Program-made: the position numbers and the translations under genes | Part shown: positions 1 to 64,000 of the stretch, piece by piece | How positions within the stretch are numbered: the first letter of the stretch is position 1 | Layout: each line of letters begins with the position of its first letter | DNA from: a candidate division WOR-3 bacterium | Lineage (GTDB): Bacteria; Hydrothermota; Hydrothermia; UBA1063; CAJXJZ01 | Assembly (NCBI GenBank): GCA_026986775.1 | Contig: JALSNX010000028.1 | Coordinates: 7,609-71,608, forward strand | Length of the DNA: 64,000 nt | Reading direction: 5' to 3' | The notes under the pieces: model-generated | What the model was told of the DNA's origin: nothing | Seen by the model: only the letters and a program-made list of their open reading frames with translations | Databases searched by the model: none

Positions 1-636
1 AAACAAACGAGCTTTCAATTTTCTTTGCTCTTCCTATACTACCCCCAGAAAGGGAATACAGTGTCAGGACAGGAATCTGCCCCTCAAAAGGATATTCTTT
101 AAACTCCTCAAATTTTAAAGGCCCAAAAGTGAATCTTTTTCCGCGTGAATAGACCGTGGGCAAAATTCTTTCTCTGTGAGATATAACCATTATTATAACT
201 GTTTCATGCGGTGGCTCTTCCAGCGTTTTAAGGAAACTGTTTTGTGATTCTGTGTTCAAATTTTCACCGTTTAACACAAGAACAACTCTCATGCTGGCTT
301 CAAATGTTCCCTTTTTTGAGAGTTCCTTTTCAAGTTCTCTGATTTTATCTATCCGTATATCTTTTGAAATATCAAAGTTGAGTGGCCTTATACCAACAGA
401 AATGTCTATTTCCGGGTCATCCATGGGTTGTACAAGATAAAAATCAGGACTCATAATGGGCTCTTTTTTCCCATCGTACATTATAAGACTGGCAAACGCA
501 TAAGCCATCTGTGCTTTTCCCACTCCCATGGGACCTTCAAAAATAAGAAATGGAGGAATAGAGCCATTTTCATACAGTTTCAAAAGAAGTCTTTTTTCGT
601 TTTCATGACCTATCACTGAAGAAAAAATGTTATCCA
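1..636 (-). CDS. holB: DNA polymerase III subunit delta' (partial; C-terminus beyond window start)
   Basis: Manual translation of the minus strand from the ATG at 636 gives [53 protein letters not shown]..., followed by FLKTLEEPP and ILPTVYSRG. These are the delta' Walker-like, LLKTLEEPP and ILPTIRSRC box motifs. The ORF runs off the window start. Confidence 0.75.
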
Positions 637-3410
637 TGCCTTTCAAGTTCCTCCCTTAAAAACCTGCCTGTATAAGATTTGTCACACCCGGCCACCTCCT
701 CTGGAGTTCCTTCAACAACTACACGCCCTCCCTTTTCTCCTCCTTCAGGTCCGAGGTCAATTATCCAGTCCGCTGACTTTATCACATCAAGGTTATGCTC
801 TATTACAAGAACGGTATTGCCCTTATCAACAAGTCTTTTCAATACCTTTATGAGTTTTCTCACATCCTCAAAATGCAGTCCAGTGGTTGGCTCATCAAGA
901 ATGTAAAGAGTATTTCCCTTCGGCATTCGTGAAAGTTCTCTCGCAAGTTTTATCCTCTGCGCTTCACCACCAGAAAGTGTGGTGGCTGGTTGACCTAATT
1001 TTATGTATCCAAGTCCCACATCTTTGAGTAATTTCAACTTTCTTTCAATAGATGGGATGTCTTTAAACAGTTTATAGGCATCATCCACGCTCATATCAAG
1101 CACATCTGCAATGCTATAACCTTTGTATTTCACTTCAAGTGTTTCTCTATTAAACCGTTTTCCTTTACACACATCGCAGGGTACATAAACATCCGGTAAA
1201 AACTGCATTTCTACCTTGATAAACCCCTCTCCCCTGCAGGCCTCACATCGTCCACCCTTCACATTGAACGAGAACCTGCCCGGAGCATACCCTCTCTTCT
1301 TTGCCTCAGGCAAAGATGCGAACAGTTCCCTTATAGCAGTAAAAGCAGATGTATAGGTTGCTGGATTTGAGCGGGGCGTCCTTCCAATGGGAGACTGGTC
1401 AATATTGATAACCTTACCGATAAACTCAACTCCCTCAATCTCATCGTGTTCACCGACCTGAACCTTTGCACCATAAAAACGTCTTATCAGGGCATGATAC
1501 AGGGTATCTTCAATTAGTGAAGATTTTCCAGAACCTGAAACACCCGTCACGCACACAAAAAGACCAAGCGGTATTTTGACATCTATATTTTTTAAGTTAT
1601 TATGCTTTGCACCTTTGATAGTCAGAAATCTTCCATCAGGCCTGCGTCTCTTTCTGGGCACATCAATCTTTCTTTCTCCCTTTAAGTACTTCCCGGTAAG
1701 TGAGCGCGGATGGGCTTTTATATCCTCAATAGTTCCTTCCGCAACGACTTTGCCTCCACGATAACCTGCACCAGGACCAAGGTCTATTATCCAGTCTGCA
1801 TTTTCCATTGTTTCCCGGTCATGCTCAACCACTATAACAGAGTTACCCTGGTCCCTCAACTTCTTCAAAGTATTTACAAGTCTTCGTGTATCACGGGGAT
1901 GCAGGCCTATTGTGGGCTCATCAAGGATGTACAGCACTCCAACCAGGCCAGAGCCAATCTGTGTTGCAAGTCTTACCCTCTGGTCCTCCCCTGATGAAAG
2001 GGTCTCTGTTGGTCTATCAAGTGTGAGATAGGAAAGTCCTATATCACGTAAAAAGGAAAGTCTTCTCAAAATCTCCTTTACAATCTGCCTGGCAATGATT
2101 TTCTTTCTGCCCTCAAATTTGAGATTTTCAAAAAAGTAAATGGCCTCATCAATGTTCATTTTCGTGATGTCATGTATATTCTTGCCCTCTATTTTTACAG
2201 ATAGCGCCTCTTTTCTCAGTCTTGAGCCACCACAAACAGGACATGTACGATAAACCAGATATTTTTCAAGTTCGTTTTTCATCCAGTCAGACTCTGTTTG
2301 CTTGTACCTTCTCCATACGTACTGAGCCACAGGTTCAAAGGCTATGTATCCTGCATTATCGCCGAATATAATGGCTCTCTTAAATTCTTCAGGTAGCCTT
2401 CTCCATGGTGCATTCAGGTCAACCCCAAACCTTTCAGCAAGACGCAAAAGTTCTTTTCTCAAGAACGGATTTGGCTCACCCCAGACCTTTATTGCTCCCT
2501 CCAGAATACTGAGCCCGGGGTCAGAAATTAGTGCCTCTGGTGACACCTCTATCTTAACACCCAATCCACCACAGGCAGGACATGCACCGTATGGCGAATT
2601 AAAAGAAAAGAGCCTCGGCTCTATTTCTGGCAAGGAATATCCACACACAGGGCACATGAGTTTTTCCGAATAGGTCTTCTCATTTCCATCTTCAGTGAGT
2701 ATTTTCACAAGTCCATCAGCTTCCTTCATGGCCTGTTCTACGGACTCTGCAAGACGGGACCTCGTATCTCCAAAGACCTTTAATCTATCAACTAAAATTT
2801 CTATATCATGCGCCCTGTAACGTTCAAGTTCAGGCGGCTGCTCAACATCATAAATGCTTCCATCCACGCGGACCCTTACATACCCCTTTTTCATTATTTT
2901 CTCAAAGAGCGTTCTGTATTCTCCTTTTCTTCCCCTTACTATAGGTGCAAGAACCATTATTCTTTTGCCATTCTCTTCAGAAATAATCTCGTCAACAATT
3001 TCATCAACAGTACTCTTTTTGAGTTCAATTCCACAGTTGGGGCAATACGGTGTTCCAACCCTTGCAAACAGAAGCCTGAGATAGTCGTAAATCTCGGTTG
3101 TGGTAGCAACAGTTGAACGTGGATTTTTTGAAGATTTTCTCTGCTCAATTGAAATTGCAGGGGATAGGCCATCTATATGGTCAACATCAGGTTTTTGCAA
3201 AAGCCCAAGAAATTGCCTTGCATATGCCGAGAGAGACTCAACATATCTCCTCTGCCCCTCAGCATATATAGTGTCAAAAGCTAAAGAGGACTTACCGGAG
3301 CCAGAAACTCCAGTTATAACAACAATTTTGTCCCGTGGTATTTTTACATCAATATTCTTTAAATTGTGGACTCTGGCGCCCTTTATTTCTATAAACTCTC
3401 TTTTTGCCAT
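630..3410 (-). CDS. uvrA: Excinuclease ABC subunit A
   Basis: 926 aa. Two ABC ATPase modules ([10 protein letters not shown] twice), zinc-finger Cys clusters, and the canonical UvrA N-terminus [20 protein letters not shown]. Confidence 0.95.
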
Positions 3411-3416
3411 GCAAAT

Positions 3417-4604
3417 CTACTTCAAAAGTCCCAGTTCTATATGTCTCTCTTTGATTCTATCAGCCAGCTCTGTAATTTTTTCATAATCTTCTTTTCGTGG
3501 ATGTCCTTTAATCAGGAGAGGCTCAAAAACATGTGCTTTTATGTTGGATAAAAGTCCTTTAAGTTGTTCTGTCATTCTTCCTCCCCATCCATATGAGCCA
3601 ATAATACCAATGTTTTTAGTCTTGGGACGAAGGGCATTCATCAAAAAGGCTGCATAAACCGCTTTGGGATGCGCACCTGCAAGAACCTGTGGACTTGCAA
3701 GAATAACGGTGGCAGCATCAACAAGAGCCATGGCCAATTTTCCTGTATCAGTGACAGTAAGATTACAGGGTTTTACGTCAATCCCCCTTTCAACAAGCCT
3801 GTCAACAAGATAGTATACTATCCGCTCAGTGCTACCATGCATGGAAACATAAGGAATAATAACCACATTTTCAACTCTTTCAGAAATCCAGTCTTTATAA
3901 GCATTAACTATGATTTCTGGTTTTTTCCATATAGAACCATGACTTGGCGCAATTATATCTACATCATATTGCTCTATTTTCTCAATATTTCGCTTTATCT
4001 GGGCTCTGAAAGGCATCATTATCTCTGCGTAATACCTCTTGGCATCCTCTATAACTTTGGCCTCATCTCTTACAAAAACACTTGCACCTGCATAATGGGA
4101 ACCAAAGAAATCGCATGTGAACATAATTTTATCCTCTACAAGATACGTGGACATGGTTTCAGGCCAGTGAACCCACGGTGTTAAAAGAAACTTCAGAGTT
4201 TTGTCACCAAGAGAAAGGGTATCACCCTCATCCACTATTATAAATTTTTCTTCATCTACATGAAGCAGGTCTTCAAGAAACATTTTACATTTTTTATTAG
4301 TTACCACCTTCGCCATGGGAAACTTCTGTAAAACATGGGGAATGGAACCAGAGTGGTCCTGCTCAGCATGCTGAGATATTACATAGTCAATTCTTTCAAC
4401 GCCCAGACTTTCAAGGTTTTCAAAGAGAACATCCTTCTTTTGTGGATCAACGGTATCAATCAACGCAGTTTTTTCACTTCCGATGATAAGATAAGCATTA
4501 TAAGTTGTGCCATCAGGGAGAGGTATGAGTTCATCAAATAGCCTTCTATCATAATGTGCAGCACCCACTTCAAAAATTCTTTCTTTTATTTTGTGAACAC
4601 TCAT
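3417..4604 (-). CDS. Flavodiiron protein (FprA / rubredoxin:oxygen oxidoreductase type; metallo-beta-lactamase plus flavodoxin domains)
   Basis: 395 aa. N-terminal diiron metallo-beta-lactamase-like motifs ([18 protein letters not shown]) and a C-terminal flavodoxin-like domain. Confidence 0.8.
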
Positions 4605-4672
4605 TTTTCACCTCCGGTTATACTTTAATTTTAGCGTATCTCCTGCGTATGACAAAGCGATTTAAAATTATT

Positions 4673-6340
4673 CTAAAACAGCCCTTCTATGTTGCCATTT
4701 TCATCAATATCTATTTTAAGAGCGGCTGGCTCCTTTGGAAGACCCGGCATGAGCATAATATCACCTGTTACTGGAACAAGAAAACCTGCACCGCTTGATA
4801 TGTTTATACTTCTCACTGTTACAAGAAAATCTTTGGGCCTTCCAAGCAGTTTTGGATTGTCAGAAAGCGACTTCTGGGTCTTTGCTATACATACGAGCAG
4901 CTTTTCAAGTCCTAATTTTTTAATCTTTTTAAGGTCTTTTTTCGCCTGTGATGTGAAATCAACTGCTTTTGAACCGTATATTTCGGATGTTACTGTTTTA
5001 ATTTTATCCTCAATACTCATATCAAGTGAATACAGGGGTTTATAAGTGCCTTCATGATTGGACAGTTCAACAACCTTTTCTGCAAGGGTCACGGCACCCT
5101 TTGAACCCTCGGCATGAGCAGTTACAACAACAGCGCTGCTACCCTTTTCTTCAACAAAGCGTTTTATAACATCTATTTCTTCGTCTGTATCAGTTTCAAA
5201 CCTGTTAATTGCAACAACACTTGGAACATTGAATTTTGCAATATTTTCAAGATGTTTTTCAAGATTTGGAAGCCCCTTTTCCACATGTTCTGGTGATGGG
5301 ACGGTAAGTTCTTTCTTATCCATTCCCCCGTGCATCTTAAGGGCTCTTACAGTGGCAACAAGCACTACAACTTTGGGGTTCAGACCAGAAGACCTTGCAA
5401 CGATGTCAAAGAATTTTTCCGCACCGAGGTCAAATCCAAAACCTGCCTCTGTCACCACATAGTCAGCAATCTTAAGAGCCATTTTCATGGATATAACAGA
5501 GCAGGTGCCCTGAGCGATGTTTGCAAAGGGTCCTGCATGGACGAAAGCAGGTGTGTTCTCTGTTGTCTGAACGAGATTGGGTTTTAAGGCATCTCTCAAG
5601 AGTGCGGAAACTGCACCTTCAAATTTCAGGTCTTTCACATATACGGGTTCATTGTCAAAGGTAAATCCAAGAAGTATGTTCTTTATCCTCTCCTTCAGGT
5701 CCTTATAGGAAGTGGCAAGCCCCAATATTGCCATTATTTCAGAGGCAGCTGTAATATAAAATCCTGTTTCTCTCGGACATCCATTCTGCTTGCCTCCAAG
5801 CCCCACAATTATATCACGCAGGGCTCTGTCGTTCATATCAACCACACGAGGCCACACAACCGTTCTCGGGTCTATCATGGGGTCCTTACGCCTGTGTATA
5901 TGATTATCCACCATTGCAGCTATAAGATTGTGGGCAGCACTCACAGCGTGTATATCCCCTGTAAAATGCAGATTTATATCTTCCATCGGCAAAACCTGAG
6001 AATAACCTCCACCCGTGGCACCGCCCTTTATTCCAAACAGAGGGCCCATTGAGGGCTCTCTAAGGGTCACAATTGAACTCTTACCAATCCTATTAAGACC
6101 AAGAGATAAACCAATTGATACAGTGGTCTTACCCTCTCCAGCGGGAGTGGGAGTAATTGCTGAAACCAGTATTAATCTTCCGTCTTTTTCACTTTTTACT
6201 TCCTCCCAGAAGGAGAGGTTAACCTTCGCCTTATACTCACCATATTTTTCAAGGTATTTCAATGGAATATTCACTTTATCTGCCACTTTATCTATGGGCA
6301 AAAGGTCTGTTTTCCTTGCAATTTCAATATCACTTAACAT
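4673..6340 (-). CDS. fhs: Formate--tetrahydrofolate ligase
   Basis: 555 aa. N-terminus MLSDIEIARK...LKYLEKYG, P-loop PTPAGEGKTT, full-length FTHFS-like. Confidence 0.95.
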   Translation of the reverse strand: MLSDIEIARKTDLLPIDKVADKVNIPLKYLEKYGEYKAKVNLSFWEEVKSEKDGRLILVSAITPTPAGEGKTTVSIGLSLGLNRIGKSSIVTLREPSMGPLFGIKGGATGGGYSQVLPMEDINLHFTGDIHAVSAAHNLIAAMVDNHIHRRKDPMIDPRTVVWPRVVDMNDRALRDIIVGLGGKQNGCPRETGFYITAASEIMAILGLATSYKDLKERIKNILLGFTFDNEPVYVKDLKFEGAVSALLRDALKPNLVQTTENTPAFVHAGPFANIAQGTCSVISMKMALKIADYVVTEAGFGFDLGAEKFFDIVARSSGLNPKVVVLVATVRALKMHGGMDKKELTVPSPEHVEKGLPNLEKHLENIAKFNVPSVVAINRFETDTDEEIDVIKRFVEEKGSSAVVVTAHAEGSKGAVTLAEKVVELSNHEGTYKPLYSLDMSIEDKIKTVTSEIYGSKAVDFTSQAKKDLKKIKKLGLEKLLVCIAKTQKSLSDNPKLLGRPKDFLVTVRSINISSGAGFLVPVTGDIMLMPGLPKEPAALKIDIDENGNIEGLF

Positions 6341-6354
6341 ACTTACCTCCTCAT

Positions 6355-7239
6355 TTAAATATCAACACCGATTATTTTCCTTGCAAGAATACCTATGGCA
6401 AAGGATAAAAGAGCGACCCCGAAACTTATGAGGAACATTTCCCAGAAAGTTTTTTTGAAGTTTGCCCCCCTCACCACAGACACAAAAAATGTGAAAAAGT
6501 ATATTACAAAGAGTGCGGCAAAGAGTGTAAAGACAAATGCCACATAGTAGTGTTTAAATAAAAAGTACGGAATCACAATCAAAAAGACGGTAAAAATATA
6601 TGCTATTCCTGTATAAAATGACCCTTTTAAGGGATTTTTGTCACCCTCGTGCCTTCTTGAGAGATACTCAGAGGCAGCCATTGACAAAGAGGCTGCAATG
6701 CCCGTAATCACCCCGGCAAGCCCCACTAACTTTGTATTCCTGAGGGCAAAGGTAAGTCCGGCTATGGTTCCAGTTATCTCAACAAGGGCATCGTTTAGCC
6801 CCAGGACCATTGAGCCTATGTATTCTAATTTTTCTTCATTAAGCATATCAATAAGAGCGTTTTCATGCGTAACCTCATCCTGAATTATATGTTCTGCCTC
6901 TTCAATATGCCCCTTTATAGCTTCGTAAGACTTCTGGGCATCCTCCTCTCCCCCTTCCATGAGTTTAACAGCAAAGGTGATACCCATGATCCGTGCTATT
7001 ATGGTGTACAGAAAAACCCTGAGTCTATCGGGTTTTACATCCACACCGGTGTATTTTTTCCATATTTCATAGTGTGCCCTCTCATCCCTTGCTATTTTTT
7101 CAAGCACCTTTCTGTTTTCACCCTTTGCCATTTTTGCAAGTTTCAGATAAAAATAATGTTCTGTAATTTCATTTTTCTGAAATTCAATTATTTTTTTTCT
7201 AAGTCTCTCATCCATGTTGTTGCTCCTTTTTATTCCCAA
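6355..7239 (-). CDS. mbfA: Membrane-bound ferritin-like (erythrin) / VIT1-CCC1 iron transporter fusion (MbfA-like)
   Basis: 294 aa. N-terminal rubrerythrin/ferritin-like four-helix region (EHYFYLKLA, ERAHYEIW, EAEHIIQDE), then a C-terminal VIT1 family membrane domain with about 5 TM segments. Confidence 0.7.
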   Translation of the reverse strand: MGIKRSNNMDERLRKKIIEFQKNEITEHYFYLKLAKMAKGENRKVLEKIARDERAHYEIWKKYTGVDVKPDRLRVFLYTIIARIMGITFAVKLMEGGEEDAQKSYEAIKGHIEEAEHIIQDEVTHENALIDMLNEEKLEYIGSMVLGLNDALVEITGTIAGLTFALRNTKLVGLAGVITGIAASLSMAASEYLSRRHEGDKNPLKGSFYTGIAYIFTVFLIVIPYFLFKHYYVAFVFTLFAALFVIYFFTFFVSVVRGANFKKTFWEMFLISFGVALLSFAIGILARKIIGVDI

Positions 7240-9235
7240 GTCTATAAATCACGAATCTTTTATTTTCAAAAACTTTTCTTAATAAAGCCCTGCCACTTAT
7301 TTCAGTATCATCAATCTCCCTGTTGCAGATGATTTCGCGGGGCACAATGAAATAATCAATGTGATATTTATCAGAAAGGACTTCTTCTGGAAAATTTCCT
7401 TTACCCTCAAAGTATTCATCAATTTTCCGTGCTATTTTCATTCTTTTGTACCATTCTATTGCAAACCTTCTGTTAAACACACCTTTTCCGCCGTCAGTAA
7501 ACAGGACAAATACATTTCTTAATAACCTATTTCTTAGCCATACTCCTACAAGGTTATCTCTGTTCCAGACGTAAAAAACATCATTCTCATTGGTATGATC
7601 TTTTATCCATGAGAATACCTCATTTAATAACCACCTGTTTCTGTATTCTGGTAGGTAGCTTTTAATATTAACACTCCGCAAATATGAATTAAATATCTCC
7701 GTTTCATCTCTTAATATGCGGTTTATAGTATCGTCTTTCCCTTCACTATAATTACTCAAGGCATATAGACCGGACAAAAGAATCATTGAGGCAAGTAGAG
7801 TTTTGAAAGCAAAAAGGGAGTTCCTGACACTCCACAGATATGCGAACAATACACAGGCACTCAGAGCAATAACTAAATAAATTAATACTGGGACTGGCTT
7901 TTGAAGTAGAACGAGCCAGGATGAATAAAGAAATATGACATCTCCACTTAGTAAAATAAGGGAAATAAGCCATACCGGCCAATATCTTTTTTTTGAATAT
8001 AATAATAGACCTTTACTTTTTGTAAACACAAACAGTATACCCAGTATACCCGTCAATGGTAAAACCATAAACTCATATACAATATTAAAAATAACCAAAA
8101 TAGTGAGTAACCATAGAAAAATAATATTTTTCAAAAACAAATTGTTGATTTTAAATGAAATTATATTATAAAATGAACTTAAAAAGAGTATTAATAAAAT
8201 TACTCTAAAAAAAATAGTTACTCTGAGCAGTTGTAAAGACAATAATGGCTGAACGGGAAATAGAGAAGAAATAACCCCAATAATTGCACTTAATAATGAG
8301 AATATCACTAAATAGTGTATTTTCAATACATCTTTTTTTGCTAAACTCATTCTACCAGTATATGATAACATTTTGTATAAAATAGCATAAGAAATTATAC
8401 CCACTGGAAGCAATATAAGATATATGATATTATATTGCTGATCAAAGAACAAAAAAAGATAGCCACTCCTTAAGATACTTAGCCATTCACTGTCAACGAT
8501 TTTCAGATTCAAAATATGTACAGGAGTAAAACGATAATTCACTATAAAGTACAACGTCAATAAAATTATACTCCCAGCTAATACAATCAAAAATTTTGCT
8601 CTACTATCAAATTCACAAAATCTTGTCTTATAATAATAATAAAAAACTGCACCAATAATAGGTATAGGTGTAATAACATGAAATGCAAGTGCTACAAGTA
8701 GCATTATACCTGCCAGAACATACCGTTCCTTTCTGTAAAATGATATTGCTATTAGAGAAAGTGCAAAAGATATATTACGTGGAACAAGTCCATAGGGATT
8801 AAACACTCTAATGAAAGTAAATAAATATGGAGTTACAGGAGGGAGGAAAACAAGAGGTAAAAAGAGGCTGAATATTTTTCTTTTAGAAATCCAGTAAGAA
8901 AGGTCAAAAAGTCCCCAGAAGATTATGAACTTGGTGATAATATCCAAAATATTTATTATATTTAGTAGCTTAAGTTTAAATGCCCTGTGAATACCAATTA
9001 TTATATTATCGTATATAGTAAAATTTGTTTGTAAAAAAGTAGTGGTTAAATCGTGATTTAGCAACTTAGGATCAATCTTATGTATTATCTCAGGAAGATA
9101 ATGCCAGGCAAGGTCACCATATAAAGTGTAATGTCCGGGAAGAACAAGAAAACTAAACATCGTATAAATAGCAAAAATTAGTGACAGATAAATAAACCCT
9201 GTAGTGTTTTCTTCCAATTCTCTTAACTTCAACAT
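7208..9235 (-). CDS. Large polytopic membrane protein with C-terminal soluble domain (GT-C-like architecture; function unknown)
   Basis: 675 aa. About 12 predicted TM helices in the first roughly 440 aa, then a roughly 200-aa hydrophilic C-terminal domain. Strongly AT-rich codon usage (I/L/F/Y/N/K rich) compared with its neighbours. Start overlaps the stop of the upstream gene at 9235 (translational coupling). Confidence 0.6.
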   Translation of the reverse strand: MLKLRELEENTTGFIYLSLIFAIYTMFSFLVLPGHYTLYGDLAWHYLPEIIHKIDPKLLNHDLTTTFLQTNFTIYDNIIIGIHRAFKLKLLNIINILDIITKFIIFWGLFDLSYWISKRKIFSLFLPLVFLPPVTPYLFTFIRVFNPYGLVPRNISFALSLIAISFYRKERYVLAGIMLLVALAFHVITPIPIIGAVFYYYYKTRFCEFDSRAKFLIVLAGSIILLTLYFIVNYRFTPVHILNLKIVDSEWLSILRSGYLFLFFDQQYNIIYLILLPVGIISYAILYKMLSYTGRMSLAKKDVLKIHYLVIFSLLSAIIGVISSLFPVQPLLSLQLLRVTIFFRVILLILFLSSFYNIISFKINNLFLKNIIFLWLLTILVIFNIVYEFMVLPLTGILGILFVFTKSKGLLLYSKKRYWPVWLISLILLSGDVIFLYSSWLVLLQKPVPVLIYLVIALSACVLFAYLWSVRNSLFAFKTLLASMILLSGLYALSNYSEGKDDTINRILRDETEIFNSYLRSVNIKSYLPEYRNRWLLNEVFSWIKDHTNENDVFYVWNRDNLVGVWLRNRLLRNVFVLFTDGGKGVFNRRFAIEWYKRMKIARKIDEYFEGKGNFPEEVLSDKYHIDYFIVPREIICNREIDDTEISGRALLRKVFENKRFVIYRLGNKKEQQHG

Positions 9236-10089
9236 TATTCGTTTTTCCTATGATGCTCCACTAGATTGCTTGTGCTTTTTACTGTTCCATCACTGTCAAT
9301 ATAAAATCTCCCACCATAAGGGTCTTGAGGTATTTTTTTCATATACCCCTTTTGTTTAAGTTCATTTAAATCATACGGTAATCTGCCCTCTTTCCTTTTA
9401 AAGGCCTCCACTGCCCTCTCTATTTTAAGAACTCCAAGTAAAGCCTTTTTTCTCTTTAAAAGTTCCCTTTTCCAGTTTTCATCATCTGTATTCTTAATCT
9501 GACCGTCAAGAATATTCAGTGCTATTTCTGTTCTTCCCGAGGCGTAATAGAGTCTTGATGCAAGAGAGGCGAGAAAGGCGCTGCGTTTTAATTTTGCTGC
9601 CTCTGTCATATACTCAGCAGCAAGGTCATATTTCTTCATGAAGTAAAAATAATTAAAACTCAGAAGGAAATACCAGAACCAATCGCTTTTTCTGTATTTT
9701 ATGGCCCTTTTCAAGACCTTTTCCGCATCACTGTATCTTTTAAAATCCCACATCAGATTCAACGAAGCAATATAGTAAATGTCAAAATAATACGGATTTA
9801 AAGCACTTGCCACTCTGTAAGCCTTAAATACAACATCCCCCACCCATTCTGGAAAGTATGGATGCTGTTCAAGTATGGTCGCAAGAAATACACGTAAATC
9901 AAGAGTAACCCAGAAACTTCTTATTCCCTCATAGTCCAGGCTCATAATTTTTTCTGCCTCTGGTGAAAGGAGAAAAAGCCCTGCATTGGCCTTTTGAATC
10001 TTCCTGTATCGGGATATCTCAGGAACCATATAGGAATTTGTAGCAATCAGAAGACCTGCCAGCAAAAACCCCAAAAACACTCTCTTCAT
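9235..10089 (-). CDS. Secreted TPR-like protein with C-terminal GspG (T2SS pseudopilin)-like domain
   Basis: 284 aa. Hydrophobic N-terminal signal (MKRVFLGFLLAGLLIA) with no prepilin G|FTLIE site, and helical TPR-like repeats. The C-terminus KGYMKKIPQDPYGGRFYIDSDG matches the GspG/EpsG core motif GGYI[KR]RLP[KQ]DPWGxxYQ. Confidence 0.6.
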   Translation of the reverse strand: MKRVFLGFLLAGLLIATNSYMVPEISRYRKIQKANAGLFLLSPEAEKIMSLDYEGIRSFWVTLDLRVFLATILEQHPYFPEWVGDVVFKAYRVASALNPYYFDIYYIASLNLMWDFKRYSDAEKVLKRAIKYRKSDWFWYFLLSFNYFYFMKKYDLAAEYMTEAAKLKRSAFLASLASRLYYASGRTEIALNILDGQIKNTDDENWKRELLKRKKALLGVLKIERAVEAFKRKEGRLPYDLNELKQKGYMKKIPQDPYGGRFYIDSDGTVKSTSNLVEHHRKNE

Positions 10090-10859
10090 TTTATCTCTTT
10101 TTTCTGAAAAAAAAGAATGCTCAAAAGGATAAGAATAAAACTGTATATAAGCCCATATAGAAGGACAAGTATGTAATGTCCCGAACCGATTGAAAGCCCA
10201 TAAGAGAGCGATATCTTCATATCAAAGAAGGAAAAATTTGGAAAAATATAATACGCCGATTTTACAAGAAATTTTGAAATTAGAGGAATGTTCTCTGCTC
10301 GTTTTGTCTGAATAAATTGTACAGCATCGTCAAGATTGACACCAATCACGTAAATAAATAGTATTATGAAGGAAATAAGAACAGGCCGTTTACTGGCATT
10401 TATAAGAAAGTAAGCAAGAGAGGTAATAAGTAGCATCATAACCCATAAAAGTGGTAACTGAAGAAAAAGAACAGTTTTGAATTCTTTAAACAACAGGGCA
10501 TTGAGAATAACAAAGCCAGATAGCATGAGCGTGCTTGTAAAAATACCTGAAAAAACTATTCCGAAAACCCTTCCAAGGATATAATCCATTCTTTTCAGAG
10601 GCAGGGACAGCAGGTACTCAATGGTCTTTTTATTGAGGTCCTCTGTCAAAAAAGAAAAAATCAGGAAGAAGACAAGAACCAGAGTCAAAAACTCGGTGAC
10701 TGAAAGGGAATAGGTAAACATTACTTTTGATGCTTCAAACATGGTAAAATCATTTACAATGAAGTAAATAAAAAGCGAAAATAAATACAGAATCAATGTA
10801 CTGTAAAATGCCCTTTCTTTAACAGCCTCTTTAAGCGTGAGATACAGCATCCGCACCAT
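10086..10859 (-). CDS. ABC-2 family transporter permease
   Basis: 257 aa, about 6 TM helices, no soluble domain. Overlaps the ATPase gene upstream and the TPR gene downstream by 4-29 nt. Confidence 0.7.
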   Translation of the reverse strand: MVRMLYLTLKEAVKERAFYSTLILYLFSLFIYFIVNDFTMFEASKVMFTYSLSVTEFLTLVLVFFLIFSFLTEDLNKKTIEYLLSLPLKRMDYILGRVFGIVFSGIFTSTLMLSGFVILNALLFKEFKTVLFLQLPLLWVMMLLITSLAYFLINASKRPVLISFIILFIYVIGVNLDDAVQFIQTKRAENIPLISKFLVKSAYYIFPNFSFFDMKISLSYGLSIGSGHYILVLLYGLIYSFILILLSILFFQKKEIK

Positions 10860-11580
10860 TGTTCAGTGCCTCCACAAAAATATCTTCAAGGCGTTTATTT
10901 AAAAGCATGTTCCTTTCTATTTCCTTTATGATTTTACCGCGATTTAAAATGAGAATCCTGTCACACATATCCTCTATGTCTTCAAGAATGTGAGATGTAA
11001 AGAATACTGTTTTGCCTTTATTTTTATGTTCAATTATGAGTTCTTTTGCCATCTTTCTCCCCAGGGGGTCAAGCCCGGAAAGCGGCTCATCTAAAATCAC
11101 AAATTCTGGACTACCAAGGAACGCCTGTGCAAGTCCGAGCCTCTGGACCATACCTTTTGAGTATTTCCTTATGGATTTTTTTTCACTGCCCTGTAAACCC
11201 ACTCTAAAAATTAAAGATTCTATGGTGTCTTTAATTTTTTTACTGTTTACCCCTCTCAATCCTCCTACAAAACTCAAAAACTCAACTGCATTAAGATTTT
11301 CAAAAAACACAGGGTTTTCAGGAAGATATGCTATTCTTCTTTTGATTTTAACATCATGTGTATAAGATCCGAACACCCTAACATTACCCTTATCCGGAAA
11401 TAAAAGTCCGAGCATAATTTTTATAGTTGTACTCTTACCCTGCCCATTAAGCCCAACAAGACCCAGTATTTCTCCCTTCTTTACCCTGAAGGATATGCCA
11501 CTGAGTACCTTCTGCATGGGACCACCAATATCTTTTATCCTGAAGGATTTTTCCACCTCTTTAAACTCAACGATTTTCAT
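10831..11580 (-). CDS. ABC transporter ATP-binding protein (ABC-2 / DrrA-NatA type)
   Basis: 249 aa. Walker A GLNGQGKST, signature YSKGMVQRLGLAQA, Walker B FVILDEP, H-loop TSH. Confidence 0.9.
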   Translation of the reverse strand: MKIVEFKEVEKSFRIKDIGGPMQKVLSGISFRVKKGEILGLVGLNGQGKSTTIKIMLGLLFPDKGNVRVFGSYTHDVKIKRRIAYLPENPVFFENLNAVEFLSFVGGLRGVNSKKIKDTIESLIFRVGLQGSEKKSIRKYSKGMVQRLGLAQAFLGSPEFVILDEPLSGLDPLGRKMAKELIIEHKNKGKTVFFTSHILEDIEDMCDRILILNRGKIIKEIERNMLLNKRLEDIFVEALNNGADAVSHA

Positions 11581-11614
11581 CGCATTCTAAATTATAAGTT
11601 GAAAAATGTGGATA

Positions 11615-11644
11615 TAAAAAAAAGGGGGCCAGAGCCCCCTTTTT
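11615..11644 (-). terminator. Rho-independent (bidirectional) terminator downstream of pilA
   Basis: GGGGGC-cagA-GCCCCC hairpin (11624-11639), flanked by A8 on the plus strand (a U-tract on the minus strand) and T5. Confidence 0.6.
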
Positions 11645-11661
11645 AGCTTCTACAATATTTC

Positions 11662-12168
11662 TTACTGGAGTACCCAGTTGTTACCACTCGGACCTGCTAC
11701 ACCATTAAAGTCATCCTGCTGTGCGACAGAGGCAGGACAGTCACCATCCTGAAGTAGGACATTGACATTTCCGTCAGCCTTATCAAAGTAAATACCCTGC
11801 ACGTCAGAATCTGCACCATAATAGGTATCACCATTTACGTGTTTTGTCACCATGGTGTAACTCACATAATTAGCATCTGTATGTATGGTGATAGAAACCT
11901 TTGTAGAGAGGTTAAATGTCTCTGTATGTGTACCATCACTGATTGTTACCTGGTTAGGTGCAGAAACCACACCGCCAGTGTTGCCATAGCTCTGCCAGTC
12001 AGCAAAGAATGCTTCCTCTGTGGTTCTTGCGTTTCTCAGGTCACTCTCTGCAGAGCCATTGTATGCTCTTATTCTGTATTTTGCGAACTGCGGTATGGCT
12101 ATTGCAGCCAGGATCGCAATGATTGCGATCACGATGAGGAGTTCTATCAGTGTGAACCCTTTCCTCAT
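11662..12168 (-). CDS. pilA: Type IV pilin (major pilin, class III signal peptide)
   Basis: 168 aa. MRKGFTLIELLIVIAIIAILAAIAIP is the canonical prepilin leader, with cleavage after G, an N-methyl-Phe site, and E5. AGGAGGTA RBS about 7 nt upstream. Confidence 0.9.
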   Translation of the reverse strand: MRKGFTLIELLIVIAIIAILAAIAIPQFAKYRIRAYNGSAESDLRNARTTEEAFFADWQSYGNTGGVVSAPNQVTISDGTHTETFNLSTKVSITIHTDANYVSYTMVTKHVNGDTYYGADSDVQGIYFDKADGNVNVLLQDGDCPASVAQQDDFNGVAGPSGNNWVLQ

Positions 12169-12214
12169 GTTAATACCTCCTGTTTGTTTTTATTTTTCAC
12201 TTCACTAATTATAT

Positions 12215-12230
12215 AGCAATCTATATGCCA
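12215..12230 (-). promoter_or_regulatory. Candidate sigma-54 (RpoN) -24/-12 promoter for pilA
   Basis: The minus strand reads TGGCAT-ATAGA-TTGCT. This matches TGGCAC-N5-TTGCW with exact GG-N10-GC spacing, about 47 nt upstream of the pilA ATG. Confidence 0.5.
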
Positions 12231-12314
12231 AATCAAACCCTTATTTTAAAAGCAATTTTAAGGATAATTTCGCATTTTCCACTTGCAGGATGCAACTCGT
12301 ATTGCATTTTGCAA

Positions 12315-13670
12315 TCATTTAATAAGCACCCCCCTATTATAACCTATATAAACCCTGTTATTAAACTCTGCAACGGCTGTAATCCCTTTTACTTCAGGTT
12401 GACCGGGATCAAATGTCTTCCAGTTGCGATGAGCAAAATCGTACATAACAACTCTGTTTGAAGATGCGAGATACACCGAATTATCAGAAGCAACACCGCT
12501 ATGGATGGATAAAAGGTTAAAGGGACTCTTTATAAGATTAATCTTTTTATCTGAAATTATAAATAGTCCCCTCCTTGCCGGCACGTAAATGGCACTATAA
12601 CCCTGAACAATGTAATTGGTTAAAATGGGTTCGTTTTCATAATCAACCTCATTTAAAACAGTATCTTTCAGGGTATAGAGTTTTCCATTCGCAATTAGAT
12701 AAATATCATTAAAAGAGGCAGTGGCATATTTTATAGGCATGATAGAAGTAAAATAGCGCTTTACAGAACCATCATCACTAACTGTAAGTATGCAATTTCG
12801 GGTTGCTATAAAGTTATAGGTTTCGGTATTGAAAGCACAGACAGCATCACCACAGCCTCCATCAAAAGATGTGAAGAAATACGGGTCACTGAGTGTATAA
12901 AAGCCGTTTTTGTTTAAAAGTAAAACGCTTTCACCGATATATAGAAAATCAACAGGACTGAACCCATACTGAAAACAGTCTGTGGAGAGAGAATTTACAT
13001 AATCATCAGAGATCTTCGTCACTCCGGCGGCATGAAGCACGTAAAGGGTATCAAACACTACACCTAACCGATACACAGGAGGCTCTATATTTATATAGAC
13101 TCTCTTTTTCAACTTCTTCATTCTTCTGTCAAATACATATACCCCATTTGCTTTGGTACCAACATAGTCCAGATCATATCCTCCAGCATAACCTGTTGGC
13201 TCAGAAAAAACGTGACAGGGATTTTCATATGTCCTTGTTTTAAGGTACAGGGGCAGAGAACGGGGCTTTGTTAAAAACATGGTATCTATATAAATAGCGG
13301 GCGCAGGCTGGTTAAACTTTGACAGGTATCGCCTGGTACCGTTCTTGTAAAGAAGCATTATTATACCTGCTGAAAACCCCATACCTACAACGCCTCCAAC
13401 CATACCCACCTTTTTTAACGATTCAAAAAAAGGAGAATATACGTAAAGCATTCCGTCTTTTGTAACAAACGCAATCTCACCTGAACGGGAATCATAAGAG
13501 GCAAGACGAACCCATTTTGTGGCATAGGATGAAACAATACCCTCGTTGTTATCATAAACAAAAATCCCGCCATCTGTTGCAGCACAAAATCCTCTGCCTG
13601 TAAACTGCATAGAATTTACATGGGAGAAATCTGCAAGATACAACGTGGCAAATAAGAACAGTTTAATCAT
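12315..13670 (-). CDS. Secreted hypothetical protein, probable beta-propeller fold
   Basis: 451 aa. N-terminal hydrophobic signal, then recurring hydrophobic-Tyr-hydrophobic blade-like strands (VYVFD, LYVLH, FYTLSD, LYTLKD, VYLASS, VYIGY). No catalytic motifs recognised. Confidence 0.5.
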   Translation of the reverse strand: MIKLFLFATLYLADFSHVNSMQFTGRGFCAATDGGIFVYDNNEGIVSSYATKWVRLASYDSRSGEIAFVTKDGMLYVYSPFFESLKKVGMVGGVVGMGFSAGIIMLLYKNGTRRYLSKFNQPAPAIYIDTMFLTKPRSLPLYLKTRTYENPCHVFSEPTGYAGGYDLDYVGTKANGVYVFDRRMKKLKKRVYINIEPPVYRLGVVFDTLYVLHAAGVTKISDDYVNSLSTDCFQYGFSPVDFLYIGESVLLLNKNGFYTLSDPYFFTSFDGGCGDAVCAFNTETYNFIATRNCILTVSDDGSVKRYFTSIMPIKYATASFNDIYLIANGKLYTLKDTVLNEVDYENEPILTNYIVQGYSAIYVPARRGLFIISDKKINLIKSPFNLLSIHSGVASDNSVYLASSNRVVMYDFAHRNWKTFDPGQPEVKGITAVAEFNNRVYIGYNRGVLIK

Positions 13671-15150
13671 TCAAAACTCCCATTGCTTTATGTATGTTTT
13701 CCACAAGGTCATGTGGAACATAGTAGGGACCATTCATCTCCTCATACAGAATATCTCCTAAAAGTGCATGAATAAAGACTCCTGCAAGGAGCGCATTGGA
13801 TAAGTCATCTGTCTGAACCAGAAGTCCCCCTATTATACCTGAAAGCACATCACCACTTCCACCCTTCCCAAGCCCCTCATTTCCAAGAACATTCACGTAA
13901 TTTCCATAAGATGTTGATAAAATTGTGGGATTTCCTTTTAAAACCACTTCAAATCCTGTTCGTTCTCTAAGTTTCAATGCAAACGCAAACCTTTCTCTGT
14001 CAATATCATGTGGAGGCGATTTAACAAGAAGTGCAGCCTCACCGGGATGAGGGGTAATGGCAACCTTATCCCTTTTTTCAATATGTTTTAATTCAGAAAG
14101 AGTCCATATGCCATCAGCATCAACAATCAGGGGCAAATCTTTTTTAGCTAAAAGCATCTTTAAAATGTTTACGGTATCATCCCTTCTGCCAACACCCGGA
14201 CCAAATACCACTCCATCAGGCTCAAATTCTCCAATAAGTCTTTCTATGTCACTATAATTCTCGTATGAAACTACCACAGGGTCTATAATTTTAGCGCTAA
14301 CCTGTGTATATACCTCTTTTCGCACAGCAAGATACACCAATCCCGCACCTATTTTCTGGGCTGCATCTGCCACAAGTTGCGGTGCACCTGTATATCCCGA
14401 TGAGCCTGCAATAACCAGAAGTTTCCCGTTTTTCCCTTTATGTTCATTACCCAGTTTAAAGGGAAGATAAAACTCCTCTTCATCAAGAAGCCTGAAAGGA
14501 GGTTCAAACGGTATATTGTATGGCACACCTATGTCTATTACGTAGATTTCGCCAGCGTAAAACCTTCCCGGATACAAAAGCAATCCTCTTTTCGGAAAAG
14601 CCATTGTTCCCGTAATATCTGCCAAAACAGCGGTTTTACCGACCATGCCTGTAAGTCCATTTACACCACTCGGAATATCCACTGAGACAACACATGCATC
14701 CTGCTGGTTTATTACATCTATCAAATCTGCAATCTCCCCCTTTACCTCACCCTTAAAGCCAGTTCCAAAAATCGCATCCACAATGATATCAGCCTCTTTC
14801 AGATATGCCATGTCAAAATCATGAAGTTTTACTACTTCTCCGCCCAGTTTTTTGAAGAGTAAATAATTTTTCCTTGCCTCACCTTTAAGTTTTGAAAATT
14901 TACCCGTAAACACCACAAGAACCTTATATCCCCTGTTTAAAAGGTATCTTGCAACAACAAACCCATCTCCTCCATTATTGCCGCCACCTGCGCATACTAT
15001 TACCTTATCACCTTCACACTCCGATTCAATTATCTCCACTATACCTCTACCTGCGGATTCCATCAGAGTAAACCCTGGAATGCCAAACTCTTTTATGGTC
15101 CATCTGTCAATCTCTCTCATTTCATCCGGGGTTAAAACAAAAGTTCCCAT
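13663..15150 (-). CDS. nnr: Bifunctional NAD(P)H-hydrate repair enzyme (epimerase/dehydratase)
   Basis: 495 aa. YjeF-N domain (VIVCAGGGNNGGDGFVVARYL) plus a C-terminal carbohydrate-kinase-like dehydratase domain (GKGGSGDVLSG). Confidence 0.85.
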   Translation of the reverse strand: MGTFVLTPDEMREIDRWTIKEFGIPGFTLMESAGRGIVEIIESECEGDKVIVCAGGGNNGGDGFVVARYLLNRGYKVLVVFTGKFSKLKGEARKNYLLFKKLGGEVVKLHDFDMAYLKEADIIVDAIFGTGFKGEVKGEIADLIDVINQQDACVVSVDIPSGVNGLTGMVGKTAVLADITGTMAFPKRGLLLYPGRFYAGEIYVIDIGVPYNIPFEPPFRLLDEEEFYLPFKLGNEHKGKNGKLLVIAGSSGYTGAPQLVADAAQKIGAGLVYLAVRKEVYTQVSAKIIDPVVVSYENYSDIERLIGEFEPDGVVFGPGVGRRDDTVNILKMLLAKKDLPLIVDADGIWTLSELKHIEKRDKVAITPHPGEAALLVKSPPHDIDRERFAFALKLRERTGFEVVLKGNPTILSTSYGNYVNVLGNEGLGKGGSGDVLSGIIGGLLVQTDDLSNALLAGVFIHALLGDILYEEMNGPYYVPHDLVENIHKAMGVLND

Positions 15151-15599
15151 ATTCCCTCCTTCTTCAACCTCTTTATCATTAAATCTATATGTGAACCTCT
15201 CCAGTAAATTTTATTGCATACTGGACAGAACTTAAACTCATTGAAGTTCTTATAAGTGAAATAGGGCACTTTACCCCTTACATTTTCATGGGGAATGTCC
15301 AAAAGAGGTGCATTACATTTTGAACATCTCGTAAGTATGCGGGGTTCTCTGATATTAAAATGCTTTATTACATCCTTTAGTTGTTCAAACAGAAAATCAC
15401 TTTCAAGCACATATACATTTTTATAAGGAAGGCGATTGAACTCTGTATTTCTCGTAAGAATAACCCTGTTTTCCGCATCAGCTATTTTTAAAAGTGCATC
15501 AGGTTCATGAAAATGCGTTGATTCTGTGTCCTGCCCGAGAAATCTCAACCATTTTGCAAGTTTGAGGACAGTAGCATCGCATAAAAACTTAAAACTCAT
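15132..15599 (-). CDS. Mut7-C RNase domain protein (PF01927-like) with C-terminal zinc ribbon
   Basis: 155 aa. FLCDATVLKLAKWLRFLGQD matches the Mut7-C (DUF82) N-terminal consensus. CxxC...CxxC at the C-terminus. Confidence 0.65.
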   Translation of the reverse strand: MSFKFLCDATVLKLAKWLRFLGQDTESTHFHEPDALLKIADAENRVILTRNTEFNRLPYKNVYVLESDFLFEQLKDVIKHFNIREPRILTRCSKCNAPLLDIPHENVRGKVPYFTYKNFNEFKFCPVCNKIYWRGSHIDLMIKRLKKEGIWELLF

Positions 15600-16368
15600 G
15601 CTGAAGTTTTATGAGTATCTCCCTGAATAAAAATGCTGCCTTTGTGGCTGAATTTGTGGAGTGGTCCATAAGAGGTGAAAATTCCACTATGTCCGCTGCC
15701 ATAATGTTTTTAAGTAGCAGTATCTCATCCAAAATTTCCATTATTCCCTTTCCTCCCGGTTCTGGATTCGTAACGCCGGGAAATTCGGATGGATTGATTA
15801 CATCAAGGTCTAAAGTGAGATAAACTGGAGTTTTTATGTTCAAAAGCTCATTTCTGTAGTCTTCCCATGCGTAAAAGATATTTTTACTTTTTTCTTCGCA
15901 CGGTGCCTTTGTTCTAACTCCAACTGTAATTACATTCTCTTTGCCAATGAGTTTTTCCACGTGATACATGAAGGTTGCATGGTTATAAACCTCTTTTTCA
16001 AACTCAGGACGTCTGTCCATGTGTGCATCAAAATGCACCACCGTAAAATTAAGGTCAAGTTCTTCTTTCAAATATACGATTAGAGGGAAGGTAATAAAAT
16101 GGTCTCCCCCCAGTGCAACAAAAGGAGGAAATAGTTTTATGTCTTTTAACTTTTCTATAAGAAAATCCGCAAAATACTTTCCCTTTATATCAAGGGGCGG
16201 ATAAAAGTCTGAAAGGTCGTGGTATTCTTTAAGTTCTCTTTCCTGAATAACAGAGTAGTATTCTAAAGATGAAAGATGGTACCTTATAAAACCTGGTGCA
16301 AGTGCTGCACCTTTCTGGAAATTTTCACTGCCCTCATAGGGTATGCCAAATACACTAACCAATGGCAT
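15589..16368 (-). CDS. speB: Agmatinase / ureohydrolase (arginase family)
   Basis: 259 aa. Mn-binding motifs GGDHFITFP, HFDAHMD, DLDVINP, SEFPGVTNPEPGG. Confidence 0.85.
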   Translation of the reverse strand: MPLVSVFGIPYEGSENFQKGAALAPGFIRYHLSSLEYYSVIQERELKEYHDLSDFYPPLDIKGKYFADFLIEKLKDIKLFPPFVALGGDHFITFPLIVYLKEELDLNFTVVHFDAHMDRRPEFEKEVYNHATFMYHVEKLIGKENVITVGVRTKAPCEEKSKNIFYAWEDYRNELLNIKTPVYLTLDLDVINPSEFPGVTNPEPGGKGIMEILDEILLLKNIMAADIVEFSPLMDHSTNSATKAAFLFREILIKLQHEF

Positions 16369-17173
16369 TTTTTATAAACTCCGGAAGGGCAAAGAGATGT
16401 TCCTGTATGCTTTTATTGTAGTATTTCAGTCCTTCAGGTATATAATCTCTTTTCACAACAAGTTCCGTATCCGTGGCAATGGTAAAACTCCAGAATCCCC
16501 CTGGATACGTGGGAACTGGAGCAAGATAAAGTTTTACCTCTTTAAAGAGTCTCTTAAGGTTCTTAATCTGCTCTTTTATAACACCAAGATGATACCATGG
16601 AGATTCAGATTGAAAAACTACAATGCCATCATCTTTTAAATTCTTTTTAATGCTTTTATAAAAATCAAGCGAGTAAAGGGCAACAGCCGGACCTACAGGA
16701 TCAGAAGAGTCAACAAAGAGAAGGTCAAACCTTTCATTTCTTTCATTTAAATATTTTACACCGTCCTCATAGTAAATACTGACTCTCTCATCTTTCAGAC
16801 GGGATGATGTAAACTCAAGGTATCTCTCGCTAACTTCAACCACCATCTTATCTATTTCTATGAGCAAAACAGATTCCACATCTGGATATTTAAGTATCTC
16901 TCTTACAGTGCCTCCATCCCCGCCCCCTATAACCCCAGCCTTTTTAACCTGTTCCTTAAAAGAAAAGGCAGGATGAACAAGCATTTCATGATAAACAAAT
17001 TCATCACGCTCTGTAAGCATCACAAGACCATCAAGAACCAGCATCCTGCCAAAAGTTTCTGTCTCAAAAACCTTTATTTCCTGATATGGAGACTTCGCAG
17101 AAAAGAGTTCCCTTTTTATTTTGAATATTATACCCGTTCCTTTATCGTGGAATTCTGTGAAGAACTGGTTCAT
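16355..17173 (-). CDS. speE: Polyamine aminopropyltransferase (spermidine synthase family), copy 1
   Basis: 272 aa. VIGGGDGGTVREILKY, LIEIDKMVV, FDLLFVDSSDPVGPA. Confidence 0.85.
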   Translation of the reverse strand: MNQFFTEFHDKGTGIIFKIKRELFSAKSPYQEIKVFETETFGRMLVLDGLVMLTERDEFVYHEMLVHPAFSFKEQVKKAGVIGGGDGGTVREILKYPDVESVLLIEIDKMVVEVSERYLEFTSSRLKDERVSIYYEDGVKYLNERNERFDLLFVDSSDPVGPAVALYSLDFYKSIKKNLKDDGIVVFQSESPWYHLGVIKEQIKNLKRLFKEVKLYLAPVPTYPGGFWSFTIATDTELVVKRDYIPEGLKYYNKSIQEHLFALPEFIKNAIG

Positions 17174-17661
17174 TAAAAAAGCGCCACTCCTGCAAACACT
17201 GACACTATACCTTCTACTTTCCTTGATATGGTTTTCACCTTTATCTCTTTAACCTTTATACCCCTCATTTCCATGGCATCTTCAGCCATTTGAATAAGAA
17301 GTTTTTCCGCATCCTTTTCTGAGAGATACCCCGAATACTCCATTATCACACCATGCTCCATGGAATTTTCTGGAATGGCTACAGAAATGCCAGCGGTAAT
17401 GAGAGTGCCTTCCTCGGAGCTTTCAATACTTCCATAGGCAATTGGTAGCAGGCTACCTGCAGGAAGGGCTATGGAATTTTGCTCCCTTGCGCCTGGTGGT
17501 AAAATGCTGGATACTCTTATGAGATTGTATCTTGAAATACCAGCATCGTGTAATGCTGCATCAAAGGCATTAAGGTGGGTTCTGCCTCTGCCACTGCCTG
17601 ACACTATTATGAAATTTTCAGGCTTTCCAAACATAGGGCTTTTTGTCTGTAATGATAGCAC
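17173..17661 (-). CDS. pdaD: Pyruvoyl-dependent arginine decarboxylase
   Basis: 162 aa. IVSGSGRG, NAFDAAL, ISRYNLIRVSSILPPG are characteristic of the PdaD family. The true start may be the internal Met (MFGKPENF). Confidence 0.75.
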   Translation of the reverse strand: MLSLQTKSPMFGKPENFIIVSGSGRGRTHLNAFDAALHDAGISRYNLIRVSSILPPGAREQNSIALPAGSLLPIAYGSIESSEEGTLITAGISVAIPENSMEHGVIMEYSGYLSEKDAEKLLIQMAEDAMEMRGIKVKEIKVKTISRKVEGIVSVFAGVALF

Positions 17662-18532
17662 CTTCTCTCATACTCTTTTTCATATATGGAGGAAGAACAG
17701 TCTTTGCAAAAAAGTATTCCGGGGTAAAGTAGTGTATCCTGTCCTTCAAAGCAGCAAATCGCTTTATCATGTCGTTTTTTCTCTCATTGAGCGCGTATTT
17801 CTTTGAAGCGATAAGAAATGCCCAGTTGAGCTGGAATGAAAATATATATTCATGATAACCGAATACAACAGGGAAAACCTCTTTCAATGTGGCACTAAGG
17901 GCTGATATAAACTCTGTGTACAGGTATTCTGCACTGCCTGCCTGCGCCACAAATACAGCATCAGGCGACATTCTGTCCTTCAGTATCTCATAAAAGTCCT
18001 TTGTGAAGAGGTATATGGCAGGTCCCTCCTCTACGGGCTCTGTAAGGTCGGATATAACCACATCAAAAGGCTCTCCACTGTATTCTTCCACAAATTTCCT
18101 TGCATCCTGAAATAAAACAATGCTTCTTTTGTCATCAAAACTACCATCATGCCACGAAGGCAGATACTCTTTGCACATTTTTACAAGTTCTTCATCAATG
18201 TCAACCATGTAAACTTTTTCAACTGGATGTTTTAAAACCTCCCTCAGGGTTGCGCCCTCTCCCCCGCCCATTATAAGGACATTTCGCGGTGCCGGATGAA
18301 GAAGCATTGCAGGATGAACAAGCATATCATGGTAAATATGCTCATCTATTTCTGCTGACTGCAATTTCCCATCAAGAAAAAGGGTTCTACCAAATGCAAA
18401 GAGATCAAGTATTTCAGCATACTGATACATTGTCTTTTTACCTGCCACATACCTCTTCACACGATACTGAAATCTTAAACCTTCAGTGTACGGCTCTTCA
18501 AACCACAAATTACTGTCCGGGTCCTTATCCAT
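17618..18532 (-). CDS. Polyamine aminopropyltransferase (spermidine synthase family), copy 2
   Basis: 304 aa. WFEE N-terminal motif, MGGGEGATLREVLKH, VYMVDIDEELV, DVVISDLTEP. Confidence 0.8.
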   Translation of the reverse strand: MDKDPDSNLWFEEPYTEGLRFQYRVKRYVAGKKTMYQYAEILDLFAFGRTLFLDGKLQSAEIDEHIYHDMLVHPAMLLHPAPRNVLIMGGGEGATLREVLKHPVEKVYMVDIDEELVKMCKEYLPSWHDGSFDDKRSIVLFQDARKFVEEYSGEPFDVVISDLTEPVEEGPAIYLFTKDFYEILKDRMSPDAVFVAQAGSAEYLYTEFISALSATLKEVFPVVFGYHEYIFSFQLNWAFLIASKKYALNERKNDMIKRFAALKDRIHYFTPEYFFAKTVLPPYMKKSMREGAIITDKKPYVWKA

Positions 18533-18544
18533 ACACTTCCTACC

Positions 18545-18949
18545 TTACACGTATGCTTCTTCCTTAACTGAATCAGCATATTTGTACATGTCCTGCTCGC
18601 GGAAAACTCCACGCTTCATTTCCATTACAGTCATATGTCCCGGTCTGAAGTACTTTTCAAAGAGTTTTAAAGCCACATCTATATCAACATCATCAGAGCA
18701 GTAGAAATAATCTACAGCAGCATAACCATGTTCAGGCCATGTGTGTATTGAAAGATGGGATTCTTCTATTATAACCACACCTGAGACTCCATGTGGCTGG
18801 AACTGATGGAAGAATGAACCGAGGGCGTGGGCATTGGATTTTTTTGCTATATCAAGGAATGCTCTCTCAACCTGATCCTTATTTTTGAGGGTTTCAGGAT
18901 CACAATCATACATTTCTATTATTACATGCACCCCAAGGGCTTTTTTCAA
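18545..18949 (-). CDS. speD: S-adenosylmethionine decarboxylase proenzyme (small bacterial/archaeal type)
   Basis: 134 aa. Self-cleavage and active-site region IEESHLSIHTWPE. GGAGGTG RBS. Confidence 0.85.
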   Translation of the reverse strand: MKKALGVHVIIEMYDCDPETLKNKDQVERAFLDIAKKSNAHALGSFFHQFQPHGVSGVVIIEESHLSIHTWPEHGYAAVDYFYCSDDVDIDVALKLFEKYFRPGHMTVMEMKRGVFREQDMYKYADSVKEEAYV

Positions 18950-19150
18950 TTATCCACCTCCTTTTTTTGTTTTACACATTCACCAGTTATCCAGATAAAG
19001 CCTGCCCAGGTACAAACAGCATCGGGCATACTCACACATTATATCACCTCCCTTTCTTTGTGAGTATTTTATTATAGAAAACCATGCCTGCACGGTCAAG
19101 GAAACTCTGAAAATACACGTTGTTTAGATCTCAAAAATGGATGTGCGAAT

Positions 19151-20116
19151 TTATTTCGGAAGGCTAACTTTTATACGTTCATGGGTGTAATCCAACTCGC
19201 ACACAGAACATCGCGAAATCAAATGAGAAAGAAGTGTAGAGTCTTTCCCGAGACCTGTTGCAAAGCCTGTCTCTATGGGGTCTACATTTAAAGGATATAT
19301 GCTGTAATGCACTGAGTCTGAGTCAATTTCAACACTGATAAAAGCCCCATTTACACTCCTTGAGTAAGAACCGAATATGAAATTACCAAGAGAATATGCT
19401 ATGAGTTTTCCCTTATATACCTCAACGGGCTGCACTCTATGGGGATGATGGCCATATACAAGGTCTGCACCGTTATCTATACATTTTCGTGCCATTTCTA
19501 TCTGATATTCCTTTGGCGTATCCATTTTCTCTGCACCAAAATGGAATGCTACTATGAGGAAATCAACCTTTTTTCTCATCTTTCGCACCATGGGAAGGAC
19601 ATTGCCGGGATAGCCGGGTGCAATACCGGGCTTTCTCTTTTCAGCATAAAACTCAAGTGGGAAGGTCATGGCAAAATTCAGAATACCTATTTTGAACCCG
19701 TTTTTTTCAAGCACTACTCCTTTTGAGGCATCTTTGAGATTTGCTCCTGCCCCCGCGTAAAAAAGCCCATGGGCTTTTATTGCCCTTATAGTTGAGAACA
19801 TTCCATCTATACCGTAATCAAGCATATGATTATTGGCAAGAAGGAAAACATTCAAACCATGCTTTTTGAACACCTTCATGAACGCTGGAGGGAATTTGTA
19901 AATGTATTTTTTGTTCGGGAATGGAATACCTGTATCCGTTGCAGGTGATTCAAGATTTACCACATTATAATCAGCCTGATTAAGTACACTATCAATATTG
20001 ACAAAAATTGAATCTGGATTTTTTAAAAGTACGTCCGTCACCCAGTTTGCAGGCATGAAATCACCGAAAAGGTTTATCCTTACCAGAGATGCAATAAGCA
20101 GGAAGGCAAAAATCAT
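19151..20116 (-). CDS. CapA/PGA_cap family metallophosphoesterase
   Basis: 321 aa. N-terminal signal/TM, LANNHMLDYG, VAFHFGAE, GHHPHRVQ motifs. Confidence 0.75.
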   Translation of the reverse strand: MIFAFLLIASLVRINLFGDFMPANWVTDVLLKNPDSIFVNIDSVLNQADYNVVNLESPATDTGIPFPNKKYIYKFPPAFMKVFKKHGLNVFLLANNHMLDYGIDGMFSTIRAIKAHGLFYAGAGANLKDASKGVVLEKNGFKIGILNFAMTFPLEFYAEKRKPGIAPGYPGNVLPMVRKMRKKVDFLIVAFHFGAEKMDTPKEYQIEMARKCIDNGADLVYGHHPHRVQPVEVYKGKLIAYSLGNFIFGSYSRSVNGAFISVEIDSDSVHYSIYPLNVDPIETGFATGLGKDSTLLSHLISRCSVCELDYTHERIKVSLPK

Positions 20117-22197
20117 TTTTTCTCTATTTCTTCAGGTTTAAACGTTTTCTTACATTTCGGGCATCTAAAGTAAACACCTTTTTTGCCTTTTACTTTCTCA
20201 AGAACAGGGTATCCACATGATGGGCATTTAATTGCCACAGGCTCATGACTCAGTGTGAAACGACACTCAGGATAATTGCTACAGGCGTAAAAGGTCTGAC
20301 CTTTCCTGTTTTTTCTTTTTATAAGTTCGCCTCCACAGACGGGACATTTTACACCCGTTTTTTCTGGTTCGTTTAAGGGACGTGTATACTTACACTCTGG
20401 ATAATTGGAACATGCAATGAACTTCCCGTATCTACCCCACTTCACAACTAAAGGTGCACCACACACCGGACACCTTTCATCTATCTCCTTCGTGGCATCC
20501 TCATCCTTAATCTTCTTTATATTTGCTTTAAACTCCTCAAGTTTTACCTTGAGTTTTTCGTAAAACTCCCTTACAATAGACTTCCAGTCAGCCCTGCCGT
20601 TTTCTATCTCATCCAGTTGTTCCTCCATCTTTGCGGTAAAATTTACATCAAACAGGTCAGGAAATCTCGGCACCACCACTTTCTTCACAAGCATACCTAA
20701 TTCTGTGGGATACAGGGTCTTTTTTCTCCTGATAACATACTTCCTCTCTATGAGAGTGGAAATCGTTGGGGCGTAAGTGGATGGTCTTCCCACACCGAGC
20801 TGCTCAAGGGTTTTTATAAGTGTTGCATCGGTGTATCTCGGCGGTGGTTCTGTATGTTTTTCAACTATACTGAGGCTTACTTTATCAACAACATCCCCTT
20901 TCTTCATATCTGGTAAAATAACATCTTCCGGTGTTTTTTTGAGTATACGATAAAATCCATCAAATAATAACCTTGTTCCTTTGCCCTGAAACTTTATATC
21001 ATCATGTCCATGAGGCACTATACTGAAGGTGGTTTCCTGAATTTTCGCACTCTTTGCCTGCGATGCCACTGCCCTGTTCCATATGAGAGTATAGAGTTTT
21101 AAAAGGTCATTGTCTATTTTCCCTGCAAGTTGTTCTGGAGTAAGAAAGATGTCGGTGGGTCGTATGGCCTCGTGTGCACCCTGAACGTTTCTGGACTTAT
21201 CTTTAAACTCCCTTGCAGTTTTCGGAACGTAATCACTTCCATAAATGGACTTTAAAAATGACCTTATTTTTTTCAGTGCTTTCTCTGAGAGCCTCAGTGA
21301 GTCTGTTCTCATATAGGTAATAAGTCCCTTACTCTTCCCATCTATCTCAACGCCTTCATAAAGTCTCTGGGCAAGTTGCATGGTCCTCTTGGGAGAAAAA
21401 CCAAGCAACCTTGATGCATCCTGCTGAAGTGTGGAAGTCTTGTATGGTGGGGGGGGAGCAACATATTTTTCCTTCTCAGTATACTCAGCAACGATGAACT
21501 TGCTATCTTTTATTGCTCTGAGAATCTTTTCAATCTCCTCTTTTGATTCTATCCTCTTCTTTGGCTGATAAACAGCTTCAAATCTGGTTCCATCCTTCTC
21601 AAACACGCCATGAATAACATAGTAAGTTACCTTCTGAAAGGCATTTATTTTTTCTTCTCTCTCGCATATAAGGCGTAATGCCACAGTCTGAACCCTTCCT
21701 GCAGAAAGGCCTTTGGCAATGGCTTTCCATAAAAGTGGACTTATTGTGTAGCCCACGATTCTGTCAAGCGTTCGTCTCGCTTTTTGAGCATTTACAAGGT
21801 TTATGTTTATATCGGTGGGGCTTAGTATGGCGTTTTTTACCTCCTCGGGTGTAATTTCATAGAAAAGTACCCTTTTTATGGGAACATTTTTTACTTTCTT
21901 TTCTATTTCCTCTTTTATATGTTGTGCTATGGCTTCTCCCTCTCTATCGGGGTCACTTCCCAGATAAATCACACTTGCACGGCTTGCCTCTTCCTGTATC
22001 TTTTTTACCACCGGTCTTTTATCTCTCAGCAATATATAATGCGGCTCAAAATCACCATCAAGGTCTATACCCATTTTACTCTTTGGAAGGTCCTTTATAT
22101 GTCCTTTAGACGCAAGTACACTGAAACCGCGCCCAAGATAACCTTTAAGCGTCCTTGCTTTGGTAGGTGACTCTACTATTAAAAGTTTCTTTGCCAT
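20113..22197 (-). CDS. topA: DNA topoisomerase I
   Basis: 694 aa. TOPRIM N-terminus (LLIVESPTKARTL), catalytic Tyr region, three C-terminal CxxC zinc-ribbon repeats. Confidence 0.95.
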   Translation of the reverse strand: MAKKLLIVESPTKARTLKGYLGRGFSVLASKGHIKDLPKSKMGIDLDGDFEPHYILLRDKRPVVKKIQEEASRASVIYLGSDPDREGEAIAQHIKEEIEKKVKNVPIKRVLFYEITPEEVKNAILSPTDININLVNAQKARRTLDRIVGYTISPLLWKAIAKGLSAGRVQTVALRLICEREEKINAFQKVTYYVIHGVFEKDGTRFEAVYQPKKRIESKEEIEKILRAIKDSKFIVAEYTEKEKYVAPPPPYKTSTLQQDASRLLGFSPKRTMQLAQRLYEGVEIDGKSKGLITYMRTDSLRLSEKALKKIRSFLKSIYGSDYVPKTAREFKDKSRNVQGAHEAIRPTDIFLTPEQLAGKIDNDLLKLYTLIWNRAVASQAKSAKIQETTFSIVPHGHDDIKFQGKGTRLLFDGFYRILKKTPEDVILPDMKKGDVVDKVSLSIVEKHTEPPPRYTDATLIKTLEQLGVGRPSTYAPTISTLIERKYVIRRKKTLYPTELGMLVKKVVVPRFPDLFDVNFTAKMEEQLDEIENGRADWKSIVREFYEKLKVKLEEFKANIKKIKDEDATKEIDERCPVCGAPLVVKWGRYGKFIACSNYPECKYTRPLNEPEKTGVKCPVCGGELIKRKNRKGQTFYACSNYPECRFTLSHEPVAIKCPSCGYPVLEKVKGKKGVYFRCPKCKKTFKPEEIEKK

Positions 22198-23238
22198 TTA
22201 AAAATCCACATCCACTTCTCGTAAATACCTGGCAGCCTCTTCTGGAATGGTGGGGTTGATATGAAGTCCGGAACCCCACTCAAAGCCTGCTATTTTTGTG
22301 ATCCTTGGGACCAATTCTATATGCCAGTGGTAGTCATACTCTATTGTTGACCAGTAATGCGGTCTTCCAGGACGTTCATGGGTGGAAGGTGCTGTATGCA
22401 AAATCATGTTAAATGGCGGGTCATTGAGAACGACCTTTATTCTGTAAAGCATCTGCTTCAGCGCATAGGCTACATGGTAAAGCTCATCATCATTTAAAAG
22501 TGCAAAATCGTGTAAATGCTTTTTGGGAATAAGCCATGTTTCAAAGGGAAAGGAGGAGGCATATGGTTCCCAGATTACAAAGTGTTCGTTTTCCCATACT
22601 ATCCTTTCTCCCAACATTAGTTCCTGAGCCAGTATATCACACATGAGACACCTTTCTTTTCTCTTAAAGTGTTCCTGAGAGGCGGTAAGCTCTGTTGTTA
22701 CCACGGTTGGCACCATGGGAGTTGCTATTAACTGAGAATGGGGATGTTCAAGAGATGCACCTGCTTCTCTGCCATGATTTTTAAAAACAAGAATGTATCT
22801 GAATCTGATGTCCTTTCTCAAATCACGTATCCTTTCCCTGTATGCAACAAGAACATCTTTTATTTCTTCAACACTCCTGTCAGCCATGTGTGAATCATGC
22901 TTGGGTGTCTCTATTATTACCTCATGAGCACCTATACCACTTACCTTGTCAAAAAGTCCTACTCCCTCTCTTTTAAACTCACCTTCTATTCTCAGTGCAG
23001 GGAATTTATTTGGCACAACTCTTACCTTCCAGCCTGAGGTATTGGGTTCTCTATCATTTTTGTCTGTTATCACAAAGATTTCTGGTGGGGTTTTGTCTTC
23101 ATGACCATAGCAAAAAGGGCATAAAGCTCCCTTTTTCTTCTCTTCTTTAGGTATTTTGAAATCATGAGGCCTTCTACCTCTTTCCGTGGCTATAATAGTC
23201 CACCTTATCCTTAAAGGATCATATCTTATTTCTGGCAT
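22198..23238 (-). CDS. GalT-like hexose-1-phosphate nucleotidyltransferase (HIT superfamily, class I GalT family)
   Basis: 346 aa. Zn-binding CPFCxGHE, active site HPHSQ (compare GalT HPHGQ), duplicated half-barrel. Confidence 0.75.
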   Translation of the reverse strand: MPEIRYDPLRIRWTIIATERGRRPHDFKIPKEEKKKGALCPFCYGHEDKTPPEIFVITDKNDREPNTSGWKVRVVPNKFPALRIEGEFKREGVGLFDKVSGIGAHEVIIETPKHDSHMADRSVEEIKDVLVAYRERIRDLRKDIRFRYILVFKNHGREAGASLEHPHSQLIATPMVPTVVTTELTASQEHFKRKERCLMCDILAQELMLGERIVWENEHFVIWEPYASSFPFETWLIPKKHLHDFALLNDDELYHVAYALKQMLYRIKVVLNDPPFNMILHTAPSTHERPGRPHYWSTIEYDYHWHIELVPRITKIAGFEWGSGLHINPTIPEEAARYLREVDVDF

Positions 23239-23239
23239 A

Positions 23240-25279
23240 CTATTCCTCCATTTTCAAACTCACGTTAAATATCTTGTGTTTAAGCGGATAGGTGAATATA
23301 ATACTGCTTCCCTGATACACCATATCCATTCCAGACTCTGACTGGGAAAGAGTGTAAACAGGGTAAACCCATATTCCACATTCCTCTGAACACACAAATT
23401 CTAATTTAATACCAAAATACTCATCTTCTATAACAAGCATATCACCTTTTCCTTCAAACATCTCCGCATTACCATGGTACTCTGCATCTTTTAGCCTGAA
23501 TACAGGTTTTACAAAATGGAGATTGAACTCAACCCCTGAAAGTAAAGTGAATGGTACCCTGCCTTTTGTATTAAGGGTAAAACTCACTGTATTTCCATCA
23601 AGTACAACTTTCTTGGCAACCTCAAATGGATAATTTCCGTTCTCTGTATATATTCCTCCATTTCTGTGAAGATAGATGGTTCTCTTTGCTCTGTCTGTTC
23701 TCAGGTTATACGGCATGTTAACAAAATCTCCCAGTTCTCTGAATTTCATATATCTCAGCATAGAAACGGTAGTATCAGGTGGTAATATATGGAAAAGCAG
23801 GGACCTTCGCTCATACCAGTCATAAACCATTTCCTTTTTGACACGAGAAGACACATACCGTTTAATCTCATGGATTGATTTTGCCTCATCCTGTTTTCCT
23901 TCTTCTTTTACTTCAACATCCTTGTGGTAGTGTTCAAATCTACGCGTAAGTGTGTCCTGAAAATTGATGCCCTTTTCCATGGAGGAAAGTTCATAAATAC
24001 TTCCATCTTTTGCTGTAATGCCTACAGAAAGCTTGCTATTTTTCATATAAACCTCATCATAGCCATCTGCATCCATGTCATCACGCACAAAAATGTCACG
24101 AGAGACCATCTTTTCCGCTGTAAGGAGATTTGAATACACTGCCCTGCGAAGATGTGGAAGGTAAAGCCCACCAAAGACACCATGCCAGTAAGCATCGTTG
24201 GCCTGTCCCCTCATAAGATGCAAAAGTGCCCTGCCCTTTTTGCTTCCCTCATATGAGTTGACCAGATTGGAAACAAAAATCATCTTTTTGTGCATTATGT
24301 TTGCTTCTGTATATTTTACCAGAAAATTCTTCCAGATTCCACCCTTTATAAACATCCTGTTGGCTTCAAACATCCTGTTTTTTCTCAGATAGTCCACAAA
24401 ATCAGTGAATTTAACGGCCACATCTGATGGTAACGACCATTCTCCCATCTCAAAATACGACGACGAGGGAAGATACACCCTGCCCAATGGTTTTCTTTTT
24501 TTCATATATCCTGAATACGTATCCGTCTCTACAAAGTCTGATGCCAGAACCAGCTCAATAAACTCCTTTAACCATCCTTTTTCATAAACCCACTCAAATG
24601 TGCCAGGCCATACGCCAAACTTTTCACCATCATCAAAAATGCATGCAGCATCAGAGGGGGCATTATCCCTTACCCATTTAAGATAATCCATAATTTCCTC
24701 TGGCTTTTTAAAGGGAATGAGATACCTGAGAGTCTGATTAATGGGAAATACTCCTATCTTTTTACCTTCAGACTCCGTATAGTAGTAGCCGAATAGATTC
24801 CTGTCTGATATACCTGCCTGAAGGAAATGGTAATCATCCACAACAACATAGGAAAGCCCTATATCAACAAGCGTCTTCAAAACATCACTTTCAAAAACCC
24901 TTTCCGTAAGCCAGAGTCCTGAAGGTCTTGTTCCAAATTTCTTTTTTATGTATGAAAGTGATTTTTTTATTTGATGACGTCTATCCATCTCCGGAATGGC
25001 AGCAAGAACTGGCTCATAAAACCCGCTTATTACAATCTCAATCTGATTTTTTGCCAGCATTTCTCCAATTATATCCATAAACTCTGGATGCTTGTCCTCA
25101 AAAAACTCCCACAGAGCTCCTGTAAAATGAACGGTGAATTTAAAATCAGGATATTTTCCGGCCACTTCCATGAACGGAAGGTAACTCTTCCTGTAGGCTT
25201 CTTCAAAAACAAAATCAAAATTGCCTACTGGCTGATGGGAATGAAGCCCAAGAAGAAGCGTGACCTTTTTATTCTTCAT
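23240..25279 (-). CDS. Glycoside hydrolase family 57 alpha-glucan enzyme (amylase / 4-alpha-glucanotransferase type)
   Basis: 679 aa. N-terminal GLHSHQPVGNF (the GH57 HQP motif) and conserved GH57 regions. Confidence 0.8.
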   Translation of the reverse strand: MKNKKVTLLLGLHSHQPVGNFDFVFEEAYRKSYLPFMEVAGKYPDFKFTVHFTGALWEFFEDKHPEFMDIIGEMLAKNQIEIVISGFYEPVLAAIPEMDRRHQIKKSLSYIKKKFGTRPSGLWLTERVFESDVLKTLVDIGLSYVVVDDYHFLQAGISDRNLFGYYYTESEGKKIGVFPINQTLRYLIPFKKPEEIMDYLKWVRDNAPSDAACIFDDGEKFGVWPGTFEWVYEKGWLKEFIELVLASDFVETDTYSGYMKKRKPLGRVYLPSSSYFEMGEWSLPSDVAVKFTDFVDYLRKNRMFEANRMFIKGGIWKNFLVKYTEANIMHKKMIFVSNLVNSYEGSKKGRALLHLMRGQANDAYWHGVFGGLYLPHLRRAVYSNLLTAEKMVSRDIFVRDDMDADGYDEVYMKNSKLSVGITAKDGSIYELSSMEKGINFQDTLTRRFEHYHKDVEVKEEGKQDEAKSIHEIKRYVSSRVKKEMVYDWYERRSLLFHILPPDTTVSMLRYMKFRELGDFVNMPYNLRTDRAKRTIYLHRNGGIYTENGNYPFEVAKKVVLDGNTVSFTLNTKGRVPFTLLSGVEFNLHFVKPVFRLKDAEYHGNAEMFEGKGDMLVIEDEYFGIKLEFVCSEECGIWVYPVYTLSQSESGMDMVYQGSSIIFTYPLKHKIFNVSLKMEE

Positions 25280-25291
25280 ATCTTACCTCCT

Positions 25292-27355
25292 TCAGACAAT
25301 CCAGTTTTCCTCAACATCCTCCCGGGATATTAGTCGCAAAATATAGAACCCGCTTGCGGGAAATCTCTCCTGAACAATCTCTTTTACAATAATTTTTATA
25401 GCAAGTGCTACAGTTGTATCATCAAGCATAACCTTGCCAAGTGGGACAGAGCACTCAAATACTTTACCCTTCACACAATCTCCGTATTTTCCTTCAACAA
25501 TTTCAAATATTTTGTGCCCCTCAATATCAAAAAACTCTATTCCAATAATACTTTCCATACTTTCAAGAGATTTTTCGCCTTCCACCCTCAGATAAAGATT
25601 ATTCTCATCTCTTCCAAAGAAGAGTCTTGTAAGCGAGGATTTACCCCTTTGCATTACTCCACCCTGTCCGCTTTCAAGGTCAATAACACCAGCACCCAGC
25701 CATTCAAAGAAGTTGGTTACTTTACCATCAAGAGTAGGAGAAATAAAATCACTCTCCTCCTCTATTACATATGTTCTCTTTCTTGTCACGCGTACTGGTA
25801 CATCAAGAAATCCCGGTACATTTCTGCCCAATTTTCTGTAAATCTCTTTTAGATGCTCTCTAAATAGTACATCAAATGTCTCAGCATAAAACGTGGGATT
25901 GTCATCTCCATACCACCAGAACCAGTCCGAACCTTCAGCATATATAAGCTCCATCTCTGCATGACTTTGCTCTTTTAAACTATCTTTGACTTCGTTCTTT
26001 ACGCGAACCAGGTATTCCCATGCTTTGTTTTTTTCAGGATGTCCTATCCATGTGGTGAAATCTGACCTTATCCATGACCCCGGGTGTAACCTCACAAGTT
26101 TTTTACTTTCATGGTTCAGTAAATCTTCTCCCGTCACAAACTCAACCATACCTGAAGCTTCAAGTGTTGAAAATAGTTTCTTCAAAAAGGGTACTCCACC
26201 GTCTTTATAGTTTTCCCAGGGGTTTTCTCCATCAAGAATAATACTTACAACCTCTCCGCCATGCAACACAATGTTTCTTATCCTGTCCATAAAATAAGAA
26301 ATTGCTTTTTCCTTACTCAATCTGTATAAATCAAAGCCTATGCTATCAGACAGTTCCCTATCTCTAAATAAAATCCTGACACCATTAAACTCATATATTT
26401 TGTAAATTTCTGAGGGAAAGTCTCCATTGCGGATTACGTATCCCAGAGATTTTTCCAGTATACCCTCATCAGTACCCACCCACTTTACATCATGCACCCG
26501 GGCAAGATTAATAAATTTTTCAGAAACACCACCCTCAGCAGGCCACATCCCTGAAGGTCTTTTTTTGAATACGGACTCTATGTAATCCATACCAAGTAAA
26601 AGTTGCCTCTCTGCATTTTTCGGGAACCTCCACCTTGTTTCAGGGAGACGAGTATATGGATTTGAAACTTCTGCACAGGATGAGTCTATAAGTAAAGGTG
26701 AGATCGGATGCGCATAGGGTGTAAATGTTATTTCTATCTTGCCTTCTTCCTGCAATTTTCTATAAAGAGGCACAATACGAGAAAGTAAAGTTTTATGCAC
26801 TTCTAAAACCACAGTCTTGTCTTCCTCGCTGTATCCGTAATCTTTTCTTTTTAACTCACCAAGCTCTGGAAACTCTTTTATTGCATAAACAGAGGTGTTA
26901 TAAAGATAAAACAGAATCTGAAGGTCCCTTATCTCACTCGTGGTAAACCTGCTAACCTTTTTTTCTATATCATAGGGACTACCCCTCTTGTCCAGAAGAT
27001 ACAAATAACGCTTTGAGTTTTTGAGCTTCGTGTTGTAATTTAAAGAAAAGAAGTTTTTCAGAATAAATACTCTCTCTTCAAAAGAAAGTGATTCAGCATC
27101 CTTTTTGAAATGTTGTAGAAACACATCCTCAAAATCGTTATTTATATAATCGTTGAGCTGTTCAATGAGGCTCGGAACAAAATTAATGGTGAGCTTTATG
27201 TTATCAATGTCTTCTATCACACGTGCCACATCGTAATATTCTCTTATTCCGTGCATATAAACCCATGGCATGAGATAAACATTCTTTCCGTCCTTTCTTA
27301 TACGATAAACGGGCTGGTGCATATGAAACAAAAACAGAATCTTTACTTTATCCAT
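25292..27355 (-). CDS. Glycoside hydrolase family 57 protein, second paralog (branching-enzyme/amylase-like)
   Basis: 687 aa. FHMHQPVYR GH57 signature at the N-terminus. Confidence 0.75.
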   Translation of the reverse strand: MDKVKILFLFHMHQPVYRIRKDGKNVYLMPWVYMHGIREYYDVARVIEDIDNIKLTINFVPSLIEQLNDYINNDFEDVFLQHFKKDAESLSFEERVFILKNFFSLNYNTKLKNSKRYLYLLDKRGSPYDIEKKVSRFTTSEIRDLQILFYLYNTSVYAIKEFPELGELKRKDYGYSEEDKTVVLEVHKTLLSRIVPLYRKLQEEGKIEITFTPYAHPISPLLIDSSCAEVSNPYTRLPETRWRFPKNAERQLLLGMDYIESVFKKRPSGMWPAEGGVSEKFINLARVHDVKWVGTDEGILEKSLGYVIRNGDFPSEIYKIYEFNGVRILFRDRELSDSIGFDLYRLSKEKAISYFMDRIRNIVLHGGEVVSIILDGENPWENYKDGGVPFLKKLFSTLEASGMVEFVTGEDLLNHESKKLVRLHPGSWIRSDFTTWIGHPEKNKAWEYLVRVKNEVKDSLKEQSHAEMELIYAEGSDWFWWYGDDNPTFYAETFDVLFREHLKEIYRKLGRNVPGFLDVPVRVTRKRTYVIEEESDFISPTLDGKVTNFFEWLGAGVIDLESGQGGVMQRGKSSLTRLFFGRDENNLYLRVEGEKSLESMESIIGIEFFDIEGHKIFEIVEGKYGDCVKGKVFECSVPLGKVMLDDTTVALAIKIIVKEIVQERFPASGFYILRLISREDVEENWIV

Positions 27356-29844
27356 TGCTTTATTCTTTTCACATACTCCCTGTGAAGTTTCTCAGCCTCA
27401 TCTCTGTTCAGTGCTTCCACGAACACATGAAAGTAAGGCTCAAATTCATCTGGATGAATCATCACCCACGAATCTTTATACACTATTTTGATACCATCAA
27501 GGAATGAGGCTTCCTCTCCATGAGCAAGTTCACTCATCTTTCTCATAACAGTTCCTTTTCTATCCCACGGACAGGCGACCTTTTCATGTATAAAATATGG
27601 CCTCTTTAAATCACTGTAAAAGCCATTGATATCCTTTCCAACTCCTGCAAGCATTTCCAGTATTTTACCGATTGCAAACATACCATCTTCTGCTATCTGA
27701 AACTCCGGAAAAATAAAGGCGCCATTCCCCGATGCTACAAGTTTCATATCCGGTGTCTTTGCCTCCTGCGCCATAACTCTTGGATTTGTTGCAATAGGTC
27801 TTACTTCAAAGCCCATTCTCTCGCCTTCTTCAAACACAATTTTAGGAGTATAGGGTGGCACTGCAATGACACCATGTTCGCCATAGGAAAGGGTAAGCAT
27901 GGAGACAAAAACCAGAAGGTCAATACCCTCTATAACATTGCCTCTGTTATCCACAACAATAATCTTCTCGCCATTGGGATAAAGATAAAATCCGACGTCA
28001 AATTTGAGAGATTTTACTATCTTCCCAAGTTCTATGAGCCTCTTTTTGATAACCTCTTCACTCTTAGAAATCTTCCTGTAATCACTGTAAGAATTGAGTG
28101 TAACTACATCCTCAACAAGCTCCTCTATCATGTACAAAAATCTTGGGGCGGTTGTTCCATTTGAGAGGTCAAGAACAATTCTAAACTTCCGTTGCCTTAT
28201 TAGCTCTGTGTTAAGAGCCTTTTTAAATCCCTCCTCATAAAAATCCCAGAGCCTTGTTTCAAAGCTAATACTTCCCACCTCATAATGATGGGCACGCCTG
28301 AAGTCTTCCCTGTAATAAATTCTTTCTATGGATTTGGCTTCAGAACCTGATATATCAACACCATTAGAGTCATAGAAATAGATTTCTGTGGATTCAGGCT
28401 CAGTGGGAGACTGTTTGAAGTAAACGCCTCCCATCTCACCAAAAGTTTGAAGTTTATATCTTAAAACAGGTATTGGAATGTTCTGTGCGTCCTTTACCTG
28501 CACTCCCGTGGACGCAAGTCCACCCATAAATGACCTTCTAAGCATTCTTGAGGCAGGATGTGCATCCCTTCCCAGTAAGATGGTTGCATTTCTCGGTAAC
28601 ACTGTTCCGTATGCAGAACCAAGTTTGGTGGTCATTTCAGGCGTAAGCTCAATATTTGTAAGCCCCTTTATAAATGAACCCTGAAACAGTGCCTTTTTCC
28701 ATTTCTCACCCCATACAAGGTTAAAAGATACAACTGAACCCTGCTCTATCTTCTTACTCGGCCATATTTTTATCCCCTCTTTAACAACAGACTCCCTTCC
28801 TATTCTGCACTCATCCCCTATAACCGCACCCTCCTGAATATGAACATTCTCCTCAACATAGACTCCATTCATTAAAACTGCTTTCTCAATTTTTGTGGCC
28901 TTTTTGAGATAAACATTATCCCAGAGTATTGCACCATCAAGAACAACATCGTCCTCTATTACACAATTATTGCCTATAACCGAGAGCCTTATCTTGGAGT
29001 TTTTGCCGATCCTGGTATTATTACCTATGATAATGGTACCCTGAAAGTTTACATTCTTTCCCAAAACCACATCCTCCCCGATACGAACATCCCTTCCTAC
29101 AAGGTCAAGCTTCTTTCCCGGCACTTCAACGTTAACCATACCATTTAAAATATCGTAATTTGCCAGTCTGTATGAATCAGGGTCTCCTATATCCCTCCAG
29201 TACCCTTCTGATATAAAACCAAACAACCTTTTCTTTTCATTCAGAAGTGCTGGGTAGAGATTCTTTGAAAAATCATATTCCTCATCCTGTGGTATCCTTT
29301 CAATCATCTCGTCGGTAAGAAGGTAAATACCGGTATTTATGGTATCAGAAAATACCTCTCCCCATGTGGGCTTTTCCAGAAACTTAATTATTCTACCCTC
29401 TTCATCTGTAATAACTATACCAAATTGAAGTGGATTATCCACTCTGGTAAGACCGATGGTAACATCAGCAGATTTTTTGTTGTGAAAATCAAGCATTTCT
29501 GAAAGTTCAAAGTCAGTGAGAAGGTCACCACTTATGATAAGATAAAGGTCATCAGGAAATCTATCCCTTGCAAACCTTACAGCACCAGCGGTTCCAAGGT
29601 CTTTATTTGGTATAACATAGTTTATCCTCACTCCGAAATCACTTCCATCGCCGAAAAAGTTCTTGATATATTCTGGGTGATAATAAAGGAGCATAACGAT
29701 ATCAGTTATACCATGTCTTCTAAGAAGTTTCACTATATGCTCCAGGACAGGACGATTTACAAGAGGAAGCATGGGTTTTGGAATATTTACGGTAAGGGGC
29801 CTTATTCTGGTCCCGAACCCACCTGCCATTACAAAGGCTTTCAT
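27343..29844 (-). CDS. Sugar-1-phosphate nucleotidyltransferase (left-handed beta-helix) fused to a degenerate phosphohexomutase-like domain
   Basis: 833 aa. N-terminus MAGGFGTRIRPLT (GGxGTRxxPLT), hexapeptide-repeat region, and a C-terminal alpha-D-phosphohexomutase fold in which all four catalytic loops are altered (QSPTEP, YPNGEK, SGNGAF, HPDEFEP). Confidence 0.75.
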   Translation of the reverse strand: MKAFVMAGGFGTRIRPLTVNIPKPMLPLVNRPVLEHIVKLLRRHGITDIVMLLYYHPEYIKNFFGDGSDFGVRINYVIPNKDLGTAGAVRFARDRFPDDLYLIISGDLLTDFELSEMLDFHNKKSADVTIGLTRVDNPLQFGIVITDEEGRIIKFLEKPTWGEVFSDTINTGIYLLTDEMIERIPQDEEYDFSKNLYPALLNEKKRLFGFISEGYWRDIGDPDSYRLANYDILNGMVNVEVPGKKLDLVGRDVRIGEDVVLGKNVNFQGTIIIGNNTRIGKNSKIRLSVIGNNCVIEDDVVLDGAILWDNVYLKKATKIEKAVLMNGVYVEENVHIQEGAVIGDECRIGRESVVKEGIKIWPSKKIEQGSVVSFNLVWGEKWKKALFQGSFIKGLTNIELTPEMTTKLGSAYGTVLPRNATILLGRDAHPASRMLRRSFMGGLASTGVQVKDAQNIPIPVLRYKLQTFGEMGGVYFKQSPTEPESTEIYFYDSNGVDISGSEAKSIERIYYREDFRRAHHYEVGSISFETRLWDFYEEGFKKALNTELIRQRKFRIVLDLSNGTTAPRFLYMIEELVEDVVTLNSYSDYRKISKSEEVIKKRLIELGKIVKSLKFDVGFYLYPNGEKIIVVDNRGNVIEGIDLLVFVSMLTLSYGEHGVIAVPPYTPKIVFEEGERMGFEVRPIATNPRVMAQEAKTPDMKLVASGNGAFIFPEFQIAEDGMFAIGKILEMLAGVGKDINGFYSDLKRPYFIHEKVACPWDRKGTVMRKMSELAHGEEASFLDGIKIVYKDSWVMIHPDEFEPYFHVFVEALNRDEAEKLHREYVKRIKQWIK

Positions 29845-30215
29845 TTTTTTCTCTCCGAAAGAAGCCTTTTAATTTCGTTTTTAAGCTCTGTGAGATCTGC
29901 CTGTTTAACCACGTAGGCATCAGCAAACCAGGACATATAATCTTCCTGATAGGAAACATAAGCAGTACTCAGAATAACAGGTATCTTGAGTTCTTCCTTC
30001 ACAATTTTCTGAAGGGCATCAAGTCCTGACATACCTTTCATCTTTATATCAAGAACTATCAGGTCTATATCCCTATCCTTTTGAAGTATCTCTAAAGCTT
30101 CTTCTCCACTTGATGCAAGCAGTACCTCATACCCTTCTTTGGTAAATGTTGTTTTGTAGAGCAATCTTATGTTGTCTTCGTCGTCCACAAACAAAATCCG
30201 AGGCTTCTTATCCAT
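29841..30215 (-). CDS. Single-domain response regulator (CheY-like receiver)
   Basis: 124 aa. Acidic pocket DDE, phospho-acceptor D in LIVLDIKM, conserved T/S and K. Confidence 0.85.
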   Translation of the reverse strand: MDKKPRILFVDDEDNIRLLYKTTFTKEGYEVLLASSGEEALEILQKDRDIDLIVLDIKMKGMSGLDALQKIVKEELKIPVILSTAYVSYQEDYMSWFADAYVVKQADLTELKNEIKRLLSERKK

Positions 30216-30279
30216 TTTATTCCTCCCGTTAGGTGTTTTTATGTTAAAGGAAAACAGGTGTTTTTTAAATCTATGAACC

Positions 30280-31854
30280 TTATAAAAGTCCTTTTCTCAA
30301 AGCTTTAAATCTATACATTTCACTATCGGCCTCTTTAATGAGCTTTGTAAGTTTTTTGCCATGCTCTGGATAAATGGCAACCCCATAGGAAAAGGAATGG
30401 GGCTTTTCAGTTTCCCCACCTATCTTTTCAAGGCTTTCCTTTTCAAATATTTCCTTTATCCTTTCTATGGTGCTTACTGCCTCCTCTCTATCAGAACCCC
30501 ACAGTATAACTATAAATTCATCGCCTCCGTACCGCACAATAAAATCGGACTTTCTGAGGTTCCTTTTAAACACTTCCACAAGTAATGTTAGAAGTCTGTC
30601 ACCATAGAGGTGACCCATGGTATCATTTACCCTCTTTAAGGAATCAAGGTCAATAAAGACAAGTGCAAATTTTCTTCGGTCTCTATCTGCTGTTGAAATA
30701 AGCCTTTCAAACTCGTTTTCAAGATAAGCATATGTGTATGCTCCTGTCAAACTATCAATAAAAGCAAGCTCCTTAAGACGCAGCATAACCTCTGCTGCCT
30801 GAAGAACAGGCGCTATCGTACCTGCAACGGCCTCTATGAACTGTCTGTCATACATTGAGAAGGAATCTTTTTCTTTGGATTCTATGTCAATCACACCCAC
30901 CACCTTATTTCTTATGATTACGGGTATGGCAATCTCTGACTTTACATCTTCCCCGGGAGTGGGATAAAATCTCAAATCTCTGGAAACGTCGTTGGAAATA
31001 ACAGGCACCCTGTGTTTAAAAGCGTAAGTGGAAAGCCCCTTATCAGTCGGCATCCTTAAACCAACAACATTTTCGTTTGCTCCAACCTGTGCCACCACCT
31101 TCAGACTATTTCCTTCTGGCACAAGAAGAAAATACTTACCCTCTATCTTCAAAACATCTTTTATAATGAGAAGTACCCTTCTGAAGAAATTCTCAACATC
31201 GGAGAGATTCTTTATTTCCTCACCAATGCGGTAAATCGCCTGCAATCTGAGGATAGGAGCGTACAGTCTCTTTTCCCTTTTAATAATATCTTCATAATCG
31301 GTTGTATCAAATTTAATGGGTTTTAATACCCTGCAGGCAACCTCCACCACATCCGCATCCCACCTTGAACCAACGGACTTTTTAAGTTCAGCCTTGGCTT
31401 CCTTTGAGGTAAAAGCTTTACGATAAGGACGATCTTCTGTAAGGGCAGCATAAGCATTGCACACAGCCAGAATCCGAACTTCAAGTGGTAATGAGAGAGA
31501 TGGAATACCATCAGGATACCCCTTTCCATTGACATACTCATGGTGCCATCTTGCCCACTGCGCATAACTTTTAAGTGCATCTATTTTTCCAATAAGCTTT
31601 TCACTGTAAACCGGGTGTTCTTTCATAATAGCAATCTCTTCAGTCTCAAGATTACGTGTCTTGGTAAGCACCATCTCTGGAATTATAATCTTTCCTATAT
31701 CATGCAGAAAGGCTACATAGTATAGCTCATCGCTGTAAACACCCATGGCCTGAGCAACTTTCTTTGTGTACTCCGCTACCCTGTAGCCATGACCGAGAAG
31801 ATTCGGATGTCTCAGCTCTGGTAAAATTGACAAAAGTTCAACCCATTTTCTCAT
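30280..31854 (-). CDS. HD-GYP / GAF / GGDEF multidomain c-di-GMP signalling protein
   Basis: 524 aa. HD-GYP (HDIGK, HHEYVNGKGYPDG), central GAF, then a C-terminal GGDEF domain with an intact RYGGDEF and an RKSD I-site. Confidence 0.85.
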   Translation of the reverse strand: MRKWVELLSILPELRHPNLLGHGYRVAEYTKKVAQAMGVYSDELYYVAFLHDIGKIIIPEMVLTKTRNLETEEIAIMKEHPVYSEKLIGKIDALKSYAQWARWHHEYVNGKGYPDGIPSLSLPLEVRILAVCNAYAALTEDRPYRKAFTSKEAKAELKKSVGSRWDADVVEVACRVLKPIKFDTTDYEDIIKREKRLYAPILRLQAIYRIGEEIKNLSDVENFFRRVLLIIKDVLKIEGKYFLLVPEGNSLKVVAQVGANENVVGLRMPTDKGLSTYAFKHRVPVISNDVSRDLRFYPTPGEDVKSEIAIPVIIRNKVVGVIDIESKEKDSFSMYDRQFIEAVAGTIAPVLQAAEVMLRLKELAFIDSLTGAYTYAYLENEFERLISTADRDRRKFALVFIDLDSLKRVNDTMGHLYGDRLLTLLVEVFKRNLRKSDFIVRYGGDEFIVILWGSDREEAVSTIERIKEIFEKESLEKIGGETEKPHSFSYGVAIYPEHGKKLTKLIKEADSEMYRFKALRKGLL

Positions 31855-31915
31855 AGTTACATCATAATAATCCTACCCCTTTGACCAGTCAAGAATTTAC
31901 TTTTAGAATATACTT

Positions 31916-33706
31916 ATGACTGAGAAGAAAAAAATACTAAAAGGACCGGACTTTGCAAAGGGTATACTTACTGCAATTGCAAACCTTTTGAAAAGAAGGG
32001 AATTTTTGAACTCAATCAATGTGTTCCCGGTACCTGATGGAGATACCGGTTCTAACCTTTCACATACCCTGAAGGGAGCAGCACCCATACTCATAGAAGC
32101 AGGTGAACAGCTCAAACTGTGTGAAGTTGTCAAAAGATTTTCAGAATCTCTTGTTTTGGAGGCAAAAGGTAACTCCGGAGTTATTCTATCTCAATTTTTC
32201 ATAGAGTTTCAGGAGGCTATAAAAGGAAAAGAATCACTGACTGGAAAGGAGTTTGCAAAAGCCCTGAAACAGGCTGTTGATAATACCTACAGGGCAATAG
32301 AAAATCCTGTAGAGGGAACCATTTTGAGCGTTATGCGGGATTCTGCCAATGCGGCTTTAAAATCCGCTAAAAGACACGATACATTTGTTGATGTTCTTGA
32401 AGACGTATATCACGAGACTTTGAAATCACTTGAAAAGACAAAAAAGGCCATGCTCAGGCTGAAAGGTAAAGAGGTAATTGACGCAGGTGCCTTTGGCTAT
32501 TTTCTATTAATTGAAGGGCTTTACAGATATTTTAAAGACGGACATTATGAAATACCGGATATAGACTTTGAAGACGAGCAAAAGAAAAGCGATTATATAG
32601 AGCAGGAAGAAATTAAAGAGAGATACTGCACCGAAGCTGTTATTGAAGGCGAAAACCTTTCTCAGAAAAAATTAAAAATACTTCTGGCCGCCCTTGGAAG
32701 TTCTCTTATTGTAATGGGAGCAGGGAAACTGTTTCACATTCACGTTCATACCAACTGGCCGGATAAAGTGTTTGATGTTCTGAAAAAAGAAGGACGAATA
32801 ATAAAGAAGAAAATAGACGACATGATTCAGATGAATCAGGAGGCTCAGAAAAAGGAACTGGGAATAGTTGTGGACTCTGCCTCTGACATGCCCATAGACA
32901 CAGCTCAGGAAAAGGACATTTACATAGTGCCACTTACCGTATTTATTGATGGAACGCCATACAGGGAAGGCGTTGACATAACGAGGGAAGAGATTACAAA
33001 AATAATTCTTGAAGGAAAACACGAAATTAAAACCTCACAACCCTCACCCAATGATTTCAAACAGGCTATTGATAGGGCATTTGAGAAATACAGAAACGTT
33101 TTGATAATCACACTTTCGTCCAGTCTTTCAGGTACATTTGGAGCTGCCCAGCTTGCCCAGAAATCTTATAAAGATAAGAGTGAAAGCATATTCGTATTTG
33201 ACTCAAGAATGGCATCCTTAGGTGAGACTCTTCTGGCAATAAGAGCAAGAGAAAAAGCAGAGGAAGGATACTCTCCACGAGAAATAGTTTCATACCTCAA
33301 TAAACTGGTTTCCTACTCAAAGTATCTCCTCGTGGTGGGCGATCTGAAATCCCTTATAAAGCGTGGAAAAATAGGTAAAATAAGCGGCGCCATTGGAACC
33401 TACCTCAAAATAAAACCTATATTAACCTTTGATGAGCAGGGAGCATTATACGCCCAGGAGAAAATCATGGGTCTGGACAGGGCAATTAGAAAAATGGGAG
33501 AAATGCTTGAGGAATCTTTAAGGAAAACCTGGACATATGACTTTGGATTTACTCACTTTGCTTTTGAAGAGGGAATGAAAAAACTTGAAGAATTCGTCAT
33601 AAGCAGATTCTCAGCACATACTGTTTTCAGAACATGGGCTTCACCGGTAATAGGAGCCTATACAGGTCCTGATTCTGTGGGAGTTGTTGCCATACCAAGG
33701 ATATAA
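31916..33706 (+). CDS. DAK2 domain / DegV fusion protein (YloV family)
   Basis: 596 aa. N-terminal DhaL-like (PVPDGDTGSN) and a C-terminal DegV/EDD fatty-acid-binding-like domain. The only credible plus-strand gene in the window. Confidence 0.8.
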   Translation: MTEKKKILKGPDFAKGILTAIANLLKRREFLNSINVFPVPDGDTGSNLSHTLKGAAPILIEAGEQLKLCEVVKRFSESLVLEAKGNSGVILSQFFIEFQEAIKGKESLTGKEFAKALKQAVDNTYRAIENPVEGTILSVMRDSANAALKSAKRHDTFVDVLEDVYHETLKSLEKTKKAMLRLKGKEVIDAGAFGYFLLIEGLYRYFKDGHYEIPDIDFEDEQKKSDYIEQEEIKERYCTEAVIEGENLSQKKLKILLAALGSSLIVMGAGKLFHIHVHTNWPDKVFDVLKKEGRIIKKKIDDMIQMNQEAQKKELGIVVDSASDMPIDTAQEKDIYIVPLTVFIDGTPYREGVDITREEITKIILEGKHEIKTSQPSPNDFKQAIDRAFEKYRNVLIITLSSSLSGTFGAAQLAQKSYKDKSESIFVFDSRMASLGETLLAIRAREKAEEGYSPREIVSYLNKLVSYSKYLLVVGDLKSLIKRGKIGKISGAIGTYLKIKPILTFDEQGALYAQEKIMGLDRAIRKMGEMLEESLRKTWTYDFGFTHFAFEEGMKKLEEFVISRFSAHTVFRTWASPVIGAYTGPDSVGVVAIPRI

Positions 33707-33717
33707 AAGAAAGAGTA

Positions 33718-34899
33718 TCAGAAATGTCTATTTTTTACTCCAGCACGTGCTCTGAAAAGCTCAATCATCTCTTTTAAACTTCTTAATGACGCATCGGGGT
33801 CTTTTAGAGCAAGTTTTGTATGATTTAGAACCCTTAAAACCCAGAGTTTAAAAAGAAGCTTTCTCCATTCTTCAATGGTAGGGTCAAAATGTTTCATAAA
33901 TATCTCATAGGACTCATACCATAGTGTCGGATTCATAAAATCGTAATCTCCATCAGAAATTGCTTTTGATACCCTTTCTCTTATATGGGAGGGGAAGTAC
34001 TCTAAAAGCAATGACTTCATCTTCTCGGTCCACCCCTCTTTAAACTCTCTTATAGTACCATCTATATCAAAGGCTATACGGGTCTTGTATTCCTGTGGAA
34101 CCTCCACTGTATTGTCTTTATGGTAAACCATTCTATCCGTATCTATCCTGAGGTTTTTATTTTCCCGTATAAAATCAAAGCACTCCACAGTCATGGTTTC
34201 AAGGTCACTGAGTTTGCCATAGAGTTTATGGTGCTTTCCCTCTTTAATATAAACCTCATACAGTTTAACCCCATATCTTGCAAAAGATATAGTCAAAGCT
34301 GTATCTATGGACCAGTCACTCGCCTCTAAAACAATTTTATCTTTTGCCAGTCGTTCTGCAACTTCTCGTGTAAACCCCAGTTCTCCTCCAAGTGGCTGCT
34401 CTATATCGGGAAGAATTGTATGTGGCCACACATACGCAAAGCCGGTTCTCGTAATATTCCATGTAACCATTGCATCTGTATAGGCTCTCGGGAAAAAGCA
34501 TCTTGATACATGGTATCCTTCATCAAGCCTAAGCTGTACCCTATCAATCCATGTTCTGGAAAAGGACTTTATATCAGCATCGTAAAAGTGCAGAAATTTC
34601 TCTTTTCCTCTCTCAACAAAATATTGAATTGCAGTATTCATCCCATCACCCTTACCCGCTCGTCTTTTTGTTCCAAGTCTCTTCTGTATTATAAGTGATA
34701 TTCTGCTTTTTTCCTCTGCTTTAAGCGTGCTTATAAAATCAGATATACCTCTGTAAGTCTCATTTTCATTATAACCTACCAGAATTACATGCCCCACTCT
34801 TTCATGAGAAAGAGCCTCTTTTATATTATTTTTGAAATCTTCCACGTTTTCTTTTTTGAAGGGAAAACAAACGGCAATGTCTTTTTGCCCCTTTTCCAT
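33718..34899 (-). CDS. GT-A retaining glycosyltransferase resembling glycosyl-3-phosphoglycerate synthases (GpgS/MpgS type)
   Basis: 393 aa. AVCFPFKKEN (compare GpgS VVIPALDEE), RRAGKGDGMNTA (compare PGKGEALWRS), HFYDADI (DxD). Confidence 0.45.
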   Translation of the reverse strand: MEKGQKDIAVCFPFKKENVEDFKNNIKEALSHERVGHVILVGYNENETYRGISDFISTLKAEEKSRISLIIQKRLGTKRRAGKGDGMNTAIQYFVERGKEKFLHFYDADIKSFSRTWIDRVQLRLDEGYHVSRCFFPRAYTDAMVTWNITRTGFAYVWPHTILPDIEQPLGGELGFTREVAERLAKDKIVLEASDWSIDTALTISFARYGVKLYEVYIKEGKHHKLYGKLSDLETMTVECFDFIRENKNLRIDTDRMVYHKDNTVEVPQEYKTRIAFDIDGTIREFKEGWTEKMKSLLLEYFPSHIRERVSKAISDGDYDFMNPTLWYESYEIFMKHFDPTIEEWRKLLFKLWVLRVLNHTKLALKDPDASLRSLKEMIELFRARAGVKNRHF

Positions 34900-34919
34900 G
34901 CCTCTCCTCCATTTTCAAA

Positions 34920-37166
34920 TTAAAACTGAGTGCCGAACTGAATATGGGGAACCCACTTGCCTCCATTGTTATTAAACCCATAGGCAAGGTCAAATCCAAC
35001 AATGCCCAGCATGGGCATTTCCATTCTTATTCCAATACCTGCACCTTTTTTTAGAACAAAAGGACGCATGTAAGATGAGTTTTTCCATGCATTTCCGGCA
35101 TCAAAAAACAAAAGTCCATAGGTACTTTCACTGAATCTATACCTCAATTCCATTGTACCAATCAGAAAAACCCGTCCACCTACGTTCACACCATTTTCAT
35201 GGGGGCCAACACTTCTGAGCTCATATCCTCGCAATCCAAACGCTCCAACATCTCCAAGGAAAAACCTTTCATTGAATGGCACGTCTTCAGCCGCATAAAG
35301 TCCAACCACACTGCCTGTAAATCCACGCAGAGCAAGTATTATTTTCCTCCTGTAGTTAAAGAGCTGTGACCTTTCAACAGTAAGCTTTCCAAAATTGGCA
35401 TCCCCCATGAGTGGACCGCCTGCAAGTTTGGTTGTTACAACAGTTCTTTCTCCATTCATTGCATTAAAAGACCTGTCCCGTGTATCTCTTGTGAATGTCA
35501 GTGTAATGGCAGAGGTTAGAACAGGCTTTTCCTGTGTCCACTCCTCAAATTCGGGCAATGATTTTAACTCGTCAGGAATATCCTTGAGAGTAACCCTTTC
35601 AAGGGTGTAGCCATAACCAAGATAATTGAAGTCACTTATGATTCTCTGACGATACCCCAGAGAGAACCCTTCCTTTTGTTCAGTATAGGAAGGTAAATAT
35701 CTCGTTGTATAATACACTGCTCCAGAGAAAGACCGTCTCTTTCCTCCAATCCACGGAATCGTGTAATTCAGAGATACATTTCGTCTCTGAGCGCCATATT
35801 CAACAATACCACCTACAGTCTGGCCTCTTCCAAGGAAATTTGGCTCCTGAATCTGAAAATAAAAAGATAATCCATCTATTTCAGAATATGTTGCTCCAAG
35901 TCCAAGCTGGCCTGTTGATTTTTCCTCCACTTTGAATGTCACGTCTATTTGAGAAGAATCTGACGTCTCTGAAAAATCCATTGAGACATTACTGAAATAA
36001 TTGAGGTAATAGAGGTTCCGCTGAGACCTTATGGCCATCTTTCTTGAAAAATACTCACCGGGGAAAAGATACAGCTCTCTTCTTATAACTTCATCAAAGG
36101 TCTTTGTATTACCTTTGATATTGACTTTCCTGACTCTGACCCTAACCCCCTCATTGATATAAACGATGAAATCAACCGTATCGCCCCGTACACTATCACG
36201 CGGATATACAGTTGCATAGATATACCCGGAATCAGCATAAAGTGACTGAATATTCTCAAGACTCTTTTCTAATTTCTTCTGAGAATATACCGCTTTTGGC
36301 CGTAGAACCCATAAGAGGTTCAAAAGTCTGCTCTTAAACAATTTGTTACCTTCAAATCTCACCTTACCGGCATAATACTTCTTTCCCTCTGTAATATATA
36401 TCCTTATATAGATGTCCTTTCCTTTTCTATCCACCTTAAACGAATCAACACGGGCATTCATATATCCACGATTTCTATAATACTCCTCTATTTTCTTCAT
36501 ATCATTCTGAAGTTCTTCTCTTTTAAGTTTGCCCGACCTCAAAAAGCCACGTGGCTTATTCTTCATCTTTGCAATCAGCTTTTTATCTTTAAATACGGTG
36601 TTACCAAAGATTTCAACCTTTTTTATGCGCGCTTTAGGACCTTCGTTAATCTCAAAAACCACATCCGTGAGACATCCTTTTCTGTTTCTATAAGAATAAC
36701 TTATCTCTGCATAGGGATAGCCTTTCTCTGTATAAATATCTTTTATGTACGCTACTGTTTCTTCAAGAAGAGCATCGGAAACTGGGTCACCCCTGTGAAG
36801 GGGAAAACGCTTTATAACCTTTTCCTCTGTATTTTCACCAGTGCCAACCTCTTTAGTACGGTCTTTTGTAAGTTCCGAAGTTTTGACCTTCCTGTTGCCC
36901 TTGAATATGATACTATCCACTCTGGGATTCTCAGTAATATATAGATAGATATCAAGGGAGTCTCCATTTCTTACCGCTCTCACTCTCACCTGCTCTGCAA
37001 AGTTATGCTTTATAAGGTCTTTTATCGCTTTATCAATTTCCGGATAGGATATATCAACGTCCTCTCTTAGTCCTGTAAATGTACGGTAAAAATCGGTGCG
37101 GTTGCACATTGCACCTGAAAAACTCACGGTTCTTATTACGAAGGAAACAAGAAAGGCTATCAACAT
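34920..37166 (-). CDS. bamA: Outer membrane protein assembly factor BamA (Omp85)
   Basis: 748 aa. Signal peptide, POTRA repeats, C-terminal beta-barrel ending ...HIQFGTQF (aromatic C-terminal beta-signal). Confidence 0.85.
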   Translation of the reverse strand: MLIAFLVSFVIRTVSFSGAMCNRTDFYRTFTGLREDVDISYPEIDKAIKDLIKHNFAEQVRVRAVRNGDSLDIYLYITENPRVDSIIFKGNRKVKTSELTKDRTKEVGTGENTEEKVIKRFPLHRGDPVSDALLEETVAYIKDIYTEKGYPYAEISYSYRNRKGCLTDVVFEINEGPKARIKKVEIFGNTVFKDKKLIAKMKNKPRGFLRSGKLKREELQNDMKKIEEYYRNRGYMNARVDSFKVDRKGKDIYIRIYITEGKKYYAGKVRFEGNKLFKSRLLNLLWVLRPKAVYSQKKLEKSLENIQSLYADSGYIYATVYPRDSVRGDTVDFIVYINEGVRVRVRKVNIKGNTKTFDEVIRRELYLFPGEYFSRKMAIRSQRNLYYLNYFSNVSMDFSETSDSSQIDVTFKVEEKSTGQLGLGATYSEIDGLSFYFQIQEPNFLGRGQTVGGIVEYGAQRRNVSLNYTIPWIGGKRRSFSGAVYYTTRYLPSYTEQKEGFSLGYRQRIISDFNYLGYGYTLERVTLKDIPDELKSLPEFEEWTQEKPVLTSAITLTFTRDTRDRSFNAMNGERTVVTTKLAGGPLMGDANFGKLTVERSQLFNYRRKIILALRGFTGSVVGLYAAEDVPFNERFFLGDVGAFGLRGYELRSVGPHENGVNVGGRVFLIGTMELRYRFSESTYGLLFFDAGNAWKNSSYMRPFVLKKGAGIGIRMEMPMLGIVGFDLAYGFNNNGGKWVPHIQFGTQF

Positions 37167-37172
37167 AACTAT

Positions 37173-39611
37173 TTATTCCCTGTGAAGCGTCTCTATCTTT
37201 CTTTCAGGTTCAAACACTATGGCATCACCTTTAACTTTTGCCACAACGTTGCTACCCTCTTTTATCTTGCCCCTCAATATAGCTTCTGAAAGCGGTTCTT
37301 CAATATACTTCCTTATTACTCTTCTGAGCGGTCTTGCACCATACTCTTCATCATAACCCTTTTCTACAAGAAAATCCCTAACCTCATCAGTTAAATCAAA
37401 CCCAATCTTCCTATCTTTGAGTCTTCTCCTCAAATCATTAAGAAGGATGTCAATTATTTTCTTCAAGGATTCTCTGGAAAGTGATCTGAATATTATAACC
37501 TCATCAATTCTATTTAAAAACTCAGGTGGAGCAGTCTTCTTAAGTTCGGAAAGCAAATAGTCCCTTGTAAACCTGTCTTTAACTTCAAGTTTCTGTTCCT
37601 TAAAGCCAAGTTGCGTTTGCCTTCTTAAAAATTTCGTGCCAATATTGGAGGTAAATATGATTACAGTATTTCTAAAACTTACCTTTCTACCGTAGTTATC
37701 CGTTAAAACACCCTCTTCAAGCACCTGCAGAAGTAAATGAAACACATCAGGATGGGCTTTTTCTATTTCATCAAATAGTACCACTGAATATGGCTTCCTC
37801 CTGACTTTTTCAGTAAGCTGTCCGCCCTCATCATATCCAACATACCCCGGAGGTGCACCTATCAGCTTTGACACATTGAATTTTTCCATGTATTCCGACA
37901 TATCAACCTCAATAAGAGCATCTCTATCTCCGAATAAAAACTCAGCAAGCGCCTTGGCTGTTTCGGTTTTTCCAACCCCCGTGGGACCGAGGAAAATAAA
38001 TGAACCTATGGGACGTCTCGGGTCCTTTATTCCCGCTCTTGCTCTTCTTATGGCACGAGCAAGGGCGTTAATTGCCTCATCCTGTCCCACAACACGCTTT
38101 TTAAGCTCTTCTTCCATGTGAAGGAGTCTTTCCTGCTCGGTCTGGGAGAGCCTGCTCACAGGAATACCGGTCCACAGAGATATGATTTCTGCTATATGCT
38201 CTCTCTTAACAACAGGTGCCTTTCCCTCTCTATGGAGCTTTCTCTTTCTCTCTGCAATGAGTACCTTAAGCTCTTTTTCTCTATCTCTGTAATGCGCTGC
38301 TAATTCATACTCCTGATTCTTAACCGCTCTTTCTTTATATCTCCTTACTGTTTCAAGCTCCTTTTTCCACTCTTCAAGTTTTTCATCTGACGCTACAGAA
38401 CTTAACTTCAACTTTGCACCGGCTTCATCAAGAACATCTATTGCTTTATCAGGCAGGAATCTACCCACAATGTATCTGTCAGATAAGCGTGCAGCAGCCT
38501 CAATGGCTTCATCAGAATACACTACCCCATGAAACTGCTCGTATTTTTCTTTAAGACCTCTGAGTATTTCAATGGTTTCCTCAACTGTAGGTGGGTCAAC
38601 AATTATCGGCTGGAATCTTCTCTCAAGTGCCCCATCCTTTTCAATGTATTTTCTGTAATCCTCAAGGGTAGTGGCGCCAATTACCTGAAGAAGACCTCTT
38701 GCGAGAGCAGGTTTAAGTATATTGGATGCGTCAAGTGCACCCTCAGCTGCTCCAGCGCCTGATAGGGTATGAATCTCATCAATGAAAAGAATAACCTCTT
38801 TAGCCTGTGTGGCTTCATTAACAATAGCCTTCAGTCTTTCCTCAAACTGCCCTCTGTACTTTGTCCCTGCCACCACTGCAGCAAGATCAAGTGCAAGAAT
38901 TCTCTTGTCCAGCAAAGCATCTGGCACTTCACCCCTCGCAATCTTTTGGGCAATACCTTCCACAATTGCCGTTTTCCCAACACCCGGTTCGCCAATTAAA
39001 ACAGGATTGTTCTTCTTTCTTCTTGCAAGTATCTGTAAAACACGCTCTATTTCCTTCTCTCTGCCTATCACAGGGTCAAGTTTTCCTTCTCTTGCAAGGT
39101 GAGTAAGGTCAAGGGAGAATGCCTCAAGATTCTTGAGCTTTCTGGGCTTCTCCCGTTGAGAACCGTCAGCAAAATCCTCACTGCTTATAAGCTGCTCCAT
39201 CACACTCTCGTAACTTATGTCAAAGCCTGAGAGTATTCTGCTGGTAAATGTATCCTTTTCTCTCAATATTCCAAGAAGTATGTGCTCCGTGCCTATGTAG
39301 CTTTTCCCCAATTTCCTTGCTTCCTCCTCTGCGTTTGTAATTGCCTTTGCCGCCTCCTTGTTGAGAGGTAGAGGGTCTTGCAACGCAAGAGGTGGAAACA
39401 CGTGAGTGGATGAAAGTTCTTTCTGTACCAGCTTCCTTACCTTTTCAAGCGTGACATTGTGAGAGGTCAGGATGCTGTAAGCAATCCCATCTTCAACCCG
39501 TAGTAAGCCCAGAAGTAGATGCTCTGTCCCAACATACGTATGAAGCAGTTTTTCTGCTTCTTTTCTTGCAAAATCTATAGCCTTTCTGGCTCCCTGAGTA
39601 AACCTATCCAT
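37173..39611 (-). CDS. clpC: ATP-dependent Clp protease ATP-binding subunit ClpC-type (double AAA+)
   Basis: 812 aa. Two Clp_N repeats, a UVR-like middle domain, two Walker A sites (GEPGVGKTA, GPTGVGKTE). Confidence 0.9.
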   Translation of the reverse strand: MDRFTQGARKAIDFARKEAEKLLHTYVGTEHLLLGLLRVEDGIAYSILTSHNVTLEKVRKLVQKELSSTHVFPPLALQDPLPLNKEAAKAITNAEEEARKLGKSYIGTEHILLGILREKDTFTSRILSGFDISYESVMEQLISSEDFADGSQREKPRKLKNLEAFSLDLTHLAREGKLDPVIGREKEIERVLQILARRKKNNPVLIGEPGVGKTAIVEGIAQKIARGEVPDALLDKRILALDLAAVVAGTKYRGQFEERLKAIVNEATQAKEVILFIDEIHTLSGAGAAEGALDASNILKPALARGLLQVIGATTLEDYRKYIEKDGALERRFQPIIVDPPTVEETIEILRGLKEKYEQFHGVVYSDEAIEAAARLSDRYIVGRFLPDKAIDVLDEAGAKLKLSSVASDEKLEEWKKELETVRRYKERAVKNQEYELAAHYRDREKELKVLIAERKRKLHREGKAPVVKREHIAEIISLWTGIPVSRLSQTEQERLLHMEEELKKRVVGQDEAINALARAIRRARAGIKDPRRPIGSFIFLGPTGVGKTETAKALAEFLFGDRDALIEVDMSEYMEKFNVSKLIGAPPGYVGYDEGGQLTEKVRRKPYSVVLFDEIEKAHPDVFHLLLQVLEEGVLTDNYGRKVSFRNTVIIFTSNIGTKFLRRQTQLGFKEQKLEVKDRFTRDYLLSELKKTAPPEFLNRIDEVIIFRSLSRESLKKIIDILLNDLRRRLKDRKIGFDLTDEVRDFLVEKGYDEEYGARPLRRVIRKYIEEPLSEAILRGKIKEGSNVVAKVKGDAIVFEPERKIETLHRE

Positions 39612-39612
39612 A

Positions 39613-40329
39613 CTATCCCTTCTTAACCTCCATTAAATTTTTCAATACTTTCATTTCTTCATCAATATCTCCCGGAGTTCCAAGGTTAAACTCTGGAAAC
39701 TCCTCTTTAATCTTCTTCAAAATGACATATGCTTCCTCATACTTCTTCTCAGACTCTTTAAGCTTTGCTGCCCTGTAAAGATAATAAGCCTTTAATGTTT
39801 TAAGTGGGGCCTTCTTAGATGCCTCAACAAGATATGTATATCCTTTTTCCAGGTCTCCTTTTGCTATACTTATGCTTCCGAGGTATGCAAGACTTGATGC
39901 CTGAAGAAGTGGGTCTTTCACTCCACGTGAAAGGAAACTATTGAAATACTGCTCTGCACTATCAAGATTGTTCATCTTAAAATAATAAAGTCCTGTATAG
40001 TACAGTGCCCTCTTGGCCGAAACTGTGCCGTTGTATCTGGTAGTTATTTCATTCAAAAGCCTCAATACCTGAGTGGAATTTGTATCCTGAGGTGAGACAC
40101 TGCTCAGGCTGCTCATCACCTGAATTAACATGAGCTGAGCCTGAGAATTGTACCTTGGCTTTGTTGAATAATAATAGACACCCAGAAGAACGAGTATCAG
40201 TAAGACTATACCGCCTATTTTCTTCTGCCTGTCAGTTGGTCTGAAATGCAATATGTCATTAAAAAACTTCTCTATCGCCTCAGCAACCGGATCATGTCTT
40301 AATTCTTCCTTTGTAAGCTTTTTACTCAT
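39613..40329 (-). CDS. Membrane-anchored TPR-repeat protein (YfgM-like)
   Basis: 238 aa. Single TM (IVLLILVLLGVYYY) plus TPR-like helical repeats. Confidence 0.55.
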   Translation of the reverse strand: MSKKLTKEELRHDPVAEAIEKFFNDILHFRPTDRQKKIGGIVLLILVLLGVYYYSTKPRYNSQAQLMLIQVMSSLSSVSPQDTNSTQVLRLLNEITTRYNGTVSAKRALYYTGLYYFKMNNLDSAEQYFNSFLSRGVKDPLLQASSLAYLGSISIAKGDLEKGYTYLVEASKKAPLKTLKAYYLYRAAKLKESEKKYEEAYVILKKIKEEFPEFNLGTPGDIDEEMKVLKNLMEVKKG

Positions 40330-40371
40330 GCCTCTTAACCTCCTATTTTATACACATTTTTAAACGAATTG

Positions 40372-41664
40372 TCAATGTTTTCTTTTACGTTTAAGCTCGA
40401 GATTGATTATTTTTGCTGCTCTTTTGAGAGCTTTATCTACAGGCAACACACCTCTAAGGGCATATTCAAGTCCTTCTGTTGAAAGATACCGTCTTCCTGT
40501 AAACCATGCAGGATTATTTGGCTCAAAATCACAGTAGGCCACCTGTTTCATGGCTTCCTCCATTCCGGGCACTTCTTCAAAGAATTTTTTCATCTCAGGT
40601 TGCTCAAAAGCACTCTTTGTCAGGGGAAGGTATCCTGTATGAACTGACCAGTAAGCTTGATTTTCCGGCCTCAAAAAATACTTTATGAACTCTATGGCAT
40701 TTCTTCTCTGCCAGTCCGGAACATCTCTATAAAGCGTTACATTTGTGCCTGATACAATAACTGTACTGTCTTTGGTTACTGCATCCATGGGAATCCTTGC
40801 AACACCAAGGTCAAAGTCTATCTTATCTTTCATAAAGCTGTAAGACACTATTGTACCCCATACCATGGCCACCTTTCCAGCAGCAAAATCATCCTGATGC
40901 TTATATCCTGTCGTTATGTAGGCACAGCTGTCCTTATACACAAGGTCATAGAGAAACTGCAAAGCCTCTACACCGGCTTTTGAATCAAAAACAGCTGAAT
41001 CATTAACTATGAGCCGACCACCCTTCTGGTAAAGCAACGTTGCAAACATCCAGACATCTATTACAAAAGCAGTACCATAGATGTCAGGTTTTCCATCTCC
41101 ATCTTTATCAATAGTAAGTTTCTTTGCTACTTCTCTGAATTCCTGCCATGTTCTTGGAAAAGAATCTATTCCGTATTCCCTGAAAAGGTCTTTGTTATAG
41201 TAATAAACAGGCACGCTTTTATTAAAAGGGAATGTAACAAGTTTACCATTCCATGTATTGTCCTTTATTAAAGGTGGAAATATATCTTCCAGCAAACTAT
41301 CTGGTATCATGTCCTTATACTCTTCCACTGGCACTATTTTCCCGGCATCCATTAATTCAGATGTCCACGACTCATATACCTGTGAAAATGTGGGGGGTCT
41401 TGAAGAGGCCACAGCCCCCATAATTTTTTGGGATAAAGTTGAATAATTACCAAGGTTAACCTGAACTATTTTCAAAGAATCCGGCACCTGTGCGTTATAG
41501 TTATTAACTATATTCAAAAGCGCCTCCCCGAGGGGACCTCCCATAGCATGCCAGAATACAGTCCTATTTGTATTTTTTGAAACGCAGCCAGCAAACAGCA
41601 GAATAACAAGAAGGATACTACTTCTTGCTTTTTTCATTCCTTTTCTCCTCTTTTTTAGGTCCAA
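40372..41664 (-). CDS. ABC transporter substrate-binding lipoprotein (family 1, sugar/glycerol-phosphate type), orphan
   Basis: 430 aa. Lipobox LLFAGC. SBP family-1 fold. No cognate permease or ATPase genes adjacent. Confidence 0.75.
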   Translation of the reverse strand: MDLKKRRKGMKKARSSILLVILLFAGCVSKNTNRTVFWHAMGGPLGEALLNIVNNYNAQVPDSLKIVQVNLGNYSTLSQKIMGAVASSRPPTFSQVYESWTSELMDAGKIVPVEEYKDMIPDSLLEDIFPPLIKDNTWNGKLVTFPFNKSVPVYYYNKDLFREYGIDSFPRTWQEFREVAKKLTIDKDGDGKPDIYGTAFVIDVWMFATLLYQKGGRLIVNDSAVFDSKAGVEALQFLYDLVYKDSCAYITTGYKHQDDFAAGKVAMVWGTIVSYSFMKDKIDFDLGVARIPMDAVTKDSTVIVSGTNVTLYRDVPDWQRRNAIEFIKYFLRPENQAYWSVHTGYLPLTKSAFEQPEMKKFFEEVPGMEEAMKQVAYCDFEPNNPAWFTGRRYLSTEGLEYALRGVLPVDKALKRAAKIINLELKRKRKH

Positions 41665-42715
41665 GAGGCATTGAATAAGTTAAGGCATATCTTAGATTAG
41701 CACCATTATTATTGAAACTATATATTTTACTGTCATCTGAAACATCAAGTCTGAAATTGCCAATATGGAACCCTACGCCATAGGTTATTCCTTTCCTTGC
41801 ACCTTCTTCGTCCCAAAAATACCCAAATCTAAAACTCAAAAGGTTATAAAAGGTGTATTCCAGTCCACCATGTTTCCATGCCTCGTTTAACACATATCCA
41901 AAACCCTTGTCTTCATAATCCTTAGAGATACCGACCAGTATTTTGTTTATATCCATAGATACTGTAAAACTGTGATAGGGCATACTCATTTTCAAAGCCA
42001 AACCATTTCTCATAAGATAAGGCAATGGGTCTTTTTCATCTGCTGACGATGAATACTTTATTCCCGGGCCGAAATTATCCAGTTGCAGGCCATAGGTGAC
42101 TTTCATTTTAAACCAGCTGGTTTTTGAATGAATCCACTCTTTCTCAAGAACTGTATAAAGCAGAGAGCCTCCAATTGCAAAAGATGCTCCCTTTCCACCA
42201 CCCTCTATGCCAGTGGCTTTTCGCAGAATTTCTGCCGGAGCAAGGAAGGAATAGATAAACTTGATATTAGTTCCCACACTGAGGCGTTTATTTACATCGT
42301 ACGCGTATGCGAGATTTGCAGCCACATCATAGGGGCGCCATTCTCCGTAGTACTCTCCATCAGGCCCATGCCCCTCAAACAATCCATAAGTGGCATATGT
42401 GATAGAAAGTCCTAAAGCTCCCACAGGAAGTGGTCTGGTCAAACCAATAAATTCATAATACATGTCAGGTGCAAGCCCCCTGAGCCATGGGGAATGCATT
42501 AACGTGATTTCAAAGTCTTTTTTAAATGCAATGGCAGAAGGATTATAGTATAGTGCGGTTGCATCATCCGCCACAGCGCAAAAAGCACCACCTAAAGAAG
42601 TGGCTTTGGCTCCGGGATATATTAACAAAAACACTGCACCTGCCTCAAAAGCAGACGCCTGAAGCAGTGTAACAAGGAATAATACTCCCATTATTTTTTT
42701 CACAAATCTATTCAT
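41618..42715 (-). CDS. Outer-membrane beta-barrel protein, FadL/OmpP1/PorV-like
   Basis: 365 aa. Signal peptide. N-terminal GGAFCAVADDATALYYNPSAIAF resembles the FadL-family GxxxxADDAsAxxxNPAgl motif. Confidence 0.55.
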   Translation of the reverse strand: MNRFVKKIMGVLFLVTLLQASAFEAGAVFLLIYPGAKATSLGGAFCAVADDATALYYNPSAIAFKKDFEITLMHSPWLRGLAPDMYYEFIGLTRPLPVGALGLSITYATYGLFEGHGPDGEYYGEWRPYDVAANLAYAYDVNKRLSVGTNIKFIYSFLAPAEILRKATGIEGGGKGASFAIGGSLLYTVLEKEWIHSKTSWFKMKVTYGLQLDNFGPGIKYSSSADEKDPLPYLMRNGLALKMSMPYHSFTVSMDINKILVGISKDYEDKGFGYVLNEAWKHGGLEYTFYNLLSFRFGYFWDEEGARKGITYGVGFHIGNFRLDVSDDSKIYSFNNNGANLRYALTYSMPLGPKKEEKRNEKSKK

Positions 42716-42865
42716 TATATCAACCCCCTTAATTGATACTGTAATAAGTAAAGTCTAACGGATAACTTACAGATGTTCAAATAAAAAGCCCTTATAAATT
42801 AAATGTATACCAAAGGATTTTCTATATTCCATCATTGATGAATTCAAGCTTTTAATCACTTTCCA

Positions 42866-45283
42866 TCACATCCTTCGGGCCCTTCTTAATTTTTCTTCAA
42901 GTTCTTCTATTGTGTCCACTAAAAGCTTTCTGGGTTTTGAACCATCAGGCGGACCGACAATTTCAAGCTGCTCAAGCTGGTCTATTATCCTTGCAGCCCG
43001 TGCAAATCCAATCTTCAGTTTCCTCTGAAGAAGAGTTGCAGATGCTTTTCCATCATAGTAAACTGTTTTAGCCGCGTCCTCAAGCATATCATCAAACTCG
43101 CCTTCCACCTCCTCCACAATATTTTCAGAGGATGAAATCTCCATAGGCAACTGCAGCATTTCCTCTATTGGCGTATAGTAACCTTCACGAATCTCCCTTA
43201 TAATATTCATGGCTTCATTATATTCTGTGCCAATTTCAGCTTCAATATACTCAGCCACCCTCACTGCAAGCTCCTCAAGCCCCGGCTCGTCAAGTCTTAC
43301 AAATGGCATCACAAGACCGTTATCAACTACCCAGTTCGCTATAGAAGAGGCCCTGTTTCCAAAGTACTCAGAAAGTTTAACAGTAAGATATCTTTTACTT
43401 AACGTTCTCGCTATCTTCTGGGTTTCCTCCTCCGAGATAAATGGACCATGAAGTCTTACCGGTGTAGAAGAACCGGGTGGTATAAAGAGCATATCTCCTT
43501 TTCCAAGAAGTTTCTCAGCACCTATTTCATCAAGAATGGTTCTTGAGTCTATTCTTGATGCCACCTTAAAGGCAATTCTCACAGGGAAATTTGCCTTAAT
43601 TGTGCCGGTTATTACATCAACAGAAGGCCTCTGGGTTGCAACAACTAAATGTATTCCTACAGCCCTCGCCATCTGAGCAAGCCTTGCAAGAGGCTCCTCT
43701 ATTTGCTTGCCAAGCGTGAGCATCAAATCAGCAAACTCGTCAATTATAATAACAATATAAGGTAATGTGGGTTCACCCTTTGCTTTTGCTTTCCTGTTAT
43801 GGCTTTCTATGTCTTTTACTCCATCCCTTGCAAAATGTCTGTATCTATAATCCATCCAGTCAACAGCACGTTTTAATACTTCACCTGCTATTTTCCTATC
43901 CTTAACAACAGGCAGGAGCAGGTGAGGAATGCCATCGTAAAAGGAAAGCTCAATTCTCTTTGGGTCAATCATAAGAAAGCGAACATCGTCAGGTGACGCG
44001 CGAAAGAGAATGCTTGTGATAATTGTATTTATGGACACAGACTTACCACTTCCTGTAGCACCTGCAATGAGAAGATGTGGCATCTTTGACAAATCTGCAT
44101 AAAAAGCATATCCTGCTGTATCAACTCCGAGTGCAAAGGCCAATCTGGATTTTAATTTTTTAAATTCATCCGTGGAAACCAATTCCGAAAGATAGACAGT
44201 TCTCCTTCTTCTATTGGGAACCTCTATGCCTATCAGTCCTTTTCCGGGAAGAGGCGCTACTATCCTTATCTTTTCCACCTTCATTCTGAGAGCAAGATCA
44301 TCAGAAAGGGCTACAACCCTTGATAATTTTATACCTGGTGCCGGCTCAAATTCATATCTTGTAACAACGGGACCCGGATAATAATCCACCACCCTGCCTC
44401 TCACTTTAAACTCTGCAAGCTTTTCCTCTATGAGCCTCGCTTTCTCCTCAAGTTCCTTTCTGTCAACCTCTGTATCAAGAAGAGGAGGCCTGTTCAATAG
44501 ACCAAGAAGCGCCTCATGCGATACCTCAAAGCCCGGCGGTGGCAAGTTCCTGTCCTTTTCCTCTTCTTCACTCTTTTCTTTTTCCCTTTCTTTTATCTCA
44601 CTCTGAGGTTCTACATTTTCACGGAGAGAACTATTCTTCTTCTGGAAGGTTTTTCTTTCCCTCTTTCTCCTGTTCTCGGGAACTGGTGTTATATCATACT
44701 GGAATCCATCTTCACCTGCATGTTCATGAGAATCCATGCTACTCTGGACGGGATTTTCTTTCTTCCTCTTAAAAATGTCTATAAGTATATCATGAAAGCC
44801 GGGATACAATGACAGGGCTGCAAATATCACAGAAAAAGTATAGAGCCCACCTGTGCCGAACCATCTTATCAAAAAATTGGCAAGCTCGTGGGATATGTTT
44901 CCCTTTGAAGTTTCAGGAAAAAAGAGACTTATAAAGAAGATGAACATAAAAAGTGAACCAAGTTTAAATAGCCAGTTCTTTCTTATTTTCCAGAATAGCA
45001 TTGAAGAGAGTACAAGGATAAAGGAAACCACAAAAAAGTATGTGAGCACAGGTCCAAGTGAAACAAGAAGAAGTTTTGCCACCCTGTATCCTATAACCCC
45101 CCCCAAATTCATTTCCGGTTGTGAGGTGGAAAAGGTTAAAAGTGAGAGAAATGTTATCATAAAAACTCCAAGTGAGAACCCCACCCCTAACTTAAAGAAG
45201 AACCTCTGGTTCTCAATCTCAGAGAGATAACCTAAAAGTATAAGAAGCAAAACTGAAAATAGGAATAGAAAAGCACCTATCAT
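42866..45283 (-). CDS. ftsK: DNA translocase FtsK/SpoIIIE
   Basis: 805 aa. N-terminal TM segments, acidic linker, motor domain (GATGSGKSVSIN), C-terminal gamma (winged-helix) domain. Confidence 0.9.
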   Translation of the reverse strand: MIGAFLFLFSVLLLILLGYLSEIENQRFFFKLGVGFSLGVFMITFLSLLTFSTSQPEMNLGGVIGYRVAKLLLVSLGPVLTYFFVVSFILVLSSMLFWKIRKNWLFKLGSLFMFIFFISLFFPETSKGNISHELANFLIRWFGTGGLYTFSVIFAALSLYPGFHDILIDIFKRKKENPVQSSMDSHEHAGEDGFQYDITPVPENRRKRERKTFQKKNSSLRENVEPQSEIKEREKEKSEEEEKDRNLPPPGFEVSHEALLGLLNRPPLLDTEVDRKELEEKARLIEEKLAEFKVRGRVVDYYPGPVVTRYEFEPAPGIKLSRVVALSDDLALRMKVEKIRIVAPLPGKGLIGIEVPNRRRRTVYLSELVSTDEFKKLKSRLAFALGVDTAGYAFYADLSKMPHLLIAGATGSGKSVSINTIITSILFRASPDDVRFLMIDPKRIELSFYDGIPHLLLPVVKDRKIAGEVLKRAVDWMDYRYRHFARDGVKDIESHNRKAKAKGEPTLPYIVIIIDEFADLMLTLGKQIEEPLARLAQMARAVGIHLVVATQRPSVDVITGTIKANFPVRIAFKVASRIDSRTILDEIGAEKLLGKGDMLFIPPGSSTPVRLHGPFISEEETQKIARTLSKRYLTVKLSEYFGNRASSIANWVVDNGLVMPFVRLDEPGLEELAVRVAEYIEAEIGTEYNEAMNIIREIREGYYTPIEEMLQLPMEISSSENIVEEVEGEFDDMLEDAAKTVYYDGKASATLLQRKLKIGFARAARIIDQLEQLEIVGPPDGSKPRKLLVDTIEELEEKLRRARRM

Positions 45284-45298
45284 AAAATTATTTTAACA

Positions 45299-46204
45299 CT
45301 ATACAGACAGCCTATCAAGAAACTGTCTGTCTTTTCTCCACCTTTCATGTACTTTGACCCATAGCTCAAGGAACACTTTTCTTCCCAAAAACGCTTCAAT
45401 TTCCTTTCTCGCGTAAGTCCCCAGTTTCTTTATTTTCAGACCACCTTTTCCAATAATAATGGGCTTCTGGCTTTCTTTTTCCACATAAATTATCGCCCTT
45501 ATATAATCCACACCACCGTGTCTTTCATCTTTTTCTATGAATTCGTCAACTTTTACTGCAGCAGCATAAGGTATCTCCTCGCCATACAGATTATAGAGTT
45601 TCTCTCTTATTATTTCTTCAACCATGAATCTTTCGTTTCTGTCAGTTGTAGTATCTTCAGGATAATAAAACTCGCCTTCAGGAAGATATTTGACTATGCT
45701 ATCAAGGAGTTCATCAACATTGATGTTCATCGTCACGCTCATGGGAAAAATCTCTTTAAATGGATAGAGCCTGTTATAAGTTTCTATTAAAGGCAGGAGC
45801 CTTGTTTTCTCAACCATATCAACCTTGTTAATAGCACATATTACCGGCTTCTCATGTTTTTTAAGAAGTTCAATGGTATACATATCAAGCTCATCAGGTC
45901 CAAAGGGATCTGTTATAAACAACACCACATCTGCCTCTTCAAGAGATTCCACGGCATTTTTTATCATCCTCTTATGCAATTCATGTTTTGGCTTTGATAT
46001 TATGCCTGGAGTATCCAGAAAGAGAATCTGAGCGTTATCAAGCGTGAGTATCCCCAATATCCTATGTCTTGTTGTTTGTGGTTTTCTGGACATTGCTGCA
46101 ATTTTCACCCCGATGAGTCTATTGAGCAACGTTGACTTACCCACATTGGGCTTGCCAACTATACCCACATAACCTGATTTTTTAGAAACTGTATTTTGTT
46201 CCAA
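45299..46204 (-). CDS. era: GTPase Era
   Basis: G1 GKPNVGKST, G3 DTPG, G4 NKVD, C-terminal KH domain. A TTG start at 46204 is preceded by GGAGG at 7 nt spacing. The 353-aa ORF-track version (to 46360) would overlap the upstream gene by 179 nt. Confidence 0.85.
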   Translation of the reverse strand: MEQNTVSKKSGYVGIVGKPNVGKSTLLNRLIGVKIAAMSRKPQTTRHRILGILTLDNAQILFLDTPGIISKPKHELHKRMIKNAVESLEEADVVLFITDPFGPDELDMYTIELLKKHEKPVICAINKVDMVEKTRLLPLIETYNRLYPFKEIFPMSVTMNINVDELLDSIVKYLPEGEFYYPEDTTTDRNERFMVEEIIREKLYNLYGEEIPYAAAVKVDEFIEKDERHGGVDYIRAIIYVEKESQKPIIIGKGGLKIKKLGTYARKEIEAFLGRKVFLELWVKVHERWRKDRQFLDRLSV

Positions 46205-47396
46205 TTTTAAACCTCCTTTCCTTAAAAAATTGCAATTTATCCTGTGTGGTGGGGTCAGTTTCTTCAATTGTTCCGCGGGTGAACAGATGGTGTTCCCAGA
46301 AAAACTGAAACCTTCCCCTCTGATATTCCAGCCTTCCTCCGGCATTGTAAACCCTGCCACTTTTATCCTGAACCTGATATATGCATAAAATAGGGCTATA
46401 TACGAGTTTTCCCCACATCGGTATATGAGCTACTGCCTTTAACTTAGACAATGCTCTATTGGTAACTCCGTATACCGTCAGGAAATTCTCATAATTTCCC
46501 AACAATTTAAAGTATTCTCCCTGAATATCCAGATATTTACCCTTAAACGCAAATTCAACGTCCAGACTTTTCTTAAAAACAGAATCGGGTACTCTATAGT
46601 TAAGGTTGAGTAAAACCGGCTTTTTGTCTATAAGTATACTGAGTCTTCTTTCCATGATAGCCATAATAGAATCCCCTGTAATACCGTCTGGATAGAGATA
46701 TGAGAACAAATGAGGGGTTTTAATATCATACCCGTAATGGAGGTCAAGATATGCTCCTCCTGTTATCAAAACCTTTAAATTAAATTCAGGAATAAGCTTA
46801 CTGGTAAGTCCAAGTGACACAAATTTCCTGTTGCCCATTATACCGACACCAGCTCTGTAAATATCCTCATATCCTCGCCTGGATAGCATATCCGTGCGCT
46901 CAATTCCTGAATAAGTCAACACACCTTCTGTACCTGAATAAACAATGGAGAATGCAATGGGTAAATTGAATACAGCATGAGCTGTACTATCTTTTCTAAA
47001 ATAATGCAGTCCGGGAAGCAACGTAATGTTAGGAATAATTCTACCCCATGAGAAATATAAATCCACTGTATCTCTGAGTATAATAGAATACTGTGACCTA
47101 TTCCTCAAAAGACCATATACTCCATGACTTATGCTAAAGAAGCGCGTCGCTATAAAGTATCTGTTTTCTAATGAGGTAAATGGCTCATAGTCATAGCGTT
47201 CTTCCGCAGCAAAATAAAAGCTCTTAAACTTAATTCTAAAATCAGTATGATACCCTGCTTTTAAATAATCCTTTTCCTGGTTGTAATACACAAATTCCCA
47301 TCTTGGAGGATTAATTTCAAGAGCATTTGTGGGCAGAAATATAGAATCAGGTATATTCAACTTCAAAGATACAAGAATAACCGTCAAAACATTCAT
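46182..47396 (-). CDS. Hypothetical outer-membrane beta-barrel protein
   Basis: 404 aa. N-terminal signal, alternating amphipathic strands, C-terminal ...KIGTKYSF (terminal Phe). Directly downstream of the lptF/G-family gene. Confidence 0.5.
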   Translation of the reverse strand: MNVLTVILVSLKLNIPDSIFLPTNALEINPPRWEFVYYNQEKDYLKAGYHTDFRIKFKSFYFAAEERYDYEPFTSLENRYFIATRFFSISHGVYGLLRNRSQYSIILRDTVDLYFSWGRIIPNITLLPGLHYFRKDSTAHAVFNLPIAFSIVYSGTEGVLTYSGIERTDMLSRRGYEDIYRAGVGIMGNRKFVSLGLTSKLIPEFNLKVLITGGAYLDLHYGYDIKTPHLFSYLYPDGITGDSIMAIMERRLSILIDKKPVLLNLNYRVPDSVFKKSLDVEFAFKGKYLDIQGEYFKLLGNYENFLTVYGVTNRALSKLKAVAHIPMWGKLVYSPILCIYQVQDKSGRVYNAGGRLEYQRGRFQFFWEHHLFTRGTIEETDPTTQDKLQFFKERRFKIGTKYSF

Positions 47397-48535
47397 TATT
47401 CACACCTCCTGGCAAGAAAAACGCTTAAAATTCCAAAAAGAACGTTCGGAAACCACATAGCAAGAGCAGGGGAAATGTATCCCCTTCTTGCAAGTTCCTC
47501 ACCACCTATAAGAAAAATATAGTATACCGTAAATACAAGGAACGAAAAACCAAAAGCAGCACCATACCCACCCTTCTTTGTAAGCGTTGCAATTGCCGCA
47601 CCAAGAACAATAAATATAATACCTGCAAAAGGCAGCGAAAACTTCTTGTGTATCTCTATAAAATATCTGTCTTTGATTTTTTTAAGAATGCGTAAACGTA
47701 TGGTGTCTCTGGGGTCCGTTTTCTCTATTTCCTTATCCTTTTCCTTTATGGCTGAAAGAAGCATCGCTACAGTCATTTCCCTCTCACTTCTATACTTTCT
47801 TTCCTTCTCTGTAAGTTTGGTGTCGATCGGTATCCTGATAATCTGCCTTTTAAAACTTATTTCGCGAAAATCTTCATTCTTCTCGCCAGCGCTTTCATAA
47901 ATGCTCCCCTGTTTAAGAACAAGTACAATCAACGTATCACCTTCCGAATTAAGCAGGCCTCTTTTTGCCACTATTGTCCTTACACCACTGTTCTCAGGTA
48001 ACTTTTCTATTATCTTAATATTTTTCAGTTCCCCAGTCCTCTCATTCTTCTTATCAGCATAAATAAGATAATCTCCAACCTTACTGAATACCCCCTCCTG
48101 TATACTCACTGCCGGTTTTTTTGCATGAATACTGAATATCAAATTTTTCACCCGGTGGTTTGCTTCTGGCAAAATCCTGTCATTAAACCAGCACATGAAA
48201 AGAAAAACAAAGAACGCAAAAACAAGCGGCCCAAAGAGTGTTCTCTTAAAACTTATACCAAGAGACTTAAAGGCCATCATTTCAAAATCCTGCGATAATC
48301 GGCCATAAGCTACAAGTGAAGAAATGAGCAGAGCCATGGAGACTGTCATGGCAAGTATAAATGGCAGAGAATACAGAAAAACCTTGAACACCACCAACAC
48401 AGGAACTCCCTTTCTGATAATAAGGTCCATAAGCTGATACACCCGATTTAAGAGTAATAAGATTGTAAACGTAAAAAGACCTCCTGCGAAAGGTGACAGG
48501 TGTTCCCTTATGAGATAAAGGTCAATTTTTCTCAT
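47396..48535 (-). CDS. LPS export ABC permease LptF/LptG family (YjgP/YjgQ)
   Basis: 379 aa. MRKIDLYLIREHLSPF N-terminus, 3 TM, a periplasmic beta-jellyroll domain, then 3 TM. Confidence 0.75.
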   Translation of the reverse strand: MRKIDLYLIREHLSPFAGGLFTFTILLLLNRVYQLMDLIIRKGVPVLVVFKVFLYSLPFILAMTVSMALLISSLVAYGRLSQDFEMMAFKSLGISFKRTLFGPLVFAFFVFLFMCWFNDRILPEANHRVKNLIFSIHAKKPAVSIQEGVFSKVGDYLIYADKKNERTGELKNIKIIEKLPENSGVRTIVAKRGLLNSEGDTLIVLVLKQGSIYESAGEKNEDFREISFKRQIIRIPIDTKLTEKERKYRSEREMTVAMLLSAIKEKDKEIEKTDPRDTIRLRILKKIKDRYFIEIHKKFSLPFAGIIFIVLGAAIATLTKKGGYGAAFGFSFLVFTVYYIFLIGGEELARRGYISPALAMWFPNVLFGILSVFLARRCE

Positions 48536-48747
48536 TTAGACCTTAAAATGAGTGACAAAAGGAGAGTGAGTATTATTGATATCAAAATACTCGTTCCAAT
48601 AGGAAAATAAAACACAAAATTTTTTCCTCTGATTACTATATCAAATGGCAGTTTAAAGCCTGTGCTGCCTATAAGATAAAAGACTCCACCTGCCAGAAGG
48701 AATATCAACCCTGTTACAATAAGAATTGTTCCAATTTCTTTTAACAT
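48532..48747 (-). CDS. DUF2905-family small membrane protein
   Basis: 71 aa, two TM segments. DIVIRGKNFVFYFPIGTSILISIILT matches the DUF2905 core. Confidence 0.55.
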   Translation of the reverse strand: MLKEIGTILIVTGLIFLLAGGVFYLIGSTGFKLPFDIVIRGKNFVFYFPIGTSILISIILTLLLSLILRSK

Positions 48748-48780
48748 AATTAAATTTTACGGGTATTTCTGGATAAATCA

Positions 48781-48808
48781 AAGAAAAAAGGGGGCACTCT
48801 GGCCCCCT
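48781..48808 (-). terminator. Rho-independent terminator after the propeptide-like gene
   Basis: GGGGGC-actctg-GCCCCC hairpin (48790-48807), preceded on the plus strand by AAGAAAAAA (a U-rich tail on the minus strand). Confidence 0.55.
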
Positions 48809-48817
48809 ATGTATTGA

Positions 48818-49456
48818 TCAGTTCCTCAGTGGTGGCGCAAAAGCATCTATATCCTCAGGATTTACAACAAAGCCCTTTAGCTGTCCACGAATAAGGTTAA
48901 GTTGATTTATGGTAATTGGATTTACACTTCTGGCTCCTTCCTGATACTTCACTTTTAGAACGAGACTGGTAATAACCCTCAATTCACCACTTACGGGATT
49001 ATATATAACAGGATACACGATGAAAGAAGCAAGAGAGAATCCTCCCATGTTCCCAACTTTGCCAAACTTTACCGGAATTTCTGGATAAAAAGCATCCTTT
49101 TCGTATATCTTTTTATCCGGCCCAATAAATTTCTCGGGAACCTTGAAGGAAATTGGAACCGGTTTCTGCTGTGGTATAACTTTATAGCCTGTACCAATGT
49201 ACTTCGTCTCCATACTCACAATTTCAAAGCCATTGAAACTACTTCCTGCTGGTATAAGCACGGCAACACCACGAGAAGGAAGCATAGGAGCACCAAAAGG
49301 ATTGGTGTAGCCAAAATCTTCATATGTAACCGTAACATATCCCTTTTCCGATCCCAATTTAACTTTAGCAGGGTCAAAAGAGAATTTTATTATTTTTTCT
49401 CCTGCCTGCAGAATCGTAAAGGAAAGAAGCATTATAAAAAGTGTCTTTTTAAGCAT
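48818..49456 (-). CDS. Secreted standalone homologue of the gingipain (C25) N-terminal propeptide domain
   Basis: 212 aa. Signal peptide MLKKTLFIMLLSFTILQA, GAPMLPSRGVAV (compare RgpB prodomain GTPILPILSRSLAV), VYPVIYNPVSGELRVITSLVLKV (compare FAPLQYNPVTKTLRIYTEIVVAV). AGGAGGTG RBS 10 nt after the protease stop. Confidence 0.6.
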   Translation of the reverse strand: MLKKTLFIMLLSFTILQAGEKIIKFSFDPAKVKLGSEKGYVTVTYEDFGYTNPFGAPMLPSRGVAVLIPAGSSFNGFEIVSMETKYIGTGYKVIPQQKPVPISFKVPEKFIGPDKKIYEKDAFYPEIPVKFGKVGNMGGFSLASFIVYPVIYNPVSGELRVITSLVLKVKYQEGARSVNPITINQLNLIRGQLKGFVVNPEDIDAFAPPLRN

Positions 49457-49466
49457 AACCCACCTC

Positions 49467-64000: not shown

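Follow-up and report, generated by a model that had tools for sequence, protein, structure and literature searches.

A PilGHI-type gene triad downstream of pilA, and a later-inserted gene for a predicted GT-C-fold protein, in a candidate division WOR-3 bacterium

Results

Organization of the pilA locus

The window, i.e. the whole 64-kb stretch of DNA analysed here, carries on its minus strand a compact block in which a pilin gene is followed by four overlapping genes. All five open reading frames described in the sequence-only reading are present on that strand as it had laid them out. The features are the following:

12231..7208 region, minus strand: pilA-side gene block, in the order sigma-54-type promoter, pilA, terminator, four overlapping genes
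12215..12230, minus strand: sigma-54-type promoter element TGGCAT-N5-TTGCT (TGGCATATAGATTGCT), a motif match 47 nt 5' of the pilA start codon
11662..12168, minus strand: pilA, major type IVa pilin, 168 aa (Pfam N_methyl, E 1e-8)
11619..11644, minus strand: intrinsic terminator 3' of pilA, 11-bp stem and T-run
10831..11580, minus strand: PilH-like ABC ATPase, 249 aa (ABC_tran, E 1.3e-27)
10086..10859, minus strand: PilI-like ABC-2 permease, 257 aa (weak ABC2_membrane_3 and ABC2_membrane_2 matches)
9235..10089, minus strand: triad accessory protein in the "PilG slot", 284 aa, predicted TPR-like superhelix with a GspG-core-like C-terminus
7208..9235, minus strand: predicted GT-C-fold glycosyltransferase, 675 aa, polytopic, a divergent member of the DUF6798 family
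6355..7215, minus strand: VIT1/rubrerythrin-type iron transporter gene (Pfam VIT1, E 6e-14), outside the module; translation actually begins at the ATG at 7215

The overlaps amount to 29 nt between the ATPase and permease genes, 4 nt between the permease and 284-aa genes and 1 nt between the 284-aa and 675-aa genes.

The sigma-54-type promoter proposed upstream of pilA is borne out by a motif that has a single match in the 64-kb window, where 0.17 would be expected by chance. The strict motif also lies 5' of pilA in at least 12 related loci, at 40-130 bp in L001, L004, L007, L026, L029, L030, L047, L051, L054, L059 and L068, and a PilS/PilR sigma-54 activator pair adjoins in many of the motif-bearing loci. 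PilA has a short leader (start MRKG/FTLIELL) and Glu5. It exceeds the cut-off of the IV_pilin_GFxxxE model and matches NCBIfam typeIV_PilA_Myxo over its N-terminal 60 residues (E 6.6e-15, below the model cut-off). The terminator 3' of pilA is strong, as had been suggested: its stem contains 6 G-C pairs, with -17.7 kcal/mol and a z-score of -2.2. A sigma-70-like element, TTTATA-16-TATAAT, is located just past it (11618..11591). The terminator is probably attenuating and would thereby fix how much pilin is made relative to the accessory proteins.

The best NCBIfam models for the ATPase are of the GldA/DrrA class, with GldA scoring highest (E 9e-55), all below equivalog cut-offs. The window permease matches ABC2_membrane_3 weakly (E 1.8e-3), and its orthologs in L006, L067 and L068 match ABC2_membrane_2. 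The gliding-motility transporter GldA/GldF/GldG of Bacteroidota has a comparable make-up, in which an ATPase and an ABC-2 permease are joined by an accessory protein anchored in the membrane and the whole serves a surface-motility apparatus. However, the window permease and accessory protein match no Gld models, and the resemblance is one of architecture only.

The accessory protein combines TPRs with a GspG-like C-terminal domain

The 284-aa protein was modelled with AF2 at a pLDDT of 92, and a fold search with this model returned TPR proteins. It belongs to a family of at least 366 members, every one of them named hypothetical or TPR. At its N-terminus, a hydrophobic helix is predicted to run continuously over residues 2-36. 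This helix may anchor the protein in the membrane or act as a signal peptide. Of the earlier description as a secreted TPR protein with a GspG-core C-terminus, the domain composition therefore holds, whereas the term "secreted" is not established.

At the other end, the family profile of the C-terminal domain matches the GspG structures 29jd, 3g20, 1t92 and 5wda with E values from 9e-6 to 1e-4, and pairs the invariant DPYGG motif of the family with the GspG DPWG motif. Pfam T2SSG is matched by 17 of 28 family members; the window protein itself reaches 15.8-20.7 bits, under the gathering cut-off of 21. The similarity to GspG (T2SSG, TIGR01710) is limited to the last ~80 residues, which align to α1C, the P-DPWG-x-Y loop and the first strands. 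Unlike GspG, the 284-aa protein lacks a class III signal peptide with G/F(M)xxxE and a hydrophobic α1N carrying Phe1 and Glu5 (its N-terminus is MKRVFLGFLLAGLLIATNSY). No N_methyl match was found for the protein itself (Pfam, NCBIfam), and no G/F(M)xxxE motif in the family alignment. Moreover, what precedes the GspG-like domain is an N-terminal helix of another kind and then a TPR array. With no class III signal or α1N and the domain placed behind the TPRs, the protein cannot polymerise as a pilin. It is best classed as a domain relative of GspG, not as a member of that family. Its combination of TPRs and a pseudopilin head appears to be undescribed.

The triad is conserved and linked to pilin genes

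The survey of the ATPase, permease and accessory-protein triad covered 57 non-redundant loci, which belong to at least six phyla-level groups; the 284-aa family was found in 52 species-representative genome loci. Wherever the contig permits (50/50), the triad is complete, with an ATPase homolog each time, and the permease gene always adjoins the 284-aa gene. Of the 42 loci with enough upstream sequence, 30 have a same-strand pilin gene no more than 3 kb upstream, which upholds the view that the association with pilA is not a matter of chance. At least one type IV pilus (T4P) gene occurs in 36 of these 42 informative loci; in the other six (four Aquificaceae, two Desulfuromonadales), none was found in the DNA covered.

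A frequent order is pilT-pilC-pilS-pilR-pilA-triad. The triad directly follows pilA in WOR-3, in Desulfobacula and in one JGI metagenome contig, and in the WOR-3 and JGI loci pilA-triad sits inside pilB/T/C/S/R clusters. Pilins, PilD or PilT are encoded immediately downstream of the triad in several loci, among them L026 (pilA-triad-pilD). Five loci show the order permease-TPR-ATPase; no pilin was found near them, only L009 and L013 being long enough to tell. In L009 and L013, the order is permease, 284-aa homolog, ATPase, then UbiA.

The triad is of the PilGHI type

According to Wu et al. 1998, as cited in PMC3724824 and PMC3546991, the M. xanthus PilGHI proteins are encoded directly downstream of pilA. 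There, pilA and pilGHI make up a single operon (pilAGHI), in which PilG carries the annotation "ABC transporter accessory factor" (PMC3546991). Strains with pilG, pilH or pilI deleted are among the T4P-minus pil strains without EPS (PMC3724824). The precedent invoked by the sequence-only reading is right for the three-gene part of the block: as in M. xanthus, an ABC ATPase, a ~250-aa ABC-2 permease and an accessory protein without assigned domain are encoded right after pilA, under sigma-54/PilR-type pilin regulation. Some relatives also have pilD after the triad and pilB/T/C/S/R before pilA, and M. xanthus pilA-pilGHI-pilD has the same composition as the L026 locus. On the other hand, the M. 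xanthus order is accessory-ATPase-permease versus ATPase-permease-accessory here, a strong terminator parts pilA from the triad in the window, and no other pil machinery genes were found near pilA in the window.

The 284-aa protein fills the "PilG" accessory slot, with homology to PilG suggested by position only. Anaeromyxobacter and Vulgatibacter encode a TPR_19 protein next to PilI in addition to "PilG", so that the two families may differ.

In G. sulfurreducens, genes labelled PilI, "PilG" (no domain) and PilH follow pilA and precede UbiA (PMC6060248 supplement, Sharma et al.), which is the order permease, 284-aa homolog, ATPase, UbiA of L009 and L013. This positional match to the G. sulfurreducens "PilG" speaks for homology of the 284-aa protein to PilG. 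The PilGHI-type triad of Geobacter-type clusters has already been scored in a published survey (PMC6060248). The three genes, which had been presented as part of a novel system, are of the little-understood PilGHI type and not an undescribed system.

The 675-aa protein and the insertion of its gene

The 675-aa protein is predicted to adopt a GT-C transmembrane fold of ~13 TM helices, followed on the periplasmic side by a C-terminal domain like that of AglB, in line with the GT-C-like character first proposed; the middle section of the model (residues 380-530) is poor, with pLDDT 50-65. Across 46 homologs (17-29% identity) and the 93% ortholog P0001, the loop that follows TM1 has D41 without exception and D62 nearly always. 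Both residues may be catalytic. The family also keeps the C-terminal motifs C-x-W-I-K-x-N-T and F-N-R-x-Y-A-x-E-W. DUF6798 (PF20604) is matched by 38 of the 46 aligned members (best E 6e-13), and the C-terminus of the window protein by E 0.043 (14 bits, cut-off 26.9). In a profile search of the PDB with the family, no solved structure was matched in sequence.

Like STT3, AglB and PglB, the protein is predicted to carry a C-terminal periplasmic globular domain after its TM helices; unlike them, it has no WWDYG motif, nor any WWD in its sequence, and no Pfam STT3 domain. No Wzy_C or O-antigen ligase domain, as in the TfpO/PilO/PglL O-oligosaccharyltransferases, was found with Pfam or NCBIfam. 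In P. aeruginosa Pa5196/PA7, the gene directly after pilA codes for TfpW, a GT-C enzyme that adds arabinose to pilin (bioRxiv 10.1101/2020.04.19.049825). TfpW resembles the 675-aa protein in being polytopic, of GT-C type and of similar length (646 aa). However, the C-terminal domain of TfpW is made of TPRs versus a predicted AglB-like α/β domain here, and its first loop carries a DDX doublet, where the 675-aa protein reads GD41...D62. In addition, three genes part the 675-aa gene from pilA, and the two are not kept together in relatives. No D-Araf biosynthesis genes were seen.

The gene is AT-rich, as had been noticed (GC 0.31, GC3 0.27 versus a GC3 of 0.34-0.43 in its neighbours). It occupies this place after the triad in L001-L003 alone, the lineage of the window itself (92% identity). 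Syntenic relatives at 68-76% identity lack it; L066 and L067, both fully syntenic, do not have it, and neither do L068 and all other triad loci. In L067, VIT1 directly follows the 284-aa gene, and L066 has a VIT1 remnant after the triad. The insertion breakpoints lie at about positions 9296 and 7216 of the window, and homology to L067 resumes at 7216. On its downstream side, the insertion is bounded by the VIT1 gene. The GT-C gene is a recent, compositionally foreign single-ORF insertion and not part of a conserved module. The four-gene cassette proposed earlier thus does not stand: gene neighbourhoods link the triad, but not the GT-C gene, to pilin genes.

The surroundings of its relatives likewise speak against a pilus association by linkage. 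They lie mostly in surface-polysaccharide loci (Wzx, GT2, GtrA, UDP-sugar enzymes), and no pilin was found in 13 of the other 14 sampled DUF6798-family loci (DNA covered, several loci being short). GtrA and GT2 are encoded beside the relatives in L061 and L062. The L061 relative, a distant one, is head-to-head with a pilin gene and also adjoins a T2SSF gene. The scanned parts of the window showed no such donor-synthesis genes (GT2, GtrA). To judge from the gene context in L061 and L062, the 675-aa enzyme most likely takes its sugar from a polyprenyl-phosphate-linked donor and would pass it to an acceptor in the periplasm.

Discussion

The best explanation, which we regard as reasonably probable, is that pilA and the PilGHI-type triad form an old, conserved unit to which the GT-C gene was added later. 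In this unit, the ATPase and permease would form a type-V/ABC-2-like transporter. The accessory protein would be held at the inner membrane by its single N-terminal helix, exposing the TPR superhelix and the leaderless pseudopilin head to the periplasm, and could couple the transporter to the pilus system. The pilin-like head may dock on pilin heads or on a pilin-binding platform while the TPRs bind a partner in the machinery, and ATP hydrolysis would help to deliver pilin to the membrane pool or to maintain that pool.

Alternatively, in line with the glycosylation module put forward by the sequence-only reading, the GT-C protein could glycosylate PilA in the periplasm in the manner of TfpW in group IV strains of P. 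aeruginosa, with the transporter and the TPR/pseudopilin protein supplying or presenting the lipid-linked donor or the pilin. The GT-C fold, the near-invariant Asp residues in periplasmic loop 1, the translational coupling of the gene to the pilus accessory operon, the L061 arrangement and the position of tfpW itself are all consistent with this proposal. In Desulfobacterales, the gene after the triad encodes another, unrelated-looking architecture, namely a different polytopic protein that has an invariant NMDD motif and carries TPRs at its C-terminus as TfpW does, which suggests that enzymes of this kind were recruited to the post-triad position more than once. Against this stand the syntenic relatives that keep pilA and the triad without the GT-C gene, the polysaccharide-like character of the DUF6798 loci devoid of pilins, and the lack of donor-synthesis genes in the parts of the window that were scanned. 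Since the triad is without a GT-C gene in most lineages, it is not a dedicated glycosylation helper, and we consider the proposal as a whole unlikely.

As in the Geobacter xap locus, the triad might instead export a polysaccharide or a lipid-linked glycan, with the GT-C protein decorating that glycan and adjacency to pilA reflecting co-regulation of pili and matrix. In G. sulfurreducens, the PilI/PilG/PilH-labelled genes head GSU1498-1508, which is annotated as the locus for the extracellular anchoring polysaccharide and in which xapD (GSU1501) is required for that polysaccharide (PMC3495685; PMC5585712). By locus-tag numbering, xapD is the ATPase labelled PilH, which makes a glycan or lipid substrate a real alternative. 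In Desulfuromonadales and Nitrospirota, the genes past the triad encode UbiA, a Wzm-like permease with an ATPase, and a MurJ-type flippase; GldA/DrrA/Wzt-like exporters are the nearest to the triad ATPase, and the Wzx/GT2/UDP-sugar loci of the GT-C relatives fit as well. However, in M. xanthus, a Walker A allele of pilB suppresses the loss of EPS in pilG, pilH and pilI deletion strains (PMC3724824), so that PilGHI is not the EPS exporter there. The link is also specific to the pilin gene and its promoter across at least six phyla-level groups, several loci have pilins, PilD or PilT directly after the triad, and the pseudopilin-like head points to a protein partner in the pilus system. Such a glycan exporter is accordingly quite improbable here.

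In the lineage of the window, the GT-C gene would be co-transcribed with pilus accessory genes, so that the pilin becomes a candidate, though not the default, acceptor, and its glycosylation by the 675-aa protein is possible.

The pilA promoter, its terminator and the genes that follow

All features that the sequence-only reading had listed on the minus strand at 7208–12231 are present as described (promoter, pilA, terminator and four overlapping genes):

12230..12215, minus strand: sigma-54-type element TGGCATATAGATTGCT, 47 nt 5′ of pilA
12168..11662, minus strand: pilA, 168 aa, prepilin leader MRKG/FTLIELL, significant N_methyl / IV_pilin_GFxxxE match
11644..11619, minus strand: terminator hairpin 3′ of pilA, 11-bp G+C-rich stem and T-run, −17.7 kcal/mol
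minus strand: ABC ATPase, 249 aa, ABC_tran E 1e-27
minus strand: ABC-2 permease, 257 aa
minus strand: accessory protein, 284 aa
minus strand: polytopic protein, 675 aa

The pilA-upstream element is the sole match to TGGCAY-N5-TTGCW in the 64-kb window, with 0.17 expected. The strict sigma-54 motif also lies 40–130 bp 5′ of pilA in at least 12 related loci from several phyla, and a PilS/PilR pair adjoins it in many of them. The four genes 3′ of the terminator overlap by 29, 4 and 1 nt. The 675-aa gene is markedly AT-rich (GC 0.31, GC3 0.27) as compared to its neighbors (GC3 0.34–0.43). No further pilus gene was found in the window by phmmer with PilT/C/S/R queries and a pilin motif, and Pfam scans of 20 further window ORFs gave no GtrA, polyprenyl-phosphate GT2 or pil gene.

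Directly 5′ of pilA, a 451-aa ORF (12315–13670, minus strand) has a hydrophobic N-terminus and no Pfam/NCBIfam match. It is kept at this position in the related loci L001, L002, L066 and L067; in L068, a 68% relative, pilC-pilS-pilR stands in its place.

The transporter genes form a conserved triad linked to pilin genes

Neighborhood look-ups and a scan of species-representative genomes gave 62 loci (57 non-redundant), which were analyzed with local HMMs. The ATPase, the permease and the 284-aa homolog are hereafter called the triad. The three genes adjoin in 50/50 of the non-redundant loci with a long enough contig, in the order ATPase-permease-TPR in 45 and permease-TPR-ATPase in 5. By record, the triad occurs in Nitrospirota, Desulfuromonadales/Geobacter relatives, Desulfobacterales, Aquificota, Desulfurobacteriaceae and WOR-3. 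Upstream sequence of 1 kb or more is available for 42 loci; a same-strand pilin gene lies within 700 bp upstream in 25 of these and within 3 kb in 30, and some type IV pilus gene is present in 36.

The order pilT-pilC-pilS-pilR-pilA-triad is found in WOR-3 (L004, L007, L068) and Desulfuromonadales (L019, L026, L029, L055). Tandem pilins precede the triad in Desulfurobacteriaceae (L046, L051, L054, L059), and a short PilA-N-type pilin and a second small gene precede it in Desulfobacula (L006). Pilus genes are also located directly 3′ of the triad: pilD (Peptidase_A24) in L026, further pilins in L007 and L055, and PilT-like ATPases in L056, L057 and L068. The sequence covered at four Aquificaceae and two Desulfuromonadales triad loci contains no pilus gene. 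In a Nitrospirota variant (L009:6246-9671, L013:9081-12501), the permease, TPR/GspG-like and ATPase genes are followed by a UbiA-family prenyltransferase gene, and no pilin is found nearby.

In many Desulfobacterales and Desulfuromonadales loci, the pilin 5′ of the triad is very short (~70 aa, Geobacter PilA-N type; L006:5710-6365, L019:5779-5994, L029:5785-5997, L026:7166-7378) and is separated from the ATPase either by a second, small gene or by a gap of ~2.2 kb. One record titled Pedobacter sp. (L030) has a Desulfuromonadales-type pilT-pilC-pilS-pilR, a short pilA, the triad and Wzm/Wzt. This layout is unexpected for Bacteroidota; mis-binning or horizontal acquisition of the contig may explain it.

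The accessory protein is predicted to carry a pseudopilin head on a TPR arm

A single-sequence search recovers 83 clusters of the 284-aa family and a profile search 366, with annotations that go no further than hypothetical or TPR protein. The AlphaFold model (43 homologs) is confident (pLDDT 92) and contains an N-terminal hydrophobic helix (2–36), a TPR-like superhelix (43–200), and a C-terminal end made of a long helix (204–234), a short helix and a beta hairpin. Fold searches with the whole model returned TPR proteins only. The profile of the last ~80 residues matches the GspG structures 29jd, 3g20, 1t92 and 5wda (E 9e-6 to 1e-4), with an alignment running through alpha1C that sets the family-invariant P-x-DPYGG-x-Y on P-x-DPWG-x-Y of GspG. 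In addition, 17/28 family members match Pfam T2SSG. Together, the model, the GspG profile matches and T2SSG bear out the initial description of a TPR protein with a GspG-core C-terminus. Since it has neither a class III signal peptide nor a hydrophobic polymerization helix, the protein is not a pilin; its predicted architecture is a pilin head on a TPR arm. No description of such a combination of TPR array and pseudopilin head was found in the literature searched.

Relation to PilGHI and to the xap cluster

The need of Myxococcus pili for PilGHI has been recognized since 1998, and the system is usually viewed as a deltaproteobacterial peculiarity. The M. xanthus genes pilA, pilG, pilH and pilI make up a single operon; PilH is the ABC ATPase, PilI is the ABC-2 permease and PilG is described as an “ABC transporter accessory factor” (PMC3546991). 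The pilG, pilH and pilI deletion strains are each listed among T4P-minus pil deletions and lack EPS; this EPS defect is suppressed by a pilB Walker A allele, which argues against PilGHI being an EPS exporter (PMC3724824).

Genes resembling pilGHI also occur in Geobacter-type clusters (Sharma et al., PMC6060248). In G. sulfurreducens, PilA is followed by two hypotheticals, PilI (ABC2_membrane_2), “PilG” (no domain) and PilH (ABC_tran), then by UbiA, GT2, Wzm and Wzt (PMC6060248 supplement). The head of this xap cluster is mirrored in L009 and L013, where PilI-“PilG”-PilH-UbiA corresponds to permease-284-aa homolog-ATPase-UbiA. Because of this shared order, the 284-aa family is, by gene position, the occupant of the PilG slot. 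In Anaeromyxobacter and Vulgatibacter, “PilG” and a TPR_19 protein both stand beside PilI, leaving room for two different accessory proteins. On the domains of PilG, the literature searched says no more than “no domain” and “accessory factor”. Locus-tag numbering equates the G. sulfurreducens ATPase labeled PilH with xapD (GSU1501), a gene needed for an extracellular polysaccharide (PMC3495685, PMC5585712). A glycan-export reading is thereby kept alive.

The fourth gene is a recent addition

Among triad loci, the gene of the 675-aa GT-C protein lies 3′ of the triad in L001–L003 only, as 92% orthologs. In L067 (75% identity in the 284-aa protein), which is syntenic on both sides, the 284-aa gene is directly followed by VIT1 and FTHFS. 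Homology between L067 and the window stops at ~9296 and restarts at 7216, so that the extra window DNA is the GT-C ORF alone. In L068 (68%), a PilT-like gene follows the triad. In L066 (76%), the triad is followed by a 143-bp spacer (L066:8843-8986, from the 284-aa gene to FTHFS) with the last ~40 nt of VIT1, GIIARKISGIDI*, the scar of a VIT1 deletion in that lineage. L066 was ruled out as the ancestral state on account of this deletion.

Judged from synteny, L067 shows the ancestral arrangement, and the GT-C gene is a recent insertion and not part of the module. The proposal that the four genes form one conserved cassette is rejected by the same comparison, the 675-aa gene being absent 3′ of the triad in L066, L067 and L068. 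The sequence-only interpretation is partly supported: the linkage to pilA on the model of M. xanthus pilGHI stands, and the single four-gene cassette does not.

The 675-aa protein belongs to an uncharacterized GT-C family

The 675-aa protein has no direct library-model match, and a word-index search returned only the 92% ortholog. An exhaustive HMMER search (E ≤ 1e-3) yielded 113 proteins, of which P0001 is a 93% ortholog and the other 112 are distantly related (23–37% identity, mostly 500–650 aa); 38/46 aligned members of the family carry Pfam DUF6798 at the C-terminus. The AlphaFold model (pTM 0.80, mean pLDDT 74) has ~13 TM helices, a confident N-terminal module and C-terminal domain, and a weak middle. 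It resembles GT-C structures that include, in order, Pmt2, AftD, ALG9, DPY19, ArnT and PglB, as well as PIGU and GAB1, two GT-C-like subunits of GPI transamidase. D41 is invariant and D62 nearly so; both lie in periplasmic loop 1, the site of the catalytic acids in GT-C enzymes. No WWDYG motif, STT3 match or Wzy_C match was found in the protein, and the profile of the family alignment had no matches in the PDB. By its predicted fold, the 675-aa protein is a GT-C, yet outside the OST, TfpO and TfpW families. DUF6798 proteins emerge as an uncharacterized GT-C family with an OST-like layout; the 675-aa protein appears to be a divergent member of this family, and is new within the known GT-C superfamily.

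Family context was sampled at fifteen independent loci (L060–L065, L069–L078), several of them short; a hand-made degenerate DNA pattern for such loci gave 10 true matches. The contexts are of the polysaccharide type, with Wzx flippase, GT2, GtrA and UDP-sugar dehydrogenases/epimerases, and further with DegT, NeuB, deacetylase and Wzz genes. Only L061 among the 15 has an adjacent pilin: a 624-aa distant DUF6798 GT-C homolog is head-to-head with a 176-aa pilin gene (L061:5353-10956); its neighbors are GtrA, GT2 and a gene of the FAD amine-oxidase type, and the edge of the locus holds a T2SSF gene.

In Desulfobacterales, a different polytopic protein of ~580 aa is encoded 3′ of the triad:

L006:8907-10661
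L028:10758-12512
L033:10804-12684
L052:10754-12484
L053:5843-7588
L058:2696-4444

In these proteins, an invariant NMDD directly behind TM1 is combined with an ESVAWISGRSD block and with TPRs at the C-terminus, which is how TfpW, the pilin arabinosyltransferase, is built. No homology to the 675-aa family was detected (hhalign probability 0.5%), BLASTP found no similarity between the 584-aa Desulfobacula neighbor and the 675-aa protein, and their alignment profile matched only TPRs, and no GT-C, in the PDB.

That the GT-C protein glycosylates the pilin follows the TfpW precedent, and would fit both the TfpW-like plan of the Desulfobacterales neighbors and L061 as a second case of pilin adjacency. 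However, the association of the GT-C gene with pilA is shallow and patchy and the usual context of its family is polysaccharide-type; we consider this role unlikely.

Other genes of the window

Genes of at least 150 aa are nearly all on the minus strand of the window (1–64000), 31916–33706 being the only clear plus-strand gene. Plus-strand cumulative GC skew, profiled over 20 kb, falls steadily, as would be expected for a single replichore whose genes strongly favor one strand. Type IX secretion is represented by a PorV-like protein (41618–42715, minus strand) and a 972-aa Peptidase_C25 with CARDB and a Por_Secre_tail sorting domain (49467–52385, minus strand). Together with BamA (34920–37166) and LptF/G (47396–48535), these components indicate a diderm organism with T9SS. 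Carbohydrate genes on the minus strand (22198–29844 and 33718–34899) encode two GH57, a Gal-1-P uridylyltransferase-like protein, an 833-aa sugar-nucleotidyltransferase and phosphoglucomutase/phosphomannomutase fusion, and mannosylglycerate synthase; they are in keeping with compatible-solute and glycogen metabolism in a thermophile.

Discussion

The evidence best supports an accessory ABC system of the pilus, PilGHI in type and under the pilin promoter, plus a recently acquired periplasmic GT-C. Most likely, the accessory protein would use its pseudopilin head and TPR arm to link the ABC-2 transporter to the pilus system, and the transporter would support the membrane pilin pool or pilin delivery to the assembly platform. 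Domain content, tight pilA linkage and the M. xanthus phenotypes point to this mechanism. Also unlikely is the joint proposal that the 284-aa family is a PilG-type factor whose head grips pilin or the platform and that DUF6798 proteins are OST-like GT-Cs recruited for pilin. If true, the leaderless head would give an ABC-2 transporter its hold on pilin subunits or on the pilin-binding platform. The triad would be a conserved device that handles pilin for type IVa pili by means of ATP, present in at least six phyla-level groups, and no Myxococcus oddity; DUF6798 would be a new bacterial OST-like GT-C family, recruited to pilin glycosylation here and in L061.

For the three-gene part, the novelty is the wider distribution and the domain make-up of the accessory protein; the kind itself, PilGHI, is known. 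The triad after pilA in Nitrospirota, Aquificota, Desulfurobacteriaceae, WOR-3, Desulfobacterota and Desulfuromonadota, and an accessory protein in which a TPR array is joined to a pseudopilin head with an invariant DPYGG and no polymerization helix, sharpen the question of what PilGHI transports and how it works, and lead to the hypothesis that this head ties the transporter to pilin or the assembly platform. Overall, polytopic, glycosyltransferase-like genes recur 3′ of the triad, a hint that glycosylation encoded at pilin loci may extend beyond the cases of Pseudomonas and Neisseria; the evidence is the GT-C of the window, the TfpW-like Desulfobacterales proteins and the pilin-adjacent L061 homolog.

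Follow-up and report, generated by a model that had tools for sequence, protein, structure and literature searches.

We infer that the AT-rich gene at positions 7208 to 9235 of the 64-kb stretch of DNA analysed here (the window) probably codes for a membrane-embedded glycosyltransferase with a GT-C fold that belongs to the uncharacterised DUF6798 family. The O-antigens, arabinans, teichoic acids and glycoproteins of bacterial envelopes are among the structures that GT-C enzymes build and decorate, and CAZy still gains families, among them GT136 in 2024 and, in the same year, 17 that cover Wzy, WaaL and SEDS enzymes. To our knowledge, the DUF6798 family has no described function and no characterised representative; no paper on it was found in the searched literature, and a search for a link to Bacteroidota O-oligosaccharyltransferases returned nothing relevant. 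The assignment leaves current understanding in place: the GT-C class is well known, the family is unstudied, and it makes a reasonable target for glycobiology. The coordinates given for the open reading frame in the first-pass annotation are borne out, and the gene and its parts are laid out as follows:

7208 to 9235, minus strand: DUF6798-type GT-C gene, a divergent member of the family, ATG start, 675 aa
7739 to 9235, minus strand: membrane domain, residues 1-499, with about 15 helices predicted from model helices and pLDDT, hydropathy and positive-inside loop charges
8969 to 9139, minus strand: first extracytoplasmic loop (EL1), residues 33-89, with two interfacial helices, carrying D41, Y46, P48 and D62
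7211 to 7636, minus strand: predicted periplasmic C-terminal alpha/beta domain, residues 534-675, containing the DUF6798 region, with a likeness to the 'luminal dome' of GT-C enzymes

A single-sequence AlphaFold prediction gave a pLDDT of 44 and was unusable, so an AlphaFold2 model built with 50 homologues was used instead (pLDDT 78, pTM 0.84), in which pLDDT exceeds 90 at residues 40-130, 150-200, 300-330 and 540-630. The top fold matches of this model are all GT-C enzymes, which supports the GT-C layout proposed at first: all seven Foldseek matches with E ≤ 1e-3 are to STT3, DPY19 or ALG9, with modest TM-scores against the solved structures (0.34-0.42), and the class comprising STT3/AglB/PglB, DPY19 and Emb/AftA/AftD is matched at E 1.6e-4 to 8.6e-4. 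An RND or MFS transporter, to which an assignment would have told against that layout, was ruled out, with no profile or fold support. For annotation, the lesson is that profile-assisted structure prediction can place an 'orphan' AT-rich membrane ORF.

Within the membrane domain, residues 1-362 form a conserved, putatively catalytic module modelled with high confidence, and residues 363-499 form a variable helical bundle of lower confidence. Helices 11-15 and the linker at residues 495-532 are low-confidence in the model, so that the helix count and the side of the membrane on which the C-terminal domain lies rest on the positive-inside rule and analogy. Read in this way, the model gives about 15 helices (13-15) in place of the 12 transmembrane segments claimed in the first-pass annotation, and the soluble domain put there at roughly 200 aa is reduced to a folded domain of about 140 aa (534-675), preceded by a low-confidence linker of about 35 aa. 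Its periplasmic location is retained as a prediction, and the modelled domain resembles the 'luminal dome' of OST and DPY19 (PMC10154233).

The model combines a polytopic membrane fold and a GT-C helical module with an EL1 that follows TM1 and carries two interfacial helices (residues 40-54 and 75-86), conserved acidic residues in EL1 shortly after TM1 (D41 and D62), and a clustering of conserved residues on the extracytoplasmic face. A catalytic acidic residue right behind TM1 is a hallmark of GT-C enzymes (PMC11127046; PMC10154233). The motif YGDLAWHY, which had been suggested as a possible acidic motif of the first periplasmic loop, is indeed part of the first extracytoplasmic loop and contains D41 (codon at 9113-9115), which is placed 10 residues beyond TM1.

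No Pfam or NCBIfam family scores above threshold for the protein, and a single-protein search of genome and metagenome contigs found no relative. An exhaustive HMMER search recovers about 110 distant relatives that are 23-30% identical to the protein, with homology to DUF6798 proteins at E-values down to 1.7e-20; the nearest homologue outside the sister genome is 29% identical. A word-index search for homologues returned 1 protein when run with the full-length sequence and 4 with the full alignment, as hydrophobic words saturated the candidates. DUF6798 (PF20604), the sole curated model for the family, spans just part of the C-terminal domain and aligns to residues 539-600 with a score of 14.0 bits (E 0.043), which is below the gathering threshold of 26.9 bits, so that standard annotation leaves the protein blank. 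Given the HMMER homology, the sub-threshold score marks the protein as a divergent DUF6798 relative that the model itself misses. The same model matches the C-terminal domain in 45 of the 50 aligned homologues at E ≤ 1, and a search with a profile of the C-terminal domain retrieves 273 DUF6798 proteins. The family has hundreds of metagenomic members, and its putative catalytic membrane module is without a curated model; judging from the predicted structure, we assign it to the GT-C fold, with the C-terminal DUF as the likely 'luminal dome'.

Across the 50 homologues, D41 is kept in 98%, D62 in 96% and Y46 in 94%, and the family carries the motifs GDQxxYxP in EL1 and [YF]AxEWxxR in the dome. 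With topology derived from the helices of the model in combination with the positive-inside rule, the predicted periplasmic side holds 49 of the 51 positions that are at least 70% conserved (start Met excluded). In the C-terminal domain, W543, R568 and R598 are invariant, and T548, A592, E594 and W595 are near-invariant. A 92%-identical orthologue has changes at none of 21 conserved positions, D41 included.

Among known systems, STT3/AglB/PglB (GT66), DPY19 and Emb/AftA/AftD share with the modelled protein an N-in topology, an acidic residue in EL1 after TM1, at least 13 helices and, above the active site, an extracytoplasmic alpha/beta domain at the C-terminus, and the pairing of a membrane domain with a C-terminal core ('dome') seen in STT3/AglB/PglB is also present in the model. 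The likeness is one of fold: luminal-dome GT-C enzymes have about 13 helices compared to about 15 in the model, the DUF6798 family has motifs of its own, and sequence similarity to STT3 or DPY19 is not significant. None of the 50 members has an STT3 or Dpy19 Pfam match at E ≤ 1, and PDB sequences gave no significant match whether searched with the single protein or with profiles of the family and of the C-terminal domain, the two profile searches returning no OST; no characterised GT family is linked to the protein at the sequence level. A collinear profile match of the C-terminal domain to DPY19 (residues 532-557 and 598-618) is weak and not significant (E 0.22). An STT3-type OST was rejected, as the motif W[WY][DE][YWF]G is found in 0/116 family sequences. 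Only about 320 residues of the protein align with PMT (GT39) and ArnT (GT83); in PMT, a loop houses a MIR domain and there is no dome at the C-terminus, whereas the protein described here is modelled with one. Sequence profiles of PMT, PMT_2/ArnT and DUF2723/TMEM260 are not matched, and Wzy_C, PMT_2 and DUF2723, the profiles that the first-pass annotation had named as a check, have no match at E ≤ 1 in the protein or the 50 homologues.

It is proposed that the N-terminus is cytoplasmic, and that a conserved module of seven to ten helices, together with EL1 and its two interfacial helices, would form a periplasm-facing active site. D41 would be the catalytic acidic residue, and D62, R153, H186, D248, W251, Q335 and R338 would form the binding site for the sugar-phosphate head group of a donor carried on polyprenyl phosphate; of these, D41, R153, H186, D248 and R338 are nominated as candidate catalytic residues. 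The C-terminal alpha/beta 'dome' may cap the site and help to hold the acceptor through W543, R568, E594-W595 and R598. The analysis establishes the fold class, the pattern of conservation and the layout of the operon, from which enzymatic activity, the type of donor, the acceptor and the parts played by the TPR protein and the ABC transporter are inferred.

The GT-C gene is part of a translationally coupled operon in which ABC-2 transporter genes are followed by a TPR protein gene, the GT-C gene and a VIT1 gene, with start/stop overlaps of 29, 4, 1 and 8 nt; a type IV pilin gene lies shortly upstream. In the order of transcription, the features are:

11662 to 12168, minus strand: type IV pilin-like gene, 168 aa, with an N_methyl motif (E 1e-8), a separate transcription unit
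11619 to 11644, minus strand: intrinsic terminator with an 11-bp stem, 6 GC pairs and a T-tract, ending the pilin transcription unit
11591 to 11618, minus strand: candidate sigma-70-like promoter, TTTATA-16-TATAAT, upstream of the ABC ATPase gene, a pattern match alone (10/12 in a consensus scan)
10831 to 11580, minus strand: ABC transporter ATPase of the DrrA/GldA-like ABC-2 subfamily, 249 aa, first gene of the operon (ABC_tran E 1.3e-27)
10086 to 10859, minus strand: ABC-2-type permease, 257 aa, GRAVY 1.02, with weak ABC2_membrane_3 and ABC2_membrane_2 matches
9235 to 10089, minus strand: TPR protein, 284 aa, with an N-terminal signal or anchor; TPR_19 and TPR_14 matches both just under the Pfam cutoffs
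6355 to 7215, minus strand: VIT1/rubrerythrin-domain gene, 286 aa from the ATG at 7215, overlapping the GT-C stop by 8 nt

The permease gene shares 29 nt with the ATPase gene and 4 nt with the TPR gene, and the TPR stop codon and the GT-C start codon have one base in common (TAATG). The best NCBIfam matches of the ATPase are GldA and DrrA, both under the curated cutoffs. In the source genome, the enzyme would be made together with the ABC-2 exporter and the TPR protein, a putative periplasmic partner or acceptor-binding subunit that is likely to recruit the acceptor. The VIT1 gene is co-transcribed with the GT-C gene, a linkage that is probably incidental, and none of 80 metagenomic loci with VIT1 relatives has a family member nearby.

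Additional insight on the donor comes from the gene contexts of relatives, which often adjoin genes for a GtrA flippase, a polyprenyl-phosphate GT2 and sugar-nucleotide enzymes. In five of nine independent loci, GtrA and/or a PRK07208-type FAD oxidoreductase is adjacent, two of these also having a GT2, and sugar-nucleotide genes are present in 4/9. The GT2 partners best match PgfS, ArnC, AglJ, PpgS and Dol-P-hexose transferase, all polyprenyl-phosphate sugar synthases. By analogy, the donor is most likely a monosaccharide on polyprenyl-monophosphate, which a GT2 synthase would produce and which would then be flipped to the periplasm. As no GT2, GtrA or sugar-nucleotide gene accompanies the GT-C gene in the 64-kb window, this view of the donor is borrowed from relatives that are 23-29% identical. 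The recurrent set of GtrA, polyprenyl-phosphate GT2 and PRK07208-type FAD enzyme nonetheless offers a testable hypothesis.

The GtrA and GT2 genes of the relatives mirror the defining trio of GtrA/GtrB/Gtr*, of the GT136 enzyme ORF12 of Citrobacter youngae and of PpgS/Rv3632/Rv3779. The classical Gtr trio has no FAD enzyme, whereas a PRK07208-family oxidoreductase is a frequent fourth partner in the relatives, and the window differs from a Gtr-type three-component system in containing neither GtrA nor GT2. The GT136 system modifies an O-antigen that is exported by an ABC transporter (PMC11127046), a prior case of an ABC exporter that shares a pathway with a GT-C enzyme. In two relative loci (L004 and L174), an unrelated TPR gene overlaps the start of the family member; orthology of the TPR partners of the window and L004 was rejected, the two being not specifically related. 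The large neighbours in L005 and L008 were considered as family paralogues and were rejected on testing.

The adjacent pilin is a possible, though unproven, glycosylation acceptor. In Pseudomonas aeruginosa, tfpW lies directly downstream of pilA, and the pilin arabinosyltransferase TfpW needs a GtrA-like protein and the FAD-dependent DprE1 (bioRxiv 10.1101/2020.04.19.049825). TfpW and the eukaryotic TMTC proteins combine a GT-C enzyme with a periplasmic or lumenal TPR module, and the pilin, TPR and GT-C genes of the window lie within 5 kb, a likeness by gene layout. The TPR module is fused in TfpW and TMTC, whereas in the window it is a separate, translationally coupled gene; likewise, TfpW directly follows its pilin gene, whereas the pilin gene of the window is 2.4 kb upstream of the GT-C gene, with its own terminator and three genes between. 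Pilin and T2SSF genes flank the GT-C/GtrA/FAD/GT2 module in L008, and a pilin is found beside a family member in only 2 of 10 lineages. More speculatively, and with a low probability, the ABC-2 ATPase, permease, TPR and DUF6798 GT-C genes could form an undescribed split protein-glycosylation machine, in which the ABC-2 transporter would replace a GtrA, SMR or MATE flippase for the lipid-linked sugar, the TPR protein would recruit a periplasmic or surface protein, possibly the pilin, and the GT-C protein would found a new CAZy family.

Non-catalytic members of the GT-C fold also exist, such as PIG-U, a subunit of the GPI transamidase. There is very little probability that the protein described here is a comparable scaffold or substrate-binding subunit, or an accessory part of the ABC-2 transporter. 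While translational coupling to the ABC-2 ATPase and permease and a window without donor-synthesis genes would fit such a role, the near-invariant D41 occupies the canonical catalytic position, the full set of periplasm-facing Arg, His and Asp residues is conserved and kept in the orthologue, and the ABC association is confined to the window lineage, occurring in 0/9 other contexts.

The composition of the gene was the starting point of the first-pass annotation, and its description holds in the numbers. The gene has a GC content of 0.309 compared to a window mean of 0.397, a mismatch where agreement would have told against the first-pass reading, and its GC, GC1 (0.365) and GC3 (0.271) are each the minimum among the 49 ORFs of the window, across which GC3 has a mean of 0.362 (sd 0.028). 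The reported 25% GC around 8000-8700 agrees with values of 0.243, 0.243, 0.277 and 0.307 in 300-nt windows over 8000-8750, and L, I, F, Y, K and N do dominate the protein, making up 53% of its residues. Amino-acid composition accounts for about half of the GC deficit, and the remainder is due to atypical synonymous codons: the GC expected from the protein itself and window codon usage is 0.347, compared to the observed 0.309 (z = -6.2), and the corresponding z in the remaining 48 ORFs has an sd of 1.05 and a minimum of -2.1. As none of four membrane-protein controls (VIT1, the ABC-2 permease, LptF/G and EamA) has a negative z (+1.3 to +1.9), the anomaly goes beyond a membrane-protein effect, as it does beyond chance. 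A likelihood-ratio test of synonymous codons gives z = 10.1 for the gene, with the next gene at 4.8 and a median of 0.4. The bias lies mainly in the membrane part (GC3 0.253, z -6.2), with the C-terminal domain far less unusual (GC3 0.322, z -1.8). The dN/dS of 0.41 is below 1 and is counted as support for a real gene. The AT-rich composition thus reflects a Leu/Ile/Phe-rich membrane protein plus atypical codon usage, a combination to be expected where an envelope gene evolves fast and is either expressed at a low level or an old acquisition. The pilin gene has the highest GC and the second-strongest codon bias of the 49 ORFs.

Genes such as wzy and waaL are typically AT-rich, codon-atypical and fast evolving, and the GT-C gene shares their AT-richness, odd codons and, with its dN/dS, rate of change. 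Like Wzy, WaaL, PglL and the EpsG-type polymerases, which are multi-pass membrane proteins for envelope glycans, its product could act as a Wzy-type polymerase, WaaL-type ligase or PglL-type O-oligosaccharyltransferase, transferring an undecaprenyl-diphosphate-linked oligo- or polysaccharide onto a chain, lipid or protein, for example a glycan from the ABC-2 exporter encoded in the same operon. This would agree with Pfam EpsG matches in 3 of 50 homologues (best E 1.9e-8), with one relative locus within a Wzz/Wzx cluster where no Wzy is visible, and with the best fold matches, which include STT3, AglB and PglB, enzymes that take their sugars from diphosphate-linked donors. We nevertheless consider it quite improbable. 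Wzy_C and O-antigen ligase profiles are absent at E ≤ 1 from the protein and 50 relatives, there is no WaaL or SEDS fold match, and none of the 116 family sequences contains the OST hallmark WWDYG. In the protein described here the conserved loop comes after TM1, whereas the catalytic, conserved long periplasmic loop of the Wzy/WaaL class is near the C-terminus (PMC10920833). Additionally, the GtrA and polyprenyl-phosphate GT2 partners of the relatives point to monophosphate donors, and the ABC ATPase is nearer to DrrA/GldA (173-186 bits) than to the teichoic-acid exporter ATPase (99 bits).

The first-pass annotation had also read the composition as a sign of horizontal acquisition, which is not demonstrated, and a recently inserted island is unlikely. 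Such an island would explain why the gene is the top codon outlier of the window with its lowest GC3, and the three closest relatives also lie in low-GC contexts and are AT-richer than their flanks (GC of 0.259/0.295 in L006, 0.327/0.377 in L007 and 0.332/0.400 in L008). Furthermore, none of 160 more distant loci has a family member beside FTHFS or VIT1, although the nearest relatives at these flanking anchor genes are only 59-62% identical and share no synteny, too distant to tell whether kin of the organism lack the gene at this site. However, the gene overlaps both neighbours, by 1 nt and 8 nt, which leaves no room for insertion scars, and no repeats, tRNA, mobility genes, insertion scars or structured RNAs were found in its flanks. 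The sister genome, the sole related genome, has the gene at the identical position with the same composition (GC 0.316), and the bias falls mostly on the membrane part, with the C-terminal domain little affected. Selection specific to the gene, or relaxed constraint, suits this unevenness and the dN/dS at least as well as a foreign origin. Since identity to the nearest relatives stays under 30%, the gene cannot be traced to a donor lineage, and an ancient, incompletely ameliorated acquisition is possible. Elsewhere in the window, an Era-like GTPase ORF is located at 45.3-46.2 kb.

The ORF at 7208..9235 on the minus strand (ATG start, 675 aa), placed exactly there by the first-pass annotation, encodes a protein that fits best as a divergent member of the uncharacterised DUF6798 GT-C family, a kind of enzyme already known. 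Pfam and NCBIfam scans of the protein gave nothing above threshold, the top profile match being DUF6798 at residues 539-600 (14 bits against a cutoff of 26.9), and profile tests failed for the Wzy_C, PMT_2 and DUF2723 families to which it had earlier been tentatively linked. A word-index search found one homologue (92% identity), in a fully syntenic locus of GCA_054027995.1 (L001), while HMMER against 1.84 billion representatives retrieved 113 proteins at E < 1e-3, 30 of them below 1e-10. Apart from the 92% orthologue, these are 23-37% identical (23-30% for full-length matches) and mostly 540-650 aa long, and the match set covers the membrane part as well as the C-terminal domain. DUF6798 was found in 45 of 50 aligned homologues and EpsG in three, with no other Pfam model recurring; the family's ∼500-aa membrane module is thus without a curated model. 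A profile of the C-terminal domain retrieved 273 DUF6798 proteins, all "hypothetical" and some from Acidobacteria MAGs, and no mention of DUF6798 was found in the literature searched. If characterised, the protein would probably found a new CAZy family. Membership of the STT3-type OSTs was also considered and rejected, the WWDYG motif being missing in 116/116 family sequences.

In one relative's locus (L174, 4944-6483), the family gene is broken into three consecutive ORFs (188, 150, and 160 aa) that follow an MFS-TPR gene pair, as in locus L004, and only the last carries DUF6798. This is either a pseudogene or the product of a frameshift error, and many of the short "DUF6798-only" database proteins are probably fragments.

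A single-sequence structure model reached a pLDDT of only 44, while a model built with the 50-sequence alignment reached a pLDDT of 78 and a pTM of 0.84. In the latter, confidence exceeds 90 for the N-terminal module and for the C-terminal domain, falls to 50-65 across helices 11-15, and is <50 in the linker (495-532). This model has ∼15 membrane helices rather than the 12 first proposed, and of the ∼200-aa soluble C-terminal domain proposed with them, the soluble domain stands but the size does not, as the dome (the C-terminal α/β domain) comprises ∼140 aa plus the linker. With the N-terminus inside, the protein follows the positive-inside rule (clusters of 3-5 Lys/Arg in cytoplasmic loops, 0-1 in the short outer loops), which puts the first extracytoplasmic loop (EL1, 33-89), along with the C-terminal domain, on the periplasmic side in the predicted topology. 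Excluding the start Met, 49 of 51 positions with ≥70% conservation lie on this periplasmic side, a pattern reported for GT-C families (PMC10920833). Near-invariant residues lie at the end of TM1 and in EL1 (S28, G34, D41, Y46, D62), further along the membrane part (R153, H186, W251, Q335, R338), and in the C-terminal domain (W543, T548, R568, A592, E594, W595, R598); D248 is conserved in 86% of the 50 sequences and invariant in the ten closest. The acidic residue anticipated in the first periplasmic loop is D41, the Asp of YGDLAWHY, which begins the first EL1 helix 10 residues past TM1. The catalytic acidic residue of ArnT, GT136 ORF12 (D31), and DPY19 (E71) occupies the same position after TM1 (PMC11127046, PMC10154233). 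By analogy, R153, H186, R338, and D248 would bind phosphate and sugar. The proposed GT-C layout has support from the predicted fold and topology and from conservation.

The gene and its operon neighbours all lie on the minus strand, and five genes, starting with an ABC ATPase gene, are linked in a chain by overlaps:

Features of the operon and its upstream boundary
12168-11662, minus strand: type IV pilin-like gene, upstream of the terminator
11644-11619, minus strand: strong intrinsic terminator after the pilin-like gene
11618-11591, minus strand: promoter-like site upstream of the ABC ATPase gene
11580-10831, minus strand: ABC ATPase gene, first in the overlap chain
10859-10086, minus strand: ABC-2 permease gene (29-nt overlap)
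10089-9235, minus strand: TPR protein gene (4-nt overlap)
9235-7208, minus strand: target gene (1-nt overlap with the TPR gene, TAATG)
ATG at 7215, minus strand: start of the VIT1/rubrerythrin-domain gene (8-nt overlap with the target gene)

The FTHFS gene follows 14 nt after the VIT1/rubrerythrin-domain gene, and the pilin-like gene forms a separate transcription unit. The partners of the target gene are a DrrA/GldA-like ABC-2 transporter and a TPR protein, which is expected in the periplasm given its hydrophobic N-terminal signal or anchor. The organism is a diderm, encoding BamA, LptF/G, PorV, and a C25 peptidase with a T9SS sorting domain. The 64-kb window holds no GT2, GtrA or sugar-activation gene alongside the target gene. 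The linkage to ABC and VIT1 genes was found in this lineage only, as 0/160 FTHFS- or VIT1-anchored loci hold a family member.

What we infer beyond the fold concerns the enzyme's donor and acceptor and what the TPR protein and ABC transporter do. Family-gene neighbourhoods were sampled from nine independent lineages, the window's own not counted. In four loci (L006, L008, L010, L011), GtrA overlaps the family gene or lies next to it, and GT2 genes lie nearby in L008 and L011, with best NCBIfam matches to PgfS and ArnC in the former and to AglJ, PpgS, and Dol-P-hexose transferase in the latter, all polyprenyl-phosphate sugar synthases. Sugar-nucleotide enzymes are encoded nearby in L006, L010, L011, and L013, the last with its family gene within a Wzz/Wzx polysaccharide cluster. 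Synthase, flippase, and GT-C make up the three-component signature of periplasmic glycosylation (PMC11127046), and the GtrA/GT2/GT-C signature in relatives argues, by analogy, for a polyprenyl-monophosphate monosaccharide as the donor. An FAD oxidoreductase (NCBIfam PRK07208, scores above cutoff) that is conserved, unnamed, and a distant relative of UDP-galactopyranose mutase is encoded next to the family gene in L007, L008, L010, and L011/L012. Recurring together with GtrA, the polyprenyl-P GT2, and the DUF6798 GT-C, this enzyme may form a fourth part of the glycosylation modules, perhaps sugar-modifying or furanose-forming.

In a second lineage (L004, L174), a TPR gene and the start of the family gene overlap, the TPR product not being specifically related to the window TPR protein, and in L008 the glycosylation module is bordered by a pilin gene and a T2SSF gene. 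In the GT-C protein TfpW, a periplasmic TPR domain is part of the polypeptide; the gene lies downstream of pilA, and the protein depends on a GtrA-like protein and the FAD-dependent DprE1 (bioRxiv 10.1101/2020.04.19.049825). An ABC transporter exports the O-antigen that GT136 ORF12 decorates (PMC11127046). These precedents make the window's partner set of an ABC-2 transporter and a TPR protein plausible by analogy, although in TfpW the TPR domain is fused and the gene lies downstream of pilA, whereas the window pilin gene is a separate transcription unit.

The C-terminus of the window TPR protein (residues 243-270, …IPQDPYGGRFYIDSDGTVKS…) shows weak similarity to the C-terminal region of GspG, a pseudopilin of type II secretion (Pfam T2SSG, E 0.015; TIGR01710, E 0.027). 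Another weak T2SSG match is that of a 558-aa protein encoded beside the L008 family member, and this may hint at a pilin or pseudopilin link.

The AT-richness seen in the first-pass annotation is borne out, as the target gene has the lowest GC (0.309; window mean 0.397), GC1 (0.365), and GC3 (0.271; mean 0.362, sd 0.028) of the 49 window ORFs, and GC drops to 0.243 at 8000-8450 in 300-nt windows. Of the protein's residues, 53% are Leu, Ile, Phe, Tyr, Lys or Asn, whose dominance had been remarked. When expected GC was calculated for each ORF from its own amino-acid sequence and the codon usage of the other 48, the target gene was expected at 0.347 (z = -6.2); z for the remaining 48 ORFs had an sd of 1.05 and a minimum of -2.1, and was positive for four other membrane-protein genes (VIT1, ABC-2 permease, LptF/G, EamA). 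Amino-acid composition thus accounts for about five of the nine missing GC points and synonymous codons for about four. In a likelihood-ratio test of synonymous usage, the target gene was atypical at z = 10.1, with the pilin-like gene next at 4.8 and a median of 0.4. The shift goes beyond reduced GC3, involving Leu TTA (0.31 vs 0.13) and CTA (0.15 vs 0.04), Thr ACT (0.56 vs 0.20), and Ser AGT (0.40 vs 0.20). The membrane part holds most of the anomaly (GC3 0.253, z -6.2), and the C-terminal domain shows it only weakly (GC3 0.322, z -1.8).

The horizontal acquisition proposed on this basis fares less well as a recent event. Neither repeats nor tRNAs, mobility genes or Rfam families flank the gene (the 64-kb window as a whole has no tRNA gene or Rfam family), and its ends overlap both neighbours, so a recent island insertion is not supported. 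The orthologue is equally AT-rich (GC 0.316 vs 0.398 in its flanks), and an AT content above that of the flanks is also seen in the three closest family members, but not in two more distant ones. Two explanations remain: an old acquisition from a low-GC lineage, or gene-specific drift toward AT under weak selection. Such drift is typical of wzy-like envelope genes. Against the orthologue, dN/dS is 0.41 (0-0.18 for 16 neighbouring genes), with most differences being Ile/Val/Leu swaps across the helices (7-10% of positions; 3.5% in the dome) and 0/21 family-conserved positions changed, which together indicate a functional gene whose membrane part is under relaxed or diversifying constraint.

Across 630-18949, dS against L001 varies ∼25-fold between adjacent genes (0.012 at 3420-4604, 0.30 in the TPR gene, 0.28 at 16358-17173), which suggests a recombination mosaic between the two strains. 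The pilin-like gene (11662-12168, minus strand) has the window's highest GC (0.454), and this, its second-ranking codon bias (z 4.8), and its own terminator are consistent with a highly expressed major pilin. Between it and a YjeF-type gene lies a 451-aa ORF (12315-13670, minus strand) with no Pfam match at E ≤ 0.1, conserved at 95% amino-acid identity in L001 and a further locus (L002). The minus strand carries 48 of the 49 window ORFs, and almost all of the window shows negative GC skew. Further features are:

Other features of the window
15132-18949, minus strand: polyamine cluster (Pfam labels from syntenic L001)
22198-34899: carbohydrate and compatible-solute cluster
41618-42715 and 49467-52385, minus strand: PorV-like protein and C25-family peptidase with a Por secretion tail

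The polyamine cluster encodes AdoMet decarboxylase, two spermidine/spermine synthase-like proteins, pyruvoyl-dependent arginine decarboxylase, and agmatinase, a set typical of thermophiles making long or branched polyamines. The second cluster, with a GalT-like gene, two GH57 enzymes, mannosylglycerate synthase, and an 833-aa fused sugar-phosphate nucleotidyltransferase/phosphomannomutase, is suggestive of a thermophile or halophile lifestyle. The organism is poorly sampled: no GTDB species representative has an FTHFS more than 62% identical to its own, and the best matches come from Cloacimonadota, Delongbacteria, WOR-3, and Bacteroidia. The PorV-like protein and C25 peptidase indicate a type IX secretion system, which assigns the organism to the FCB group or its vicinity.

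Follow-up and report, generated by a model that had tools for sequence, protein, structure and literature searches.

PilGHI is reportedly essential for the type IV pili of Myxococcus, according to Wu et al. 1998, and the need for an ABC transporter in pilus formation has lacked an explanation since then. In M. xanthus, pili, S-motility and the export of pilin all depend on each of the genes pilG, pilH and pilI (PMC3724824, PMC5544727, PMC3924187). PilG (MXAN_5782, UniProt O30384; the transporter PilGHI is TC 3.A.1.144.5) is listed as a hypothetical protein without a domain in the comparative table found (PMC6060248 supplement).

The window analyzed here, a stretch of 64,000 nucleotides, contains an ORF of 284 aa (9235..10089) whose product has several features in common with M. 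xanthus PilG. Both are encoded beside pilA and share this site with an ABC ATPase (PilH) and a permease of the ABC-2 type (PilI, PF12679), and both appear as extracytoplasmic accessory proteins of about 280-370 aa without an assigned Pfam domain. In contrast to Myxococcus, the genes in the window follow the order pilA / ATPase-permease-PilG, pilA is followed by a terminator, and the host belongs to a distant, AT-rich lineage that is probably FCB/WOR-3-like. The window protein is only ~27% identical to the subfamily with the pilA-G-H-I order (P0082).

A dedicated extracytoplasmic partner from the same operon is likewise found in the ABC-2 systems NosDFY (NosD) and GldAFG (GldG). In NosDFY, ATP hydrolysis powers periplasmic conformational work and not solute transport. 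GldA is the best NCBIfam match of the window ATPase, and permeases orthologous to that of the window match PF12679. However, the accessory folds are unrelated (a beta-helix in NosD, the large GldG), and PilGHI may be compared with these accessory-protein transporters by analogy.

PilF, PilW and Tgl are TPR proteins as well and are likewise dedicated to type IV pilus biogenesis. They are, however, lipoproteins of the outer membrane with the secretin as their target, whereas the window protein lacks a lipobox, ends in a pilin-like head and is linked to an ABC transporter of the inner membrane. YfgM, the inner-membrane-anchored periplasmic TPR protein of SecYEG-PpiD, matched the window protein by generic TPR features only; it has neither a pilin-like head nor an ABC partner.

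Gene arrangement in the window

The window is annotated as carrying a pilA-pilH-pilI-pilG module; the host is an uncultured diderm with AT-rich DNA. The features of the window were as follows:

7208..9235, minus strand: 675-aa polytopic membrane protein; ORF, start overlapping the PilG-like stop
9235..10089, minus strand: PilG-type accessory protein (proposed), 284 aa; ORF, 83 homologs, full-length AF2 model
9238..9480, minus strand: C-terminal leaderless pilin-like (GspG-like) head
9310..9324, minus strand: DPYGG core motif, equivalent to GspG DPWG, from sequence
9490..9963, minus strand: TPR-like helical repeat body, residues 43-200
9982..10089, minus strand: membrane anchor or signal at the N-terminus, residues 1-36 (model helix 2-36)
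10086..10859, minus strand: ABC-2 type permease (PilI-like), 257 aa; weak ABC2_membrane_3/2/5 matches
10831..11580, minus strand: ABC transporter ATPase (PilH-like), 249 aa, GldA/DrrA class; PF00005, E=1.3e-27
11591-11618, minus strand: sigma-70-like promoter after the pilA terminator
11619..11644, minus strand: intrinsic terminator behind pilA, with a G+C-rich stem of 11 bp and a run of T
11662..12168, minus strand: type IVa prepilin PilA, 168 aa (MRKG/FTLIELLIV...); N_methyl, E=1e-8
12215..12230, minus strand: presumed sigma-54-type promoter candidate (TGGCAT-N5-TTGCT) upstream of pilA, read from the sequence against the consensus

The genes for the ABC ATPase and the ABC-2 permease overlap, and the permease stop in turn overlaps the PilG-like start (ATGA). 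For the ATPase the best NCBIfam matches were GldA and DrrA, both under their own cutoffs. Orthologs of the window permease in other loci match PF12679 or PF13346. The pilA gene, which among NCBIfam models best matched that of the Myxococcus-type PilA, in its N-terminal part, is located one gene cluster upstream of the PilG-type gene. Between pilA and the ABC genes lies a strong terminator, which counts against the proposed PilG-type reading.

Among the scanned ORFs of the window (>40) no secretin and no T2SS or T4P machinery component was found. The 675-aa ORF is probably co-transcribed with the PilG-like gene, and its product had no family matches in profile searches. As a conserved fourth component it was rejected: it shows no detectable similarity to the proteins at the same position in the loci L003 and L005, and it is absent elsewhere.

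Architecture of the 284-aa protein

The full-length AF2 model reached a pLDDT of 92.1. The N-terminus reads MKRVFLGFLLAGLLIATN with a hydrophobic core at residues 4-17 (VFLGFLLAGLLIAT), and residues 1-36 hold the sole TM-like segment of the protein. The sequence-only reading had described this end as a hydrophobic signal and not a class III leader, which held true, as profile search gave no N_methyl match. An alternative start hiding a cryptic prepilin site had also been considered; neither an upstream start nor an in-frame leader motif was present at the ORF. Furthermore, a lipobox was lacking: residues 1-30 contain no Cys, either in the window protein or in most homologs. Since there is no class III leader and no hydrophobic alpha1N, the protein cannot undergo prepilin-peptidase processing or pilin-like polymerisation.

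In the body, helix-turn-helix repeats stack as a solenoid of TPR type. It carries the family motif GFNYFYF, which reads SFNYFYF in the window (residues 144-150).

From N to C the head consists of an alpha1C-like helix (204-234), a short helix (241-246), the DPYGG turn (256-260) and a beta-hairpin (262-272), which is followed by a conserved S/T-T-S. The residues D256, P257, Y258 and G260 were invariant among the aligned homologs, across phyla. Such a conserved turn could be purely structural. Within the family, conservation is highest in the head, which speaks for the head as the functional part.

A fold search with the whole model returned TPR proteins only and was uninformative for the head, and therefore the head was modelled and searched separately. 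Its profile and fold matches were then specific to pilins. Together with the invariant DPYGG, this bears out the GspG-like core that the sequence-only reading had placed at the C-terminus of a TPR protein. The PF08334 comparison proposed there succeeded in part: the profile and fold matches are pilin-specific, but the single-sequence T2SSG match of the protein stayed under the Pfam gathering score. The predicted structure likewise showed the expected pilin-like head after the TPR body, but a partial one ending after beta2. Only two strands (262-264 and 270-272) were modelled, and the protein ends 12 residues further.

Compared with GspG/PulG/EpsG/XcpT (PF08334 T2SSG; TIGR01710), the globular core of alpha1C, alpha-beta loop, DPWG and beta-sheet is present in the window head. 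Missing are the class III leader, the N-methylation site, Glu5 and the hydrophobic alpha1N, and also the third strand and the C-terminal region holding the GspG calcium site. The alpha-beta loop has a deletion of 13-16 residues and the head is fused behind a TPR domain. In contrast to GspG, the gene is located outside any gsp operon, with no T2SS genes among the scanned window ORFs. The TIGR01710 score of the window protein was 14.5 bits (cutoff 88.85).

Distribution and gene context of the family

Homology search with the window protein found 83 homologs. The leaderless architecture at ~280 aa was common to nearly all of the 35 that were aligned, one of which is apparently truncated at the N-terminus. 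Clustered at 50% identity, the family still comprises at least 1,781 clusters, distributed among many phyla. The suspected recombination of a pilin head with a TPR protein is real and conserved across a large family. Despite this size and spread, no Pfam or NCBIfam model covers the family; PF26697, precomputed for the homolog P0167, was not reproduced in the Pfam profile search.

No M. xanthus protein was among the matches of the homology searches and of the exhaustive representative search. High-GC matches from the cluster look-ups were one Myxococcota MAG protein and one Candidatus Eisenbacteria protein. The family member P0402, the nearest proxy for M. xanthus PilG, comes from a Myxococcota MAG, where its gene immediately follows that of a Myxococcus-type PilA (PF14245) and precedes pilD.

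We compared the gene context across 38 loci. An ABC-2 permease adjoins the family gene in all 38, an ABC ATPase in 37, and in the remaining locus the ATPase is 1.7 kb off. A prepilin ORF was located at most 4.5 kb from the family gene in 30 loci, on the same strand and upstream in 29 of these, so that the pilin linkage found in the window recurs in most loci. In locus L054 the nearest prepilin gene abuts the family gene downstream, and a second pilin is located upstream. The eight loci without a prepilin gene within 4.5 kb belong to Nitrospirota, Aquificaceae and some Desulfobacterota.

The genes pilB/T/C, pilS/R, pilX and pilY1 form the context in L001, L003, L004, L059, L060 and L061. The Myxococcus order, pilA followed by family gene, ATPase and permease, was found in L004, L059 and L060, which are Bdellovibrionota-type loci. 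In Desulfuromonadales and Desulfobacula the family gene accompanies short pilins of the Geobacter PilA-N type, and the family is consequently relevant to the making of those much-debated filaments. In L003 and L005 the module has genes for UbiA and glycosyltransferases beside it, as well as one for a large polytopic membrane protein with TPRs, which we read as GT-C-like.

Proposed role and competing explanations

Based on these data we propose, with a probability of roughly 0.7, that the product of ORF 9235..10089 is a PilG-type subunit accessory to a pilin-linked ABC-2 transporter, with the head docking onto a pilin-binding surface. The putative equivalence to M. xanthus PilG is drawn from synteny, architecture and the homolog of the Myxococcota MAG. 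The synteny points to a subunit of a pilin-linked PilGHI transporter and hence to a place at the inner membrane and in the periplasm, not at the pilus tip or the secretin. It speaks against the PilG assignment that most type IV pilus systems function without a PilGHI-like ABC transporter, and so do the eight loci with no prepilin gene nearby.

How such a subunit would work can be outlined tentatively. The anchor and the TPR body would keep PilG at the permease on its periplasmic side, in the manner of the periplasmic accessory proteins of other ABC-2 permeases. The head, as a pilin mimic, may dock where a pilin head normally binds, either in the membrane pilin pool or at the pilus assembly platform. 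The movements that ATP drives in the transporter might then be coupled to pilin handling, for example to pilin release or handover at the inner membrane. It is a possible, though distinctly less secure, extension that PilG is a membrane-tethered pilin mimic which lets the ABC-2 motor PilHI act directly on pilins, as an ATP-driven extractor, chaperone or quality control. If true, PilHI would be a second energy input to type IV filament biogenesis besides PilB/PilT, and the mimic would operate in at least about nine or ten phyla or candidate phyla, often with PilA-N pilins. A PilG-type TPR scaffold with a conserved leaderless GspG-like head makes pilin-mimic docking a testable hypothesis, and for the role of the transporter the head gives a concrete clue to how pilins may be recognised.

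The strongest competitor, which we nevertheless consider rather unlikely, is that the transporter exports a glycan, a lipid-linked sugar or an exopolysaccharide (cf. Wzm/Wzt, TagGH) with the PilG-type protein as periplasmic accessory. In that case the head would at most steer the exported product towards pilin for glycosylation, or else the linkage to pilin genes would be regulatory. The GldA/DrrA ABC-2 class of the ATPase would suit this, and in Geobacter the cluster GSU1498-1508 directly after pilA has been termed the extracellular anchoring polysaccharide cluster (PMC3495685). The UbiA, glycosyltransferase and polytopic membrane protein genes of L003 and L005 also point in this direction, but no glycan genes surround the module in L001, L004, L006, L059 and L060. 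Similarly, the uncharacterised 675-aa polytopic membrane protein after the window gene would fit, but it is unrelated to the L003/L005 protein. The EPS-negative phenotype of M. xanthus pilGHI mutants is in line with export as well; however, the EPS defect of pil mutants is a general result of pilus loss and is bypassed by pilB(WA). Moreover, a conserved pilin-fold head would have no obvious role in glycan export.

The sequence-only reading had suggested that a pseudopilin head on a TPR scaffold serves as a pilus-tip or secretin-docking adaptor, a role that would resemble that of a pilotin. Known pilotins of secretins include the TPR proteins PilF, PilW and Tgl, and the pilin fold of the head would be in keeping with such a function. 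This suggestion found no support, given the translational coupling to the ABC-2 permease and ATPase across the loci examined, the single N-terminal hydrophobic segment, the missing lipobox and the lack of a secretin among the scanned ORFs of the window, and we regard it as very improbable. A minor pilin that is degenerate or mis-annotated and whose leader is hidden, or a chance motif in an ordinary TPR protein, might be read from the sub-threshold T2SSG match, but both are refuted by the leaderless homologs, the missing upstream start and leader motif, and the pilin-specific matches with a motif invariant across phyla.

Among the homologs, P0241 appeared as a fusion of PilG with the ABC ATPase (Rosetta-stone evidence), which was rejected since it lacks both the head and the beginning of the ATPase domain. 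A periplasmic-cytoplasmic fusion without a TM segment is implausible as well, and P0241 is therefore probably a gene-calling artefact. By match coordinates alone, P0360 and P0403 resemble this apparent fusion.

Gene order around the PilG-like ORF

The PilG-like ORF, its head motif and the regulatory elements around the neighbouring pilA gene were located in the window as follows.

9235-10089, (-) strand: PilG-like ORF, 284 aa
9310-9324, (-) strand: DPYGG motif of this ORF, located in its sequence
12215-12230, (-) strand: predicted near-consensus sigma-54-type promoter of pilA, TGGCAT-N5-TTGCT
11619-11644, (-) strand: strong intrinsic terminator of pilA, 11-bp stem and T run
11591-11618: sigma-70-like promoter before the ABC ATPase gene, TTTATA-16-TATAAT

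The start of the PilG-like ORF overlapped the stop of a gene for a polytopic protein (257 aa; weak matches to ABC-2 permeases), and this gene in turn overlapped that of an ABC ATPase (249 aa, GldA/DrrA class; best NCBIfam match GldA). A canonical type IVa prepilin gene (pilA; product MRKG|FTLIELLIVIAIIAILAAIAIPQF) was located 81 bases upstream of the ATPase gene. The promoter motif of pilA was assigned to the sigma-54 type by its resemblance to the consensus. In view of the pilA terminator and the sigma-70-like promoter, transcription of pilA appears to be separate from, or attenuated towards, that of the ABC/PilG genes. No pilS/pilR gene was adjacent in the window, and no secretin, T2SS or T4P machinery was found among the other window ORFs scanned (>40 ORFs overall).

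A 451-aa ORF (12315-13670, (-) strand) lay directly upstream of pilA, in the position of pilR in other loci, and had no Pfam or NCBIfam match. The same was true for a 675-aa polytopic membrane ORF (7208-9235, (-) strand), the start of which overlapped the PilG-like stop codon. Furthermore, a compact polyamine biosynthesis cluster (15589-18949, (-) strand) comprised an agmatinase/arginase-family gene, two spermidine synthase paralogs, a pyruvoyl-dependent arginine decarboxylase and a SAM decarboxylase. A BamA/Omp85 gene (34920-37166, (-) strand) and the gene of a C25 peptidase carrying a C-terminal T9SS sorting domain (49467-52385, (-) strand) indicate that the host is a diderm and possesses a type IX secretion system, as would fit an FCB/WOR-3-like lineage. 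A Por_Secre_tail protein also adjoined the PilG gene in the WOR-3 locus L001.

Conserved linkage and probable identity as a PilG-type subunit

At E<=1e-3, an exhaustive phmmer search with the family member P0277 retrieved at least 1,781 representative clusters (50% identity), of which 621 reached E<=1e-10. Named sources of family members include Nitrospirota (including Thermodesulfovibrio), WOR-3, Bdellovibrionota, Myxococcota, Candidatus Eisenbacteria, Desulfuromonadales (including Geobacter, Geoalkalibacter and Geopsychrobacteraceae), Desulfobacula, Desulforapulum, Desulfocapsa and Aquificota (Aquificaceae, Desulfurobacteriaceae, Thermovibrio). Neither Pfam nor NCBIfam contained a model of this family. 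Three members, P0241 (496 aa), P0360 (467 aa) and P0403 (398 aa), appeared to be fusions of a PilG-like TPR region with an ABC ATPase. P0241 was rejected as a true fusion, as it lacked the head and the beginning of the ATPase domain and its topology was implausible; a gene-calling or assembly artefact is the probable explanation.

Synteny was analyzed in 38 non-redundant loci, in each of which the upstream flank measured 4.5 kb or more. An ABC-2 permease adjoined the PilG-like gene in all of them and an ATPase in 37, the ATPase being 1.7 kb off in the remaining locus. A prepilin-type ORF was present within 4.5 kb in 30/38 loci, in 29 of these upstream on the same strand; in L054 the nearest one abutted the PilG-like gene downstream and a second pilin was found 1.65 kb upstream. 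In several loci the module was located within pil clusters (pilB, pilT, pilC, pilS, pilR, pilX or pilY1). No prepilin gene was found within 4.5 kb in L008 and L012, the two of five Nitrospirota loci with enough upstream flank, and a nearby pilin gene was likewise missing in three Aquificaceae/Aquificota loci (L043, L048, L049). A pilin gene is a frequent neighbour, but not a constant one. All five Nitrospirota/Thermodesulfovibrio loci (L008, L009, L010, L012, L022) showed the altered order permease, PilG-like gene, ATPase.

A divergent subfamily (P0082, P0169, P0277), with sources including MAGs labelled Bdellovibrionota, Bdellovibrionales and Deltaproteobacteria, had the order pilB-pilC-pilS/R-pilA-[PilG-like]-ABC ATPase-ABC-2 permease, which equals the pilA-pilG-pilH-pilI order of the Myxococcus xanthus operon (PMC3546991). 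In a Myxococcota MAG the homolog P0402 directly followed a PilA with the Myxococcus-type PF14245 domain and preceded a prepilin peptidase gene, the ABC pair being located just upstream of pilA. Single deletions of pilG, pilH and pilI in M. xanthus resemble pilus-negative mutants (PMC3724824, PMC5544727, PMC3924187). Based on this synteny, the Myxococcota homolog and the PilGHI literature, together with the shared architecture, the ORF of the window is probably an accessory subunit of the PilG type. It would belong to the known but poorly understood PilG of PilGHI, which a comparative survey entered as 'hypothetical / NO_domain' for myxobacteria, Bacteriovorax and Bdellovibrio (Bd1291) (PMC6060248 supplement).

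In the loci L003 (669-3638, 4432-5301) and L005 (10668-16864) a UbiA prenyltransferase and glycosyltransferases of families 2 and 9 adjoined the pilin/PilG module, and a second, Wzm/Wzt-like ABC-2 exporter was present as well. At the position equivalent to the 675-aa ORF both carried large TPR-bearing polytopic membrane proteins (584 and 597 aa, 34% identical to each other), GT-C-like in our reading. These neighbourhoods may represent a pilin glycosylation or polysaccharide locus. They also speak for an export of glycan or EPS by the ABC-2 transporter, since glycans are often moved by such exporters, and the Geobacter genes after pilA were counted in an 'extracellular anchoring polysaccharide' cluster (PMC3495685). 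However, we regard this function as unlikely: the glycan genes were not conserved around the module, the 675-aa ORF showed no detectable similarity to the L003/L005 proteins, and the conserved pilin-fold head would be hard to account for.

Conservation and predicted structure of the head

The peptide in which the sequence-only reading had recognized a GspG motif corresponds to residues 237-270. The single sequence matched T2SSG (PF08334) at residues 243-270 with E=0.015 and 15.8 bits, below the gathering score of 21, and TIGR01710 gspG with E=0.027; TPR_19 and TPR_14 matches were slightly under the Pfam cutoff. The family consisted of proteins of ~280 aa (83 matches in the first search, 366 by profile). 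Of 35 aligned members with 24-75% identity, six gave individual T2SSG matches (best E=0.0014), and N_methyl was missing from the families matched by the 35. D256, P257, Y258, G260 and T273 were among the invariant residues, with the head consensus P-x-DPYGG-x-FY-x-D-x-x-G-x-V-x-(S/T)TS. Mean consensus frequency was highest in the alpha-beta loop and hairpin (0.58-0.63), compared to 0.51 in the TPR body and 0.30 at the N-terminus.

We built a profile (A2) from 60 non-redundant C-terminal fragments, taken from both subfamilies, and compared it with every PDB sequence. Seven GspG/EpsG/PulG chains (E 3.9e-5 to 2.4e-3) and the pilin ComGC (9e-3) occupied the first eight ranks, and the ninth match reached only E=0.24. 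The alignments extended over alpha1C, the loop and the DPWG strand; relative to GspG, 13-16 residues were deleted. The GspG signal in the family exceeds chance, and the motif recognized initially was confirmed.

The full-length AlphaFold model was of high confidence (pLDDT 92.1, pTM 0.81) and consisted of a helix (2-36), an all-helical repeat body (43-200), a long helix (204-234), a short helix (241-246) and a hairpin (262-264/270-272). PulG, EpsG, EHEC GspG and C. difficile PilA1 led the Foldseek ranking with probabilities of 0.9-0.99, at a best E of 0.098, which is not statistically significant. According to the model the head is partial: alpha1C, the alpha-beta loop and beta1-beta2 are present, whereas the third strand and the C-terminal calcium-site region of GspG are missing.

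The N-terminus (MKRVFLGFLLAGLLIATNSY) showed a positive charge at the start and a single hydrophobic stretch of ~14 residues, without G|FxxxE, Glu at +5 or Cys, so that the ordinary hydrophobic N-terminus described earlier was borne out. The start is the earliest start codon downstream of the preceding in-frame stop, and the in-frame sequence 5' of it (...FEHSFFSEKRDK), which extends into the 3' end of the preceding gene, lacked a leader motif; a hidden prepilin leader is therefore excluded.

The observation of the sequence-only reading was upheld, its interpretation only in part. A pilotin or tip adaptor, close to the pilus-tip or secretin-docking adaptor proposed there for the grafted head, is very improbable, since the protein lacks a lipobox and alpha1N and is obligately linked to the ABC genes. 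A cryptic minor pilin or a chance motif is refuted by the family-wide invariant motif, the GspG profile matches and the absent leader. A description of PilG as a TPR protein with a leaderless GspG-like head was not found in the available literature or family databases; this description opens the role of PilGHI to experiment.

Proposed role of the PilG-type protein

Judged from its sequence, the PilG-type protein cannot be a pilin substrate, because without leader and alpha1N it would be uncleavable by PilD and barred from the filament core. No other TM segments were found beyond the N-terminal anchor or signal. This single segment and the translational coupling to the permease point to a location at the periplasmic face of the inner membrane. 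NosD with NosFY and GldG with GldAF are ABC-2 systems with dedicated periplasmic partners. The TPR body would scaffold the protein on PilI, while the head, as a pilin mimic, may bind a site that normally recognizes the pilin head, with membrane-resident pilins or the assembly platform as candidate docking sites. ATP-driven movements of PilHI could thereby be coupled to pilin handling, which fits the reported block of pilin export and assembly in pilGHI mutants.

In many Desulfobacterota loci a short pilin of the Geobacter PilA-N type (~60 mature residues) was present upstream of the ABC/PilG module (L003, L005, L017, L018, L019, L023, L025, L027, L028, L029, L032, L038, L040, L051, L052), followed in L003 and L005 by a possibly PilA-C-like ORF of 116-127 aa. 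This suggests a possible link between the PilG family and the biogenesis of such short pilins. Additionally, a class I SAM methyltransferase (Methyltransf_23/11) recurred near pilA/PilG in Myxococcota and Bdellovibrionota-type loci (L004 3511-4254, L060 13720-14508, L061 10880-11623), in L061 between the PilG-like gene and pilD.

Follow-up and report, generated by a model that had tools for sequence, protein, structure and literature searches.

The route from arginine to thermospermine is an ordinary one for thermophiles. In Thermus thermophilus it is run by SpeA, SpeD, a single SpeE (the aminopropyltransferase TAAPT, PDB 3ANX/1UIR) and a SpeB that acts on N1-aminopropylagmatine. The polyamine genes of Thermus are not clustered, and branched polyamines are made there by an additional enzyme, BpsA. 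In Thermococcus kodakarensis a pyruvoyl arginine decarboxylase gives agmatine, a SpeE-type agmatine aminopropyltransferase and an N1-aminopropylagmatine ureohydrolase follow, and a further polyamine enzyme is BpsA.

Since 2024 this kind of arrangement can no longer be considered a special thermophile alternative, as pairs of aminopropyltransferases (APTs) occur in mesophiles too (Li et al. 2024, PMC11107197). Pairs tested in that study always comprised one spermidine synthase and one tetraamine synthase. N1-aminopropylagmatine was made by 17 of 18 bacterial spermidine synthases but, among thermospermine synthases, only by the Thermus enzyme, and co-expression of four pairs gave N12-guanidinothermospermine in three cases (PMC11107197). 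The most useful motif for thermospermine synthases is hhhhGGGEGA, while no motif separates SpeE enzymes that use agmatine from those that use putrescine (PMC11107197). GGGEGA is absent from two characterised thermospermine synthases and is therefore not absolute.

For removal of urea, the reference is T. volcanium 3PZL, a biochemically verified N1-aminopropylagmatine ureohydrolase, and the pair E60/R151 (Sll0228 numbering) is stated to be conserved only in orthologs with this function (Xi et al. 2023, PMC10599626). Ureohydrolases of the Glu/Arg type, such as B. subtilis SpeB, keep some agmatinase activity, and the type can take several guanidino substrates (PMC13625781). Here we describe a polyamine operon from an uncultured candidate division WOR-3 bacterium. 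A conserved 19-codon ORF, not previously described, precedes the operon outside the coordinates covered by the initial annotation; it is a candidate leader peptide that may regulate the operon.

A conserved polyamine operon in WOR-3 bacteria

The host is probably a thermophile, with a growth optimum predicted from proteome composition at ~70 °C (IVYWREL fraction 0.432). Five contiguous polyamine genes, most of them overlapping, occupy the minus strand of the 64-kb window (the whole stretch of DNA analysed). Their positions and order agree with the initial annotation, and all match their family profiles. The features are given below in the direction of transcription.

19071-19099, minus strand: promoter-like site, TTGACC-17 nt-TATAAT (11 of 12 consensus matches)
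18980-19039, minus strand: conserved 19-codon upstream ORF, a candidate leader peptide, MCEYARCCLYLGRLYLDNW-stop
18545-18949, minus strand: speD, class 1b S-adenosylmethionine decarboxylase proenzyme, 134 aa (PF02675, E 7.5e-40; TIGR03330, 135.7 bits, cut-off 75.65)
17618-18532, minus strand: APT_A, aminopropyltransferase of the thermospermine-synthase / Thermus TAAPT clade, 304 aa (PF01564 and PF17284)
17173-17634, minus strand: pdaD, pyruvoyl-dependent arginine decarboxylase, 153 aa from ATG (PF01862, E 6.9e-42; TIGR00286, 141.1 bits, cut-off 106.95)
16355-17173, minus strand: APT_B, SpeE-clade aminopropyltransferase, 272 aa (PF01564 and PF17284)
15589-16368, minus strand: compact arginase-fold ureohydrolase, speB-like, 259 aa (PF00491, E 2.4e-41)
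15132-15599, minus strand: Mut7-C domain protein, 155 aa (PF01927, E 2.7e-38)
13663-15150, minus strand: YjeF/Nnr-type NAD(P)HX repair enzyme
12315-13670, minus strand: 451-aa ORF, no Pfam match

From speD to the ureohydrolase gene, the junctions are a 12-nt gap followed by overlaps of 17, 1 and 14 nt. An 11-nt overlap joins the Mut7-C gene to the ureohydrolase gene, and overlaps of 19 and 8 nt lead into the two co-directional genes downstream. These two are probably transcribed together with the operon and have no obvious part in polyamine metabolism. Judged by its gene families, this tightly packed operon of known enzyme types should convert arginine and SAM into spermidine and thermospermine. 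The 64-kb window holds no gene for ornithine decarboxylase (ODC), CASDH/CASDC, agmatine deiminase or BpsA; the genome is known for only ~72 kb, and its remainder could include an ODC or BpsA gene. The arrangement had been read initially as a thermophile signature, which suits the predicted growth temperature of the host, but such APT pairs are found in mesophiles as well (PMC11107197).

The operon is conserved across WOR-3/Hydrothermota. The same gene order is present in three WOR-3 relatives (L003-L005, proteins 68-95% identical) and recurs between different flanking genes in L018 and L019 at 45-62% identity, which argues that the cluster is not a chance assembly. In distant relatives the conserved core is the triad APT_A-pdaD-APT_B. 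The Mut7-C gene ends the polyamine gene set in all of these named loci and also in a further relative, L025, which lacks the ureohydrolase gene; L019 and L025 then continue with the YjeF/Nnr-type gene and the 451-aa ORF, whereas L018 does not. In L025, a gene of the Lys/Orn-decarboxylase type (closest to 5GJM in the PDB, 262 bits) and a different speE stand in place of pdaD, APT_B and the ureohydrolase gene. This exchange ties the ureohydrolase to agmatine-derived intermediates, although the loss of APT_B could merely reflect its position between pdaD and speB.

Both decarboxylases retain their processing sites. SpeD, with T. maritima AdoMetDC 1TLU as its best PDB match, aligns with an intact pyruvoyl self-processing site between Glu63 and Ser64; its gene starts with TTG, and a TTG or GTG start is kept in 9/9 loci. 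PdaD, which among PDB structures matches the M. jannaschii enzyme (1N2M/1MT1) best, has an intact and conserved cleavage site between Ser42 and Ser43. Gene callers begin pdaD at the ATG, while a GTG at 17661 opens the longer frame given by the ORF finder. As initially proposed, a pyruvoyl arginine decarboxylase supplies the diamine precursor.

We propose that PdaD would convert arginine to agmatine and that SpeD would decarboxylate SAM to provide the aminopropyl donor. APT_B would then turn agmatine into N1-aminopropylagmatine, also accepting any putrescine present, after which the compact ureohydrolase would take off urea to leave spermidine. Finally, APT_A would extend spermidine at its aminopropyl end with another aminopropyl group, forming thermospermine. 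In a side branch, APT_A may use N1-aminopropylagmatine to make N12-guanidinothermospermine, to be finished by the same ureohydrolase. Transcription would begin at a promoter ~120 nt upstream of speD, with the leader ORF as the first cistron. Taken whole, this reading of a WOR-3 operon with an agmatine-first route to spermidine and thermospermine and a leader ORF at its head seems to us somewhat more probable than not.

A compact ureohydrolase and the order of steps

The ureohydrolase keeps all Mn ligands (His90, Asp114, His116, Asp118, Asp187 and Asp189) and scores 136.6 bits with the agmatinase model TIGR01230, under its cut-off of 174.3. It carries a Glu36/Arg120 pair, the same as in 3PZL, at positions that are Ala/Tyr in E. 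coli SpeB and Ala/Trp in the Burkholderia agmatinase 4DZ4. The two positions co-vary (92 Glu/Arg and 0 Glu/Tyr) with the highest mutual information, 0.74 of 0.80, although this is in part a subfamily signal. From this co-variation and 3PZL, we infer that E60 of Sll0228 corresponds to Glu36. Overall similarity to 3PZL (73 bits) is no closer than to 4DZ4 (74 bits), and the subfamily is short (median 259 aa), with all named members from WOR-3. The enzyme is predicted to remove urea from N1-aminopropylagmatine and may possibly act on agmatine or N12-guanidinothermospermine as well.

The initial annotation had preferred an agmatine route to that of E. coli. We find this plausible, not proven, because the ureohydrolase combines a score under the agmatinase cut-off with the Glu/Arg pair, and because most tested bacterial members of the SpeE clade aminopropylate agmatine; on the other side, SpeE substrate class is not readable from sequence and the ureohydrolase type is multi-substrate. 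Since such ureohydrolases can accept several guanidino substrates, the classical order of agmatine, putrescine and spermidine is a serious, if less probable, alternative. The ureohydrolase would then be a plain divergent agmatinase producing putrescine, from which APT_B would make spermidine and APT_A thermospermine, leaving N1-aminopropylagmatine as at most a side product.

Agmatinase is indeed the best curated family of this protein, and its best PDB match, 3LHL, is a ‘putative agmatinase’. Moreover, all N1-aminopropylagmatine synthases tested in E. coli used putrescine as well, yielding spermidine (PMC11107197), and the ODC-type gene that replaces pdaD and the ureohydrolase gene in L025 implies that the downstream steps can run from putrescine. 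However, the family score does not reach the curated threshold, the residue pair is that of a verified N1-aminopropylagmatine ureohydrolase and is absent from the E. coli and Burkholderia enzymes, and L025 exchanged its speE together with its decarboxylase. Li et al. also contend that species whose only such enzyme is arginine decarboxylase use the agmatine route by default (PMC11107197), which favors the agmatine-first order.

Two diverged aminopropyltransferases

As initially annotated, the operon encodes two APT paralogs, which are deeply diverged (31% identical). APT_A matches T. thermophilus TAAPT (220 bits, 41% identity), Medicago thermospermine synthase 6BQ2 (210 bits) and 7XIF (184.5 bits) above B. 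subtilis SpeE (164.5 bits), whereas APT_B matches B. subtilis SpeE 1IY9 (230 bits) far above TAAPT (145 bits). Scores of APT_B with the Pyrococcus SpeE-type proteins 1MJF and 2E5W, presumed relatives of the T. kodakarensis agmatine aminopropyltransferase, are also lower, at 173 and 186 bits. A neighbor-joining tree groups APT_A with Thermus TAAPT and plant thermospermine synthase, and APT_B with the ordinary SpeE enzymes of B. subtilis and E. coli, the split having 99/100 bootstrap support; neither is a BpsA. APT_A falls below both SpeE equivalog cut-offs (257.7 versus 260; 220.3 versus 249.55) and APT_B exceeds them (NF002010, 337.9 bits versus 260; TIGR00417, 296.1 bits versus 249.55).

The motifs of APT_A are GGGEGA, MVDID and DLTEP, the first two identical in all 120 best homologs, and those of APT_B are GGGDGG, IEID and DSSDP. 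APT_A thus has Asp in motif 3, where APT_B has Glu. Clade and motif together point to APT_A as a predicted thermospermine synthase, in line with the role first suggested for the second APT, and APT_B is predicted to be a spermidine / N1-aminopropylagmatine synthase. The expected extra product is thermospermine, a linear tetraamine.

A Thermus-like division of labor appears unlikely. In that scheme APT_A would be a broad triamine/agmatine aminopropyltransferase yielding N1-aminopropylagmatine, thermospermine and longer linear polyamines, and APT_B would either make spermine or duplicate spermidine synthesis. The bifunctional TAAPT is the best solved relative of APT_A, whose gene overlaps pdaD within the triad kept in distant relatives, and GGGDGG with Glu in motif 3, as in APT_B, is the pattern of all spermine synthases of Li et al. 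(PMC11107197). Yet the best APT_B homologs, from many lineages, have GGGDGG in 120/120 and the motif-3 Glu in 119/120, and the motif does not distinguish spermidine synthases, according to Li et al. (PMC11107197). Furthermore, agmatine and triamine activities are combined only in the Thermus singleton among tested enzymes, and in all tested pairs it was the SpeE-clade partner that made spermidine / N1-aminopropylagmatine (PMC11107197). Branched polyamines made by a second APT like BpsA of Thermococcus and Thermus, which the initial annotation had also envisaged, are highly improbable, since a thermophilic host and a sub-threshold BpsA_C match of APT_A (18.9 bits, Pfam cut-off 27, covering only the shared Rossmann-fold core) stand against the lack of any match in APT_B, the firm clustering of APT_A with linear-tetraamine synthases and the absence of a BpsA gene from the window.

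A conserved leader ORF upstream of speD

The leader ORF is absent from gene-caller predictions. A strong Shine-Dalgarno sequence of its own (GGGAGGTGATATA-ATG) serves it, and 30 nt separate its stop codon from the speD start. Representatives are present in 9 distinct loci, encoding 19 aa in 8 and 21 aa in 1, and residues Arg6, Cys7, Gly12, Leu14, Asp17, Asn18 and Trp19 are invariant, such that the peptide ends ...DNW-stop. These residues are encoded by synonymous codon variants across loci, and summed entropy is 15.9 at third codon positions versus 9.9 and 8.9 at positions 1 and 2. RNAalifold found no consensus RNA structure in the leader region, and Rfam gave no significant match to it (one chance match, E = 0.83). 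The ORF may encode a regulatory leader peptide. We found no description in the literature of a leader peptide before a bacterial speD.

The PGA_cap gene and speD are 201 nt apart, and the promoter-like site falls within this interval. A TTGAC...TATAAT arrangement also occurs upstream of the leader ORF in L003, L004, L005, L019 and L023. The site is a consensus match only, and the count of such sites in the region is not above that of shuffles.

Comparison with known polyamine systems

The candidate leader resembles known leader and arrest peptides, among them MAGDIS, the uORF of eukaryotic AdoMetDC, E. coli SpeFL before speF, and stop-codon-arresting sORFs such as TnaC and PepNL (PMC7038982, bioRxiv 10.1101/604074, PMC11890864). 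It is a very short conserved ORF just ahead of a polyamine gene, its last three residues before the stop codon are invariant, and no conserved RNA structure accounts for its conservation. It has no evident sequence similarity to any of these four, and differs in preceding a bacterial speD.

The ureohydrolase shares with the APAUH enzymes Synechocystis Sll0228 and T. volcanium 3PZL the arginase fold, all Mn ligands, the DAHxDxR arginine and the co-varying Glu in an LExY(S) motif (PMC10599626). It is nonetheless 40-50 residues shorter and forms its own subfamily, and it would partner an AdoMetDC/APT route rather than the CAPADH/CAPADC route of Synechocystis.

With Thermus thermophilus the operon shares the logic of arginine, agmatine, N1-aminopropylagmatine, spermidine and thermospermine, but it has two APTs in place of one bifunctional enzyme and a pyruvoyl PdaD where Thermus has a typical non-pyruvoyl arginine decarboxylase (per Li et al.). 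The early steps resemble those of Thermococcus kodakarensis, in which the second enzyme gives branched products, whereas the ACL5/TAAPT-clade enzyme here would give linear ones.

Close counterparts are bacterial pairs of a spermidine / N1-aminopropylagmatine synthase with a thermospermine synthase, such as those of Thermodesulfovibrio yellowstonii (APT01/APT02) and Dictyoglomus thermophilum, which likewise have two APTs per genome, one from each major clade (PMC11107197). In the pairs of Li et al., as here, the tetraamine-synthase member carries GGGEGA, arginine decarboxylase supplies agmatine and a SpeB homolog is present (PMC11107197). The WOR-3 genes belong to a phylum outside the sampling of that study (PMC11107197), and they differ in organization: five genes form one overlapping operon, with pdaD between the two APT genes, and the operon carries in addition a leader ORF and a Mut7-C gene.

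A polyamine operon in a candidate thermophile

The initial annotation had described a contiguous polyamine cluster at 15589-18949 (minus strand), and family profiles and gene positions confirmed its content, order and coordinates throughout. All five genes are assigned unambiguously by Pfam and NCBIfam, and they are arranged back-to-back: 12 nt separate the first two, and the remaining junctions overlap by 17, 1 and 14 nt. A run of three further genes continues downstream with equally tight packing.

Genes of the operon and of the run that follows it
18545-18949, minus strand: speD, 134 aa
17618-18532, minus strand: APT_A, aminopropyltransferase of 304 aa
17173-17634, minus strand: pdaD, 153 aa from the ATG used by gene callers
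16355-17173, minus strand: APT_B, aminopropyltransferase of 272 aa
15589-16368, minus strand: arginase-fold ureohydrolase, 259 aa
15132-15599, minus strand: gene with a Mut7-C domain (PF01927)
13663-15150, minus strand: yjeF/nnr
12315-13670, minus strand: 451-aa ORF without a Pfam match, third gene of the downstream run

SpeD scores 135.7 bits against a TIGR03330 cut-off of 75.65, which identifies it as a class 1b AdoMetDC, and its Glu63/Ser64 self-cleavage site within the ESHxxIHTWPE motif aligns exactly with the chain boundary of the Thermotoga maritima enzyme (3IWB/1TLU). Entry from arginine by way of agmatine, as originally proposed, is upheld by PdaD, which scores 141.1 bits against the TIGR00286 cut-off of 106.95 and retains a Ser42/Ser43 self-cleavage site in exact alignment with the beta/alpha chain boundary of processed Methanocaldococcus jannaschii 1MT1. 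Within the 64-kb window, part of about 72 kb known from this genome, we found no gene for ODC, BpsA, CASDH/CASDC, agmatine deiminase or SpeY/DHS, and an Rfam search of the whole window at gathering thresholds returned no riboswitch or other known RNA.

The window belongs to a metagenome contig of 72 kb (ENA ERZ27262668, k141_609559). The closest relatives in genome collections are MAGs labelled candidate division WOR-3 (80-84% identity for APT_A), and named protein matches come from WOR-3, Hydrothermota/Hydrothermia, Aminicenantes and similar lineages. The IVYWREL fraction, computed over 49 predicted proteins with 20,466 residues in total, is 0.432, corresponding to a predicted optimum of about 70 °C by Zeldovich's regression, with an (E+K)/(Q+H) ratio of 4.1 and a charged-minus-polar index of 10.2. 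This proteome composition fits a thermophile and agrees with the thermophilic character suggested earlier, the growth temperature being a prediction from composition.

Two types of aminopropyltransferase

APT_A and APT_B share only 31% identity, and the deepest split in their family runs between them. APT_A carries Spermine_synth (PF01564, E = 3e-46) and N-terminal tetramerisation (PF17284, E = 1.4e-08) domains, and its best PDB match is the Thermus thermophilus triamine/agmatine aminopropyltransferase, TAAPT (3ANX/1UIR, 220 bits, 41% identity). Further matches are Medicago thermospermine synthase (6BQ2, 210 bits), 7XIF (184.5 bits; by our own attribution probably the enzyme from Pyrobaculum to which Li et al. 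refer) and Bacillus subtilis SpeE (164.5 bits). APT_B matches B. subtilis SpeE best, at 230 bits, with TAAPT and thermospermine synthase at 141-145 bits. It also exceeds both SpeE equivalog cut-offs (TIGR00417, 296.1 versus 249.55; NF002010, 337.9 versus 260), whereas APT_A falls below both (220.3 and 257.7, respectively).

A neighbour-joining tree was built from the two enzymes and sampled homologs of each, with five reference enzymes whose sequences came from PDB alignments or the E. coli K-12 genome. Bootstrapping on 29 taxa separated APT_A, TAAPT, Medicago thermospermine synthase and 7XIF from APT_B, B. subtilis SpeE and E. coli SpeE in 99 of 100 replicates. The claim of the initial annotation that two distinct enzyme types are present is sound: APT_A groups with TAAPT and thermospermine synthase, while APT_B sides with the SpeE enzymes of B. 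subtilis and E. coli.

The motifs of the two proteins also differ. Those of APT_A are VLIMGGGEGA, MVDID (with Asp rather than Glu in motif 3) and DLTEP, and those of APT_B are GGGDGG, IEID and DSSDP. The GGG motif is invariant in the 120 best homologs of each enzyme and the other two motifs are nearly so, with GGGEGA and MVDID present in 120 of 120 for APT_A; the motifs are likewise kept in orthologs from seven other loci. In a study of about 20 bacterial species, every aminopropyltransferase pair tested comprised one spermidine synthase and one spermine or thermospermine synthase, and the best marker for thermospermine synthases was hhhhGGGEGA in the dcSAM site, a further feature being that motif 3 has Asp in place of Glu (Li et al. 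2024, PMC11107197). The same work found that 17 of 18 bacterial spermidine synthases aminopropylate agmatine, with no diagnostic motif for this acceptance, and that the Thermus singleton is the only thermospermine synthase to do so (PMC11107197). On this precedent we assign APT_B as a spermidine/N1-aminopropylagmatine synthase and APT_A as a thermospermine synthase. Acceptance of agmatine by APT_B is predicted purely from the 17-in-18 prior, and the predicted product of APT_A is thermospermine, formed by aminopropylation on the N1 side of spermidine.

A short ureohydrolase subfamily

The ureohydrolase has all of its Mn ligands (His90, Asp114, His116, Asp118, Asp187 and Asp189), which are retained in 119-120 of 120 homologs, and it scores below the agmatinase cut-offs (TIGR01230, 136.6 versus 174.3 bits; NF002564, 108.2 versus 302 bits). 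It belongs to a short subfamily (homologs P0121-P0160), with a median length of 259 aa versus 280 aa for the next group, and a step in E-value from 1e-42 to 1e-33 marks the subfamily edge. Its named members are all from WOR-3 and are labelled by NCBI simply as 'arginase family protein'.

N1-aminopropylagmatine ureohydrolase (APAUH) was characterised by Xi et al. 2023 (PMC10599626). In APAUH, Glu60 from the neighbouring subunit is hydrogen-bonded to Arg151 and the two bind the aminopropyl end of the substrate; they are stated to be conserved in APAUH orthologs only, and the Thermoplasma volcanium enzyme of PDB entry 3PZL was demonstrated biochemically to be an APAUH (PMC10599626). We compared two signature positions: the residue two past the last Asp of DAHxD (position 1) and the LExY(S) position (position 2).

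Residues at the two signature positions of ureohydrolases
Window ureohydrolase: position 1, Arg120 (DAHMDRR); position 2, Glu36 (LEYYS)
T. volcanium 3PZL, verified APAUH: position 1, Arg (DAHSDFR); position 2, Glu (LESY)
Clostridioides difficile 3LHL: position 1, Arg; position 2, Glu
E. coli SpeB: position 1, Tyr; position 2, Ala
Burkholderia agmatinase 4DZ4: position 1, Trp; position 2, Ala
Plant arginase 6VSU: position 1, Tyr; position 2, Ser

Among the 120 homologs and six references the two columns co-vary cleanly, with 92 Glu/Arg and no Glu/Tyr combinations, and no other column shares as much mutual information with Arg120 as Glu36 does (0.74 out of a maximum of 0.80); subfamily history accounts for part of this co-variation. 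From 3PZL and this co-variation we infer that Glu36 corresponds to E60 of Sll0228; Glu158 is probably the counterpart of E187 in that protein and follows the same split. The signature residues favour an APAUH-type enzyme, with the activity itself a prediction from sequence.

Order of the steps

We lean towards a four-step order in which agmatine is aminopropylated before urea is removed. PdaD would convert arginine to agmatine, APT_B would use dcSAM supplied by SpeD to make N1-aminopropylagmatine, the ureohydrolase would release spermidine from that intermediate, and APT_A would extend spermidine to thermospermine. Rated much higher than this order of steps is the broader conclusion, which we hold to be probable, that the operon turns arginine into spermidine and a linear tetraamine. 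The pathway may also have a side branch through N12-guanidinothermospermine, a compound that co-expressed aminopropyltransferase pairs can make (PMC11107197).

The classical order, in which an agmatinase step comes first, is a lesser but real contender. Ureohydrolases of the Glu/Arg type can act on more than one substrate: B. subtilis SpeB, for example, prefers another guanidino-polyamine more than 300-fold but retains activity on agmatine (PMC13625781). A Thermus-like scheme, with APT_A performing the agmatine step and APT_B serving as a spermine synthase, appears unlikely. The GGGDGG and EID motifs of APT_B do fit the spermine-synthase pattern, but they are universal within its SpeE subclade and, according to Li et al., do not set spermidine synthases apart (PMC11107197). 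Synthesis of branched polyamines, included in the initial annotation, is highly improbable, since neither enzyme is a BpsA: APT_A reaches 18.9 bits against a BpsA_C (PF01861) gathering score of 27, APT_B gives no match and the window holds no BpsA gene. The earlier interpretation is upheld in part: it is right on the enzyme types, the arginine/agmatine entry and thermophily, plausible on the order of the steps, and mistaken or without support on the branched products.

A more tentative reading is one in which thermospermine would be made wholly through guanidino intermediates, from agmatine to N1-aminopropylagmatine to N12-guanidinothermospermine to thermospermine. To our knowledge this route has been demonstrated in no organism. 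The compact ureohydrolase would then act last, and putrescine and spermidine would both be bypassed. Li et al. 2024 proposed such a route as 'formally possible' (PMC11107197).

Every enzyme of the operon belongs to a known family, and the pairing logic of the aminopropyltransferases was established experimentally in 2024; the operon therefore represents no new pathway, in a phylum (WOR-3) that was previously unsampled. Our literature search on WOR-3 polyamines returned nothing relevant. The cluster is a compact, self-contained case of aminopropyltransferase-pair logic from this uncultured phylum, and if the basic pathway alone holds it amounts to a sound annotation without surprise. Specialist interest attaches to the short ureohydrolase subfamily, the terminal Mut7-C gene, an exchange involving ODC at a related locus and, above all, a leader peptide.

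Related loci and a module exchange

Related loci preserve the operon to different extents.

Gene arrangements at related loci (L numbers designate individual loci)
L003-L005, close relatives: speD-APT_A-pdaD-APT_B-ureohydrolase-Mut7C
L018 and L019, 45-62% identity and different flanks: the same six genes
L006/L026 and L007 (WOR-3) and L028 (MAG labelled Thermotogae): the triad APT_A-pdaD-APT_B only
L027 (Hydrothermota): speD-APT_A-pdaD-APT_B
L029 (Aminicenantes): APT_A and APT_B adjacent
L025, positions 2675-6478: speD-APT_A-[383-aa PLP decarboxylase]-speE'-Mut7C-yjeF

At L025, both pdaD and the ureohydrolase gene are missing. The decarboxylase in their place has Lys/Orn decarboxylases (5GJM, 262 bits) and ODCs of the eukaryotic type as its best matches; a carboxyspermidine decarboxylase was considered and rejected, given an nspC score of 41.5 bits versus 409 and best PDB matches to Lys/Orn decarboxylases. 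Identity to the window proteins is 69% for speD, 53% for APT_A and 39.6% for speE' against APT_B, and the nearest relatives of speE' differ from those of APT_B, placing it in another sub-lineage. Arginine decarboxylase plus ureohydrolase on the one hand, and ornithine decarboxylase on the other, therefore behave as interchangeable modules, which ties the ureohydrolase to agmatine-derived intermediates. The swap does not decide the timing of urea removal, because APT_B sits between the two lost genes and a single replacement event would sweep it out together with them; for the same reason we judged the exchange of speE weak as evidence for an agmatine-specific APT_B. This variant, with ODC and a different speE, nevertheless offers a ready-made comparison on how substrate order is set.

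The Mut7-C gene always follows the polyamine genes and overlaps the preceding gene, in the window and at L003-L005, L018, L019 and L025. The linkage persists despite different flanks, and at L025 without the ureohydrolase, which suggests a functional tie to the operon. The 451-aa ORF of the downstream run has counterparts downstream of yjeF at L019 (478 aa) and L025 (461 aa).

Other features of the window

Several features outside the operon were also noted.

33718-34899, minus strand: gene with mannosylglycerate-synthase-type domains (PF21969 MGS_GT and PF21967 MGS_C)
22198-29844, minus strand: sugar/glycogen-type gene run directly upstream of topA
41618-42715 and 49467-52385, minus strand: a PorV-like protein and a C25 peptidase of 972 aa, both markers of type IX secretion
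12315-13670 and 7208-10859, minus strand: sizeable ORFs without a Pfam match (451, 675, 284 and 257 aa)
31916-33706, plus strand: Dak2/DegV gene

Mannosylglycerate is a compatible solute typical of thermophiles and hyperthermophiles, and the synthase-type gene would be consistent with the roughly 70 °C predicted from composition. The sugar/glycogen-type run includes galT, two GH57 family enzymes, of which one has AmyA/glucanotransferase domains, and an 833-aa protein in which a nucleotidyltransferase is fused to a phosphoglucomutase/phosphomannomutase. In the C25 peptidase, a CARDB domain is accompanied by a Por_Secre_tail sorting signal, and type IX secretion markers fit the placement of WOR-3 in the FCB group. 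Gene-strand bias is strong, with 48 of 49 predicted genes on the minus strand and the Dak2/DegV gene alone on the plus strand. GC skew, negative elsewhere, turns positive around that gene, and a single replichore seems to contain the whole window.

A conserved candidate leader peptide upstream of speD

Two features lie in the 201-nt gap upstream of speD: a promoter-like site and a short ORF preceded by a strong Shine-Dalgarno sequence.

19099-19071, minus strand: promoter-like TTGACC-17-TATAAT
19039-18980, minus strand: leader ORF of 19 codons, encoding MCEYARCCLYLGRLYLDNW-stop

Eight other distinct loci have a corresponding ORF ahead of speD, giving nine in all.

Leader peptides at the eight other loci
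L003: MCDYARCSLYLGRLYLDNW
L004: MCDYARCSLYLGRLYLDNW, same as L003
L005: MCEYARCSLYQGMLYLDNW
L025: MCECARCSLYQGRLYLDNW
L018: MGDGDRCGKCIGLLFVDNW
L019 (= L020, L024): MLESDRCVKCIGLLYWDNW
L023 (= L022): MSEGDRCKHCVGLLYVDNW
L027 (Hydrothermota), 21 aa: MPADGDRCYRECVGLLFVDNW

The consensus is M-x3-(A/D)-R-C-x4-G-x-L-(Y/F)-x-D-N-W-stop, and Arg6, Cys7, Gly12, Leu14, Asp17, Asn18 and Trp19, with the adjoining stop, are invariant across the nine loci. L025 thus retains the leader despite its altered gene content. Codons at invariant positions vary (CTT, TTA, CTG or CTA for Leu14; GGC, GGG or GGA for Gly12; TGA or TAA for the stop), and variability is highest at third codon positions, whose summed entropy is 15.9 versus 9.9 and 8.9 for the other two. 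RNAalifold found no consensus structure in the nine leaders, and Rfam gave no significant match to the leader at E <= 1; a hairpin noted by eye within the ORF (GCCC/GGGC or CCGA/TCGG) was unsupported by RNAalifold. Because residues are invariant while codons change synonymously, third positions vary and neither a consensus RNA structure nor a significant Rfam match was found, selection appears to act on the peptide and not on the RNA. The leader is likely a conserved, translated ORF.

Between the leader stop and the speD start lie 23-35 nt, comprising an A-rich spacer and the invariant AAAAAGGAGGT, and the start codon of speD is TTG in eight of the nine loci and GTG in the ninth. The leader ORF is absent where APT_A has no preceding speD (L026, L028 and L029), and likewise upstream of speD in the Armatimonadetes and Planctomycetota loci examined. 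A metagenome scan with a strict pattern gave five matches, four of them true, which is a lower bound on its occurrence. Our literature search found no described bacterial speD leader peptide.

As a tentative hypothesis, the leader may be a metabolite-sensing ribosome-arrest peptide. It would sense a metabolite of the polyamine pathway at its stop codon, whether spermidine or thermospermine, dcSAM, or agmatine, and in this way would control initiation at speD, whose TTG start is weak. If true, an uncultured phylum would have its own bacterial equivalent of the uORF of eukaryotic AdoMetDC. The arrangement invites comparison with that uORF, which encodes MAGDIS (PMC7038982), with SpeFL upstream of speF (bioRxiv 10.1101/604074), and with TnaC and PepNL, sORFs that arrest ribosomes at their own stop codons (PMC11890864).

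Follow-up and report, generated by a model that had tools for sequence, protein, structure and literature searches.

The minus-strand gene at positions 27343..29844 of the window (the whole 64-kb stretch of DNA analysed), with 833 codons plus a stop, encodes a fusion of a sugar-1-phosphate nucleotidyltransferase (NTase), a left-handed beta-helix (LbH) and a phosphohexomutase fold that has lost its catalytic residues. We propose, with a probability of roughly 60%, that the protein is an NDP-glucose pyrophosphorylase for glycogen synthesis that carries a pseudo-mutase module without catalytic function, which probably serves in regulation or as a scaffold. The NTase and LbH parts would supply a GT5 glycogen synthase with NDP-glucose (UDP- or ADP-glucose), made from glucose-1-phosphate and an NTP, and the fusion would take the place that GlgC holds in the classical pathway, within a glycogen (alpha-glucan) operon. 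The pseudo-mutase would not be a source of glucose-1-phosphate; most probably it regulates or scaffolds the NTase, through allostery, oligomer assembly or the docking of partner proteins. The substrate, the GlgC-like pathway role and the task of the dead domain are what we infer from the sequences and gene neighbourhoods described below.

Positions 27343-28700, which the first-pass annotation had singled out, form the 3' part of the single minus-strand reading frame 27343-29844 and code for residues ~382-833. The N-terminal NTase domain (aa 1-235; 29140..29844, minus strand) is followed by an LbH of hexapeptide repeats (aa 250-372; 28729..29097, minus strand; PF25084 and PF00132) and by a four-domain alpha-D-phosphohexomutase fold without catalytic apparatus (aa 385-833; 27346..28692, minus strand). 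Pfam places NTP_transferase (PF00483) at aa 2-233 with 182 bits against a gathering score of 21, the LbH at aa 252-370, and PGM_PMM domains I and II behind them. The AlphaFold model of the fusion has a pLDDT of 83, with short beta strands all along the LbH region and with most 10-residue blocks past aa 520 averaging at least 90.

Residues 387-819 align end to end with the PMM/PGM of Pyrococcus horikoshii (PH0923, 1wqa; phmmer, E = 6e-55), and HMMER alignments of the mutase-like domain to 1wqa, 9du5, 2f7l and 9ix8 span its full length. In Foldseek comparisons, the AlphaFold model matched 1wqa with a target-normalised TM of 0.86 and an rmsd of 3.2 Å, and the TM values over PH0923, Thermococcus kodakarensis PGM and Pseudomonas aeruginosa PMM/PGM ranged from 0.82 to 0.88. 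As modelled, the phosphohexomutase superfamily fold, with its four alpha/beta domains arranged round a central cleft, is complete.

The catalytic loops of this fold are a different matter. A residue-by-residue alignment to 1wqa bore out the earlier claim that all four are altered, although the register given for the serine and sugar loops was one residue off. On the minus strand, the former phosphoserine loop reads KQSPTE (K477-E482, canonical TASHNP; 28399..28416), the former metal loop YPNGEK (Y622-K627, canonical DGDADR; 27964..27981), the former sugar loop ASGNGA (A704-A709, canonical GEENGG; 27718..27735) and the former phosphate loop HPDEFEP (H797-P803, canonical RASGTEP; 27436..27456). 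In the phosphoserine loop the flanking His and Asn are gone, but the serine itself (S479) is kept. Two more catalytic residues are replaced, the Arg of GxRG by Lys and the Lys of YNGIK by Tyr. Neither the alignment nor a regular-expression scan of the whole protein found canonical mutase motifs shifted to another position. None of the phosphoserine, metal, sugar and phosphate loops thus has the form found in active mutases, and the fusion scores 230 bits against the archaeal GlmM model TIGR03990 (cut-off 439) and 62 bits against the PgmG model NF046027 (cut-off 600). To judge from these residues, the C-terminal 450 amino acids cannot act as a mutase.

The same holds across the family. In a sample of ~375 full-length homologues from bacteria and archaea, reaching down to ~30% identity, no member carried a phosphoserine loop of the SH[NL]P type, so the substitutions are family-wide. 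Residues were counted in 140 full-length sequences, each representing one cluster at 50% identity. The canonical Ser of the serine loop was kept in 58 and the His in 3; the three metal-loop Asp residues were kept in 74, 25 and 16, respectively; and the canonical Arg, Ser and Thr of the phosphate loop were kept in 8, 12 and 5. The phosphate loop has become L/H-P-D-x-[E/D]-E-P, hydrophobic and acidic, with Asp in place of Ser in 110 of the 140, and about 25 have lost the sugar loop to a deletion. Neither this family-wide loss nor the glycogen gene context had been part of the first-pass annotation.

These counts bear on whether the protein could be a true bifunctional mannose-1-phosphate guanylyltransferase/phosphomannomutase, or else a mutase of non-canonical mechanism, as had been suggested earlier. 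The names given to many homologues by JGI and NCBI, together with the retention of S479 in this protein, speak for such an activity. Against it, every element of phosphoryl transfer except the Ser is missing, the Ser position itself is occupied by A, S, C or T even between close relatives, and the fusion reaches the curated cut-off of no mutase or mannose-1-phosphate guanylyltransferase equivalog model. With no conserved nucleophile, unconserved metal ligands and a sugar loop that some 25 of the 140 have lost, the suggestion of a non-canonical mutase did not hold, and we regard either form of this explanation as highly improbable.

The metal, sugar and phosphate loops decay stepwise, clade by clade. 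In one clade only the serine loop is missing: the metal loop (D[GS]DADR) and the sugar loop (GGEE[TS]GG) are kept, and the phosphate loop survives in part (HPSSEEP). This clade is also nearest to canonical mutases (285 bits versus 160-180 for the other clades). The mutase-like domain itself is kept at full length in bacterial and archaeal members, under purifying selection. Against the closest relative, dN/dS is ~0.04 (NG86; dN = 0.12, dS = 2.9), a value that is only approximate because dS is near saturation. The domain also has conserved motifs of its own, LPDxxEP and CPWxxKGxxMR. The latter, CPWDRKGTVMR in this protein (27541..27573, minus strand), opens mutase domain IV, is not found in PH0923 and is well conserved among the 140 representatives (C 82%, K 79%, G 92%, M 77%, R 92%). 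The residues conserved specifically in the family are R462, P663, C758, K763-G764, M767-R768 and P798-D799, and the P-D pair of the former phosphate loop is a family signature.

A domain so preserved in fold and cleft might serve as a sugar-phosphate sensor, as was also proposed at first, with the dead cleft binding glucose-6-phosphate, glucose-1-phosphate or glucose-1,6-bisphosphate and signalling allosterically to the NTase. The loop-retaining clade looks like a binding-competent, non-catalytic intermediate, and for members that keep the metal and sugar loops the proposal is plausible. In this protein and most of its relatives, however, the phosphate loop is without Arg, Ser and Thr and has gained Pro-Asp and more acidic residues, the glutamates of the sugar loop are gone, and neither the GxRG Arg nor the YNGIK Lys remains. 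A cleft that is acidic and in part hydrophobic would be expected to repel a sugar phosphate. Since its phosphate loop is hydrophobic and acidic and its sugar loop is gone, we consider sensing unlikely for the protein studied here.

At the other end of the protein, the NTase looks intact and in working order, in agreement with the first description of a pseudo-mutase joined to an active-looking NTase. The nucleotide-binding signature GGFGTRIRPLT (aa 8-18; 29791..29823, minus strand), reported as intact, is present and is 91-96% conserved among the 140 cluster representatives, and the EKP motif with the sugar-phosphate-binding Lys of the NTase family (aa 157-159; 29368..29376, minus strand) is 100% conserved. 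Besides GGxGTRxxPLT and EKP, the fusion has the Lys that follows the signature, the Asp of SGD and the Asp of YWxDxG; the catalytic signatures R13, K23, D107, E157-K158-P159 and D218 are conserved at 96-100% in a family whose NTase domains share 52% mean pairwise identity. The closest solved NTase is tlr0611 (8x7s), deposited as a UTP-glucose-1-phosphate uridylyltransferase and matched at 195.6 bits over aa 1-316 (~33% identity), versus 165 bits for a plant GDP-mannose pyrophosphorylase. GMPPB and GMPPA are both sequence matches of the NTase part. The best NCBIfam match is partial, to the mannose-1-phosphate guanylyltransferase model NF052502 (281.6 bits, below its cut-off of 440), and the fusion likewise misses the GlgC equivalog cut-offs (TIGR02091, 125 versus 425 bits; NF003670, 138 versus 470 bits).

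The neighbouring genes in the window, all on the minus strand, suggest a pathway for the substrate. The stop codon of a single-domain response regulator (29841..30215) overlaps the start codon of the fusion (ATGA), and upstream of this regulator lies an HD-GYP/GAF/GGDEF signalling protein (30280..31854). On the other side, a GH57 family protein of 687 aa (25292..27355) overlaps or abuts the stop codon of the fusion and is followed by a GH57 protein of the alpha-amylase/4-alpha-glucanotransferase type (23240..25279; PF03065, PF09094, PF09095) and a GalT-like hexose-1-phosphate nucleotidyltransferase with intact CPFC and HPHSQ motifs (22198..23238). No glycogen synthase was found within the 64 kb, which counts against the proposed role. 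It appears in other genomes, where the gene order is response regulator, fusion, GH57, GalT-like protein and GT5 glycogen synthase. Among 83 loci, these partners were found in 71 (response regulator), 64 (GH57), 48 (GalT-like) and 40 (GT5), counts that are not phylogenetically independent because the sample is mainly Geobacteraceae and WOR-3. Order and strand were constant, apart from one stray response-regulator match. Glycogen genes also stand beside distant members of the family in Clostridia, the P0131 lineage, the loop-retaining clade (GDE, GH57, fusion, GT5) and Hydrothermia; none were seen in Thermoprotei, a Thermogladius-like archaeon or Fimbriimonas.

In other genomes, then, the fusion is encoded together with glycogen synthase and glucan-remodelling genes, as would suit a GlgC-like role. 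When the 83 loci were searched with the NTase-LbH part of the fusion, no second NTase homologue covering at least half of the query was found, except for a 235-aa NTase in 3 loci. A mannosylglycerate-synthase-like glycosyltransferase, which would use GDP-mannose and so favour the bifunctional mannose enzyme, lies 4 kb from the fusion in the window; of the 83 loci, only this contig has it beside the fusion, whereas the glycogen genes are conserved. The conserved order of genes favours glycogen over mannose.

The translational coupling of a receiver-only regulator to the fusion suggests a further possibility, namely that the dead mutase is a docking platform through which the response regulator, the glycogen synthase or the GH57 protein controls or channels NDP-glucose synthesis. 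Of 72 informative loci, 68 have the regulator immediately upstream of the fusion, and in 53 of these a sensor kinase comes before it; in Geobacteraceae, a GAF histidine kinase replaces the HD-GYP/GAF/GGDEF protein of the window. The phosphohexomutase fold as a protein-binding regulator also has a precedent in GlmM-CdaA complexes. On the other hand, Hydrothermia, Clostridia, the P0131 lineage and the loop-retaining clade have no regulator next to the fusion, so it is not the universal reason for which the domain is retained, and we consider such docking unlikely, if somewhat less so than sensing.

Returning to the NDP-glucose pyrophosphorylase with a non-catalytic module, the family to which it belongs is large, uncharacterised and mis-annotated, and in many bacteria and archaea its genes are part of glycogen operons. 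A genome scan gave at least 554 encoded relatives among the 600 pattern matches listed, and we found no published characterisation of an NTase-LbH-pseudo-mutase fusion. Many database entries are named mannose-1-phosphate guanylyltransferase/phosphomannomutase or phosphoglucomutase; the sequence contradicts the mutase half of the name and the gene context the mannose half, so metabolic reconstructions may credit Geobacter, WOR-3, Bathyarchaeia-like archaea and others with activities that are absent. The data point to a route into glycogen without canonical GlgC in organisms relevant to bioelectrochemistry and subsurface carbon cycling. The family also offers a natural series for pseudoenzyme evolution, with the nucleophile loop lost in all members checked and the other loops lost stepwise by clade, and there are cultured relatives, among them Geomonas, Citrifermentans bremense and Geobacter hydrogenophilus. 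More tentatively, the fusion might mark an unrecognised GlgC-independent entry into glycogen, widespread in anaerobic bacteria and archaea, in which a pseudo-enzyme descended from the enzyme one step earlier in the pathway gates NDP-glucose formation. The dead phosphoglucomutase would then be an allosteric or docking switch, wired in Desulfuromonadota and WOR-3 to a two-component system via the co-transcribed receiver, and the graded loss of loops from clade to clade would trace the passage from a bifunctional PGM/NTase to a regulator.

Among known systems, PH0923 (1wqa) and T. kodakarensis PGM (9du5) share with the mutase-like domain the four-domain fold of ~450 residues (TM 0.86-0.88), and the structural residues N397, TPE 401-403, D427, E507, E513, R517, Y536 and D720 are common to it and archaeal-type PMM/PGM. 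Unlike these enzymes, the fusion lacks the Ser-flanking His and Asn, the metal Asp triad, the Glu-Glu of the sugar loop and the Arg/Ser/Thr phosphate loop, and its mutase-like domain follows an NTase and an LbH in one chain. The NTase-LbH catalytic signatures are identical to those of Thermosynechococcus tlr0611, which is a stand-alone protein of 401 aa without a mutase-like domain. We take tlr0611 to be a CugP-type UDP-glucose pyrophosphorylase; CugP enzymes are reportedly UDP-glucose pyrophosphorylases that were formerly annotated as mannose-1-phosphate guanylyltransferases. With GlgC, the fusion shares the NTase and LbH superfamily and, probably, the pathway position beside glycogen synthase, branching or GH57 genes, but it carries an extra domain of 450 aa. 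The structural matches include precedents for non-catalytic partners that control such enzymes, GMPPA with GMPPB and GlmM with CdaA. In GMPPA/GMPPB (7d72) and GlgD/GlgC, too, a dead yet conserved module accompanies an active NTase-LbH enzyme; there, the dead partner is an NTase paralogue on a separate chain, whereas in the fusion it has another enzyme fold, that of an upstream pathway enzyme, and is joined in cis. The GlmM-CdaA complexes (7olh, 7ojs, 9g69) resemble the candidate role proposed here in that a phosphohexomutase fold regulates another enzyme by binding to it, but GlmM has kept its mutase activity and regulates its target, a diadenylate cyclase, in trans.

Positions 27343-28700 form the 3' portion of a single minus-strand ORF (27343-29844), which encodes a fusion protein of 833 aa. 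Pfam placed an NTP_transferase domain (PF00483) at aa 2-233 (182 bits), a left-handed β-helix (LbH) at aa 252-370, and PGM_PMM domains I and II in the C-terminal half. With NCBIfam, the fusion gave sub-threshold matches only: the best partial match was to the mannose-1-phosphate guanylyltransferase model (281.6 versus a cut-off of 440), the archaeal GlmM and GlgC models scored 230 versus 439 and 125 versus 425, and the N-terminal half remained under threshold for both the RmlA and GlmU equivalogs. A PDB search found no solved structure of the fusion. The N-terminal half, a bona fide PF00483 nucleotidyltransferase (NTase), matched NDP-sugar pyrophosphorylases; the C-terminal half matched archaeal PMM/PGMs along their entire length, led by the canonical mutase PH0923 of Pyrococcus horikoshii (1wqa, 6e-55) and followed by 9du5, 2f7l, and 9ix8. 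An AlphaFold2 model of the fusion (52 homologues; mean pLDDT 83, pTM 0.61) reached a pLDDT of at least 90 over most of the mutase-like half past aa 520 and superimposed on PH0923 with a target-normalised TM of 0.86 and an rmsd of 3.2 Å. Judged by its fold, the C-terminal half belongs to the phosphohexomutase superfamily.

HMMER alignments and a MAFFT alignment including PH0923 all agreed on the loop register of this half, and all four catalytic loops proved to be altered, as the first-pass annotation had claimed. The canonical TASHNP is replaced by K477-Q-S479-P-T-E482, DGDADR by Y622-P-N-G-E-K627, GEENGG by A704-S-G-N-G-A709, and RASGTEP by H797-P-D-E-F-E-P803, so that none of the four has the form expected of an active phosphohexomutase; substitutions have likewise removed the GxRG Arg and the YNGIK Lys. 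The original placement was one residue off in two loops, and the serine position is in fact retained (S479), but its essential neighbors are not. The canonical motifs are not merely displaced, since regular expressions run over the whole sequence matched none in this protein. The NTase motif is intact, as had been noted, and reads GGFGTRIRPLT.

The loss of the loops is common to the family. A word-indexed search (E ≤ 1e-10) gave 6772 matches, the best 120 of which were all fusions of ~835 aa from WOR-3, Hydrothermia, and Geobacteraceae. When representatives of 50%-identity clusters were searched exhaustively with HMMER, 150 mostly full-length relatives with 30-53% identity emerged, among them members from Dadabacteria, Ignavibacteriales, Calditrichota, Clostridia, Thermoprotei, Helarchaeota, and Thermogladius, and a search from an archaeal member added Staphylothermus, Bathyarchaeia, Fimbriimonas, Dictyoglomus, and Carboxydochorda. 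None of ~375 full-length sequences examined carried an SH[NL]P-type serine loop. Residue retention was analyzed in 140 representatives of 780 aa or more. The catalytic Ser was canonical in 58 and the His beside it in 3; the first, second, and third metal Asp were kept in 74, 25, and 16, with Glu at the third position in 98; the phosphate-loop Arg, Ser, and Thr were canonical in 8, 12, and 5, with Leu replacing the Arg in 79 and Asp replacing the Ser in 110. Close relatives have A, S, C, or T at the Ser position, so this residue is not under selection as a nucleophile.

The decay of the loops is graded between clades. In one clade (proteins P0342-P0372, with P0131 similar), D[GS]DADR and GGEE[TS]GG are kept and HPSSEEP is present, with a serine loop that reads V-S-M-L-E-I-D-P. 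This loop-retaining clade has diverged least from real mutases, scoring ~285 bits against PH0923 versus 160-180 for the clade of the window and the Geobacter, Desulfurococcales, and Armatimonadota types. The pattern would fit a scenario in which catalysis was lost early, in every member checked, and the ligand-binding loops were then eroded lineage by lineage. The initial proposal of a pseudo-mutase serving as a sugar-phosphate sensor is thus partly supported, in that the domain is a pseudo-mutase. Sensing of a sugar phosphate by the old mutase pocket stays plausible in the loop-retaining clade but is unlikely in the present protein, whose pocket is now acidic and hydrophobic and without its sugar loop.

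Despite this decay, the mutase-like domain has not turned into junk. It is present at full length in all the lineages listed, and comparison with the nearest available relative, also from WOR-3 and 81% identical, gave dN = 0.123 and dS = 2.90 (NG86), a ratio of ~0.04 with dS near saturation. The NTase shows a mean pairwise identity of 52%, compared with 31% in the LbH and 23-34% in the four mutase subdomains, and the NTase signatures (R13, K23, D107, E157-K158-P159, and D218) were 96-100% conserved. The mutase-like half has conserved positions of its own that differ from PH0923: R462 (122/140), P663, the motif CPWxxKGxxMR at the start of domain IV (C758, K763, G764, M767, and R768), and P798-D799 in the former phosphate loop.

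In the window, the fusion lies in a minus-strand run that begins with an HD-GYP/GAF/GGDEF protein (30280-31854). A single-domain response regulator follows (29841-30215), whose stop overlaps the start of the fusion as ATGA, coupling the two translationally. Downstream, a GH57 gene (25292-27355) overlaps or abuts the stop of the fusion; its start is ambiguous, as the longest ORF begins 13 nt inside the 3' end of the fusion and the public call starts 11 codons further downstream. The run continues with a GH57 of the 4-alpha-glucanotransferase type (23240-25279) and a GalT-like class I hexose-1-phosphate nucleotidyltransferase (22198-23238) in which the CPFC zinc motif and the HPHSQ catalytic motif are both intact. 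No PGM/PMM or NTase gene other than the fusion occurs in the window, which also lacks tRNAs and Rfam elements. On the plus strand, 31916-33706 encodes one 596-aa protein with Dak2, FakA middle, and DegV (FakB-like) domains, which looks like two fatty-acid-kinase components fused. Most genes lie on the minus strand and GC skew is negative over nearly the whole window; at 8001-10000, GC content falls to 0.32 versus ~0.40 elsewhere and AT skew flips sign.

For relatives, we scanned one genome per GTDB species using a seven-sequence alignment of C-terminal domains as the seed. Among the 600 matches listed, 554 encode a relative; we took the 80 best loci forward together with three earlier ones, giving 83 loci that are mostly from Geobacteraceae and WOR-3, so that counts are not independent. 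The order was regulator (71), fusion, GH57 (64), GalT-like (48), and GT5 glycogen synthase (40), with order and strand constant in this sample except for one stray regulator match. The regulator was directly upstream of the fusion in 68 of 72 informative loci, with a GAF histidine kinase ahead of it in 53 of the informative loci; the sensor differs between the HD-GYP/GAF/GGDEF protein of the window and the GAF histidine kinase of Geobacteraceae. A coupled, conserved regulator with differing sensors suggests that glycogen synthesis is under signal control. Docking of the co-transcribed receiver protein by the pseudo-mutase is an attractive possibility where the receiver gene is present, but such a role cannot hold for the whole family.

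More distant members of the family bear this gene context out. In Hydrothermia it is followed by GH57, GH57, GalT-like, GH57 branching enzyme, and small NTase genes; one Clostridia member lies amid two GT5 synthases, a GalT-like gene, a GH57 branching enzyme, and CBM53; in the P0131 lineage the neighbors are a GalT-like gene, GH57, a GDE debranching enzyme, and three GT5-type ORFs, one of which is truncated to 215 aa; and in the loop-retaining clade (locus L089, 8001-10490) the cluster reads GDE, GH57, fusion, GT5, GalT-like, GT5, and DUF5752. Glycogen neighbors were absent in three lineages (Thermoprotei, a Thermogladius-like archaeon, and Fimbriimonas). Searched with the NTase-LbH part of the fusion rather than GlgC, the 83 loci yielded, apart from a 235-aa NTase in three, no further NTase homologue that spanned half of the query or more. 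The GalT-like gene, found also in Clostridia and archaeal-type clusters, could encode an ADP-/UDP-glucose phosphorylase or exchange enzyme. DUF5752 recurs in the glycogen clusters of L086 and L089 and, in a 958-aa family member (P0432), forms a C-terminal fusion. On a Calditrichota-type contig (L088, 5488-10493), two further NTase-LbH paralogues of 408 and 420 aa precede the fusion, an arrangement that recalls hetero-oligomers of the GlgC/GlgD or GMPPA/GMPPB type.

Database names and the best NCBIfam partial match give mannose as the sugar. A mannosylglycerate-synthase-like GT (33718-34899, minus strand; PF21969 and PF21967), which would require GDP-mannose or a related donor, accompanies the fusion on this contig only of the 83 loci, and we rejected the fusion as its GDP-mannose supplier, the adjacency being unique to this contig. 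Among solved NTases, the nearest is tlr0611 (8x7s), deposited as a UTP-glucose-1-phosphate uridylyltransferase, which scores 195.6 bits versus 165 bits for plant GDP-mannose pyrophosphorylase and 147 bits for human GMPPB. Given this match and the synteny, the substrate is more likely glucose-1-phosphate.

Most likely, the NTase and LbH provide glycogen synthase with NDP-glucose. The dead mutase would be unable to supply the glucose-1-phosphate: it has neither the Ser-adjacent His and Asn nor the metal site, and the phosphate clamp and general acid/base residues are missing as well. That this domain is retained, carries conserved motifs of its own, and is fused in cis points to a non-catalytic role in controlling or organizing the NTase.

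The family is real, widespread, mis-annotated, and uncharacterised, and the experimental path is clear. Searches of the open-access literature, with a 2024 review on alpha-glucans and the genome paper on Dictyoglomus among the texts read, turned up neither the fusion nor any dead mutase attached to an NTase; within that searchable literature, there is no account of a dead copy of the preceding pathway enzyme joined in cis to its partner within glycogen operons of both bacteria and archaea. Pseudoenzyme control of NDP-sugar pyrophosphorylases is itself known. The gamma and epsilon subunits of eIF2B also match the NTase-LbH part of the fusion, and two systems among our own hits offer precedents: GMPPA, which regulates GMPPB (7d72), and GlmM, which regulates CdaA (7olh).
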